The translations under genes and the position numbers were made by a program. Below, piece by piece: positions 1-34,923 of a stretch of 34,923 nt of DNA. The notes beneath the pieces are model-generated. The model searched no databases and had not been told where the DNA came from. It saw only the letters and a program-made list of their open reading frames with translations. Positions within the stretch are counted from its first letter, which is position 1, and each line of letters begins with the position of its first letter. Source of the stretch: Bacteroidota bacterium (GTDB taxonomy: Bacteria > Bacteroidota > Rhodothermia > Rhodothermales > JBCCMF01); contig JBCCMF010000005.1 in the NCBI GenBank assembly GCA_039026435.1, positions 1 to 34,923 of the forward strand. Reading direction: 5' to 3'.

Positions 1-3000
1 AGCCCCGTCAGGCCCGTCTCATCGACGGCGAGGTTGTTGAAGTTCGCGTCGATGGCGAGTTGGAAGTCGTACGACGTGGCGCCTACGCTGGCCGTCCACC
101 AGATGCGTGGGTTCTGTGCCATCAGGCTACCCTGCGAGCGGTAGTTGAAGGCAACAGGCAGGGGCGCCGCCACCGCGTTGGTGGTGAACTGGAAGGCATC
201 GCTGTAGGCCGAGGTGCCTGCGGGGTTGACGGCTCGGACGCGCCAGTAGTACGTCTGTGAGGCGCTCAGGCCAGTAAAGCTGAACGTAGGCACCAGAGGG
301 GTGCGTGTAAGAAGCCCGGAGGAGAAGCTGCTGTTAGTCGACACCTGGAGCTGGTAGCTCGCCGCGTTGGCAACGGCGCTCCACGTGAACGTCGGGTTGG
401 TGGAAACATCCGTGGCGTTATCGGATGGGGTGAGCAGCGTGGGCGGCCCGGCAGGCGGCGGCGGGTCGTACGTGGTGAACCGCCACACAGGCGACCAGTC
501 CCCCGACGACGTGATGGGGTCGCCGATGAGCCCGCGCACGCGCCACTCGTACGTCGTGTTGACGTTGAGCGTGTTGGTCGTGAAGGTGTTGCCGAGGGGG
601 GTATTCACGCCCGTGGTGAAGTTCAGGATCGCCTCCTCCCAGTCCTGACCCAACGTTCTGACCTGGATCTGGAAGCGATTGGCCCCCGCGATGGCGTTCC
701 AGGTGAACGTGAGCCCCGTCAGCACTTCCGTGGCGCTGTTGGCAGGGAAAGTAAGCATGGGCGTGGCTGGGGAGGGCGGCCCGGTCGTGAAGGACCACGC
801 CGTGGACCACGCGCTGTTGCCCACCGAGCCGAGCGCCATCACGCGCCAGTGGTAGGTGGTGAACGCATCCAGCGACGCCGTGCTGAAGAACGCGGTGGGC
901 GCGCCCGTTGTGGTGTGATCGAGCACCGTGGTGCCGAAGCCCGCATCGCTGCTGACTTGCAGGCGGTACTGGGCGGCTTCGGGGGCGGGCTGCCAGGTGT
1001 AGGTCGGGTACGTGGAGATGCCCGTGGCTTCGTCGGCAGGTGTCAGGAGGGTGGGAGGGGCGTCGGGGATGCCGTCGCCCGTGCTGAACCAGCCCGTGGG
1101 TGAGTAGAGCGAGGGCGTGCCGCTCACATCGCAGAGCGAGCGGATGTAATACGCCGTTTCGAGGCTGAGCCCTGTGATGGGCAACACCTGATCAGCCGAT
1201 CCGGCCACAGCTTGGGTCAACACGATGGTCGAGAACGCATCGTCGGTCGCAATCTCATAGGTGCAGCTGGTGACGTCGTCGAGTTGTTCGCCGGAGACAG
1301 CGTTGCGCACAGCTACGGATCCGTTGATGGGCACACTGCGCGAGCCGTGCGGAGTCGGTATAATGGGAACGTTTGAAGGGCCACCCGCCATGAAGGTACG
1401 GCTCGCTGACCACGGCCCAAAGCCCGTCGGGCCGAGCACACGCACGCGCCAGTGATGCGTCCCTGATTGGTAGAAGTCGTCTCCCGTGAAGGGTTGATTG
1501 GACATGAGGGTACGCGTGTTCTCTTCGTCAAACGTGGCATCAGGCGCCACCTGGACTTGGTAGCGCGTGAAGCTGGCTGAGGGAATCCATGTCCCGAGGA
1601 AGTAAAGCCCAGACGAGTTGCCGTCCTCTGGCCAGAGCAGGCTTATGGTTTCTGTGGGCGCGGGCTCGGTGGTGACCACGAACGACCACGGCGCGCTCCA
1701 GGCGCCCCACGTGGTGCCGCGCCGTGCCTGCACGCGCCAGTAGTACGTGGTGCCTTGGGTGAGGACCGCGGTGAGCGTGTACGTGCGCGGCGTGCTGGTG
1801 TCAGCGGGGTCCGATTCGTTGAAGCTGAGTTGCTGAGCAGCCAGTACAGTAGCAAAGGTGGGGTCCGTGCTTACCTGCACCCAGTAGTGGTTGGCGGCAT
1901 CGAAGGCTTGCCAGCTCAGCGTGTGGTCGATGACGGGGTGGCCGGTGCTGCCGTTGGCGGGGGCGAGCAGCGTGGGGGCGCCGAAGGGCGCCGTGTCGAA
2001 GCGCCAGATGGTGCTCCAGGGGCTGTCGCCGCGCGCGTTCTTGCCGCGCACGCGCCAGTAGTACCGCGTGTCTTCATCCAACGTGGTCGCGAGCGTATGC
2101 GACAAGCCGCTGCCCTCGGCACTCTCCACGAGATTGCCCACATCGTCGAAGAAGAAGCTGCTGCTCGTGCGCGAGATCTGCACTTCGTAGGTGTCTGCAC
2201 TGGCAGAGGCGTTCCACGTCAGCGTGGGCTGAAAGAGGACACCCTCCGCTTGGTTGGCGGGCGAGCCAAGTGTGGGCGCTACGGTGGGCGCATCGGGATG
2301 GGTGCCTCCCGTGGTGAACGTGAAGAACTCCGACCACGGTCCGGCGAGCGGCGGGCCGGGGTTGCTGTCGTCTAGCGCACGCGTGCGCCAGCGGTACGTG
2401 GTCCCTGTGGTGAGCGTGAACGGCACCTCCGCCGCTCCAAAGATCCGGTAGAAGTTCGTGAAAAGTGGCATGACGAGCGCCGTTCCCACAGGGGTGCTCA
2501 TGTCAACCGCGTCGAACACCTGCAGCTCATTGAGCGCATTGGACGCATTGGACCACTGGAACCACGGAAAGCCCGCGTTCCAGTTCGGCGTGCCGTCTGC
2601 AGGGAAAGGCGACATTGAAACGGGCAGGTCTACCTCGGCCGTGGTGAAGCTGAAGACCTGTGACCACGCTCCAACGCCCAGGTTGTTGACGCCGCGCACG
2701 CGCCAGAACCCGGTGCTGCTGACGCCTGCCACGTTCGCATCGGGGGTGCGCGAGGTGTCGGCGATGGCGGCTTCGTCGAGGGTGAGGGTCGTGAAGCCGT
2801 TGTCGGAAGCCACCTGCAGCTGGTACGTCACCGCTTGGTCGGCCGGGTTCCACCGGAAGGCTGGGCGGAGCGCGGTGGCGGTGGCGGCGTCAGCGGGGGA
2901 GGCGAGTATCGGTGCAGGCGGCAGTATGGTGGCCGTTGTCAGGAAGCTGACGGCGCTCCAGTTGCTGACCGTGCCGCCGTTGCGGCTGCGCAGGCGCAGG

Positions 3001-5657
3001 TAGTACAGCGTGTTGGGCGCGAGGCCCATCGCCGTGTAGCTCGTGCCCGTGAGCCCACTCTGGTCGACGGTGGGGGTGCTGTAGTCGGCGTTGGGCGAGA
3101 TCTGGAGGTCGTACGCCGTGGCGAACGGCGTAGCCTGCCACGTCACGGTGGGGGCAACGGCCAAGCCCGTGGTCCCGTCGGTGGGTGCGGTGATGATGGT
3201 GGAGGCGATGCTGTTGGGCGGCTGCAGGTTCGGATACGCCGCCATCATCGAAGCGCCGATGTTGCCGACCTGCGCGAAGTCGCCCACGGCGTAGAGCGTG
3301 CCGCCTGCGAGTGCCATGTCGTTCACCCGTGGGTGCGAGACGACGTCGCGCGGGTCGTTGCGCAGCACTTGGCCGCCTACGTCGCTCCAACTGGAGCCGT
3401 TGAAGTACTTGATGTGGGCCACCTTGGTATCGCCCGTGCTGGCGAAGAGGTCGCCACCGTAGGGTACCAGCAGGTGGACGTTGGTGTCTTCAGGTAGGTT
3501 GCCCACGGCATTCCACCGCGCACCGTCCCAGCGGCCGATGTCGTTCGTGTTGATGCTGCCGCCGCCCCACTTGAGCTGGCTGAACTGCCCGCCGATGTAC
3601 AGGTCGTTGCCTACCACGGCCAGCGTTTCCACGAAATCGGAGAAGCCGTGTACGCCGCTGTTGTTGTTGTCGCTGCCGTAGAGCGCCCAGGCGGTGCCCG
3701 TCCACCGCGCCACGCGCCCGAAGCCCGTCGTCGAGCCGTCGGGGTTGCGCAGGTTGCCGCGCCGACCGCCCACCACGATGGCGCCGCTGGCATCAACGGC
3801 GACCGCCAGCAGCTCGGCCGTGCTGCCGTTGTTGCTGTCGTTGGTGCCGGTCAGGGTGCGCCACTGGCTGGCGGTCGCGTCCCAGACGGCCACCCGCTGC
3901 GTGGGGAGCGTGGCGCCGTCGCTCTGCCGCGCCGTGGTGAAGCTGCCGACGGCCACCAAGTCGCCGTTGGGCAGCACGGTCACATCGTTGACGCGCCCAC
4001 CTAGTCCGTTGCGGCTGCCGTTGCTGCCGTCGCCAAAGGCTTCAAACTGCTGCGTGATCGTGTTCCAGGCCACAATATTGCTGGCCTGGACGGTTTGCTC
4101 GGAGCCTCCGCTCGGATACCTCACGCTCCCGAACTGCCCCGTGATGACGATGCGGTCGCCCCACACGGCCATCGACTCGATGCGCGAGGCGCCGAGCAGA
4201 CTGCCCAGCGCATGCCACTGCTGGTTCACCCGGTCGTAGCGCCCAAAGTTGGCGATGCGCGTGGTGCCGGCATACTCTGCGTAGGCCGCTACGAAGAGGT
4301 CGTTACCACGGGTGGCCATGGCCGCGCCCTGGCGGATGTCGCGGCCTATTTCGAGGCCGTTGTGGGAGGGCGCCGTGCCCAGCACGGTCCACATGGTGTT
4401 GGTGCCATCCCAGCGCAGGATATGGTCGGCCCAGACCTCGGTGCCGTCGGGTTGGAAGCCGGTGACGAAGGCGCCGAACACGATCAGGTCGTCGCCGTCG
4501 GCAAAGCCGCCGCGTGGGGTGAGCTGCGCGTTGATGTCGCGCACGGCCAACCCTGCGGATCCGGGCAGTGCGGCGCCCCACGTCAAAGTGCTAGCCGTCC
4601 AGCGTGCCATCCCGTTGCCTGTGGTGGAGCCGACCGCGATGAGGTCGTTGTTGTTCTGGTCGAGGAAGAAGCCGACCCGCCCGCCGGTGCCGCCGCTCAG
4701 GTTGCTCCACACGCCGTTGTTCCAACCGCCCACGTTGGTGAGGCTGACCGTAGTGCCATCGGCGTTGTAGCCCACGCCAAACGACACGTACACGTACAAC
4801 GTGCCGTCTGCGGCGCGCTTGAGGTCGAGTACTGAGCCTTGCACCCCGTTACGGGTGGCATTGCTGCCGTCGCCGAGCGCCGACAGCGTGCTAGTGGACG
4901 GTGTCCACCGGCCCAGGCGGCTCAGCGACACGGTAGTCCCTGCAGACGGGTAGCCCTCCGTGAAAGCCCCGCCGAAGATGAGGCTCCCATCGGTGTCGAA
5001 GGCCAAGGCGCTGACCACGCTGTTGACGCCGTTGTCGGTGGCGGTGGCGCCCACACCCAAGGCATGCCACGTCTGGTTCGTATAGTCGAACCGCGCCAGG
5101 CGGCTCGCCCGCACCTCAGCCCCGTTGATCCGCACACTCGTGAAGCCACCGCCGATGTAGATCTGGTCGTTGGCGTCGATGGCGACGGCGCTGACCAGGC
5201 TGTTGGCGCCCCACTGGTTGCCTTGGGTCGTCTCTTGCCCCACCGAGCGCCAGCGGCCTGCCGCCTCATCCCAACGTGCCATGCGCCCCGAGTTAAACCA
5301 ACTCCCCGTGGTACTGTAGACGGATCCTACCTGGCCAACGATAACTGGGCTGCCGTCTGACAGGAAGTCGAGGTCGTGTACTTCGCCGATGACACCCAGG
5401 CCCAGGGCTTCCCACGCGTTCGTCGTGGTGTTCCAGCGGGCGATGTTGCGCGTGTTCGGGATGCTGTTGATGGTGAAGAAGCGGCCGCCCACGTAGTAGT
5501 GCCCATCGGGGCCTTGCTTGGCGACGAACACCTCGCCTTGTACGCCGAGCCGGGTGAACTCGGTGGTCCAGGCGTTAGCGTTGGTGTATTGGGCCTGGGC
5601 TGAAGCAGGAAAGATGGCAAGGGCAACGAGCAGAACGGCAAACGCGAAGCGACGCAT
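1..5657 (-). CDS. Very large secreted cell-surface repeat protein. N-terminal signal peptide, then a roughly 900-aa region of degenerate beta-propeller-like repeats, then at least 10 tandem FN3-like modules of about 95 aa. The 3' end (C-terminus) runs past the window edge; more than 1885 aa are visible.
   Basis: ATG at 5657-5655 opens an uninterrupted minus-strand frame that runs out of the window at position 1. The gene is absent from the ORF track, which fits with no in-window stop. The N-terminus MRRFAFAVLLVALAIFPASAQA-QYTN is a classic Sec signal with an AQA cleavage site. The 5657-3000 region has recurring ...G(G/A)xF......ARW(D/N)...W..LG... repeat units. The 3000-1 region repeats the module PTLxSPA(D/N)GAT...TF(T/S)W...A..YQLQVS.D..F......T.YYWRVRA.N..G.S.WS..W.F.T, which is FN3-like. 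A manual translation of 1-122 gives ...MAQNPRIWWTASVGATSYDFQLAIDANFNNLAVDETGTLTG, in frame and with no stops. Confidence 0.8.
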   Translation of the reverse strand, partial: MRRFAFAVLLVALAIFPASAQAQYTNANAWTTEFTRLGVQGEVFVAKQGPDGHYYVGGRFFTINSIPNTRNIARWNTTTNAWEALGLGVIGEVHDLDFLSDGSPVIVGQVGSVYSTTGSWFNSGRMARWDEAAGRWRSVGQETTQGNQWGANSLVSAVAIDANDQIYIGGGFTSVRINGAEVRASRLARFDYTNQTWHALGVGATATDNGVNSVVSALAFDTDGSLIFGGAFTEGYPSAGTTVSLSRLGRWTPSTSTLSALGDGSNATRNGVQGSVLDLKRAADGTLYVYVSFGVGYNADGTTVSLTNVGGWNNGVWSNLSGGTGGRVGFFLDQNNNDLIAVGSTTGNGMARWTASTLTWGAALPGSAGLAVRDINAQLTPRGGFADGDDLIVFGAFVTGFQPDGTEVWADHILRWDGTNTMWTVLGTAPSHNGLEIGRDIRQGAAMATRGNDLFVAAYAEYAGTTRIANFGRYDRVNQQWHALGSLLGASRIESMAVWGDRIVITGQFGSVRYPSGGSEQTVQASNIVAWNTITQQFEAFGDGSNGSRNGLGGRVNDVTVLPNGDLVAVGSFTTARQSDGATLPTQRVAVWDATASQWRTLTGTNDSNNGSTAELLAVAVDASGAIVVGGRRGNLRNPDGSTTGFGRVARWTGTAWALYGSDNNNSGVHGFSDFVETLAVVGNDLYIGGQFSQLKWGGGSINTNDIGRWDGARWNAVGNLPEDTNVHLLVPYGGDLFASTGDTKVAHIKYFNGSSWSDVGGQVLRNDPRDVVSHPRVNDMALAGGTLYAVGDFAQVGNIGASMMAAYPNLQPPNSIASTIITAPTDGTTGLAVAPTVTWQATPFATAYDLQISPNADYSTPTVDQSGLTGTSYTAMGLAPNTLYYLRLRSRNGGTVSNWSAVSFLTTATILPPAPILASPADAATATALRPAFRWNPADQAVTYQLQVASDNGFTTLTLDEAAIADTSRTPDANVAGVSSTGFWRVRGVNNLGVGAWSQVFSFTTAEVDLPVSMSPFPADGTPNWNAGFPWFQWSNASNALNELQVFDAVDMSTPVGTALVMPLFTNFYRIFGAAEVPFTLTTGTTYRWRTRALDDSNPGPPLAGPWSEFFTFTTGGTHPDAPTVAPTLGSPANQAEGVLFQPTLTWNASASADTYEVQISRTSSSFFFDDVGNLVESAEGSGLSHTLATTLDEDTRYYWRVRGKNARGDSPWSTIWRFDTAPFGAPTLLAPANGSTGHPVIDHTLSWQAFDAANHYWVQVSTDPTFATVLAAQQLSFNESDPADTSTPRTYTLTAVLTQGTTYYWRVQARRGTTWGAWSAPWSFVVTTEPAPTETISLLWPEDGNSSGLYFLGTWIPSASFTRYQVQVAPDATFDEENTRTLMSNQPFTGDDFYQSGTHHWRVRVLGPTGFGPWSASRTFMAGGPSNVPIIPTPHGSRSVPINGSVAVRNAVSGEQLDDVTSCTYEIATDDAFSTIVLTQAVAGSADQVLPITGLSLETAYYIRSLCDVSGTPSLYSPTGWFSTGDGIPDAPPTLLTPADEATGISTYPTYTWQPAPEAAQYRLQVSSDAGFGTTVLDHTTTGAPTAFFSTASLDAFTTYHWRVMALGSVGNSAWSTAWSFTTGPPSPATPMLTFPANSATEVLTGLTFTWNAIAGANRFQIQVRTLGQDWEEAILNFTTGVNTPLGNTFTTNTLNVNTTYEWRVRGLIGDPITSSGDWSPVWRFTTYDPPPPAGPPTLLTPSDNATDVSTNPTFTWSAVANAASYQLQVSTNSSFSSGLLTRTPLVPTFSFTGLSASQTYYWRVRAVNPAGTSAYSDAFQFTTNAVAAPLPVAFNYRSQGSLMAQNPRIWWTASVGATSYDFQLAIDANFNNLAVDETGLTG

Positions 5658-5828
5658 AGCGATGGCAAGAGGTTAGCCAGCAGGGAAATGTGAGACCCAA
5701 CCTAGCCGTACCCGCCGCTCTCCCCAATCCCCGGATGGTGGTAATCTGCCAGTGTTGGCGCCGCCTTGCTTATGGTTCGACGAACGGCTATCATCAGTCG
5801 ATCATCCGCTAGCTTAAGATCAGCGTGC

Positions 5829-7883
5829 ATGCCCGATGTGAAGCCGGTCCTGCTCATCGCCGGGGCCGAGGCCGCCTACCGCCAGTCGGTCTGTGCGATG
5901 GCCCCAGCCACCTACCGTATCGTGGAGGCCAACACCATCGAGGCAGCAGGCGATGCCGTGCTGCAGCACCATCCCGATGTCGCGGTGATCGTCTACGACG
6001 GGACGGACGGCGATGCGCTCCTCCGCCGCCTGCGCCTGATGGCGGCCCGCGAGCCGCTCGGCATCGTCGCTGTCATGCCCAGCGGCACGACGCGCCAGGT
6101 GGTAGACGCCGTGCAGGCGGGCGCCGACGACGTGCTGGTGGCCCCCCAGGCCGAGGCCTTGCGCGACGCGCTATCGGCGGCGCAGATGGGCCGCACCGCC
6201 GAGGCCCACCGCCGCGCCGACCGCCAACTGCGCCGCCGCGAGGCGGAGGCATATATGCAGCGGACCACGCACCGCATCGCGCGGTGGGAGTGGCACCTGG
6301 CCACGGGCGTCCAGACGTGGTCGGCCAGCACCTACGCGCTCCTCGGCTACGACGCGGCCACCACCACGCCCTCGTTCGAGGCGTTCATGGCGCGCATCCA
6401 CCCCGGCGACCGGGCGATGGTACAGCGCGTGACAGACCACATGCTGGAGACCGAGACGCCGCGCCCCATCGAGTACCGCCTCCGCTATCCCGATGGCCGC
6501 GAGGCTCAGGTCTATGCCGACTGCGAGTTGGTGCGCGACGCCAACGGCCAGGCGGAGCGGTTGGTCGGGCTCGTGATCGACATGACGGCGCGCAACCTGT
6601 CGCATCAGCACCTGGAGAAGTACGCCGCGCAGGCGGGCCTGCTGCAAGAGTTCTCGCGCGTGCTGCAAGAGCACGGCCGCGACCTCCAGGGCGTGCTCGA
6701 TGCCATTGTGCGGGAGGTGGCCGGGCGGCTGGGCTACACCTGTGTCATCCTGCTGAAGGAGAAGGACGATCGCCTAAACCCTGTGGCCTATCAGCACCCC
6801 GAGGCCAGTGGGCAAGCGTTCACGCGCAAGCTGTTTGCCGAGGCCGAAGTCTACGCGGATCGCGGCGTGTATGCGCCCGTCTTCGCCGAGGGCACGCCCG
6901 TAGTGATGATGAACGTAGACCCGGTGGCGTACCGCGCGCAGGTCCAGCCCGACGTACGCCCTTACCTCGACAAGTACGGCGTGGACAGCATCATCCTGGC
7001 GCCCATGCGCGTGGGCGGCGAGATCATCGGCAGCTTCGACATCGTGCGGCACCGCCCCGACCGCTGGCTCAGCGAGGACGATGTGCCGTTCGTGCAAAAC
7101 CTCGCCGACCGCGCCTCGATGGCCATCGAAAATGCGCAGCTCTTCAACGAGCTGCACGCCATCCGGGCCGCGCTGGAGCAGAAGGTGCAAGACCTCAACC
7201 AGTTCGCCTACATCGCCTCGCACGACCTGAAGGCGCCGTTGCGCACCATCAACGGCTTCGTCCGGCTCATCGAGAAGCGCCACGGCGAGGTCGCAGCGCA
7301 AGCCAGCGACTACTTCGACTTCATCAAGGGCGCCACCCAAGACATGCAGGCCCTCATCGACGACCTGCTGCTCTTCTCGCGCGCGAGCAATCGCCCCCTG
7401 AACCTCAACACGATTGACCTCAACGAGGTCATAGACCCTGTGCTGCGGATGCTCAACAGCACCATCGAGGCGAAGCAAGCGACCGTCATGGTGGACCCGC
7501 TGCCTGTGGTCTTTGGCGACGCGCGGTACCTGAAGCAGGTCTTCCAAAACCTCATCGGCAACGCCCTCAAGTTCAGCCGCGATCAGGTCGCGCCCTTCAT
7601 CACCATATCGGCGCAAGCGGAGGGCCCGCGCTGGCGCATCCGCATCGCCGACAATGGCATCGGCATCGAGGCGAAGGCGTTTGAGCGCATCTTCCAGATC
7701 TTCCAGCGGCTGCACACCGCCGATGAGTACGAGGGCACGGGCATCGGCTTGGCCCTGGCGGCGAAGATCATGGAGCGCCACGGCGGCCGCATCAGCGTCG
7801 CCTCGGAGCTAGGCGTGGGTAGCACCTTCACGCTCACGTTCTTCAACGCAGGTACCGACGGCGCGCAGGCCGTACTGGGCTAA
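5829..7883 (+). CDS. Hybrid sensor histidine kinase: N-terminal receiver-like domain, PAS, GAF, HisKA and HATPase_c domains.
   Basis: PAS region (WHLATGVQTWSASTYALLGYD...). GAF region. H-box IASHDLKAPLRTINGF. C-terminal HATPase_c N/G boxes (NLIGNALKFS..., GTGIGLALA). The longest ORF starts at ATG 5766. The in-frame ATG at 5829 (MPDVKPVLLIAGAE) sits right before the receiver-like fold, so it is preferred. Confidence 0.85.
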   Translation: MPDVKPVLLIAGAEAAYRQSVCAMAPATYRIVEANTIEAAGDAVLQHHPDVAVIVYDGTDGDALLRRLRLMAAREPLGIVAVMPSGTTRQVVDAVQAGADDVLVAPQAEALRDALSAAQMGRTAEAHRRADRQLRRREAEAYMQRTTHRIARWEWHLATGVQTWSASTYALLGYDAATTTPSFEAFMARIHPGDRAMVQRVTDHMLETETPRPIEYRLRYPDGREAQVYADCELVRDANGQAERLVGLVIDMTARNLSHQHLEKYAAQAGLLQEFSRVLQEHGRDLQGVLDAIVREVAGRLGYTCVILLKEKDDRLNPVAYQHPEASGQAFTRKLFAEAEVYADRGVYAPVFAEGTPVVMMNVDPVAYRAQVQPDVRPYLDKYGVDSIILAPMRVGGEIIGSFDIVRHRPDRWLSEDDVPFVQNLADRASMAIENAQLFNELHAIRAALEQKVQDLNQFAYIASHDLKAPLRTINGFVRLIEKRHGEVAAQASDYFDFIKGATQDMQALIDDLLLFSRASNRPLNLNTIDLNEVIDPVLRMLNSTIEAKQATVMVDPLPVVFGDARYLKQVFQNLIGNALKFSRDQVAPFITISAQAEGPRWRIRIADNGIGIEAKAFERIFQIFQRLHTADEYEGTGIGLALAAKIMERHGGRISVASELGVGSTFTLTFFNAGTDGAQAVLG

Positions 7884-7996
7884 GGCCTTGACCGGAAAAC
7901 GTCTTCTCGGGAAAAGGTAGCAAAGTGCCGCGCGGCGCGGATACATCTGCGCAGGCTGACGTTTAGAGCGCTCCACCATGCCGAGCTGAGGTACCG

Positions 7997-9187
7997 ATGA
8001 AGCAGGAGATTGCGCCCACCGATTGGGCGAACTGGCGCTGGCACATGCGCAACCGCGTCCACTCGCCAGACGCCTTGGCCCAGTGGGTCATGCCCACCGA
8101 GAACGAGCTGGCCGCCATCGAGGCCACGCGTGGCATCTTCCGGTGGAACATCACGCCTTACTACGCCAGCCTGATGGACCCGCACGACCCCACGTGCCCC
8201 ATCCGCCGCCAGGTGGTGCCTACCATGCCCGAGATGCAGCCGGACATCGTGGGCGTGGAGGACCCGTTGGAGGAGGTCGCCCACTCGCCCGTCAAGAACC
8301 TCATCCACAACTACGGCGACCGCGTAGCGTTCTGCGTCACCAGCGAGTGCGCCATCTACTGCCGCTACTGCCTGCGCAAGCGCATGGTGGGCGACGCCAG
8401 CTTCATGATGCGCAAGCGCGAGCTGCAAGAGGGCATCGACTACCTGGCCGCGCACCCCGAGATCCGCGATGTACTGCTCACGGGCGGCGACCCGCTCACG
8501 TACAGCGAGAAGAACCTCGAATGGATCTTGAGCCGCCTGCGCGCGATTCCGCACATCGAGATCATCCGCATCGGGTCGCGCATGCTGGTCAAGCTGCCGC
8601 AGCGCATCACGCCGGAGCTGTGTGCGACGCTGGAGCGCTACCATCCGCTGTGGATCAACACCCACTTCAATCATCCCAAAGAGCTCACCGCCGAAGCGGC
8701 GGCGGCTGTCGATCGGCTGACGCGTGCGGGCATTCCGGTTGGCAATCAGACGGTGCTGTTGCGTGGCATCAACGACGATGTGGCCACAATGAAGGCGCTG
8801 TGCGAAGGGCTGGTGCGCCTGCGCGTGCGGCCGTACTACTTGTACCAAGCGCAGCTGATTGGCGGGACGGCGCACCTGCGCACGTCGATCGAGAAGGGGA
8901 TGGAGATCGTGAGGGCGCTACGAGGTCGGACGTCCGGCTATGCGATTCCGGTGTATGTGCTCGACACGCCCTACGGCAAGGTGCCGCTTAACCAGTCGTA
9001 TGTCTTGGGCCGCTCGGGGCGCCATGTGGTGATGAATACCTACCAAGACCGCCTCTGGGCCGAGCCGAACCCGATACCCGAGGGCGAGACGACCACGTTT
9101 GCGCTACCCGAAATTGAGATGCCGGACGAGGCGACGACGATTCCGACAGGGGCGCCTACGTTCGTACCTACGCCTTTGCCTGCTTAG
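7997..9187 (+). CDS. kamA: KamA-family radical SAM enzyme (lysine 2,3-aminomutase-like) with a C-terminal Pro/Thr/Glu-rich tail.
   Basis: CxxxCxxC radical-SAM motif (CAIYCRYCLRKR). The N-terminal region matches the KamA-family pattern (NWRWHMRNRV..., ITPYYASLMDP.DP.CPIRRQVVPT). PLP-binding region present. Length 396 aa. The last 40 aa or so (EPNPIPEGETTTFALPEIEMPDEATTIPTGAPTFVPTPLPA) are low-complexity. Confidence 0.85.
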   Translation: MKQEIAPTDWANWRWHMRNRVHSPDALAQWVMPTENELAAIEATRGIFRWNITPYYASLMDPHDPTCPIRRQVVPTMPEMQPDIVGVEDPLEEVAHSPVKNLIHNYGDRVAFCVTSECAIYCRYCLRKRMVGDASFMMRKRELQEGIDYLAAHPEIRDVLLTGGDPLTYSEKNLEWILSRLRAIPHIEIIRIGSRMLVKLPQRITPELCATLERYHPLWINTHFNHPKELTAEAAAAVDRLTRAGIPVGNQTVLLRGINDDVATMKALCEGLVRLRVRPYYLYQAQLIGGTAHLRTSIEKGMEIVRALRGRTSGYAIPVYVLDTPYGKVPLNQSYVLGRSGRHVVMNTYQDRLWAEPNPIPEGETTTFALPEIEMPDEATTIPTGAPTFVPTPLPA

Positions 9188-9228
9188 AAAGACTCATACC
9201 AGTTCTGGGAGATGATTGTGCGATCGAG

Positions 9229-9336
9229 GTTGTCATCCCGAGCAGAGGCCGCAGGCCGGAGCCGAGGGATCTCCCACTTTGAGGTTGTGCAAAACGCACA
9301 CGGGGGAGATCCCTCGACTTCGCTCGGGATGACAAA
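9229..9336. repeat. Imperfect palindromic (inverted-repeat) element, about 108 bp, REP/MITE-like. Its arms are TTGTCATCCCGAGC...CGAGGGATCTCCC and the reverse complement.
   Basis: Left arm at 9230-9274 and right arm at 9302-9335 are inverted copies of a roughly 32-nt unit, TTGTCATCCCGAGCGAAGTCGAGGGATCTCCC. The left arm carries a 19-nt insertion. A partial third copy of the 15-nt core lies at 34518-34532. Confidence 0.6.
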
Positions 9337-9388
9337 TTTAGACGGTGTGCTGCACCCCCAATTGCCAGAGTTGGTACAGGACTACGGC

Positions 9389-9559
9389 TCAGGCCTGCTT
9401 GCCGGGCGATGCTGGGGCAGGCACGGGGACGGGCGTTTCCTCGCGCAGGACGTGGATGATAAAGTCGGAGAGGCGGTCGCGCTCGGCGCGCATGACGGTG
9501 GTCGCTTGCGCAGCGGCGGCATCGAGGCGGCGGGGTGGCGTCGCGTTGGGCTCGGGCAT
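9389..9559 (-). CDS. Candidate small protein of 56 aa (MPEPNATPPRRLDAAAAQATTVMRAERDRLSDFIIHVLREETPVPVPAPASPGKQA), function unknown.
   Basis: Hand-translated from ATG 9559 to TGA 9389. GC3 is about 84% (47 of 56 codons), typical of genuine genes in this genome. The composition does not look like wrong-frame sequence. It lies in an otherwise long 600-bp intergenic region. No homolog is recognised. Confidence 0.3.
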   Translation of the reverse strand: MPEPNATPPRRLDAAAAQATTVMRAERDRLSDFIIHVLREETPVPVPAPASPGKQA

Positions 9560-9791
9560 GAAACAGAGAGCGGTGCACGCGCTGGAGAGCTGGGGCGTCA
9601 ACAGCAGCGCAGGGTGCTACAACGGGTGGAGCGCGGTGGGGCGCGCCTGTTGCCTAACGCGGTTTTCAAACACTGTGCCATCGCTATGCGCCATGCTACG
9701 GCTGTGGATAACTTGCCGCTTGCCCACGCGGGTTTGCGGGAGAACCCCCACATGCCGAGGCCCACTGCCTATGTGGCGGCGCGCCACCGTC

Positions 9792-10493
9792 TCACTTTAG
9801 CGTGAGCGGCGGCGGAAGTGAGACCGGCTTACTGGCAGGCCGGCTCCCGGGAGCCTTGGGCCTCGCGCCAGGCTTGGCGCCCGGTGGAGGCATCAGGCCG
9901 ATGGCAGCGGGCTTAGCGGCCACCGCCGGACGCTTGGCACCCGTCGGAGCAGCTCGTTTGGGCTTGGGCTTGCGCCAGAGCGGTACCGACGAGCATGGCT
10001 CGCCATACATCAGCTTGCGCGCCACGCCCTGCAGCTTCTGCGTGGCGATCATGTAGGCCACGGTGGGAACGTGGGGGCTGTTGCACCCCTTCACCACCAC
10101 GATCCGGTTGGCATAGCGGCTCCAGTCCTCAGCTTCCAGCGCGCGGATGAAGTGGTCGCGGATGAGGGCGTCGGTGGTGCCAAACGCCACGGAGGCGGCG
10201 ATGCCGTTGAGCTTGACGCCCACCAGCATGTACGCCCAGGTGGGAATGATGGCGGGCGTGGAGCAGAAGACCGCCACGTGCTCGTCGGCGTGCTGCGCCC
10301 AGTCGTAGGCTTTCATGGCCTGCCGGAAGTCCTTCTCGCGCAGCATCAGCCCGCGAAGTAGATACGGCTCCAAGTCGAACGCGACGACGGGCTTGTCATC
10401 CCAGAGCGCTTCCAAGTTGTACGTTTCGATGTCACTCTCGGCCACGCGGTTTACGATGGGCGAGCTGAAGTCGTTGGTGAGGTCGTTCATCAT
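9792..10493 (-). CDS. DUF2480-like Bacteroidota-restricted protein with a C-terminal Ala/Pro/Lys-rich basic tail.
   Basis: Its ATG overlaps the TGA of the upstream cysteine desulfurase (ATGA overlap at 10490-10493), which suggests translational coupling. The core (...VAVFCSTPAIIPTWAYML...VVKGCNSPHVPTVAYMIATQKLQGVARKLMYGEPCSSVPLW) resembles DUF2480, a family that commonly travels with Fe-S assembly genes. The final 65 aa or so are (A/P/K/G/R)-rich. Confidence 0.65.
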   Translation of the reverse strand: MMNDLTNDFSSPIVNRVAESDIETYNLEALWDDKPVVAFDLEPYLLRGLMLREKDFRQAMKAYDWAQHADEHVAVFCSTPAIIPTWAYMLVGVKLNGIAASVAFGTTDALIRDHFIRALEAEDWSRYANRIVVVKGCNSPHVPTVAYMIATQKLQGVARKLMYGEPCSSVPLWRKPKPKRAAPTGAKRPAVAAKPAAIGLMPPPGAKPGARPKAPGSRPASKPVSLPPPLTLK

Positions 10494-11647
10494 GAGACGA
10501 GTACCGGGGCGTTTAAGCGGTTGAGTGCGGTAACGACGGCGTCAAACGCGTGGTCCATATCCTTGGCGGTCGTGCGCCGGCCGAGGCTGAAGCGGAGGCT
10601 GCGCTTGGCGGCCTCGGGGCTGAGGCCCATCGCGGTGAGGACGTGGCTGGCCGCGGCCGACCCGCTGGCACACGCGCTGCCGCCTGACACCGCCAGGGTG
10701 CGCAGCTCGGCCGCCAGCATTTCGTTTTCAACGCACTCGGGGAAGCAGACGTTCGAGGTGTTGGGCAGACGGGGCGCCCCAGCACCGTTGATCAGCAATC
10801 CGGGCACGGCGTCAAGCAGGTGGGCTTCAAACCGGTCGCGCAGCCTCGCTTGGCGTGCCGCCTCGGTATCGAGCAGCCCGATGGCGCTTTCGAGGGCCGC
10901 GCCCAGGCCTACGATGCCGGGTACATTGAGGGTGCCCCCGCGCAGCCCGCGCTCTTGGCCTCCACCATCAAGCAGCGGGGTCAGGCGTACGGGCCGCCCG
11001 CGCCGCCGCACATAGAGTGCGCCAACGCCCTTGGGGCCGTAGACCTTGTGGCCCGAGCACACCAGCACATCCACACCGCTCTTGGCGATTGAGACGGGTA
11101 CCTTGCCGACGGCTTGCGTAGCGTCCGTCATGAACAAGGCGCCGCGTGCGTGAGCGGCCTCCGTGAGCTCTGCAATGCGGTGGATGGTGCCCACCTCGTT
11201 GTTGGCCCACATCACCGACACGAGCGTCGTCTCGTCGGTGAGAGCCGCTTCGAGATCCGCGACCGAGACGCGCCCCTCGGCGTCAACGGGCAGCACGGTG
11301 ATGGTGAAGCCTTCGCGTTCGAGCGCATAGTGTGCGTCTAGCACCGCCTTGTGCTCGGTGGCGGTGGTGATCAGGTGGCGCCCGCGCGTGGCGTAGGCGT
11401 GGGCGATGCCTTTGATGGCGGCGTTCGCGCCCTCGGTAGCCCCGCTGGTAAATAGGATACCGCTGGAGGGCGCGTCTAGTGCGGCAGCCACTTGCTCGCG
11501 TGCGATAACCACGGCCTCATCAGCGGCCCATCCGTAGGCGTGCCCGCTGCTCGAAGCGTTGCCGAAGTGCTGCGTGAAGTACGGGAGCATCTGCTCAAGC
11601 ACGCGCTCGTCAACAGGCGTCGTGGCGTTGTAATCCAGATAAATCAT
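10490..11647 (-). CDS. Cysteine desulfurase (class V aminotransferase, NifS/IscS/SufS-like).
   Basis: PLP-lysine motif SGHKVYGPKGVGALYV. Active-site Cys loop SGGSACASGS. N-terminus IYLDYNATTP. The ORF track extends to 11674; the ATG at 11647 matches the conserved family start (MIYLDYNATTP). Confidence 0.85.
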   Translation of the reverse strand: MIYLDYNATTPVDERVLEQMLPYFTQHFGNASSSGHAYGWAADEAVVIAREQVAAALDAPSSGILFTSGATEGANAAIKGIAHAYATRGRHLITTATEHKAVLDAHYALEREGFTITVLPVDAEGRVSVADLEAALTDETTLVSVMWANNEVGTIHRIAELTEAAHARGALFMTDATQAVGKVPVSIAKSGVDVLVCSGHKVYGPKGVGALYVRRRGRPVRLTPLLDGGGQERGLRGGTLNVPGIVGLGAALESAIGLLDTEAARQARLRDRFEAHLLDAVPGLLINGAGAPRLPNTSNVCFPECVENEMLAAELRTLAVSGGSACASGSAAASHVLTAMGLSPEAAKRSLRFSLGRRTTAKDMDHAFDAVVTALNRLNAPVLVS

Positions 11648-11781
11648 GTGGAGGTAAGCGTATGGGTTCAGCACCAGAAATATAACGCCTCGCAGGGGAA
11701 AAAGGTAAGGGACAGGGCGGTCGGGGGGAGGTCGACCGGCCCCGTCCCTCGGGGTGATGCTGGGTGGGTGTTAATGCTTCG

Positions 11782-13077
11782 TCACGCGCTCTCGTTGGTG
11801 CCGTTCGTCGAGATGACTTCGGCGTCTTCCATCTTGGGCTTGCCCGCCGCCGCTTGGCTCAGCATGGTGGCCACGTCGATGCCCGTGGAGGCCTTGAGAC
11901 TTTCGAGCAGCGCCGGCGTGGCGCCTGCGATCTGGCTGAATACGGCGGGGACGCCCGAGCCGCCGCCGCCCTGGCCGCTGTCCACCACCGTGATCTTATC
12001 GATCTTGAGGTTGTCCACCGTGCTCACGACGCGCTCCATGATTTCGGGCAGCATCTGGATGAGGAAGAGGCGCTCGGCGTCGGTGCCGGCGTCGTTCCAC
12101 AGGGCCAGCTTCTGGCGCAGGATTTCGACCTCGGCCTTGCCGTCTTCCAGGATACGCGCGGCGGCTCCTTTGGCTTGCTCCTCTTTCGCTCGGCGCTCGG
12201 CCTCAGCCTTAATCACGACGGCGGCGCGCTGGCGCTTCTCGGCCAAGAGGATTTCCTGCTCGGCCAGTTCCTGTTCGGCTCGGGCCTCCGCCAAACGAGC
12301 CGCCACACCGATCTTGGCCTCCTCGGCCTCTGCGTCGGCGCTGAGCTGGGCCTTGACGATGCGCACCTCGTTCTCGGCCTCGGCAATCGACTTGTTGGCG
12401 CGCGCCTCCACGAGGCGGGCCTTCTCCTGGTTGGTCGCCTCCGCCACTTCCGCCTGCGCCACGATCAGCGCCGTTTGCTGCCGGCCGATGGCGTCCAGAT
12501 AGCCACGGTCGTCCTCCACGCTTTGGACCTTGAGCGTGTCCAATTGCAAGCCGAGTGCACCGAGGTCGTTGTCGGCTTCGTCCAGCAGTTCGCGGGCGAA
12601 GAGCAGCCGGTCTTCGTTGACCTCTTCCGGCGTCAGCGAGGCCAGCACGCCGCGCAGGTTGCCTTCCAGCGTCTCCTTGGCAATCATCTGGATCTCGGCG
12701 AGCGGCTTGCCGAGTAGGCGCTCAATGGCATTGTTCAATTCGGGCTCTTTCGAGGCGACCTTGACGTTGGCGATGGCCCGCACCGTAAGGGGAATACCGC
12801 CTTTAGAATACGCGTTTTGAACCGTCAGGTCGATGGGGATCGTGTTGAGGTTGAGACGGTCTACCTCTTCCAAGATCGGGATCTTAAACCCACGTCCGCC
12901 CTGAATAATACGGTAGCCTACCGAGCCGCCGTCGGGAAGTGCCCGCTGGCGCCCGCTGAAGATGAGCACTTCGTTGGGCTGGCAGATTTTCAGGTTGGCG
13001 CGGATGATGCCAATGACGGTAAAGATGCCTACAACGATGATGCTGGCAATGGCCAGGGCTGCATCGACTCCAAACAT
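11782..13077 (-). CDS. Flotillin-like SPFH/band-7 protein with a long EA-rich coiled-coil C-terminal half.
   Basis: N-terminal hydrophobic anchor followed by QPNEVLIFSGRQ...GGRGFKIP (SPFH domain). Extended Ala/Glu-rich heptads (AEAEEAKIGVAARLAEARAEQELAEQE...). The longest ORF reaches 13137. The internal ATG at 13077 (MFGVDAALAIASIIVVG...) matches flotillin N-termini better. Confidence 0.85.
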   Translation of the reverse strand: MFGVDAALAIASIIVVGIFTVIGIIRANLKICQPNEVLIFSGRQRALPDGGSVGYRIIQGGRGFKIPILEEVDRLNLNTIPIDLTVQNAYSKGGIPLTVRAIANVKVASKEPELNNAIERLLGKPLAEIQMIAKETLEGNLRGVLASLTPEEVNEDRLLFARELLDEADNDLGALGLQLDTLKVQSVEDDRGYLDAIGRQQTALIVAQAEVAEATNQEKARLVEARANKSIAEAENEVRIVKAQLSADAEAEEAKIGVAARLAEARAEQELAEQEILLAEKRQRAAVVIKAEAERRAKEEQAKGAAARILEDGKAEVEILRQKLALWNDAGTDAERLFLIQMLPEIMERVVSTVDNLKIDKITVVDSGQGGGGSGVPAVFSQIAGATPALLESLKASTGIDVATMLSQAAAGKPKMEDAEVISTNGTNESA

Positions 13078-13137
13078 ATCACACCTCGTGTTTAGCTGAA
13101 TGGGGGAGGAAAAAATGTACGCTACGCCACTAGGCAC

Positions 13138-13716
13138 TTAACTCGGCTTGACGACGCGCGCCACGTTACCATCCATGCGCACGACCACGACCTCATCGCC
13201 AGGCGAGAACGAATCGGTGTCCTCGTCGAAGCTCTCGGCCATCAGGTTCATGCGCTGGCCGTTGGCGACTAGCAGCACCTTGCCGCGCTGGCCGGGCTCG
13301 AAGGGCAGCAGCACCTCGGCGGTCTTGCCGTTGAGTGCCGCCATCGTCACATCGCCGCTCACCTGCTTGTAGCCCACGTTTTTGATGACGTAGTTGCCGC
13401 CCATCCCGATGACTGCGCCGAGTACGCCTGCCGTGATGCCGAGCACAGGCTCGCTGACGCCCGTCCAACCCAGCACCAGGCCCGTCAGGCCGAAGAAGGC
13501 GAGGAAGAGGAAGAGCGCCCGCACGGAGATAAGGTCGCTCAGCCCGAAGCCCGAGCCGCCGAGGCCAGCATCGGCGTCGAAGTCCGCGTCGGCGTCAAAA
13601 TCAGCGTCCAGGTCGAAGTCGGCATCGACATCGACGTCTGCGTCGCCACCGCCGAACATCGACAGGATAACGAAGACGCCGCCTACGATGAGGCTGATGA
13701 GGTACAGTGATTCCAT
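13138..13716 (-). CDS. NfeD-like membrane protein (short YuaF-type) with an acidic DADFD repeat stretch, in an operon with flotillin.
   Basis: Two TM helices flank a (D-A/V/F-D) run, GGGDADVDVDADFDLDADFDADADFDADAG. The C-terminal OB-fold-like beta domain is present (GKTAEVLLPFEPGQRGKVLLVANGQRMNLMAE...GDEVVVVRMDGNVARV). The stop abuts the downstream flotillin gene, the classical nfeD-floT arrangement. Confidence 0.8.
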   Translation of the reverse strand: MESLYLISLIVGGVFVILSMFGGGDADVDVDADFDLDADFDADADFDADAGLGGSGFGLSDLISVRALFLFLAFFGLTGLVLGWTGVSEPVLGITAGVLGAVIGMGGNYVIKNVGYKQVSGDVTMAALNGKTAEVLLPFEPGQRGKVLLVANGQRMNLMAESFDEDTDSFSPGDEVVVVRMDGNVARVVKPS

Positions 13717-13785
13717 AGGTGTCCTCCGAATAGGCTTCGTATTCCGAGAAAAGTGCTCGCGGTTTTATCTGAGCTGATGAGGGGT

Positions 13786-13808
13786 TTGCTGCAGCGCGCA
13801 AGCAGCTT
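13786..13808. terminator. Possible small intrinsic terminator-like hairpin (GCTGC-agcgcgcaa-GCAGC-TTTT) in the spacer between the MATE and nfeD-floT genes.
   Basis: 5-bp GC stem with a 9-nt loop, followed by TTTT on the plus strand. It is weak. On the minus strand, the orientation of the flanking genes, it has no U-tract. Confidence 0.2.
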
Positions 13809-13988
13809 TTCCTCGCTCGATGGGTAGAACCGAAAGACAGATTACGCTACGAGCGAAACGCCCGCCCGTTGCGCCTGTGCACCATCTTCAAAAACCGCTT
13901 CCGGTCAGGCGAGGCACCCAACAGCGGAGGGACAGAGCATGGCGTGCAGGGCCTCCGTCTACAACGCCGCCGGACGACGCGTTCCGCC

Positions 13989-15338
13989 TCATCCTGCACT
14001 AGGAGAGGTGTCGTCGAGCACCTCGTACTGCTCCCACTTGCGTCGCAGCCAGAGCGCGAGCATCGCCGCGGTTTTGAGCGCTTCCTCGGCGATGTACGCG
14101 TACCACAAGCCCACCAGCCCCAGGTCCAGCACCGACACGGCGAGGTAGCCCAGCGGCAGCGCGATCAGGACCGTCAGCGCGAGGTTCCAGACCACCGGGC
14201 GGTTCACGTCGCCCACGGCTTTGAGCGCCGAGAAGATGATGAGGTTGATGGTGTTGAGCGGCGTCACGATCAGGCTGAGCACGAGCAGTTGCTTGATGCC
14301 GCTGATGACCTCGGGGTCTTGCGTGAACAGCCCGATCAGCAGGTCGGCTTGCCATACCAGAAGTCCGGCCCCGACGAAGTTGACGGCGCCTGTGATGAAG
14401 GCGTAGCGCAGCGTGCGGCGGAAGGCCTTGTCGTACTGCTCCGCACCCCGGTCGTAGCCCACGAGCACCTCCGCGCCCTGGGCAATCACGAAGCTGATGA
14501 TCGACAGCAGCGAGACGATGGTCAGCGTGTACGACCGCGTGACCACGGCGCCCGTCCCCAGCACCGTGATCAGCGACACCATCGCCAACTGGTACAGGTT
14601 GTACACCATGTTTTGCGCCACACTGGGGTACGACATCGTCACCAGCCTCTTGGCCTGCGCCAAGAAGGTGGCGGGGATCGTGAATAGGCGGATGCCGATG
14701 CGGTACTGCAGGTAAAAGACGAGCACCGCGATCATGCCGATGCGCACAATCAGCGTGGAGAGCGCCGCGCCGTAGACGCCCAGCTCGGGGAAGCCGAGTT
14801 CGCCGAAGATGAGCGTGTACTCCAGGAACAGGTAAAGCACGTTGGCCAGGGCGCCGAACACAAAGATGGGCAGCGTGTAGCCGAACCCGCGCAGCGCCGC
14901 CGTCGCCGTCACGATGGTGCCGTTGAACAGCATGGCCCCCGCGATGACGTATACGTAGATGATGACGTCGCCGCGGATCTCCTCAGGCGTGTTGATCCAG
15001 TCGGCGAAGAACGGCGCTCCGATGAGCAGGATGGCCGAGATCACAAGGCAAAACGCGAGGCTCGCCTGCATCCCCGTGACGACGGCGGCCTTGGCGTCAT
15101 CGACCTGGTCGCGCCCGAGGTACTGCGCCAGCACGATGAGCGTACCCACGGCAAACAGCCCCGAGAGGTCGTAGGCGACGCCCAGGATCTGGTTCGCGAG
15201 GCTCACGGCCGCTGCGAGGTCGTCCGAGTAGTTGGCCAGCAGGATCTGATCGACGAACGTGACGCCGATCGCCATGAAGCTGAACAGAAAGAGCGGGTAG
15301 GTGAGCTGGAAGAGGCTCTTTCGTTCGAATGTGCTCAC
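13989..15338 (-). CDS. MATE-family multidrug/oligosaccharidyl-lipid efflux transporter.
   Basis: 449 aa. Predicted 12 TM segments. Typical MATE N-terminal motif (LFQLTYPLFLFSFMAIGVTFVDQILLANYSDDLAAAVSLANQIL). GTG start. Confidence 0.85.
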   Translation of the reverse strand: MSTFERKSLFQLTYPLFLFSFMAIGVTFVDQILLANYSDDLAAAVSLANQILGVAYDLSGLFAVGTLIVLAQYLGRDQVDDAKAAVVTGMQASLAFCLVISAILLIGAPFFADWINTPEEIRGDVIIYVYVIAGAMLFNGTIVTATAALRGFGYTLPIFVFGALANVLYLFLEYTLIFGELGFPELGVYGAALSTLIVRIGMIAVLVFYLQYRIGIRLFTIPATFLAQAKRLVTMSYPSVAQNMVYNLYQLAMVSLITVLGTGAVVTRSYTLTIVSLLSIISFVIAQGAEVLVGYDRGAEQYDKAFRRTLRYAFITGAVNFVGAGLLVWQADLLIGLFTQDPEVISGIKQLLVLSLIVTPLNTINLIIFSALKAVGDVNRPVVWNLALTVLIALPLGYLAVSVLDLGLVGLWYAYIAEEALKTAAMLALWLRRKWEQYEVLDDTSPSAG

Positions 15339-15383
15339 GGCATCAAGCCCTTGGCCAGAAGATAGCTGCAGCGCCGAGCGCGG

Positions 15384-16097
15384 CTAGGCCCCGAAGTTCT
15401 CGGTTCGGATGCGCTCTTCGGCCACATCTTGCGCCATGAGGTGCTCCGTGACCGCGCCGATAAAGCTACCCGTTCCGCAAATGTAGAAATGACTCGAACT
15501 TGTAACGGCTGCATCGATGGCATCGAACAGCGAGTGCCGCTTGACGAACGTCACCTTGTCGGCCACGGCTTCGTCCTGCCACTCGTCGGTGTAGCAATAG
15601 CCTTTGCCCGCGTAGACGAGCTTCCACTGCTGCGGTGGGTTGCTCTGGATGATGCTGCGGATGGGCGTGATGCCGATGCCGCCCGCGATGAAGAGGATCG
15701 AGTCGTCTTCGCCCAGGTCATTGGCCGTGAAGTGGCCGCGTATCTTGAACAGCCCCACCGTGTCGCCCGCTTTGCTCTGCCGGAAGCGGCGCTTGAAGCG
15801 GCTGTTGGACTGGAGGTCCATCGTGAAGAGCAGGTCGGGCTCATGCGGCGCACTGGCCAGCGACATATGCCGCACGTCGTACATGTTGATGTGGCCGCCG
15901 GGCGCCACGAGGTGGGCATACTGCCCGGCGTCGTAGGCAAACCCCTCGGGCTTGGCGATGCGGAAGGTACGCACTTGGTTGTACTCGTCGTGGACGTCCA
16001 GAATCGGACTCGTCAGGTAGTCTAAGCCGGGATACCCGCGCATGCGGAAGATCCAGAAGTAGAGGGGACGGACGATATTTTTCAGCCACTTGGGCAT
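15384..16097 (-). CDS. FNR-family FAD/NAD(P)-binding oxidoreductase (ferredoxin reductase-like).
   Basis: FAD-binding RxYS-type motif (RHMSLAS) and NAD-binding GGIGITPIRS motif. 237 aa. Hydrophobic N-terminus. Confidence 0.75.
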   Translation of the reverse strand: MPKWLKNIVRPLYFWIFRMRGYPGLDYLTSPILDVHDEYNQVRTFRIAKPEGFAYDAGQYAHLVAPGGHINMYDVRHMSLASAPHEPDLLFTMDLQSNSRFKRRFRQSKAGDTVGLFKIRGHFTANDLGEDDSILFIAGGIGITPIRSIIQSNPPQQWKLVYAGKGYCYTDEWQDEAVADKVTFVKRHSLFDAIDAAVTSSSHFYICGTGSFIGAVTEHLMAQDVAEERIRTENFGA

Positions 16098-16148
16098 GGC
16101 AGTAACCTCAATAGAAGAGCGTGCAGTCGGCTCACAGAGCCGCGTACC

Positions 16149-16655
16149 CTACTTCGGCTGTCCTGCCGGGATCCGCAACAACGTTGTCTGCACAGGCTCC
16201 CCATCGAGCAACACGATGTGGTAGAGGCGGTCGTATTCGTCCTCGGGGATGGGCGGCACCTCGGCGCCGCCAAGCGCAGCGGCGAGGTAGGGCGTCGTGT
16301 TGCTGTGCCCCACCACGACATGGATGCCTGCCGAAGTGCGCAGCGCCTCGGCGAAGGCGTCCAGCGCGCTCGGGTCGTACGGTTGCACGCCGAGGCCGTA
16401 GGCTGCGGCCAGCGGGGCGGCGGTCTGCTGCGTGCGCTGATATTGGGTGCTGTGGATAGCCGTGACCTTTGCCGAGGCCAACAGCCGGGCCACGGCGTCG
16501 GCGCGGGCGAGGCCTGCCTCCGAGAGCGGGACGTCGCGGATCATGGTGGCCTCCGTTTTCTCGGCGTGGCGCAAGAGGTAGACGGTGGTCGCTTGCCCAT
16601 AGGCTGAGAGGGTGAGGGCGCAGAGGAGTGTGACGAGGCAAGCAAGACGGCGCAT
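16149..16655 (-). CDS. Secreted histidine-phosphatase superfamily protein (SixA/phosphoglycerate-mutase-like).
   Basis: Signal peptide MRRLACLVTLLCALTLSAYGQA. Catalytic LLRHAEK (RHG motif). A conserved His is present near the C-terminal end (VVVGHSNT). Confidence 0.75.
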   Translation of the reverse strand: MRRLACLVTLLCALTLSAYGQATTVYLLRHAEKTEATMIRDVPLSEAGLARADAVARLLASAKVTAIHSTQYQRTQQTAAPLAAAYGLGVQPYDPSALDAFAEALRTSAGIHVVVGHSNTTPYLAAALGGAEVPPIPEDEYDRLYHIVLLDGEPVQTTLLRIPAGQPK

Positions 16656-16741
16656 GGCGGGATCAAGCGGATGATAGCGACGATGGGAGGCTACGAAACC
16701 GCGTCGTATATTGAAAGCCCAACCTAGCCACGCTCGCGCCT

Positions 16742-17092
16742 ATGCTCGTCGAAACCGTCAATCAGCTTCTTGCGCCCTTCGCCACCGACGCGCTCGAGGT
16801 GCCCGAAGACCCTACGGCCGACGACCTCACGCCGTGGCGCGACCGCATCGACGCGCTCGACCGCACCATCTTGCAACTCCTCAACGAACGCTCGACGTGT
16901 GCCAACCGCATCGGGGCCATCAAAAAGAAGCTGGACATGCCCGTCTACGTCCCCAGCCGGGAGGAGGAGGTGCTGCAGAAGGTAGCGGGTGCCAACAACG
17001 GCCCGCTGCCCGATACGGCCGTGCGCAACATCTTCGAGCGCATCATCGACGAGACGCGGTCGCTGGAGCGCAAGAAGTACCAGACGGAGTGA
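16742..17092 (+). CDS. Chorismate mutase (AroQ class, monofunctional).
   Basis: 116 aa. Conserved RDRIDALDRTILQLLNERSTCANRIGAIKK and VYVPSREEEVL motifs. Confidence 0.85.
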   Translation: MLVETVNQLLAPFATDALEVPEDPTADDLTPWRDRIDALDRTILQLLNERSTCANRIGAIKKKLDMPVYVPSREEEVLQKVAGANNGPLPDTAVRNIFERIIDETRSLERKKYQTE

Positions 17093-17104
17093 TGCCGTAC
17101 AGGG

Positions 17105-18508
17105 CTAGCCGAGCAGTCTAAAGCCCTCGCCGTACTCGGGGATGACGACGCCCGTGTGACCCTGTGCCTCCAGCGTGCCTTTGAGGGCGTGCTGCCGCTT
17201 GGGGTCGCCGTGGACGAGGAACACCTGCTGGAGCCGCTCGCGGTCCAGTTGATCCACGAAGTGGAGGAGGCCGGGCTCGTCGGCGTGGGCGGAGTAGCTG
17301 TTCATGACGGCCACCTCGGCGCGGAGCGGGTGCGGCTCGCCGAAGATCTTGACCTCGGGGCGTTTTTCGATGAGGCGCCGCCCCAGCGTGTGCTCGGCGC
17401 AGTAGCCCACCATCATCACCGTGTTGCGCGCGTCCTCGATGCTGTTGCGCAGGTGGTGCAGGATGCGCCCCGCCTCGCACATGCCCGAGGCCGAGATAAC
17501 CAACATAGGCACCCGTTGGCCGTTGAGCTGCTTCGAGTCCTCGGCGCGGCGGAGGTACTCCAGCCGCTCGAAGCCAAACGGGTTGAGGTCAGTGCGCATA
17601 TACTCTACGAGCTCGCGGTCGAAGCACTCGGGGTGCGCCAGGTACACGCTCGTGGCGTTGACGGCGAGCGGGCTGTCCACGTAGACGGGGATGGGCGGCA
17701 GCGCGCCCTCGTTCCACAGCTGGTCCAGCGCGTAGACGATCTCCTGCGTACGCCCCACCGCAAACGACGGGATCACCACCTTGCCGCCTCGCTCCGACGT
17801 CCGGCGGATGAGATCGGCCAGCTTCTCCTTGGAGTCGGTGCGCGGCTCGTGCGTCTTGCCGCCGTACGTCGATTCCATGATGAGCCAGTCCACGTCGTCC
17901 ATCGGCTGCGGGTCGCGCAGGATGGGGCGGTCGGGGTTGCCGATGTCGCCGCTGAAGCCCAGCTTGACGGTGCGGCCGTGCTCGTGCACTGTCAGCACCA
18001 TGTGCGCCGAGCCGAGGATGTGCCCGGCATCGCGGTAGACGACCTCCACGCCGTCCACGGGCGAGAACGGCTGGCCGTACGAGACGCCCACGAAGTGCTG
18101 CAAGACGCCCTCGGCATCGGCGGAGTCGTAGAGCGGCGTGACCAGTGGGCGGCCGCGCTTGCGGTTGATCTTGTTGACGAAGCGCGTGTCTTTCTCCTGG
18201 ATGTATGCGCTGTCCATCAGCATCAGCGCGCACAGGCTGTAGGTGGCGTGCGTGGCGTAGATGCGCCCGCGAAAGCCCTCCTTCCACAGCTTCGGCAGCA
18301 GCCCCGCGTGGTCGATGTGGGCGTGCGAGAGCAGCACGGCGTCCAGCGTCTTCGGGTCGAATCCGAAGTGACGGTTTTGCTTCTCGGATTCAGACCTCCG
18401 CCCCTGGAAGAGGCCGCAGTCGAGCAAGAGCGTCTTGCCGTTGTCGAGTTCGACGAGGTGTTTGGAGCCGGTGACGGTGCGTGCGGCACCCCAGAAGGTC
18501 AGGCGCAT
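17105..18508 (-). CDS. MBL-fold metallo-hydrolase of the beta-CASP family (RNA-metabolising type).
   Basis: HxHxDH motif (SHAHIDHAGLLP). N-terminus MRLTFWGAARTVTGSKHLVE. beta-CASP motifs. 467 aa. Confidence 0.85.
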   Translation of the reverse strand: MRLTFWGAARTVTGSKHLVELDNGKTLLLDCGLFQGRRSESEKQNRHFGFDPKTLDAVLLSHAHIDHAGLLPKLWKEGFRGRIYATHATYSLCALMLMDSAYIQEKDTRFVNKINRKRGRPLVTPLYDSADAEGVLQHFVGVSYGQPFSPVDGVEVVYRDAGHILGSAHMVLTVHEHGRTVKLGFSGDIGNPDRPILRDPQPMDDVDWLIMESTYGGKTHEPRTDSKEKLADLIRRTSERGGKVVIPSFAVGRTQEIVYALDQLWNEGALPPIPVYVDSPLAVNATSVYLAHPECFDRELVEYMRTDLNPFGFERLEYLRRAEDSKQLNGQRVPMLVISASGMCEAGRILHHLRNSIEDARNTVMMVGYCAEHTLGRRLIEKRPEVKIFGEPHPLRAEVAVMNSYSAHADEPGLLHFVDQLDRERLQQVFLVHGDPKRQHALKGTLEAQGHTGVVIPEYGEGFRLLG

Positions 18509-18641
18509 GAGCGTGCGGATTGGTGGCGGATGGCAGGCGCAAGGTCGTGTATTTAGACGATGGGCTCAAGCAGTAAAGCACGCGAACGGAAGCAGAGGCC
18601 AAGACGTTAAGCTCGGCACATCTCACCAGAGCCCCGCCGCT

Positions 18642-19460
18642 GTGTCTGACGCCCTACTCGCTGCTGATGTAACGCCGACGCGATACCCGGTTGTGCTCAT
18701 GCACGGCATCGGGCTCATCGCGCACATGATGAAGCCGGGCGGGGCGTTCGATGCCATTGCGGAGGACCTCAGCACACACGGCGTCCAGGTCTTCGCCCCG
18801 AGGGTGCAGCCGTACAGTCCCATCCGCGACCGCTGTCAGACGTGGCAACGGCACCTGCGGACGGTGCTCGGCACCACGGGCGCCGAGAAGATCAACCTCG
18901 TTGGCTTTTCGTCAGGCGGCCTCGATGCCCGGTACCTCGTGGCACACCTCGGAGCGCACACGCATGTGGCTACGGTCACCACGCTGGCGTCGCCCCATCG
19001 CGGCTCGCGTATTGCCGAACTGCCGCTGCGACTGCCCGAGCCGCTTCGACAGCTTGTCGCGGAGGTCGTCAATCGCGTAGCTGCCACCTTCTTTCCCGAG
19101 GGCGACGGCGACCTGCTGGCGATGCTCCATGAGCTGACGCCTCGCTACATGACGGACCAGTTCAACCCCGCCACACCGGATCACCCCGACGTCACCTACT
19201 ACTCGCTGGGCGCCCAGGCGGGTCGTGGTGCCAGCAATCCCGCCAGCTCCCTCACCTGGCTGCTGAACCAATACCTCTACCTCACCGACGGCCCCAACGA
19301 CGGCTACGTGCCCGTGGAGAGCATGCAGTGGACGGGCTACGGCGGCGCCCTCCCCGCCGATCACGCCCAACTGGCGGGCTTAACGGCCGGACACGATGGG
19401 TTCGACGCCGTGTTGTTCTACCGCCGCCTCGTCAGCCACCTCGCCGCAGAGGGATGGTGA
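18642..19460 (+). CDS. Alpha/beta-hydrolase lipase/esterase (small bacterial lipase class).
   Basis: YPVVLMHGIG oxyanion region. Nucleophile elbow GFSSGG. ASPHRGS. The longest ORF (18435) and the ATG at 18507 would overlap the divergent MBL gene start (CATG at 18506-18509), leaving no promoter space. The in-frame GTG at 18642 (VSDALLAADVTPTRYPVVLMHG) is therefore preferred. Confidence 0.7.
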   Translation: MSDALLAADVTPTRYPVVLMHGIGLIAHMMKPGGAFDAIAEDLSTHGVQVFAPRVQPYSPIRDRCQTWQRHLRTVLGTTGAEKINLVGFSSGGLDARYLVAHLGAHTHVATVTTLASPHRGSRIAELPLRLPEPLRQLVAEVVNRVAATFFPEGDGDLLAMLHELTPRYMTDQFNPATPDHPDVTYYSLGAQAGRGASNPASSLTWLLNQYLYLTDGPNDGYVPVESMQWTGYGGALPADHAQLAGLTAGHDGFDAVLFYRRLVSHLAAEGW

Positions 19461-19699
19461 TTCAGAATAGTTGAGGGACCCCTTGCCCGCCCTCGTCGCC
19501 CGTGCAAATCAGCATATGGGATGTGACAATAACAATGCCCAATGCCGCGGTGACAATGCAGGGCGTAACAATGCTCAGGGACTTGAACCCTGCTGGCCTC
19601 GCCCGGCACGCCGTACCCACGGTCAGCTTAACCCCTGACCCGGGTGTATGCTCGCCTTTGCTGTAGCGACTACCGACCCTCAGCTAGTTGATGATAGTG

Positions 19700-20158
19700 T
19701 CACGTACGCAACTCAGTCTGCCAGTTGACAGCCTGGATGCGGGCATCGAGGTCCCGGTAGGCCTTGGAGAGCGCATCGGCCTGCTTCCGAATAGATCGCA
19801 CGTTCACCGTGCTGACCAGTTTGACCTCGCTTCGGCTGTAGCGCTCGTGCGAGACCGTCGCCGATTCAGCCAGGTCCCGGTAGAGCAGCATCCGCATCCG
19901 AAGAACGTCGCGAGCCGCCAGTACCTCGGTCAACGTTTCGCCTGAGTCCAGCGTGGTCTGCATGTTGGTCTGGTTGATCTGCCGGATCAAGCGCTCCAGT
20001 TCGATAGCCACGACTTCGTATTCCTCCAGCAGCTCGTGCGGCGGCTCAGCGGGTTGCTCCCCCTCCTGCACCTGGGCGCTTTGCATGAGGCGCTGCTTCA
20101 ACTGCGCAAGGCGGCGCTGGCTGTGCGCACGGGTAACGAGGGCTTCTGCTAACTTCAT
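19700..20158 (-). CDS. Hypothetical coiled-coil protein of 152 aa, 12 bp downstream of the E1 gene and probably co-transcribed with it.
   Basis: ATG start. High-GC3 ORF. Helical, Leu/Arg/Glu-rich composition. No catalytic motif recognised. Confidence 0.55.
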   Translation of the reverse strand: MKLAEALVTRAHSQRRLAQLKQRLMQSAQVQEGEQPAEPPHELLEEYEVVAIELERLIRQINQTNMQTTLDSGETLTEVLAARDVLRMRMLLYRDLAESATVSHERYSRSEVKLVSTVNVRSIRKQADALSKAYRDLDARIQAVNWQTELRT

Positions 20159-20170
20159 CGTCCAATCACG

Positions 20171-22303
20171 CTAAAACGCCAGCACGGAACGCACGCCTTC
20201 CAGGATGTCTTCGTCTTGCGGGAGCACGGCGCGCTCCAGCGGGTCGGCGAAGGGCACGAAGGTGAAGGCCCCCGCCACGCGGCGGACGGGCGCGTCGAGG
20301 TAGGTGAAGGCCGCGTCGGCGATCTGGGCGCAGATCTCAGCGCCGAAGCCGATGAACTCGTGGTCCTCGTAGACCACCAGCGCGCGGTTGGTTTTCTTCA
20401 CCGAGGCTAGGATCGTGTCCATGTCCAGCGGCAGCATCGTGCGGATGTCGATGATCTCGACGGAGACGCCCTCTTTCGCCATCATCCGCGCTACGTTGAC
20501 CGCTTTGTGCACCATCATGCCGTACGTGACGATGGTGAGGTCGGTGCCTTCGCGGACGGTGGCGGCTTTGCCGAAGGGGAGGAGGTAGTCGGCACCCGGC
20601 TCAATAGCCCGCGCAGCGGCGGCGCGGTAGAGCGCCTTGTGCTCCAGGAAGAGCACCGGGTCCTGCATGCGGATGGCCGCTTTGAGCAGTCCCTTGGCAT
20701 CGGCCGCGTTCGACGGCATCGCGATCTTGAAGCCGGGCATGTGGCCGAAGATTGACTCGATGTTTTGCGAGTGGCACAGGCCGCCGTGGATGTAGCCGCC
20801 CGCCGGGACGCGGATCACCATCGGGCAGCCCGCCCGCCCGCCGGAGCGGTAGCGGTAGGTGGCCACCGCGTTGCGCAGGTGCTGCATGGCGGGCCAGATG
20901 TAGTCGGCAAACTGAATCTCGACGACGGGCTTGTAGCCTGCGGCGCTGAGCCCTACGGCCGTGCCGATGACCGACGCTTCGGCCAAGGGGGAATTGAAGC
21001 AGCGGTCTTTGCCGAAGCGATCCGTGAGGCCACGCGTGGCGGTGAACACGCCGCCCTTGCCGCCGGCTACATCCTCGCCGTAGACCAGCACGCGCTCGTT
21101 GCGCGCCATCTCCTCGTGCAGCGCGTGGTTGATGGCATCAACCAGCACCACGGGCTCGGCGCCCTCTGGCTCGGCGTCCTTGCCGTACGTCAGGCCCAAG
21201 TCGCCTTCGAAGTAGACGAGCGCCGTCGCCGACTCCGGCGTGGGGTCAGCTTGGGCGGCGGCCCACACGGCATCGGCGTTGACCTGCGCTTTGATGGTGC
21301 GCCGCATCTCGGCCACGGCGTCTTCGGTCAGCACGCCCGCCTCAATAAGCTGCATCTCCATCCGCGCAATGGGGTCCACCTGGCGGTCGGATTCTAGCTC
21401 CTCCGACGTGCGGTATTTGGCGTGGTTGTCCGAGGACGAGTGGGGAAGCAGCCGCACCACATCGGCCACGAAGCAGACGGGGCCTTGGCCGGAGCGGATA
21501 TGCGCTAGGGCGGCCTGCGCGGCAGCGTATGTCTTGAAGAAGTCCGTGCCATCGACCTGGATGCGCTTAAGGCCTTCATAGCCGCGCGCCAGCTTGTACG
21601 CCGAGCCGCCCGCGGTCTGGTCGGCAACGGGGACCGAGATGGCGTATTTGTTGTCCTGCACCATGAACAGGACGGGCGCCTTGGCCCGCGTGGCCCAGTT
21701 GAGCGCCTCGTGAAAGGCGCCCTGCGAGGTGGCGCCATCGCCGCACGAGGCGTATACGTAGCTGCGGTTGGCGGAGTCGCGCTGCAGGGCCATGCCCACG
21801 CCCAGCGCAGGCAGAAACTGCGCGCCCACCGACGACGACACGGTCAGGATGTTGAGATCGGGCTCGCTGAAGTGCTCAGACATTTGCCGCCCGCCCGAGT
21901 TCGGGTCGTCGGCCTTGGCCATGTGGTGCAGCAGCACATCGCGCGAGGAGGCGCCCAGCGAGAGGTACATGCACAGGTCGCGGTAGTAGAAGCTGAACCA
22001 GTCCGTGCCCGGCTCCGAGAGGAGGCCGACGGCAGCCTGGGCGGCCTCGTGCCCGGCGCACCCGATGTGAAAGAACCCTTTGCCCTGCTTGATGAGGTTC
22101 AGCATCTTCTCGTCGAGCTGCCGCGAGAGCAGCATCGTGTGGAAGGCACGGCGCAGCGTCTCCGGCTTGAAGTCGGCCGGGGTCACCGGAAGAGGAACGA
22201 GGACATCATCATCCACAGGCGGTGCGATTGGGGTCGATGCTACAAAGGTCGGAAGCGCTTCCTGCGCGTCGCCGTCTCCTCCGAGGAGCAAGTCATTGGG
22301 CAT
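20171..22303 (-). CDS. Fused 2-oxoacid dehydrogenase E1 component: TPP-binding alpha domain plus transketolase-like beta domain in one 710-aa chain.
   Basis: N-terminal E1-alpha TPP motifs (GDGATSQGAFHEALNWA...). C-terminal E1-beta / transketolase C-terminal region (GEDVAGGKGGVF..., pyrimidine-binding domain). The fusion architecture is typical of Bacteroidota. Confidence 0.85.
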   Translation of the reverse strand: MPNDLLLGGDGDAQEALPTFVASTPIAPPVDDDVLVPLPVTPADFKPETLRRAFHTMLLSRQLDEKMLNLIKQGKGFFHIGCAGHEAAQAAVGLLSEPGTDWFSFYYRDLCMYLSLGASSRDVLLHHMAKADDPNSGGRQMSEHFSEPDLNILTVSSSVGAQFLPALGVGMALQRDSANRSYVYASCGDGATSQGAFHEALNWATRAKAPVLFMVQDNKYAISVPVADQTAGGSAYKLARGYEGLKRIQVDGTDFFKTYAAAQAALAHIRSGQGPVCFVADVVRLLPHSSSDNHAKYRTSEELESDRQVDPIARMEMQLIEAGVLTEDAVAEMRRTIKAQVNADAVWAAAQADPTPESATALVYFEGDLGLTYGKDAEPEGAEPVVLVDAINHALHEEMARNERVLVYGEDVAGGKGGVFTATRGLTDRFGKDRCFNSPLAEASVIGTAVGLSAAGYKPVVEIQFADYIWPAMQHLRNAVATYRYRSGGRAGCPMVIRVPAGGYIHGGLCHSQNIESIFGHMPGFKIAMPSNAADAKGLLKAAIRMQDPVLFLEHKALYRAAAARAIEPGADYLLPFGKAATVREGTDLTIVTYGMMVHKAVNVARMMAKEGVSVEIIDIRTMLPLDMDTILASVKKTNRALVVYEDHEFIGFGAEICAQIADAAFTYLDAPVRRVAGAFTFVPFADPLERAVLPQDEDILEGVRSVLAF

Positions 22304-22567
22304 AATACACGGGGTCGAGAAGCATGGAGGTTGGCATGGGCCGTTCGGGGAGCAGGCCTGTTTGCTGGAGACGCCAACATCGATAATAATGCGGGCCTAT
22401 ACGCGTCCTGCTGGCATCGGCTCCTTTAGAACCCTAGGAAAAACAGCCTCCGCCACTTCTTAACAGACGCCTTCTGGGCGCACGCCACAATTGCTGAGGC
22501 GTACCGCCTGCTGGAAATGCGAAAGAAAGGAAGGCCAGCGGCGGTTTCGACCCCGAGAATCGGTAGT

Positions 22568-22864
22568 CTAGGCCTCGTCTTCTTCGTCTGAGGCGGGCAG
22601 GATGGGCGTCACCTCGCGTTCCACCACGATGGTCACATCGGTGAAATGGATGGCCAGCGCGCCGAGCGCCGTAAGCACAGGAGCGAAGAACACCGCTGCT
22701 GCTGCACCGCCAATGCCCACGGTCAGCGGGAATTCCAGAATGACGCGCTCGTCGTTTTTGATGATGACGCGCCGCGTCTTGCCTTCGTCGATCAGCTCTT
22801 TGACGCGATCGACCAATTGGTTGCCTTTCAGTTTGAATTCTTCAACGCGGGGATTGGGCTCCAT
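22568..22864 (-). CDS. DUF4342 domain protein (98 aa).
   Basis: MEPNPRVEEFKLKGNQLVDRVKELIDEGKTRRVIIKNDERVILEFPLTVGIGGAAAAVFFAPVLTALGALA matches the DUF4342 architecture: a soluble N-terminal part plus a Gly/Ala-rich hydrophobic segment. Confidence 0.65.
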   Translation of the reverse strand: MEPNPRVEEFKLKGNQLVDRVKELIDEGKTRRVIIKNDERVILEFPLTVGIGGAAAAVFFAPVLTALGALAIHFTDVTIVVEREVTPILPASDEEDEA

Positions 22865-22920
22865 GAGCAGGGGGAACGGTTGAGTGAATGGGTACGGACC
22901 TAGCTACTACGCCGGGGCCC

Positions 22921-23010
22921 GCAAAAAAGTGTCGGGACGCGCTCCGGTTTGCCGAGGCAAAAGGGCGACGGCGCAAGCGATGAGAAAAAAATTCGGCTCG
23001 GGGTTTAAAT
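22921..23010 (+). promoter_or_regulatory. Candidate promoter region of the pilin gene: AT-rich islands (GCAAAAAAGT, GAGAAAAAAATT, GTTTAAAT) in otherwise GC-rich DNA.
   Basis: These are the only A/T tracts in the 320-bp spacer upstream of 23185. No consensus could be assigned. Confidence 0.2.
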
Positions 23011-23184
23011 CCCACATGGGGCTGCCGATACAAAGCCCGGGACTGAACGCCAATCCGCTTGTCCAACATACTATGGCGAGCAACGGCACCCACCAACGGA
23101 GGAGGCGTGTGCTGCGGGGGCAGCCACCCTCCACCGACGCTACTTACTCGCTCTACCCAACACAACTCAAAGGAGGCTCCAGAA

Positions 23185-23637
23185 ATGGGTCAACAACAAC
23201 TTCTTCTCCTCGTGCTCGGCATGGTGATCGTCGGTATTGCCGTCGTCGCGGGGATCCAGGCCTTCACCGAAGGCAAGGCCAAAGCAGAAACTGATGCAGC
23301 CGTGGCCGATGCCATGCGCGTCATCTCGGACCTGCAGGCATGGTACCTGAAGCCCGCAGCCTTTGGCGGCGGCAGCGAAACGGCGGCCAACTGGGCTAAT
23401 GTTAAGCTGGGCTCGATCGGCCTCAACCCTGCCGATGATGTAGGCACTGCCAACTCGTACTACGAGACGCTCAACGGGTGCTATGCCCTGACGGCCGCAA
23501 GCGGCAAGGTGACGGTTGAGATCAAGCGCCGGGATGCCAGCGCTGAGGCTGGCAAAGAGTGCGACGGCGCTAAGTATGCCGACGCTGAAATCACCAGCGC
23601 AAGCCCAACCAGCGGCGTGACCTGGACGTACCAGTAA
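23185..23637 (+). CDS. Type IV pilin-like protein (150 aa) with a non-canonical N-terminal signal.
   Basis: A strong Shine-Dalgarno sequence (AAAGGAGG) sits 8 nt upstream of ATG 23185. The N-terminus MGQQQLLLLVLGMVIVGIAVVAGIQAF is a single hydrophobic helix that continues into an amphipathic helix (TEGKAKAETDAAVADAMRVISDLQAWY), like the pilin alpha1 spine. A C-terminal Cys pair spaced 26 aa apart (NGC...KEC) looks like a D-region disulfide. The gene is the first in a pilC-pilB-pilT-pilMN-pilOP cluster. It lacks the G/F-T-L-I-E motif and Glu5. Confidence 0.55.
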   Translation: MGQQQLLLLVLGMVIVGIAVVAGIQAFTEGKAKAETDAAVADAMRVISDLQAWYLKPAAFGGGSETAANWANVKLGSIGLNPADDVGTANSYYETLNGCYALTAASGKVTVEIKRRDASAEAGKECDGAKYADAEITSASPTSGVTWTYQ

Positions 23638-23670
23638 GCCGAGCATCTTTAGCTCATCCAAGCTCGCAAC

Positions 23671-23700
23671 GGGCGGGGCTGGCACCAGCTGGCTCCGCCC
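23671..23700 (+). terminator. GC-rich hairpin immediately downstream of the pilin stop, likely an intrinsic terminator or attenuator.
   Basis: GGGCGGGGCTGGCAC-CAGCTGGCTCCGCCC forms a stem of roughly 13 bp with a few G-U pairs. It begins 34 nt after the TAA and is followed by the T-containing TTGTGCGTTTGGCG. A direct repeat of TGTGCGTTTGGCG occurs twice (23702-23714 and 23718-23730). Confidence 0.45.
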
Positions 23701-23836
23701 TTGTGCGTTTGGCGTCCTGTGCGTTTGGCGCCCTATGTGGCCTCCGGGTAGGCAAAGAGGCCGCCGTTAAATCCACGGCCAACCTGCCGATACTTACCGT
23801 AACCGCATACTCTATCGACCTCCCCGCCAGACTCTC

Positions 23837-25201
23837 ATGGCCGTCAAAGAATTCAAATTTGCAGGCGTTGGCCGCAACGCCCAGCCCGTACAGGGGACGG
23901 TGTTTGCGTCGTCGAAGCGGTCGGCGGAGAAGAAGGTAACGGCACTGGCCGAAAAGCACGGCTTCCGCACGCAGGGGCTGATGGAACGCCGGGCCTTCAT
24001 GTACAAGGTCAAGCACCCCAACGGCACCATCATCAAAGGGGAGCAGAAGGCCTACACCGAAGACGAGATCCGCAAGGCGCTCTCGCGGATGGGGCTAGAG
24101 GTCCTCAAGGTCGAGAAGAAGCTCTTCGACCTGCCGATGAAGCCCCCCAGCCAGGACATCATCATGTTCGTGCGGCTGGCCTCCAACCTGCTGCGCGAAA
24201 AGCTGCCTTTCGATGAGATCCTCACGCTCCTCTCGGGCGATGTCAACTCCAAGCCGCTCAAGCAGACGCTGCGCGACCTCAACGGCGATCTGAAAGGCGG
24301 TATGGATGCGCAGAGCGCGTTCATGAAGCACCAGCACACGCTGGGCAAGTTCACGGCCTACATGCTGGGCATCGCCTCGCAGTCGGGCAACATGTCGGAG
24401 ATCTACGAGGCTACGGCCCGCTTCCTGGAGCGCCAGAACGAGTTCAAGAAGAGCGTGCGCAGCGCCATGATCACGCCCATGATCACGATTGTGTTGCTGC
24501 TGGCGGTGATCCTGTGGTACATCTGGGACATCTTCCCGAAGACAGCTGGCCTGCTAGAGGACGTAGGGATGCCGCTGCCGCCGATGACCGCAAGCACGAT
24601 GGAGTTTTCGTACTGGCTCGATGCGAATTGGTGGTGGCTCTTCACCCTGTTTGCTGTGCTGGTGGGCGGCGTCATCTGGTACGTGCGCACGCCCAAGGGG
24701 CAGTTCCGATGGCATAAGCTCATGATCTCGATGCCCATCATCGGCGCGCTGCTGCACAAGCTGAACATCGAGATTTTCTGCCGCGTGTTCTCCGTGCTCT
24801 ACTCGGGCAGTGGCGAGAACATTCAGGTGATGCGCATTGCCTCGGAGGCGTGCGGCAACGCCTACATGGAGCACCAAATCAAAACCGTCACCATCCCGAT
24901 GATGGTGGGGCAGGGCGCCGGGCTGGTGCAGTCGATGGAGGCCAGCGACGTGTTCACGCCGATGGCTATCGCTCGCTTCCGCAGCGGCGCCGAGACGGGG
25001 AGCGTCCGCAGCAGCGCGCAGCAGATGGCCGACTACTACGAGAGCGAGACGAAGCTCAAGCTCAAGAGCGTGGTCGAGTCCATCCAGACGGGCGTCTCCG
25101 TCTTCATCACCGCCGCCATCATCTTCCTGACGCTGGTCTCAACCGAGGTGGCGATGGTGCAGCCCTCGGCCGAAGACATGATGAACCAGCGCGTCAAGTA
25201 A
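23837..25201 (+). CDS. pilC: Type IV pilus / T2SS platform protein (PilC/GspF family).
   Basis: N-terminal FKFAGVGRNAQPVQGTVFASSKRSAEKKVTALAEKHGF matches the PilC start pattern. Two T2SSF-type cytoplasmic domains are separated by TM segments (ITPMITIVLLLAVILWYIW; WWWLFTLFAVLVGGVIWYV; GVSVFITAAIIFLTLV). Confidence 0.85.
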   Translation: MAVKEFKFAGVGRNAQPVQGTVFASSKRSAEKKVTALAEKHGFRTQGLMERRAFMYKVKHPNGTIIKGEQKAYTEDEIRKALSRMGLEVLKVEKKLFDLPMKPPSQDIIMFVRLASNLLREKLPFDEILTLLSGDVNSKPLKQTLRDLNGDLKGGMDAQSAFMKHQHTLGKFTAYMLGIASQSGNMSEIYEATARFLERQNEFKKSVRSAMITPMITIVLLLAVILWYIWDIFPKTAGLLEDVGMPLPPMTASTMEFSYWLDANWWWLFTLFAVLVGGVIWYVRTPKGQFRWHKLMISMPIIGALLHKLNIEIFCRVFSVLYSGSGENIQVMRIASEACGNAYMEHQIKTVTIPMMVGQGAGLVQSMEASDVFTPMAIARFRSGAETGSVRSSAQQMADYYESETKLKLKSVVESIQTGVSVFITAAIIFLTLVSTEVAMVQPSAEDMMNQRVK

Positions 25202-25244
25202 ACGCCGGGCTCCGGCGCATTCACCCTTCCGCTCATCACCTGTT

Positions 25245-27740
25245 GTGCTCGTCATGGTGCTTTCCTCTGCGTATCCCGGCGCCGCAGGCGGCCTCGATCT
25301 CAGCATGGAGGGCGCGCTCCCGGCACCGTCGCCGATGGAGCAGGCGATGCAGGACGAGGTCTTGCAGGCGCTCATCGGCGAGGAGCAGATCGGCTTGCCG
25401 CACGCCGTCAGGGCCGTCAAGGCGCGCAACGCACACCCTGCCCGCGCTGAGCCGTGGCGCTTCCTCGTGGGGCAAGAGGGCGTGGACCTGGACGCCGTAG
25501 CGCAGACCGTGGCCACCGTAGCGGGCTACCCCGTGGTGGATCTGTCGAAGACGAACCCCGTCATGGTCCAAGCCATCTTCGCCCTCTTCCCGGACGAACT
25601 GGCGGACCGGCTGCGCGGCCTGGGGCTTGTGCCGCTGGGCTTAGACGAGGACGAGCACGGCCAGCGGTTGCGGCTTGTGTGCCCTGACCCGACCAACGAC
25701 GCCGTGCAAGCGCTGCTCGCCTCCATCGCGGTGCCGCTGAGCGTGGGCTTTGCGCCCGCCTCGGCGGTAGGCGTGCTCTTGGAGGCGGTGGAGACGCTCC
25801 GCCAAGCCCGTAGCGAGGCTCCGGCGCCCGTGGCGCCACCCCGCGAGAGCAGCGACGAAGCCACCGACCTGCCAGCTGCCGAAGCACCAGCCGCCGACCC
25901 GCCTCCCGTGCCCCAGGGCGATACGCCCGTCGTGTTCGTCCAGCCCGTGCGCGACCGCGTGGTGAAGGCGATGCTGCGCCACGAAACGGTGGCCCCAGCC
26001 CTGGTGAAGCAGGCGCAAGCGTGGCAGGCCGAGGAGGGCGTCAAAGAGCCGCTGTGGCGCACGCTGACGCGCCTGCCGGGGCCGCATCAGGAAGCGGTGT
26101 TTGCCCAGGCGGCCCAGACCTACGCCTTCCGCGCCGCCGACATCAACGGCGACAAGCCCGACCTGGAGTTTGTGCGCGGCGTCATGCAGGCCTTCGAGGA
26201 GGACTATCGCGAGGCGCTGCTGCAGCAAAACGTGGTCGTGTTTGACCTGCGCGTGGAGCCGGAGACGGGGGCTCACCGCACGGTGTTCATCACGCACGAT
26301 CCCACACGGCCCGAGATCCTACCCCTGCTGCGGCGCCTCAAGCTGGAACGCTACGAGCTGCAGTACGCCGCGCCCAGCGCTGTGCGCCAGGTCATCGACC
26401 GGGCGTTCCCGGCCGAAAACGAGTTCCTGGCCCGCATCGAAGACGACGCGCCCGCCCTGGACATGGGCACCGTGGGCCTCGACGACGAAGAGAGCAGCCT
26501 GATCGACCGCGAGGCGCTGGAGGCCGAGCTGAACCGCTCCAGCCTGATCAACCTGTTCGAAGGCGCGCTCGTGGAGGCCGTCCGCCGTGGCGCCTCCGAC
26601 ATCCACATCTACCCGAATGCCAGGAAAGAAATCGAAATCCACTTCCGCATCGACGGGCGGCTAAAGCTGTGGATGACCGAGCGCCGCATCCATCCCGAGG
26701 CGATGCTCGCCGTCATCAAGGACAACGCGATGAACGTGGACCGCTTCGAGCGCGAGATGGCGCAGGACGGCTTCATCCAACGCGATGTGGACGGCGCGCT
26801 GATCCGCTACCGCGTCTCGGTGTTGCCCATCGCCAACGCCCAGCAGGAGCTGCGGTCGGAGAGCGTCGTCATCCGCGTCATCGACGACCGCAAGGTGGTC
26901 ACCGACCTGAGCAAGCTGGGCCTGCTGCCTTCGGCGCTGGAGCGCTTCGACCGCGCCATCCGGCAGCCGCACGGCATGGTCATCCTCACCGGGCCTACGG
27001 GCTCGGGCAAGAGCACTACACTTGTGGCCGCGCTGCATCAGGTGGTCGATCCGGAGGTGAACGTGCTGACGGTAGAAGACCCCGTCGAGTACATCATCCC
27101 CGGCGTGCGACAGATCAAGCTGGGCACCAAGCTCAACCTGGAGGGGGCGCTGCGGGCCATCCTGCGCCACGACCCCGACATCGTCATGGTTGGCGAGATG
27201 CGCGACCGGGCGACGGCCGAGATGGGCATCAAGCTGGCCAACACGGGCCACCTCACCTTCTCCACGCTGCACACCAACGACGCGCCCAGCGCCGTGACGC
27301 GCCTCTACAAGATGGGCATCGAGCCGTTCTTGATCGCCTACGCCATCAACCTCGTGGTGGCGCAGCGCCTCATCCGCACGCTCTGCCCGGATTGTAAGCA
27401 GCACGACCCCAACCCCGACCCGTTGCTGCTGGAGCGCATGGGCTTCACGAAGGATGAGATCGCCACGACCACGTTCTACCGCCCGAGCACCGACAAGGCG
27501 TGCCCCACGTGCCGAGGCATCGGCTACAAGGGCCGCCGGGCCATCTGCGAGGCGCTCTACTTCTCGCGTGCCATCCGCCACACAATTGCGCAGGCACAGG
27601 GCAACCTCGACGAAGGCGTCGTGCGCGACCTCGCCGTCAAGGAAGGCATGCTGACGCTGCTCGACTCGGCGCGTGAATACGTGAAGATGGGGCTGACGGA
27701 TGTGGATGAGATGGTGCGCGTGACGGCGACGGAGGACTAG
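25245..27740 (+). CDS. pilB: PilB/GspE-family pilus assembly ATPase, enlarged to 831 aa, with two tandem N-terminal T2SS-E N-domains (MshEN-like) joined by a Pro/Ala-rich linker.
   Basis: Walker A GPTGSGKST. Asp box and His box present. Tetracysteine motif CPDCKQ...CPTCRGIGYKGR. Two GSPII_E_N-like regions at about aa 40-190 and 250-385. GTG start at 25245. Alternative in-frame ATG starts at 25254 and 25335 (MEQAMQDEVLQALIGE...). Confidence 0.85.
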   Translation: MLVMVLSSAYPGAAGGLDLSMEGALPAPSPMEQAMQDEVLQALIGEEQIGLPHAVRAVKARNAHPARAEPWRFLVGQEGVDLDAVAQTVATVAGYPVVDLSKTNPVMVQAIFALFPDELADRLRGLGLVPLGLDEDEHGQRLRLVCPDPTNDAVQALLASIAVPLSVGFAPASAVGVLLEAVETLRQARSEAPAPVAPPRESSDEATDLPAAEAPAADPPPVPQGDTPVVFVQPVRDRVVKAMLRHETVAPALVKQAQAWQAEEGVKEPLWRTLTRLPGPHQEAVFAQAAQTYAFRAADINGDKPDLEFVRGVMQAFEEDYREALLQQNVVVFDLRVEPETGAHRTVFITHDPTRPEILPLLRRLKLERYELQYAAPSAVRQVIDRAFPAENEFLARIEDDAPALDMGTVGLDDEESSLIDREALEAELNRSSLINLFEGALVEAVRRGASDIHIYPNARKEIEIHFRIDGRLKLWMTERRIHPEAMLAVIKDNAMNVDRFEREMAQDGFIQRDVDGALIRYRVSVLPIANAQQELRSESVVIRVIDDRKVVTDLSKLGLLPSALERFDRAIRQPHGMVILTGPTGSGKSTTLVAALHQVVDPEVNVLTVEDPVEYIIPGVRQIKLGTKLNLEGALRAILRHDPDIVMVGEMRDRATAEMGIKLANTGHLTFSTLHTNDAPSAVTRLYKMGIEPFLIAYAINLVVAQRLIRTLCPDCKQHDPNPDPLLLERMGFTKDEIATTTFYRPSTDKACPTCRGIGYKGRRAICEALYFSRAIRHTIAQAQGNLDEGVVRDLAVKEGMLTLLDSAREYVKMGLTDVDEMVRVTATED

Positions 27741-27840
27741 CGCGCGTCTGAAGCGGCCCGTTGGGCTTAAAGCCTGGCCGCATTGGCCGATACGGAGGGC
27801 AAAGCCAGCCAGAACACCGTATCGCCAACACCAGACCGAC

Positions 27841-29292
27841 GTGAGCTACTCGTTCGAGAACTTGTTTTCGCCTTCGGGGCCGTCACAGCCCGAGCCGCAG
27901 CGCAACACACAGGATGTGCCGTCGCGGCCCGTGTGGGAGGGCGCCAAGGCGGCACCCGCCACGAAGACGGCTGCCGTCACCCCGCCTCCGGCATGGGGGC
28001 AGCCCAACACGGCCCCTAAAAAGCCCAAGGCCAAAGCGGCACGCGCGCACCCAACGCTCGGAAGCGGCACCGTACCGCCTGTGCCCAAGGTGGCCAAGGC
28101 GATCCTCGGCCGCCTGCCCGATGCCGCCGCAGGCCTGACGCGGCTGCGCTTCATCGCTGAGCAGGTGGAACGCCTGCGCGACGAAGACCGCCACCAGATC
28201 CAGGTCGTGGTGGGCGCCTGGGCTCGCCGGATGGTAGAGCTGGGCGCCTCAGACATCGCCGCAGGAGGCTCCGGTGCCAGCGGCATGGTGTGGTACCGTG
28301 TGGATGGCAAAAACACGCCGCGTGAAGAGATGGGGCGCTACTCCGACTACGAGGCCGATCTGCTGCTGCTGTCCCAGCTGGGGCCGGAGCAGGTAGAGTG
28401 CCTCTTCGACGAATACTCCATCGACTTTTCCTACCGCGTCGAGCTCGTGGGCAAGGACGGCAGGCCGCGTCGCTTTCGTGCCACCATCTACTTCGACTAC
28501 GACCACCTGGCCCTCAACATGCGCGCCATCACCGACGAGGTGCGGCCGCTTGACTCGTTGGGCTTCCATCCGCTCGTCAAACGCCGGCTCATGTTCAGCC
28601 ACGAACGCGACGGCCTGACGCTGGTCACAGGCGTGACGGGCTCCGGCAAGAGCTCAACGCTCGACGCCATCATCGACGCCAACAACAAAGACTTCTACGG
28701 CAACATTGTCATTATTGGCAAGCCCGTGGAATTCGTGCACAACACCAAGCGCAGCATCGTGCGCCACCGCGAGGTGGGCAAGGATGTGCGCAGCTTTAAG
28801 GAGGGTATCGTGCAGGCGCTCCGCCAAGACCCCGACATCGTGGTCATCGGTGAGATGCGCGACCCCGAGACGATCTCATCCGCCCTAGAGATCACCGACT
28901 CGGGCCACAAGGTGTTCTCCACGCTTCACACCTCCTCGGCCGTGGAGAGCATCGACCGCATCATGGGTGAGTACCCGCCCGAGGAGCAAGACCGCGTGCG
29001 CAACCGCCTGGCGGACACCCTGCGCTGTGTGATCTCGCAGAAGCTGCCGCCCAAAATTGATGGCGGGCGCATCCTGTGCAAGGAAATCCTCTGGATGACG
29101 TCCTCGGCACGCGCCGCCATCAAAAACGGCAACTCGGGCGAGATCTACCAGATGATGTGGGAGGGCTCTAACGAGGGCATGGTCACGCTTGAGCAAGACC
29201 TGGCCCGGCTCGTCCGCGAGCGCCTCATCACACCCGAAGTGGCGTACGATTACGCCAACAACAAACGCCGCCTGCGCCGCATCCTCGGATAG
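27841..29292 (+). CDS. pilT: PilT-family pilus retraction ATPase with an N-terminal low-complexity extension of about 110 aa.
   Basis: Walker A VTGVTGSGKSST. Motifs ALRQDPDIVVIGEMRD and GHKVFSTLHTSSA. C-terminal AAIKNGNSGEIYQMM (PilT AIRNLIRE-like). The ORF opens at GTG 27841. An in-frame GTG at 28165 (VERLRDEDRHQIQVVVGAW...) would give a canonical protein of about 376 aa. The extension has GC3 of roughly 81%, which suggests it is translated. Confidence 0.85.
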   Translation: MSYSFENLFSPSGPSQPEPQRNTQDVPSRPVWEGAKAAPATKTAAVTPPPAWGQPNTAPKKPKAKAARAHPTLGSGTVPPVPKVAKAILGRLPDAAAGLTRLRFIAEQVERLRDEDRHQIQVVVGAWARRMVELGASDIAAGGSGASGMVWYRVDGKNTPREEMGRYSDYEADLLLLSQLGPEQVECLFDEYSIDFSYRVELVGKDGRPRRFRATIYFDYDHLALNMRAITDEVRPLDSLGFHPLVKRRLMFSHERDGLTLVTGVTGSGKSSTLDAIIDANNKDFYGNIVIIGKPVEFVHNTKRSIVRHREVGKDVRSFKEGIVQALRQDPDIVVIGEMRDPETISSALEITDSGHKVFSTLHTSSAVESIDRIMGEYPPEEQDRVRNRLADTLRCVISQKLPPKIDGGRILCKEILWMTSSARAAIKNGNSGEIYQMMWEGSNEGMVTLEQDLARLVRERLITPEVAYDYANNKRRLRRILG

Positions 29293-29324
29293 GCTCGGGC
29301 ATCCCCACATAGATCCCCACGATC

Positions 29325-31139
29325 ATGAAACGCAAGCGCATCAACGAAAACGTGCTCGGAGTGATGGCCGACGACCGGACGGTCCACGCCATCCTCGTGC
29401 AGCAAGGGCCAAACGGCCCCGAGATCAAGCGCCGCTTCTCGCGGGCGCGCGCCAGCCAGTATGCCGACGCCGTCGTGCCGGACCTGGGCTTTGATCCGGC
29501 CATGGAACAGGCCTCGTTCGGAGGCGACGACTTCAACATCCAGTTTGGCGATGCAGGCGCACAGACCAACTTCCTCAAGGGCGAGTTTGGCGACTTGGCC
29601 GCTAAGGCCGACACGTCGAAGAAAGCCCCCGAGGCCGTCATCGAGCCGTTTGCGCTGGAGTTGGGTGATATTCTGGCAGAGTGCGCCGACACGGGCTTCG
29701 CCAAGCCTCGCGTGGCCGTGTGCCTGCACGATGGAGACACGGCGTACCACGAGCTGATCTACAGTGAGCGCGAGGATGCCAAGCCCAAGAAGGGCAAGAA
29801 GAAAAGCGCGAGTACCTCTGCCGATGGCCGCCCGAATACGCTGCAGCTGATCGCGCTGATGCAGGCGCTGCACAACGTGAAGGTGGGCGAGGCCGAAGCC
29901 GCGTTCTTGCCTATGGGTGTGACGCCGAGCGGCGCCTACCAGTACCTGGGGCTGGCTCCCGCCACCACCGATCCGGCCACGGCCACGCTCAAGCAGATGT
30001 ACAAGCAGAAGGGCAAGTACGTGCCCGATGCCCGCTTGGTGGATGCCGAGGTGCCGCTGTACCTGGGGCTGGCTCGCATGACGTTTGGCCTCAACGCCGA
30101 GCCCGCGCAGCAGAAGCACACGCTCATCGTCCGCACCAGTGCCAACAACACGCTTGTGCTCTTCATGCAGGGCGACACGCTGATCGAGTCCGAGAGCCTG
30201 CAGTCGCTTACCTCGTACGACGCGCCCGAGACGATCTGTAGCCGCGTGCTGCTGCAGCAGGACGAGCTGGGCCTGACGGACATTGACCACGTGCTGTTGC
30301 TCAACCGCGAGCGCGAGGACGACATGGCGGAGAGCTTCTCGATGTTCTTCCCCGCAGCCCGCGTGGTGCTCATGCGCCAGGCGCTGCCGCTGAAGAACGC
30401 CGCCGCCGCCGACTCGCCCGGGCTGGTGCAGGCCGCCCTCGCCGCGCTCCGCCTTGTTGGGGGGGAAGCCGTGATGGAGAGCTTCGACGGGCACAACATG
30501 CTGCCCAAGAGCCTCCGCAAAATCCGCATTGAGCTGCCCTTCTCGTGGCACACGCTGGTGCTCTCGCTGATGATCTTCTGCACCGTGTTCTTCTTCACGT
30601 GGCGCTACGTCACGATGGATCAACGGATCACGAACAAGAAAGCCCTCATCACGCTGCAAGACCCCACGACGAACCTGGATGTAGATGAGCAGGTGCTGCA
30701 AGCGCGCATCGACAGCCTGCAGAGCACGTACGTGCGCTACGTGCAGGCGCTCAACGTCATCGACTCGCTGCTGGTGGGCAGCGACCGCTGGAGCCGCACG
30801 CTGGAGACCATCACGCGCGAGACCGCTGCCACGCCCGGCATCTGGGTCGATTCCATGTCGCCGCTAGGCAACAACGTGGTCGTCGTAGGCAATGCGCGAG
30901 GGCGCGACAACGTGGTCGCCTTCGCCGAGCGCACCGAGGCGGTCATCGAGACGCTGACCTTTGAAGAGATCCGCGACTGGCCCGTGTACAATTTCCGCAT
31001 GCGCGTCCCCTCGCCCGAGGTGCTGCCCGAGGCGGCCGTCTTCCTCCGCGAGCAGGTGGAGCAAGCCGAGGTGGCGGCCACGAGTGCATCCGCATCTGCT
31101 GAACCCGTTGCTGCGCTGAACGCGGGCGCGACGCCCTAA
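29325..31139 (+). CDS. Predicted PilM-PilN fusion protein (604 aa): a divergent actin-like PilM-type cytoplasmic domain, a single TM helix, and a PilN-like coiled-coil/periplasmic domain.
   Basis: N-terminus NVLGVMADDRTVHAILVQQG has PilM-like initial beta strands. A second actin-like block is HTLIVRTSANNTLVLFMQGDTLIE. The TM segment WHTLVLSLMIFCTVFFFTWRYV is followed by a coiled-coil (DEQVLQARIDSLQSTYVRYVQALN) and a PilN-like beta domain. The gene lies between pilT and a pilO-like gene. Confidence 0.55.
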   Translation: MKRKRINENVLGVMADDRTVHAILVQQGPNGPEIKRRFSRARASQYADAVVPDLGFDPAMEQASFGGDDFNIQFGDAGAQTNFLKGEFGDLAAKADTSKKAPEAVIEPFALELGDILAECADTGFAKPRVAVCLHDGDTAYHELIYSEREDAKPKKGKKKSASTSADGRPNTLQLIALMQALHNVKVGEAEAAFLPMGVTPSGAYQYLGLAPATTDPATATLKQMYKQKGKYVPDARLVDAEVPLYLGLARMTFGLNAEPAQQKHTLIVRTSANNTLVLFMQGDTLIESESLQSLTSYDAPETICSRVLLQQDELGLTDIDHVLLLNREREDDMAESFSMFFPAARVVLMRQALPLKNAAAADSPGLVQAALAALRLVGGEAVMESFDGHNMLPKSLRKIRIELPFSWHTLVLSLMIFCTVFFFTWRYVTMDQRITNKKALITLQDPTTNLDVDEQVLQARIDSLQSTYVRYVQALNVIDSLLVGSDRWSRTLETITRETAATPGIWVDSMSPLGNNVVVVGNARGRDNVVAFAERTEAVIETLTFEEIRDWPVYNFRMRVPSPEVLPEAAVFLREQVEQAEVAATSASASAEPVAALNAGATP

Positions 31140-31181
31140 CCGACCCCACGCGACTATCCCACACCGTTATCTCCCGAACCC

Positions 31182-32165
31182 ATGTCTGGCATCCTTCAAA
31201 ATATTCTGGTCTTGACCTTCTGCTGGCTCGCCGCCACTGGCGCTGGCGTGTACCTGACCTTCTTCAACCAGCCCAAGGAAATCGAGCGGCTGGAGAAGAT
31301 TGAGCAGGTCAACGAGATGAAGCAGGCCGAGTTTAGAAACTTGGTCTCTGAAGAGGCCGTCTCGTCGCAGCGTGCCAACGAGGTGACGCGCCGCTGGAAC
31401 GCCCGCTACAAGCTGGTGCCGCCCACACTCAGCAGCGCCGCCGTCGTCGGTATCCTCAACGCATTGACCCGGGAAGGCTTCGACGAGTTCAACATCGTTT
31501 ACGATGGCCAAAAGTCCGACCCGACCATCAGCAGCCATAGGTTCAGTGTCAGCGGGCAGGGCTACTACACGCACCTGTACCAAGTGATTTGGAACCTGGA
31601 GAACGGCCGCGAACTGTACCGCGTGCAGCGCCTCGACCTGACCAACCTCAACCTGGTGAAGGTGAACCGCCAGACGCAACGGGAAGAGCTGAAGGTGATG
31701 GTGGAGTTCACGTTCGAGGTGGTTGCGTACTTTGCTGGTACGGAAGGCCTCAGCGCTGACGATGCTGGGCCGGGCGTGCTCGAAAACGACATCCAGGTTG
31801 CGGCCTTACCGGAGTTGCCCGAAGGCGTGCTCCCCGCCAAGCAGCCCAACGTAAATCCCTTCTACCCCGGTATTCTCGAAACGCTGCCGCCCAACAGCAA
31901 GGGCCTGATCGATGTGGAAGACGCCTCGCTTATCTCCGTCACAGGCGAGCGTGCCTACTTTGACGTGGGCGGCGAGTTTAAGAGCGTAGCCCTGGGCGGC
32001 AACGTATACCTGGGCACCGTTACCGCCGTCGATCCGCACAACGGCCGCGTCAGGGTGCGCCTCAACAAAGGCGGCATCATCGACCACGTCGAAGTCCGAA
32101 TCGAGGAAGGCGAAGCCCAGCGCCCCAGGGGCGGCAGCTACACCACGCAAGGCGTCGGCTGGTAG
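31182..32165 (+). CDS. Predicted PilO-PilP fusion (327 aa): TM helix, coiled-coil and PilO-like domain, then a PilP-like beta domain after a flexible linker.
   Basis: TM segment ILQNILVLTFCWLAATGAGVYLTFF. Coiled-coil EIERLEKIEQVNEMKQAEFRNL. PilO-like core (SGQGYYTHLYQVIWNLENG...LDLTNLN). Downstream, NPFYPG...LIDVEDASLISVTGERAYFDVGGEFKSVALGGNVYLGTVTAVDPHNGRVRVRL resembles the PilP/GspC homology region (DPF-P motif plus beta sandwich). Confidence 0.55.
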   Translation: MSGILQNILVLTFCWLAATGAGVYLTFFNQPKEIERLEKIEQVNEMKQAEFRNLVSEEAVSSQRANEVTRRWNARYKLVPPTLSSAAVVGILNALTREGFDEFNIVYDGQKSDPTISSHRFSVSGQGYYTHLYQVIWNLENGRELYRVQRLDLTNLNLVKVNRQTQREELKVMVEFTFEVVAYFAGTEGLSADDAGPGVLENDIQVAALPELPEGVLPAKQPNVNPFYPGILETLPPNSKGLIDVEDASLISVTGERAYFDVGGEFKSVALGGNVYLGTVTAVDPHNGRVRVRLNKGGIIDHVEVRIEEGEAQRPRGGSYTTQGVGW

Positions 32166-32195
32166 ATACGCTCACCAACGCGCCCACGGGTAGCG

Positions 32196-33611
32196 TCAGC
32201 GCAGCAACGCCGCCGACAGCAGGAAGAAGATCGCCAGCCCGAGCAGGTCATTGCTCGTCGTGATGAACGGTCCCGTGGCCAGCGCCGGGTCGATGTTGAC
32301 GCGGTCGAGCAGGAGCGGGATGGTGGCGCCCAGCGTGGTCGCCAGGATGATGACCAAGGTCAGCGCCAGGCCCACGACGGCGGCGAGCCGTGCTACGCTG
32401 GTGGTCTCCGCCAGGAACTGTGCGCCGAGCATGCCGAGGCCTACCACGATGAGCGCCAGCACGAGCGAGAGCAGCAGCCCCGTGCAGATCGACACGAGCA
32501 GTTCTTTGCCGAGCCGCTTGAAGACGTCGCTGGTCCACAAGTCGCCCGAGGCGATGCCTTGCACGGCGATCGATGAGCTTTGGATGCCCGCGTTGCCCGC
32601 CATCGCCATGACGACGGGGATGAAGAACGCGAGCGCGATGTTGCTCGACAGCTGGTCCTCGAAACCCATGATGACGCCGCCGCAGAGGAGCGCCCCCGCC
32701 AGGCCGATGTAGAGCCACACGATGCGGCTGCGGACGATCTCCCAGATGGAGTCGTTCGGCTGCTCGTCCGCCGTGCCGCTCATGCGCTGCATGTCCTCCT
32801 CGGCCTCCTCGCGGATCACGTCTACCACGTCATCGATGGTGATGCGGCCGAGGATCTGGCCGCCCTGATCAACGACCGGGATCGCCAGCAGGTCGTACCG
32901 CTCGAACAAGCGCGCCACCTCTTCCTGGTCTTCCCCCGCGCCCACCGACACGAATTCGGCGTCCATGATGTCTTGCAGCAGCACGCCCGACGGCGTCAGC
33001 AGCAGCCGCTTGAGCGTCACGATGCCGATGAGCGCCGCGTGGTCATCCACGACGTAAATCACGTAGACCGGATCGACTTCCTCCGCCTTGCGACGCACTT
33101 CCTCGGTGGCCTGATCGACGGTGTGGTTCCACGGCACGGCCACGTACTCGCGCGCCATGAGCCCGCCCGCCGTGTCCTCGGCGTATCCCAGCAGATTGCC
33201 CACGTCCTCGGCGTCCTCCAGCGTAGGCAGCACGCGCTGCGCCACCTCGGCAGGCAGGTCGGCCAGCACGTCGGCTACGTCGTCCGAGTCCATCTCGTCG
33301 AACAGCTCGGTGAGGCGGGCTGTGGTGGCTTCTTCGAGCAGCTCGGCGCGGAAGTCGTCGTCTAGCTCGGGCAGCACCTCGCTGGCTTGCTCGGTGGGCA
33401 GCCAGTGGAACAGCGTATCGGCGGTCTCGGCAGGAAGGTGCGAGAGGACCTGCTCCAGGTCGGCCGGGTAGAGGTCGGCCACGAGGTTGAGCACCATGCC
33501 CTCCTGCCGCGCCTCCACGAGCGCGCCGATGTTCTCCACGAGCTCGACGTCTACATCGGGCATAGCCACGGCGCGTGCGTCGTCGTCGGGCAGCAGATCG
33601 GTCATGGGCAC
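32196..33611 (-). CDS. mgtE: Magnesium transporter MgtE.
   Basis: N-terminal MgtE_N domain (acidic). Tandem CBS domains. C-terminal 5-TM MgtE core (GNAGIQSSSIAVQGIASGD...). GTG start at 33611. An ATG lies two codons downstream. Confidence 0.9.
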   Translation of the reverse strand: MPMTDLLPDDDARAVAMPDVDVELVENIGALVEARQEGMVLNLVADLYPADLEQVLSHLPAETADTLFHWLPTEQASEVLPELDDDFRAELLEEATTARLTELFDEMDSDDVADVLADLPAEVAQRVLPTLEDAEDVGNLLGYAEDTAGGLMAREYVAVPWNHTVDQATEEVRRKAEEVDPVYVIYVVDDHAALIGIVTLKRLLLTPSGVLLQDIMDAEFVSVGAGEDQEEVARLFERYDLLAIPVVDQGGQILGRITIDDVVDVIREEAEEDMQRMSGTADEQPNDSIWEIVRSRIVWLYIGLAGALLCGGVIMGFEDQLSSNIALAFFIPVVMAMAGNAGIQSSSIAVQGIASGDLWTSDVFKRLGKELLVSICTGLLLSLVLALIVVGLGMLGAQFLAETTSVARLAAVVGLALTLVIILATTLGATIPLLLDRVNIDPALATGPFITTSNDLLGLAIFFLLSAALLR

Positions 33612-33665
33612 CAGCGAGCGAGGAGAAGGGGAGGGCGCACCGGGCCGAAGATCAGCCGCCGTGCG

Positions 33666-34436
33666 CTACAGGTGAGCGGTAAGATAACGCGTGATCTCCA
33701 CGAACAGGTCGGGGGGCACGGCATCGGCGCGAAGTTTTTCCCACGACTCGGGCAGGCGGATGCCACGCTCGCGCGTCCAGGCGCCGAGGCTGTTGTGGAG
33801 CGTCTTGCGGCGCTGGTTGAAGGCCGCCCGCACGACCTCGCTCACGGCTGCGCGTTCGATGTCGGGCGGCGACTGGTCGAACGTGAGTCGCACGATGGCG
33901 CTGTCCACGCCGGGCTTCGGGAAGAACACGTTGCGCGACACCTTGAAGAGCAGCTTCGGGCGTGACCACAGCTGCGTCTGCACGCTGAGGGTGCCGTACG
34001 TCTTCGTCCGTGGCGGCGCCACCAGCCGGTCCGCGACTTCCTTCTGCATCATCAGGAGGGCTGATTCGAGGTGCGTATAGGCGTCTAGCAGCCCAAACAG
34101 GATCGGCGTGGTGATGTAGTACGGCAGGTTGCCGATGACATGGAGCGGCGCGTCGTGCTCAGCCCGGAGCGCGGCCCAGTCCGTCGTCAGCACGTCTTGA
34201 TGGCGCACATCCAGCCCCGGATGCTGCTCGCGCAGGTAGCGGATGGCGCGGTAGTCCACTTCCAGCGCCGTCACGTGCCGGAACCGCTCGCGCAGCAGCC
34301 CCGTCAGCGCCCCCAGCCCGGGCCCGATCTCCACCACATGCGCGTCCTCGGGCGCAGGCAGCGCCGCCACAATCTTTCGGATCGTGTTCGGGTCTTGCAA
34401 GAAGTTCTGCCCGAGGCTCTTCTTCGGCTTAATCAT
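33666..34436 (-). CDS. rsmA: 16S rRNA (adenine1518/1519-N6)-dimethyltransferase RsmA/KsgA.
   Basis: N-terminal KSLGQNFLQDPNTIRKIV, SAM-binding VVEIGPGLGALT, and the NLPYYITTPILF motif. Confidence 0.9.
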   Translation of the reverse strand: MIKPKKSLGQNFLQDPNTIRKIVAALPAPEDAHVVEIGPGLGALTGLLRERFRHVTALEVDYRAIRYLREQHPGLDVRHQDVLTTDWAALRAEHDAPLHVIGNLPYYITTPILFGLLDAYTHLESALLMMQKEVADRLVAPPRTKTYGTLSVQTQLWSRPKLLFKVSRNVFFPKPGVDSAIVRLTFDQSPPDIERAAVSEVVRAAFNQRRKTLHNSLGAWTRERGIRLPESWEKLRADAVPPDLFVEITRYLTAHL

Positions 34437-34516
34437 GGCTTGGGATTAGCGGTTCGGTGTTCGGACGCGCTGCGCGCTGTTGGGGCTCGAGTAGATGGAA
34501 TGGCGCCATGCTGCAC

Positions 34517-34550
34517 AATTGTCATCCCGAGCGCAGCCGAGAGCGCGAAG
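34517..34550. repeat. Partial degenerate copy of the palindromic-element core (ATTGTCATCCCGAGCG...) in the rsmA-aroA spacer.
   Basis: The first 15-16 nt are identical to the arm of the 9229-9336 element. The rest is diverged and there is no inverted partner. Confidence 0.35.
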
Positions 34551-34775
34551 CACACCGCAGGTAAATCTCCCCCGTCTGAGTAAGCACATCGTGGAGGTAG
34601 AGACAACGCCTCCCTCGAGGGAGGTGGGCCGCCGAGAGGCGGGTCGGAGGGTGTATCGGCTCACTGTTGAAGTGGTGCTCGGTACACCCACAGCCCTTCG
34701 GGTAGCCCTACTACGAGGAGGCGGTTGCGCAGTGCAGTGCGGAAAAACGTGCATACTGTTGTCCGTGATCAGGTA

Positions 34776-34923
34776 TCACTCACCCTGCCCGGCGATCAGG
34801 CGGAGCTGCGTCCAGAAGCTCGGGAAGGATACGCTGGCGACGTCGGCTTCATGAACCACCGTCGCGCCTTGTGCTACCAGCCCTGCCACGCCCATCGCCA
34901 TTGCGATGCGGTGGTCGTCGTAG
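34776..34923 (-). CDS. aroA: 3-phosphoshikimate 1-carboxyvinyltransferase (EPSP synthase), C-terminal 48 codons only. The gene continues beyond the window end.
   Basis: Minus-strand translation gives ...[48 protein letters not shown], the conserved EPSP synthase C-terminus (DHRIAM...FP.F...L). The stop lies at 34776-34778. Confidence 0.75.

Follow-up and report, generated by a model that had tools for sequence, protein, structure and literature searches.

Six consecutive genes, all on the plus strand, occupy positions 23059–32165 of the 34.9-kb window, the whole stretch of DNA analyzed here (Table 1). That the six are co-directional was proposed originally, and all of them prove to be real, although the start first given for the pilin-like gene, at 23059, was wrong. 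Directly beyond the PilO-type gene lies mgtE (32196–33611), convergent with the cluster and thus on the opposite strand, as had been predicted. Because 80 loci from different species share this gene order, the cluster is not a chance arrangement.

Table 1. Features of the pilus-like cluster (positions in the 34.9-kb window)
Feature	Position	Strand	Basis
Shine-Dalgarno-like AAAGGAGG	23169..23176	+	Read directly; 8 nt 5' of the pilin ATG
Major pilin-like gene, 150 aa, N-terminus MGQQQLLLLVLGMVIVGIAVVAGIQAF	23185..23637	+	Start set by upstream in-frame stops of relatives
GC-rich stem-loop after the pilin stop codon	23658..23712; 13-bp core stem 23671-23700	+	RNA fold
PilC, inner-membrane platform protein, 454 aa	23837..25201	+	Pfam T2SSF, NCBIfam
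PilB extension ATPase, 831 aa as longest ORF	25245..27740	+	T2SSE, PDB relatives
PilT-family retraction ATPase, 483 aa	27841..29292	+	pilT_fam, PDB relatives, codon alignment with loci L003 and L083
PilM-PilN fusion, 604 aa	29325..31139	+	Profile match to PilN, AF2 model and Foldseek match to PilM
PilO-type protein with conserved C-terminal beta domain, 327 aa	31182..32165	+	Low-confidence model

For the pilin-like gene, an ATG at 23185 (150 aa) replaces the TTG at 23059 (192 aa) because most orthologues carry an in-frame stop just 5' of the equivalent ATG. GGAGG-like motifs stand at an equal distance from the pilin ATG in orthologous loci, and in 146 of the best 150 representatives the profile match begins at residue 1 of both profile and protein. 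The stem-loop that follows the gene (−46.2 kcal/mol, z = −3.8 against shuffles) is a candidate terminator or attenuator between the pilin gene and the machinery genes; a simple terminator scan missed it because its T-run is weak.

The pilin-like family, with 1,440 proteins at the 90% identity level and 1,429 clusters at the 50% level, is recognized by neither NCBIfam nor Pfam, the Pfam pilin and N_methyl models included. It opens with a near-invariant MGQQQLLLLV. In the family alignment, conservation is almost complete over the first ~63 residues and gives way to variability in the C-terminal part, with two cysteines, C99 and C126, invariant; this is the classic pilin pattern of conservation. 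Alignment of the family with E. coli GspG by hhalign (probability 78%, E 1.8e-5, residues 8–60) places Gln at −1 and Val at +5. This match indicates homology of the subunit with pilins and pseudopilins in their alpha-1 helix, to which the likeness to GspG is confined. In every locus that reaches far enough, the pilin gene sits directly 5' of pilC.

The identities first assigned to PilC, PilB, and PilT are borne out. PilC matches Pfam T2SSF (PF00482) in two stretches (E 1.8e-30) and the NCBIfam PilC and GspF models at 150–161 bits, under their equivalog cutoffs. PilB matches T2SSE at 326 bits, the PilB model TIGR02538 at 373 bits, and the GspE model TIGR02533 at 382 bits, the latter two again under equivalog cutoffs; among proteins of known structure it is closest to PilB of Geobacter and Myxococcus (E 2e-83 to 6e-80), and GspE scores slightly lower. 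The true PilB start is probably M21 or M31 (25305 or 25335), and the match to the orthologue in the related locus L003 starts ~24 residues in. The N-terminal ~430 aa of PilB hold at least two weak MshEN-like domains, residues 94–173 and 344–391, which are sub-threshold in a fragment scan (15.7–16.6 bits, cutoff 23.1 bits); the first of them reaches 24.3 bits in a whole-protein scan. Thermus PilF matches PilB in the ATPase core only. Against pilT_fam, the PilT-family ATPase reaches 301 bits (cutoff 319); the solved structures closest to it are Aquifex and Thermus PilT (E 3e-62), ahead of PilU. All 483 of its codons align with those of L003 and L083. Its N-terminal extension of ~125 aa is variable and Pro/Ala/Lys-rich over residues ~1–78, whereas residues ~79–126 are kept throughout the order (conserved in at least 90% of the 69 orthologues compared). 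Extra N-terminal regions on both ATPases, described earlier as peculiarities of this module, are thus present but are features of the Rhodothermales as a whole.

The 604-aa and 327-aa proteins have no match in Pfam or NCBIfam. The original prediction had named HMM searches as the test of its PilM, PilN, PilO, and PilP assignments, and by that test the assignments fail because both proteins come up blank. For the 604-aa protein, however, a profile of its family matches Myxococcus PilN over residues 396–546 (E 1.3e-7) with the 'NLLP' motif aligned, and the AF2 model (pLDDT 76.6) retrieves PilM in Foldseek searches, with 5eox at the top (E 5e-13) followed by 5eou and Thermus 2ych (range E 5e-13 to 9e-11), all ahead of FtsA and PulL. 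An actin-like PilM domain (~1–388) leads into the INLLP-type N-terminal motif of PilN, N391-M-L-P394, a transmembrane helix (~408–430), a coiled coil, and a ferredoxin-like periplasmic domain (~506–562). The protein is therefore a genuine PilM-PilN fusion, as had been proposed, and the two are fused in 80/80 related loci. The 327-aa protein appears, in a model of low confidence (pLDDT 53.7), to carry a PilO-type domain: a transmembrane segment and coiled coil (3–75) precede a ferredoxin-like domain (~86–185), a linker (186–236) with an NPFxPxI...PPN motif, and a beta domain (~237–312). Of the PilO-PilP fusion that had been suggested, the PilO part is upheld by this model and the PilP part is unproven: PilP is a beta-sandwich that binds the N0 domain of the secretin, and no sequence or fold support was found for a PilP assignment of the C-terminal domain. 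By analogy, the beta domain may nevertheless be the PilP equivalent; its dN/dS, taken alone, is 0.09–0.16 within the clade of this window. Both fusions, once thought unusual for this locus, are found across the Rhodothermales.

We put at about 75% the probability that these genes specify the major subunit of a retractile, type IVa-like pilus together with its cytoplasmic and inner-membrane core, in a form characteristic of the Rhodothermales. With PilB, PilT, PilC, the PilM-PilN fusion, and the PilO-containing fusion present, the divergent type IV filament originally envisaged is supported. Our literature search found no pilus, motility, or competence phenotype for the Rhodothermales cluster.

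The region could alternatively encode a type II secretion-like machine, in which a short, GspG-like periplasmic pseudopilus would push folded proteins through a secretin, with the PilM-PilN fusion as GspL, the PilO-type protein as GspM, and the beta domain as GspC. The fusion does have the architecture of GspL, and the PulL cytoplasmic domain is among its fold matches (5tkw, E 2.4e-6); PilB fits the GspE and PilB models about equally well (382 versus 373 bits), as PilC does the GspF and PilC models; GspG is the only significant profile link of the pilin, and some family members are named 'pseudopilin PulG' in JGI records. A T4aP-derived secretion system also exists in Bacteroidetes (PMC6668835, PMC5553014). 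We nonetheless regard this reading as unlikely. A bona fide PilT lies inside the cluster in 80/80 loci, whereas type II secretion systems and the Cytophaga system have none. PilM ranks far above PulL in the fold searches, hhalign comparisons of the family profiles with E. coli GspL, GspM, and GspC were negative, and PilB proteins are the best solved relatives of PilB. The hypervariable C-terminus and the great diversity of the subunit (1,429 clusters at 50% identity) are more readily expected of a pilin exposed at the cell surface than of a pseudopilin confined to the periplasm. The combination that marks a type II secretion system, GspC/L/M and class III pseudopilins GspG–K with no retraction ATPase, is not seen in the cluster.

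The most interesting part of the cluster is a pilin family without the signal motif that defines type IV pilins. This motif, the class III signal, consists of a short charged leader, Gly-1, and a hydrophobic helix with Glu+5. The pilin has no leader peptide, Gly(−1), or Glu(+5), and the absence of a class III signal noticed at the outset extends to the entire family, which begins leaderless. Three small proteins of the cluster in relatives are likewise leaderless (MPQTLLALLA..., MQLIFDNL..., and MGKxxLLL...). In these proteins, as in the major subunit, the hydrophobic helix starts within ~5 residues of the initiator Met, without Gly-1 or Glu+5, and unprocessed they come within 3–5 residues of the length of a mature pilin N-terminus. 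A regular expression for the canonical class III signal gave no credible match across 1.24 Mb of pilus loci from Rhodothermales, although it recovered E. coli GspG, GspH, GspI, and GspJ as controls. Similarly, a phmmer search for an A24 prepilin peptidase with E. coli GspO gave no match at E ≤ 1 in all ORFs of the window and 82 related Rhodothermales loci (1.24 Mb), whereas a GspD query, the positive control, recovered secretins.

One might suppose that the 150-aa protein is an abundant membrane-anchored or secreted neighbor rather than a filament subunit and that true class III, PilD-processed pilins are encoded elsewhere. The lack of a Pfam pilin or N_methyl match and of Gly(−1) and Glu(+5) would agree with this idea, as would an hhalign probability of just 78%, but the constant position upstream of pilC, the pilin-like conservation with its Cys pair, the empty regular-expression search, and the equally leaderless small proteins make it improbable. 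If the protein is the pilus subunit, as we favor, its maturation would depart from the canonical route and might not involve a prepilin peptidase because its start lacks Gly(−1), Glu(+5), and a charged leader. We suggest tentatively, at odds somewhat short of even, that the type IV filament of the Rhodothermales is assembled from 'pre-matured' subunits, which need no prepilin peptidase. If so, neither the prepilin peptidase nor the pairing of Glu5 with N-methyl-Phe1 would be universal in the type IV filament superfamily, and the invariant Gly-Gln-Gln-Gln tip would be another solution for membrane extraction and core packing. The lack of positive charge N-terminal to the membrane helix of the pilin raises a topology problem for N-in/C-out insertion.

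The PilM-PilN family is present in at least 152 species genomes, and its named records are all Rhodothermales or Bacteroidota. The usual order is pilin, PilC, PilB, the three small N-terminally anchored proteins, PilT, PilM-PilN, the PilO-type protein, and a secretin (~455 aa; PF00263, E 1.3e-28), which lies within 1 kb 3' of the PilO-type gene in 57 of the 60 related loci that extend far enough downstream to tell. In the other three, namely this window and the two relatives nearest to it (88% and 82% identity), the cluster ends at mgtE. These three make up a single clade in which the flanks are identical (E1 dehydrogenase, DUF4342, cluster, mgtE, rsmA), and the three small pilin-like genes between pilB and pilT are also absent from their clusters. 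The module was correctly reported to have no secretin or peptidase, and the whole 34.9-kb window encodes neither a secretin nor an A24 peptidase. As a trait of the system, however, the secretin-less architecture does not hold; it probably reflects a rearrangement in one small clade. No minor-pilin candidates occur on the 34.9-kb contig, and in either sister genome the DNA up to 10 kb from the cluster holds no secretin or small pilin-like genes. Within the clade, the six genes are under strong purifying selection (dN/dS 0.05–0.13), which makes it probable that another part of the genome encodes the secretin. Split clusters are seen in the order as well: in 12 loci, pilT-pilMN-pilO-secretin stand together and pilB is not within 6 kb, and pilB directly adjoins pilT in three more loci outside the secretin-less clade. 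The compactness of the module would thus arise because the cluster is dispersed, and a complete machine in this organism is an assumption because the secretin, minor-pilin candidates, and peptidase are absent from the contig. That the cluster is instead a remnant, which lost its secretin and minor subunits and is decaying or re-used without an outer-membrane channel, for example as a periplasmic filament, would fit the empty contig and sister neighborhoods and an IS-family transposase ~4.8 kb past the cluster end in L083, compatible with local rearrangement, but is very unlikely given that the six ORFs are intact in three genomes (dN/dS 0.05–0.125), that selection on the beta domain, the part that should contact the secretin, is as strong as elsewhere, and that dispersal is the simpler reading because split clusters are common in Rhodothermales.

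For the retractile pilus that we favor, the known T4aP systems suggest how the parts could work. PilC would be the platform, hexameric PilB would polymerize membrane-embedded pilin-like subunits, and PilT would depolymerize them. The PilN 'NLLP' peptide normally docks into PilM; here, the single PilM-PilN polypeptide, which retains this peptide, would pair with the PilO-type protein to give an alignment ring, and the beta domain fused to PilO would be the likely secretin connector in the role of PilP. In this clade, the secretin and the three small proteins, which are minor-pilin candidates, would have moved out of the cluster and are predicted to be encoded elsewhere in the genome.

Among known systems, GspL is recognized as the structural counterpart of PilM and PilN fused together: an actin-like domain in the cytoplasm and a ferredoxin-like domain in the periplasm are joined by a transmembrane helix. 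The counterpart of PilO is GspM, and that of PilP is the HR domain of GspC. Unlike in GspL, the cytoplasmic domain here is much closer to PilM than to PulL (E 5e-13 versus 2e-6), and the PilN docking motif is kept. The 'T2SS' of Cytophaga hutchinsonii and Flavobacterium is similar in that it belongs to the same phylum-level group, is T4aP-derived, has very divergent alignment proteins seen by remote homology only, and has a divergent major subunit (PMC5553014, PMC6668835). Its locus (CHU_3191-3201) includes an A24 prepilin peptidase gene and pseudopilins with recognizable N-terminal homology and has no PilT (PMC5553014); compared by description, the Rhodothermales cluster is the opposite in peptidase, pseudopilin N-terminus, and PilT. 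The pilus genes of Melioribacter roseus (Ignavibacteria) show, in the description of the genome paper, the same pattern of missing genes and offer a lead (PMC3534657). The T4aP of Myxococcus xanthus, Pseudomonas aeruginosa, and Thermus thermophilus differ from the Rhodothermales cluster in that PilM and PilN are one polypeptide here, PilO has an extra beta domain and PilP is not a protein of its own, PilT is extended by a conserved N-terminal region, the secretin of relatives is short (~455 aa), the pilin and candidate minor pilins lack the class III signal, and no cluster contains pilD. Yet PilB, PilT, and PilC are clear homologues of those of T4aP, the cluster shows the PilM fold, the PilN sequence, and the PilO-type fold, and a hairpin after the major-subunit gene is shared. 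The long N-terminal region of PilB with its MshEN-like domains is reminiscent of Thermus PilF, whose type has three N-terminal GSPII/MshEN domains ahead of the ATPase, and the relatives keep the T4aP gene order M-N-O-(P?)-secretin.

The region carries a pilus subunit gene and, beside it, the genes for the cytoplasmic and inner-membrane core of a Rhodothermales-specific form of retractile, T4a-like pilus, whose mode of action we propose by analogy. The host contig is part of a Rhodothermales (Bacteroidota) metagenome-assembled genome, and the cluster shows no compositional break in a window of ~65% G+C. Gaps between its genes, from the pilin gene onward, measure about 200, 44, 100, 33, and 43 bp. 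A scan for sigma-70 promoters found none, as expected because promoters of Bacteroidota differ from the type scanned for. The pilin gene begins not at TTG 23059, as originally predicted, but at ATG 23185, eight bases after AAAGGAGG; in most orthologous loci, the same ATG is preceded by an in-frame stop no more than 10 codons upstream. A strong hairpin lies 3' of the gene (−46 kcal/mol, z −3.8), and hairpins are common after major pilin genes.

Features of the window and of related Rhodothermales pilus loci (L numbers; coordinates after the colon are locus-internal)
Feature	Location	Strand or orientation
Giant secreted protein gene, cut by window start	window 3-5672	-
Sensor histidine kinase gene	window 5766-7883	+
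Fused E1 dehydrogenase gene (710 aa), upstream of cluster	window 20171-22303	-, divergent
DUF4342 gene (98 aa), upstream of cluster	window 22568-22864	-, divergent
Six-gene pilus cluster	window 23185-32165	+
Core of hairpin 3' of pilin gene	window 23671-23700	
PilM-PilN (604 aa) gene	window 29325-31139	+
PilO-X (327 aa) gene	window 31182-32165	+
mgtE and rsmA	downstream of cluster	convergent
DUF4342 gene near pilin gene in relatives	L003; L083; L014:470-742; L027:16-246	
Tandem MGQQQ-type subunit genes	L014:1561-2678; L027:922-1914; L029:3-927	
~459-aa protein gene	L001:14222-15601	
IS-type transposase gene (DDE_Tnp_1)	L083:17615-18490	

The identities originally predicted for PilC, PilB, and PilT are clear. 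PilC contains two T2SSF stretches (E 1.8e-30), and PilB scores 326 bits against T2SSE. Among solved structures, PilB is closest to Geobacter and Myxococcus PilB (E 2e-83 to 6e-80), and GspE scores slightly lower. The N-terminal region of PilB (~430 residues) gives two sub-threshold MshEN matches, and its true start is probably 20–30 codons inside the longest ORF. The second ATPase is identified by sequence as PilT (301 bits against pilT_fam, cutoff 319; E 3e-62 against Aquifex and Thermus PilT), with PilU scoring lower. Its N-terminal extension is genuine: the full 483 codons can be aligned with two sister genomes, and residues ~79–126 are kept in at least 90% of 69 orthologues.

For the remaining two proteins, the HMM test proposed for the PilM, PilN, PilO, and PilP assignments fails on its own terms, as Pfam and NCBIfam are silent on both. 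The 604-aa protein bears the NCBI locus tag AAF730_00845, and a 34-sequence profile of it matches Myxococcus PilN (E 1.3e-7, residues 396–546) in an alignment that takes in the N-terminal "NLLP" docking motif. Its AlphaFold model (pLDDT 76.6) retrieves PilM first in a fold search (5eox, E 5e-13; Thermus 2ych), ahead of FtsA and the cytoplasmic domain of T2SS PulL. The profile match and the fold ranking together make this protein an end-to-end PilM-PilN fusion, bearing out the prediction. The PilO-PilP fusion proposed for the 327-aa protein, here called PilO-X, stands, on weaker evidence, for its PilO-type part, and its PilP part is tentative. Its model is poor (pLDDT 53.7) because only 15 homologues went into modeling. 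Secondary structure runs from a TM helix through a coiled coil, two alpha-beta-beta units, and a disordered linker to a small beta domain, and many of the residues invariant in a 65-sequence alignment fall in this last domain (NPFxPxI...PPN, VYLG, LNKGGII). A scan of the 65 family members gave scattered coiled-coil noise, one weak PilO match, and two weak T2SSM_b matches; PDB profile searches yielded no more than a weak match to the TM and coiled coil of PilN; and hhalign found no match between the family profiles and E. coli GspC, GspM, or GspL. Comparison of the beta domain by Pfam/NCBIfam, PDB profile, fold, and hhalign revealed no likeness to PilP or GspC, and its position and topology make it a candidate PilP.

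By analogy with type IV pili, PilB would add and PilT would remove subunits at PilC, and PilM-PilN paired with the PilO-type protein would form the alignment ring, from which the fused beta domain of PilO-X probably reaches the secretin. With PilM naturally fused to PilN and PilO to a connector, the alignment complex has a set stoichiometry and topology, which could aid structural work. That the cluster is instead a T2SS is made less probable by the universal presence of PilT, by fold searches that place PilM above PulL, and by a subunit family of extreme diversity.

The PilM-PilN family is present in at least 152 species-representative genomes, and all named records belong to Rhodothermales or unclassified Bacteroidota. 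The fusions and the ATPase extensions, listed in the original prediction as unusual, are order-wide traits of Rhodothermales. Mapping of 80 loci by tblastn gave a canonical gene order of pilin(s), PilC, PilB, three small proteins with N-terminal anchors, PilT, PilM-PilN, PilO-X, and a secretin of ~455 aa, to which a 459-aa protein is often added. The missing secretin, stressed in the prediction, has an ordinary explanation. A secretin gene follows within 1 kb of the PilO-X gene in 57 of the 60 loci that extend at least 1.5 kb past it, and the three exceptions are the window and its two nearest relatives (PilM-PilN 88% and 82% identical). These three loci have exactly the same flanking genes, and in all of them the small genes expected between pilB and pilT are missing too. 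Cluster dispersal is common in Rhodothermales: pilB adjoins pilT in three further loci outside the window's clade, and 12 loci carry pilT-pilMN-pilO-secretin without pilB within 6 kb.

The reading as a decaying remnant is weakened by dN/dS values of 0.05–0.125 for all six genes in the window's clade, which indicate that the machinery is maintained. The C-terminal beta domain alone is similarly constrained (0.09–0.16), and its partner has presumably been retained. The best reading is that, in the window's clade, the secretin and small genes have been relocated. In the sister genome at L083, an IS-type transposase gene lies about 4.8 kb past the cluster end, beyond mgtE, rsmA, an EPSP synthase gene, and two FMN-dependent dehydrogenase gene fragments, a position compatible with local rearrangement. 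Overall, the original observations were largely right and their interpretation partly right.

The 150-aa pilin belongs to a family of 1,440 proteins at the 90% level (1,429 clusters at 50% identity) in which no Pfam domain was found; members are annotated as "hypothetical" at NCBI and as "pseudopilin PulG" in some JGI records. Residues 1 to ~63 are almost invariant (MGQQQLLLLVLGIVIVGIAVVAGIQAFSEGKxKAxxDAAVSDAMRIISDxQAWxLKPxAFGGG), and the remainder is variable with two invariant cysteines, which is the textbook type IV pilin pattern. Pfam and NCBIfam gave no match to the window pilin, and a profile search of the PDB returned only a nonsignificant Geobacter pilin (E 1.1). Comparison of the family with E. 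coli GspG by hhalign gave a probability of 78% (E 1.8e-5, residues 8–60) over an alignment that covers the membrane helix and continues into the amphipathic one. This register places Gln5 at the Gly(−1) position and Val10 at the Glu(+5) position, and the unprocessed N-terminus exceeds a mature pseudopilin by only 3–5 residues. That true pilins are encoded elsewhere is made less probable by the fixed position of an MGQQQ gene ahead of pilC and by the lack of canonical pilins in every cluster.

The predicted lack of a class III signal holds across the family. No credible canonical signal was picked out in 1.24 Mb of Rhodothermales loci by a regex able to find E. coli GspG, GspH, GspI, and GspJ. 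Among the 150 best cluster representatives, 146 match from residue 1 of both profile and protein, and the rare exceptions in the family carry a short extension ahead of GQQQ. Two representatives, P0401 and P0364, have 9–12 extra residues ahead of GQQQL (MPNPSSSGF-GQQQ..., MSKYYEDKSHGL-GQQQ...) and could be start-codon miscalls or true leader-bearing relatives bridging to canonical prepilins. Relatives also have a second class of paralogue (~136 aa) that opens with the same MGQQQLLLLV; many relatives carry both this class and the longer one (~143–165 aa) in tandem upstream of pilC, and the window carries only the longer. In the three small cluster proteins of relatives, which are minor-pilin candidates, a hydrophobic helix likewise starts at once (MPQTLLALLA..., MQLIFDNL..., MGKxxLLL...). 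Cleavage by signal peptidase I was considered and rejected because every part of the family keeps an invariant hydrophobic core and because homology to GspG continues without a break past the membrane helix and into the amphipathic helix that follows.

A phmmer search of the same 1.24 Mb with E. coli GspO found no A24 peptidase, and in that run GspD recovered the secretins as a positive control. What is novel, and was given too little weight in the prediction, is that this pilin family does not pass the defining class III-signal test and that its clusters encode no prepilin peptidase. Maturation of the subunit independently of PilD is a tentative proposal, to which we give somewhat worse than even odds. 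By the usual definition, every type IV filament has four parts: a pilin bearing a class III signal peptide, a prepilin peptidase, an assembly ATPase, and a platform protein. Here a whole bacterial order has an otherwise orthodox, PilT-containing T4a-like machine, yet a subunit family without this signal, which surveys requiring a recognizable pilin would miss. If the subunits assemble without processing by PilD, the accepted minimal parts list changes, and the system becomes a natural test of the roles of the leader, Gly−1, and Glu5. Rhodothermus marinus is cultivable and genetically tractable, making the question of maturation directly testable. The ~459-aa protein, found at L001 and about 30 other loci, often after the secretin, and not in the window, matches Peptidase_M28 weakly and below threshold (E 7e-4); a link to subunit maturation is pure speculation.

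The DUF4342 gene also neighbors the pilin gene in related loci, and its recurrence in distant ones (PilM-PilN only ~40% identical) suggests a functional or regulatory tie between the two. Beyond it, one gene encodes a single protein that unites both subunits, alpha and beta, of a 2-oxoacid dehydrogenase E1, with E1_dh, Transket_pyr, and Transketolase_C in its L083 orthologue. At the far end of the window, a giant secreted protein (at least 1,886 aa) carries a signal peptide at its N-terminus, then beta-propeller-like repeats of the Rax2/attractin type, and after these many Ig/Fn3-like repeats (Ig_Rha78A_N, fn3, Pur_ac_phosph_N); it may be a cell-surface adhesin-like protein. Its gene adjoins that of a sensor histidine kinase (PAS, GAF, HisKA, HATPase), the N-terminal ~150 residues of which have no Pfam match and look receiver-like by eye.

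GspL is a known precedent for a PilM-PilN-type fusion; the 604-aa protein shares its architecture yet is closer to PilM. Literature searches turned up no paper on a Rhodothermales pilus; one on competence in Riemerella had no bearing on the system, and the supplements of Denise et al. do not name Rhodothermus, Salinibacter, or Melioribacter. For Melioribacter, the genome paper lists pilT, pilQ, pilB, and pilC, but no pilA or pilD (PMC3534657), a lead to similar systems elsewhere in the FCB group. The "T2SS" of Cytophaga and Flavobacterium is, like the Rhodothermales cluster, T4aP-derived and divergent, but its cluster includes an A24 peptidase and lacks PilT (PMC5553014; PMC6668835). Among known systems, the T4aP machines found in Myxococcus, Pseudomonas, and Thermus come closest.

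Follow-up and report, generated by a model that had tools for sequence, protein, structure and literature searches.

To our knowledge, every bacterial type IV pilin described so far is made with a cleavable leader that ends in glycine and almost always has a glutamate at mature position 5 (Glu5), and the prepilin peptidase counts among the four components that are considered common to all type IV filaments. Models of membrane extraction, of subunit docking and of charge neutralisation in the filament core rest on the leader and on Glu5. Tad/Flp pilins (type IVc) are short (50–80 aa), with long leaders bearing a class III signal, a G|xxxxEY motif and a requirement for TadV/CpaA, and are handled by a related ATPase and platform. 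Tip subunits of the GspK and PilX type are devoid of Glu5; they are of low abundance and have a normal leader with Gly(−1). The leader of type IV prepilins comprises 6–26 residues, can be shortened in some systems with only Gly(−1) being critical, and is cleaved in some systems even when Glu5 is absent; in classical work, the pair formed by Glu5 and the N-terminal amine was needed for homopolymerisation (PMC4471445). Archaeal type IV pilins and archaellins often lack Glu5 and have more variable class III signals (PMC4471445); they keep the leader, which is cut by PibD, FlaK or EppA. Within the FCB group, the so-called type II secretion system (T2SS) of Cytophaga hutchinsonii (CHU_3191–3201) has divergent components and clusters with type IVa pili (T4aP) (PMC6668835; PMC5553014). 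Its cluster encodes a Peptidase_A24 (CHU_3197) as well as a PF08334 pseudopilin, and its minor pseudopilins have the ordinary N-terminal helix.

The gene considered here stands at the head of a type IV pilus (T4P) gene cluster in a window of 34,923 nt (the whole stretch of DNA that was analysed) and is preceded by a ribosome-binding site.

23185–23637, forward strand: MGQQQ-type pilin gene, putative major pilin, 150 aa (ATG at 23185, stop codon at 23635–23637)
23171–23176, forward strand: Shine–Dalgarno sequence AGGAGG, 8 nt 5′ of the pilin ATG

The predicted protein begins MGQQQLLLLVLGMVIVGIAVVAGIQAFTEGKAKAE and is very probably the pilin of the PilB/PilC/PilT machine encoded in the same cluster. 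A new pilin class, one of the options raised in an earlier note on this DNA, is supported, one that lacks Glu5 and has a leader of two residues or none: the MGQQQ start and acid-free residues 1–24 are common to a large multi-phylum family, the genes of which head the operon in the large majority of loci and which no Pfam or NCBIfam pilin model fits.

The protein resembles the type IVa major pilins (PilA of Pseudomonas aeruginosa, PilE of Neisseria and PilA4 of Thermus thermophilus) in its size of ~150 aa, in glycine and proline-like positions of the helix (G17 = G14, position 25 = P22), in the combination of a conserved N-terminus with a variable C-terminus, and in being encoded by the first gene beside pilB/pilC with pilT and pilMNO(Q), sometimes with a Wzy_C gene next to it as in pilA-tfpO. 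In contrast to them, it has only Met-Gly in place of the 6–26-residue hydrophilic leader, it is without Phe1, Glu5 or any charge in residues 1–24, a Gln triplet that is invariant but for occasional changes at Q3 and Q4 occupies the usual place of Phe1-Thr2, the N_methyl, pilin and TIGR02532 models are unmatched, and no pilD is found nearby. It thereby departs from pilins in three defining sequence features, namely leader length, Glu5 and recognition by curated HMMs, and the bare Met-Gly ahead of a chargeless helix without Glu5 distinguishes it from every bacterial pilin described. Unlike Tad/Flp pilins, it has a full globular domain, is accompanied by PilT and PilMN, and shows no G|xxxxEY motif. 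Unlike the archaeal systems, the machine is of the bacterial T4aP type (PilT, PilM-PilN, secretin) and the hosts are diderm bacteria of the FCB group. Several features set it apart from GspK/PilX-type subunits: its gene comes first in the operon and, of the starts checked, is the only one with a strong Shine–Dalgarno sequence, tandem copies are found, and the family is acid-free throughout residues 1–24 (119 members). The Cytophaga ‘T2SS’ is likewise an FCB-group type IV filament system; identity with it was considered and rejected, as neither the PF08334 domain nor the A24 peptidase of that cluster is found in the window cluster.

A family with an MGQQQ start

When 1.84 billion proteins (50% identity representatives) were searched by HMMER without an index, 1422 members of the MGQQQ family were found at that level, 650 of them with E ≤ 1e-10. 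A separate search gave 1449 clusters at 90% identity. Among the best 150 of the 1422 representatives, 138 have the exact MGQQQ start and eight more have (M/V)G followed by a Q-rich triplet (three MGQAQ, and MGSQQ, MGQHQ, MGQNQ, MGNQQ and VGQQQ); Gly2 is thus kept in 146 of these 150 across several phyla, with occasional variation at Q3 and Q4. In GTDB genome contigs, loci with MGQQQ genes occur in Rhodothermales, Salinibacteraceae, Rubricoccaceae, Balneolales, Ignavibacteria/Melioribacteraceae, Calditrichota, KSB1 and Ca. Kryptonium, all diderm bacteria of the FCB group. Cultivable members include Rhodothermus marinus, Gracilimonas tropica and Fodinibius salsisoli, and probably Melioribacter roseus. 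The closest genome in the GTDB set is that of Bacteroidota bacterium P01_H01_bin.41.

Family members are labelled hypothetical protein by PGAP, and a few are named ‘pseudopilin PulG’ by JGI. No description of the class was found in the literature, no Pfam family or NCBIfam model corresponds to it, and the string MGQQQL does not occur in the literature searched. In the text searched of the supplements of Denise et al. (2019), Rhodothermus, Salinibacter, Melioribacter and Ignavibacterium are not listed.

The start codon

The earlier note had described a reading frame of pilin size, a leader of just two residues and the only strong Shine–Dalgarno sequence in the window, and each of these observations held. 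Among 11 gene starts examined, a Shine–Dalgarno sequence is present at the pilin gene and missing at the ten others (pilC, pilB, pilT, pilMN, pilO-like, DUF4342, E1, mgtE, ksgA and DUF6847). Starts of the latter kind are usual in this bacterial group. Many MGQQQ orthologues are preceded by an (A/C)AGGAGG(C/T)TC-like sequence.

The two-residue ‘MG’ start is a property of the MGQQQ family and not a gene-calling artefact, because in 108 of 122 family genes the stretch from the nearest upstream stop codon to the ATG holds no in-frame ATG, GTG or TTG, and because the first profile position falls on the first residue in 146 of the best 150 representatives. These 122 genes come from 84 sequences (the window and 83 related loci); all start with ATG, and in 60 of them an in-frame stop codon lies within five codons upstream. 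The frame of the window gene is itself open for 46 codons upstream and includes in-frame TTG and GTG codons, which would suit an annotation artefact in which the true start lies further upstream and a normal leader is present. This explanation has next to nothing left in its favour, since the Shine–Dalgarno sequence is spaced for the ATG at 23185 and an alternative upstream start is ruled out family-wide by the census of in-frame stop and start codons.

N-terminal helix and predicted fold

No G-F-T-L-I-E motif and no Glu5 are present in the window pilin, as the earlier note had stated, and the first acidic residue is E29. Charged residues (D/E/K/R) are found in positions 1–24 of none of the 119 unique, locus-derived MGQQQ members. 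The N-terminal hydrophobic helix that had been proposed was recovered as well: in bacterial type IV pilins ~21 hydrophobic residues make up the N-terminal half of a long α1, and in this protein, in agreement with that, the most hydrophobic 19-mer is residues 6–24 (mean hydropathy 3.04). Ahead of the Q-rich helix start stand only Met and Gly, and the equivalent of Glu at mature position 5 is Leu7 or Leu8. Among PDB sequences, the helix of Geobacter PilA is a weak match of the family profile (E 0.8). The register was set from this weak match together with the conserved G17 and the residues at position 25 (Q/N/S/T/P in the family); it equates G17 with G14, position 25 with P22 and F27 with F24, and it places canonical Phe1 at Q3/Q4 and Glu5 at L7/L8.

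The comparison with pilin HMMs that had been suggested bears out the non-canonical character of the protein. Scans of the window pilin against Pfam (E ≤ 0.1) and NCBIfam (E ≤ 1) returned no family, and neither the curated pilin models (PF07963 N_methyl, PF00114 and TIGR02532) nor PF08334 (T2SS_G) matched it. No alignment was obtained by hhalign between the family profile and PAK pilin, and nothing significant was returned by a Foldseek search of the pilin model against the PDB. The structure prediction, proposed as a test for the lollipop pilin fold, yielded such a fold: the AlphaFold2 model, built on an alignment of 41 members (pLDDT 93, pTM 0.78), consists of one helix (residues 3–55) and a four-stranded antiparallel sheet, so that α1 is predicted to pack on an antiparallel sheet as in pilins, where that sheet has 4–5 strands. 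It counts against the pilin reading that this support for the fold is a prediction and that the tie to known pilins at the sequence level is the Geobacter match at E 0.8.

Mean pairwise identity is 86% over residues 1–63 and 30% over the remainder; a conserved N-terminal and a variable C-terminal part of this kind are the classic major-pilin pattern. The C-terminal Cys-X26-Cys noted earlier, a candidate for the disulfide of a pilin D-region, is present as C99 and C126, both invariant in the 41-member Rhodothermales-type alignment; it does not extend to the whole family, in which 58 of 119 unique members have no cysteine, 44 have two and 15 have one.

The gene neighbourhood

The genes that surround the pilin gene in the window are as follows.

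22568–22864, reverse strand: DUF4342 gene, divergent neighbour of the pilin gene (PF14242, E 3.8e-26)
23837–25201, forward strand: pilC, inner-membrane platform of the GspF/PilC family (PF00482, E 1.8e-30)
25245–27740, forward strand: pilB, assembly ATPase (PF00437, E 3.1e-97; TIGR02538, E 2.4e-111; exact start uncertain)
27841–29292, forward strand: pilT-family retraction ATPase (TIGR01420 pilT_fam, E 9.8e-90; PF00437)
29325–31139, forward strand: predicted pilM-pilN fusion, 604 aa (AlphaFold model and homologue annotation)
31182–32165, forward strand: candidate pilO-like gene, 327 aa (N-terminal transmembrane helix and coiled coil; position)

The pilin gene and the five genes from pilC to the pilO-like gene are all on the same strand. 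PilC matches the PilC/GspF NCBIfam models with E 1e-43 to 1e-47, under the equivalog cut-offs. PilB has a long N-terminal extension that includes an MshEN-like domain (MshEN, E 3e-5), and the PilT-family ATPase, which scores 301 bits against the TIGR01420 cut-off of 319, has an N-terminal extension of ~120 aa. The 604-aa protein (AAF730_00845) is, on its model, a PilM-PilN fusion: AlphaFold predicts an actin-like domain, a transmembrane helix, a coiled coil and a ferredoxin-like domain, and homologues are annotated as ‘PilN domain-containing’, with PF05137. The 327-aa protein may be PilO-like, in view of its architecture and of its position after pilMN, which is conserved in 25 loci; its Kryptonium orthologue has a very weak match to PF04350 PilO (E 0.13). 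In phmmer searches against the PDB, neither the 604-aa nor the 327-aa protein had a match.

That the pilin gene heads a T4P cluster, as had been claimed, is true well beyond the window. In the 84 sequences, pilC is adjacent to the pilin gene in 64, pilB in 56 and pilT in 50, and the order pilin(s)-pilC-pilB-pilT-pilMN-pilO-like is shared by six lineages (Rhodothermales, Balneolales, Ignavibacteria, Calditrichota, KSB1 and Kryptonia); ~13 loci hold orphan copies. The DUF4342 gene adjoins the pilin gene in 36 of the 84 sequences and is syntenic in Rhodothermales-type loci. Two or three tandem MGQQQ genes occur in many loci, and in some lineages three small genes with N-terminal hydrophobic helices lie between pilB and pilT. 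A Wzy_C (O-antigen-ligase-like) gene directly follows the pilin gene in 10 sequences; Wzy_C is a domain of pilin O-glycosylases, and the same arrangement is found in Pseudomonas pilA-tfpO. As to the components that mark a T4aP machine, PilB, PilC and PilT are all encoded, in an order conserved in more than 50 loci, and the PilM/PilN/PilO alignment subcomplex is represented by the fusion protein and the putative PilO.

No pilQ secretin gene was found within the 34,923-nt window. The pilO-like gene is followed there by mgtE on the opposite strand, and since MgtE stands in place of a secretin 3′ of the cluster, a secretin would have to be encoded elsewhere. In seven tested loci of other lineages, a PF00263 secretin gene comes directly after the pilO-like gene; the secretin-bearing loci include those of Melioribacteraceae, Ignavibacteriales, KSB1, Balneola and two Bacteroidetes MAGs.

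This difference at the 3′ end of the cluster bears on whether a surface pilus is made at all. A protein with a pilin fold could instead be a membrane-anchored periplasmic protein, or could form a short periplasmic pseudopilus serving secretion or DNA uptake in a T2SS-like or competence-like system. The missing secretin gene of the window cluster would agree with this, as would the ‘PulG’ name given by JGI to a few members, the inability of classical pilin Glu5 mutants to homopolymerise (PMC4471445) and the clustering of so-called Bacteroidetes T2SS with T4aP (PMC6668835). We nevertheless regard this alternative as improbable. The operon has a PilT-family ATPase, PilM-PilN and a PilO-like protein, with pilQ next to it in other lineages. 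Surface-exposed major pilins typically show what is seen in this family: a globular domain that varies, paralogues in tandem and a glycosylase-like Wzy_C neighbour. The GspG subunit of a T2SS would be recognised by PF08334 and by a GspC/L/M machine without PilT; here PF08334 is unmatched, and PilT and PilM-PilN are present. The Cytophaga system, with its PF08334 pseudopilin and A24 peptidase, is a different one.

Candidate regulatory elements

Four elements in the non-coding intervals of the cluster accompany the pilin, pilC and pilT genes.

23005–23031, forward strand: promoter-like or regulatory motif TTAAATCC-N9-CTGCCGATAC, 180 nt 5′ of the pilin ATG
23767–23793, forward strand: second copy of TTAAATCC-N9-CTGCCGATAC, 70 nt 5′ of pilC, conserved in locus L004
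27767–27793, forward strand: third, degenerate copy with three mismatches, 74 nt 5′ of pilT
23658–23712 (core 23671–23700), forward strand: GC-rich hairpin followed by UUGUGCGUUU, between the pilin gene and pilC

The 27-nt motif is a candidate promoter-like or regulatory element: three copies are present in the window against none expected by chance, and related copies occur 5′ of pil genes in L004, the nearest relative, and in two further loci (L026 and L082). The hairpin 3′ of the pilin stop codon has a computed energy of −41 kcal/mol (z −5.5), and none of 200 shuffled sequences was as stable; by analogy with major-pilin genes, whose expression exceeds that of the genes for the machinery, it may be an attenuator- or terminator-like element. 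The hairpin and the 27-nt motif, along with the tandem copies and the Wzy_C neighbour, fit a surface-exposed major pilin.

Maturation of the N-terminus

How the N-terminus matures is considered here on the premise that the protein is a pilin. On that premise, we lean slightly towards a system that dispenses with a dedicated A24 prepilin peptidase. The 34,923-nt window encodes no A24 peptidase, and none was detected in 1.35 Mb of sequence from the 84 loci (~10 kb around the clusters), whether by tblastn at E ≤ 10 or by the GxGDxK motif. The query was the PilD sequence of P. aeruginosa, validated by its matches to both A24 Pfam domains. Only MATE transporters surfaced in this search. In many bacteria, pilD is unlinked to the pil operon, a point in favour of a peptidase encoded elsewhere. 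The earlier note had named, as part of what would refute it, a canonical pilin encoded elsewhere and used by this machinery; no canonical G|FTLIE-type pilin ORF turned up in the same 1.35 Mb around the 84 loci.

Cleavage at G|Q, on the same premise, is a tentative alternative to which we give rather less than an even chance. In its explicit form, Met-Gly would be a minimal class III leader, cut after Gly2 by an A24-type peptidase encoded elsewhere, and the mature protein would start with a Gln, possibly N-methylated or converted to pyroglutamate, that is uncharged and makes Glu5 unnecessary; as a whole, this scheme is somewhat doubtful. In its favour, Gly2, the candidate cleavage site, is invariant in the MGQQQ alignment, as is Gly(−1) in prepilin peptidase substrates, and it stands fast while Q3 and Q4 vary. 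Two rare members have leaders of 10–13 residues that end in Gly directly before QQQ, namely P0384 (MPNPSSSGFG|QQQ) and P0353 (MSKYYEDKSHGLG|QQQ). Both have a Shine–Dalgarno sequence ahead of the ATG of the longer leader, and the sequence of P0384 leaves no room for a start codon beside the Gly. It is also in favour of cleavage that some systems still process prepilins with a shortened leader and that cleavage does not need Glu5 (PMC4471445).

The small ORFs between pilB and pilT, which are putative minor pilins by their sequence features, provide evidence on both sides. In all three, only 1–4 residues precede the hydrophobic helix, and Pfam gave nothing useful on them. ORF-a starts M[SP]QTL... 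or MxTGQTLIT..., and the MxTG|QTLIT form of Kryptonia and Calditrichota resembles a short, four-residue class III signal, as the cleavage scheme would have it. ORF-b starts MxxxxD..., with Asp five residues past the initiator Met; the best PDB match of its profile is the Thermus pilin TTHA1219 (E 2.1, non-significant), and in this non-significant alignment the Asp pairs with the Glu of that pilin. ORF-c starts MG[KR].... Against cleavage, Ser, Pro or the initiator Met occupies the would-be −1 position in several of these ORFs.

Three further points weigh against the cleavage scheme. None of the 84 neighbourhoods contains an A24 gene, and several of them hold every other core T4aP gene, pilQ included, yet no A24. 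Leaders of only two residues are not known from any prepilin, and a review puts the range at 6–26 residues (PMC4471445). For the complete genome of Melioribacter roseus, the genome paper reported that a pilin gene and pilD were not found; Melioribacteraceae carry MGQQQ genes.

The peptidase-free reading can be put in a wider form, in which a phylum-spanning T4P lineage (Rhodothermota, Balneolota, Ignavibacteriota, Calditrichota, KSB1 and Kryptonia) has dispensed with prepilin peptidase, its major and minor pilins being leaderless and an uncharged Gln-rich N-terminus replacing the Phe1/Glu5 pair. To this wider proposal as a whole we assign a likelihood just short of even. The N-terminus might be neutralised because formyl-Met is kept or, should Met-Gly be cut off, because pyroglutamate forms. 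A leaderless, N-in insertion has against it that no N-terminal positive charge is present to enforce the orientation. Whichever maturation model applies, the mature N-terminus is Gln-rich and acid-free.

A working model and its significance

It is an evenly balanced proposition that a divergent type IVa-like pilus has this protein as its major subunit and that MGQQQ pilins form a distinct class, leaderless maturation included. Under this proposition, the MGQQQ pilin would be anchored in the inner membrane, its globular domain facing the periplasm, and its N-terminus would serve either as synthesised or once methionine aminopeptidase has taken off the Met. PilB and PilC would extract the subunit, which would polymerise via its hydrophobic helix, and PilT would retract the filament. 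Polar contacts of the N-terminal amine and Glu5 would fall to the Gln triplet instead; we infer that this pair must have a substitute, and we suggest that hydrogen bonds of the Gln triplet together with a neutral N-terminus may serve as one.

More than 1000 proteins that have neither a cleavable leader of the usual kind nor Glu5 head otherwise complete pilB/C/T/M/N/O(Q) operons. The tools by which pilins are commonly recognised (PilFind, the N_methyl and TIGR02532 models and the pilin profiles of MacSyFinder) are blind to the pilins of several phyla. The true need for a leader, a peptidase and Glu5 can be studied in MGQQQ pilins as a natural experiment and, since cultivable carriers exist, the question is directly testable.

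Putative regulatory elements around the pil genes

The pil genes of the window are accompanied by a recurrent 27-nt motif, TTAAATCC-N9-CTGCCGATAC, and by a strong hairpin, located as follows.

23005-23031, +, 27-nt motif, copy 1, 180 nt 5′ of the pilin gene
23658-23712, +, very stable GC hairpin (-41 kcal/mol, z -5.5), directly 3′ of the pilin stop codon
23767-23793, +, 27-nt motif, copy 2, 70 nt 5′ of pilC
27767-27793, +, 27-nt motif, copy 3, 74 nt 5′ of pilT

The three copies of the motif in the window stand against a chance expectation of none, and akin sites of the form TTAA...YTGCCGATA are found 5′ of pil genes in four related loci (L004, L026, L045 and L082). The motif is not of the sigma-70 type; it looks like a promoter or regulator site common to the three genes. 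A weak U-tract comes after the hairpin, which probably acts as an attenuator or stabilises the mRNA, yielding more pilin than machinery.

Extended ATPases and neighbouring genes of the window

Two genes of the cluster encode proteins with N-terminal extensions, and two further ORFs listed here lie on the opposite strand.

25245-27740, +, pilB, unusually long (831 aa as listed, predicted start)
27841-29292, +, pilT (predicted start), with a Pro/Ala/Lys-rich N-terminal extension of about 120 aa
22568-22864, -, DUF4342 gene, divergent to the pilin gene
3-5672, -, ORF of >1890 aa continuing past the left end of the window, with the signal-peptide-like start MRRFAFAVLLVALAIFPASAQAQ

The PilB of the window combines an N-terminal extension of low complexity with an MshEN-like domain, and PilB length reaches about 1100 aa in the related loci L001 and L085. 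The pairing of the DUF4342 and pilin genes is kept in 36 of the 84 sequences (the window and 83 related loci), every one of them Rhodothermales-type; the DUF4342 gene may or may not be a member of the pilus system. The far-left ORF probably encodes a giant secreted or surface protein, and the shorter + strand ORFs overlapping its region, for which Pfam gave zero matches, are probably shadows of it.

Further genes in related loci

Related loci carry genes at three positions of the cluster. In 10 sequences (L001, at 10557-12074, L002, L003, L012, L014, L036, L038, L058, L060 and L062), the next gene 3′ of the pilin gene encodes a Wzy_C (O-antigen ligase family) protein. Genes for pilin O-glycosylases, TfpO among them, have this placement; the window lacks the Wzy_C gene. 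The gene right after the pilO-like one encodes a short secretin (PF00263) in loci of Melioribacteraceae, Ignavibacteriales, KSB1 and Balneola and in two Bacteroidetes MAG loci (L042, at 17324-18559 and with a CheW gene next after it, L066, L081, L024, L052, L082 and L032), the product being 411-426 aa long, or 618 aa in Balneola. In some lineages, three conserved small genes separate pilB from pilT (L053, at 13711-16333, L001, at 17305-19692, L010, L020, L048, L051, L055, L057 and L067); the window has none between these two genes. Their products, for which Pfam returned zero matches, start with M[SP]QTL or MxTGQTLIT, with MxxxxD and with MG[KR], each start being followed by a hydrophobic helix, and are probably minor pilins, likewise without normal leaders.

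Longer leaders within the pilin family

Two rare members of the MGQQQ pilin family, P0384 (L086, 228-683) and P0353 (L087, 84-572), have Gly-terminated N-terminal extensions of 10 and 13 residues, respectively, that abut the Gln triplet, each extended start having its own Shine-Dalgarno sequence and ATG. These extensions may be relics, or a return to the normal class III leader.
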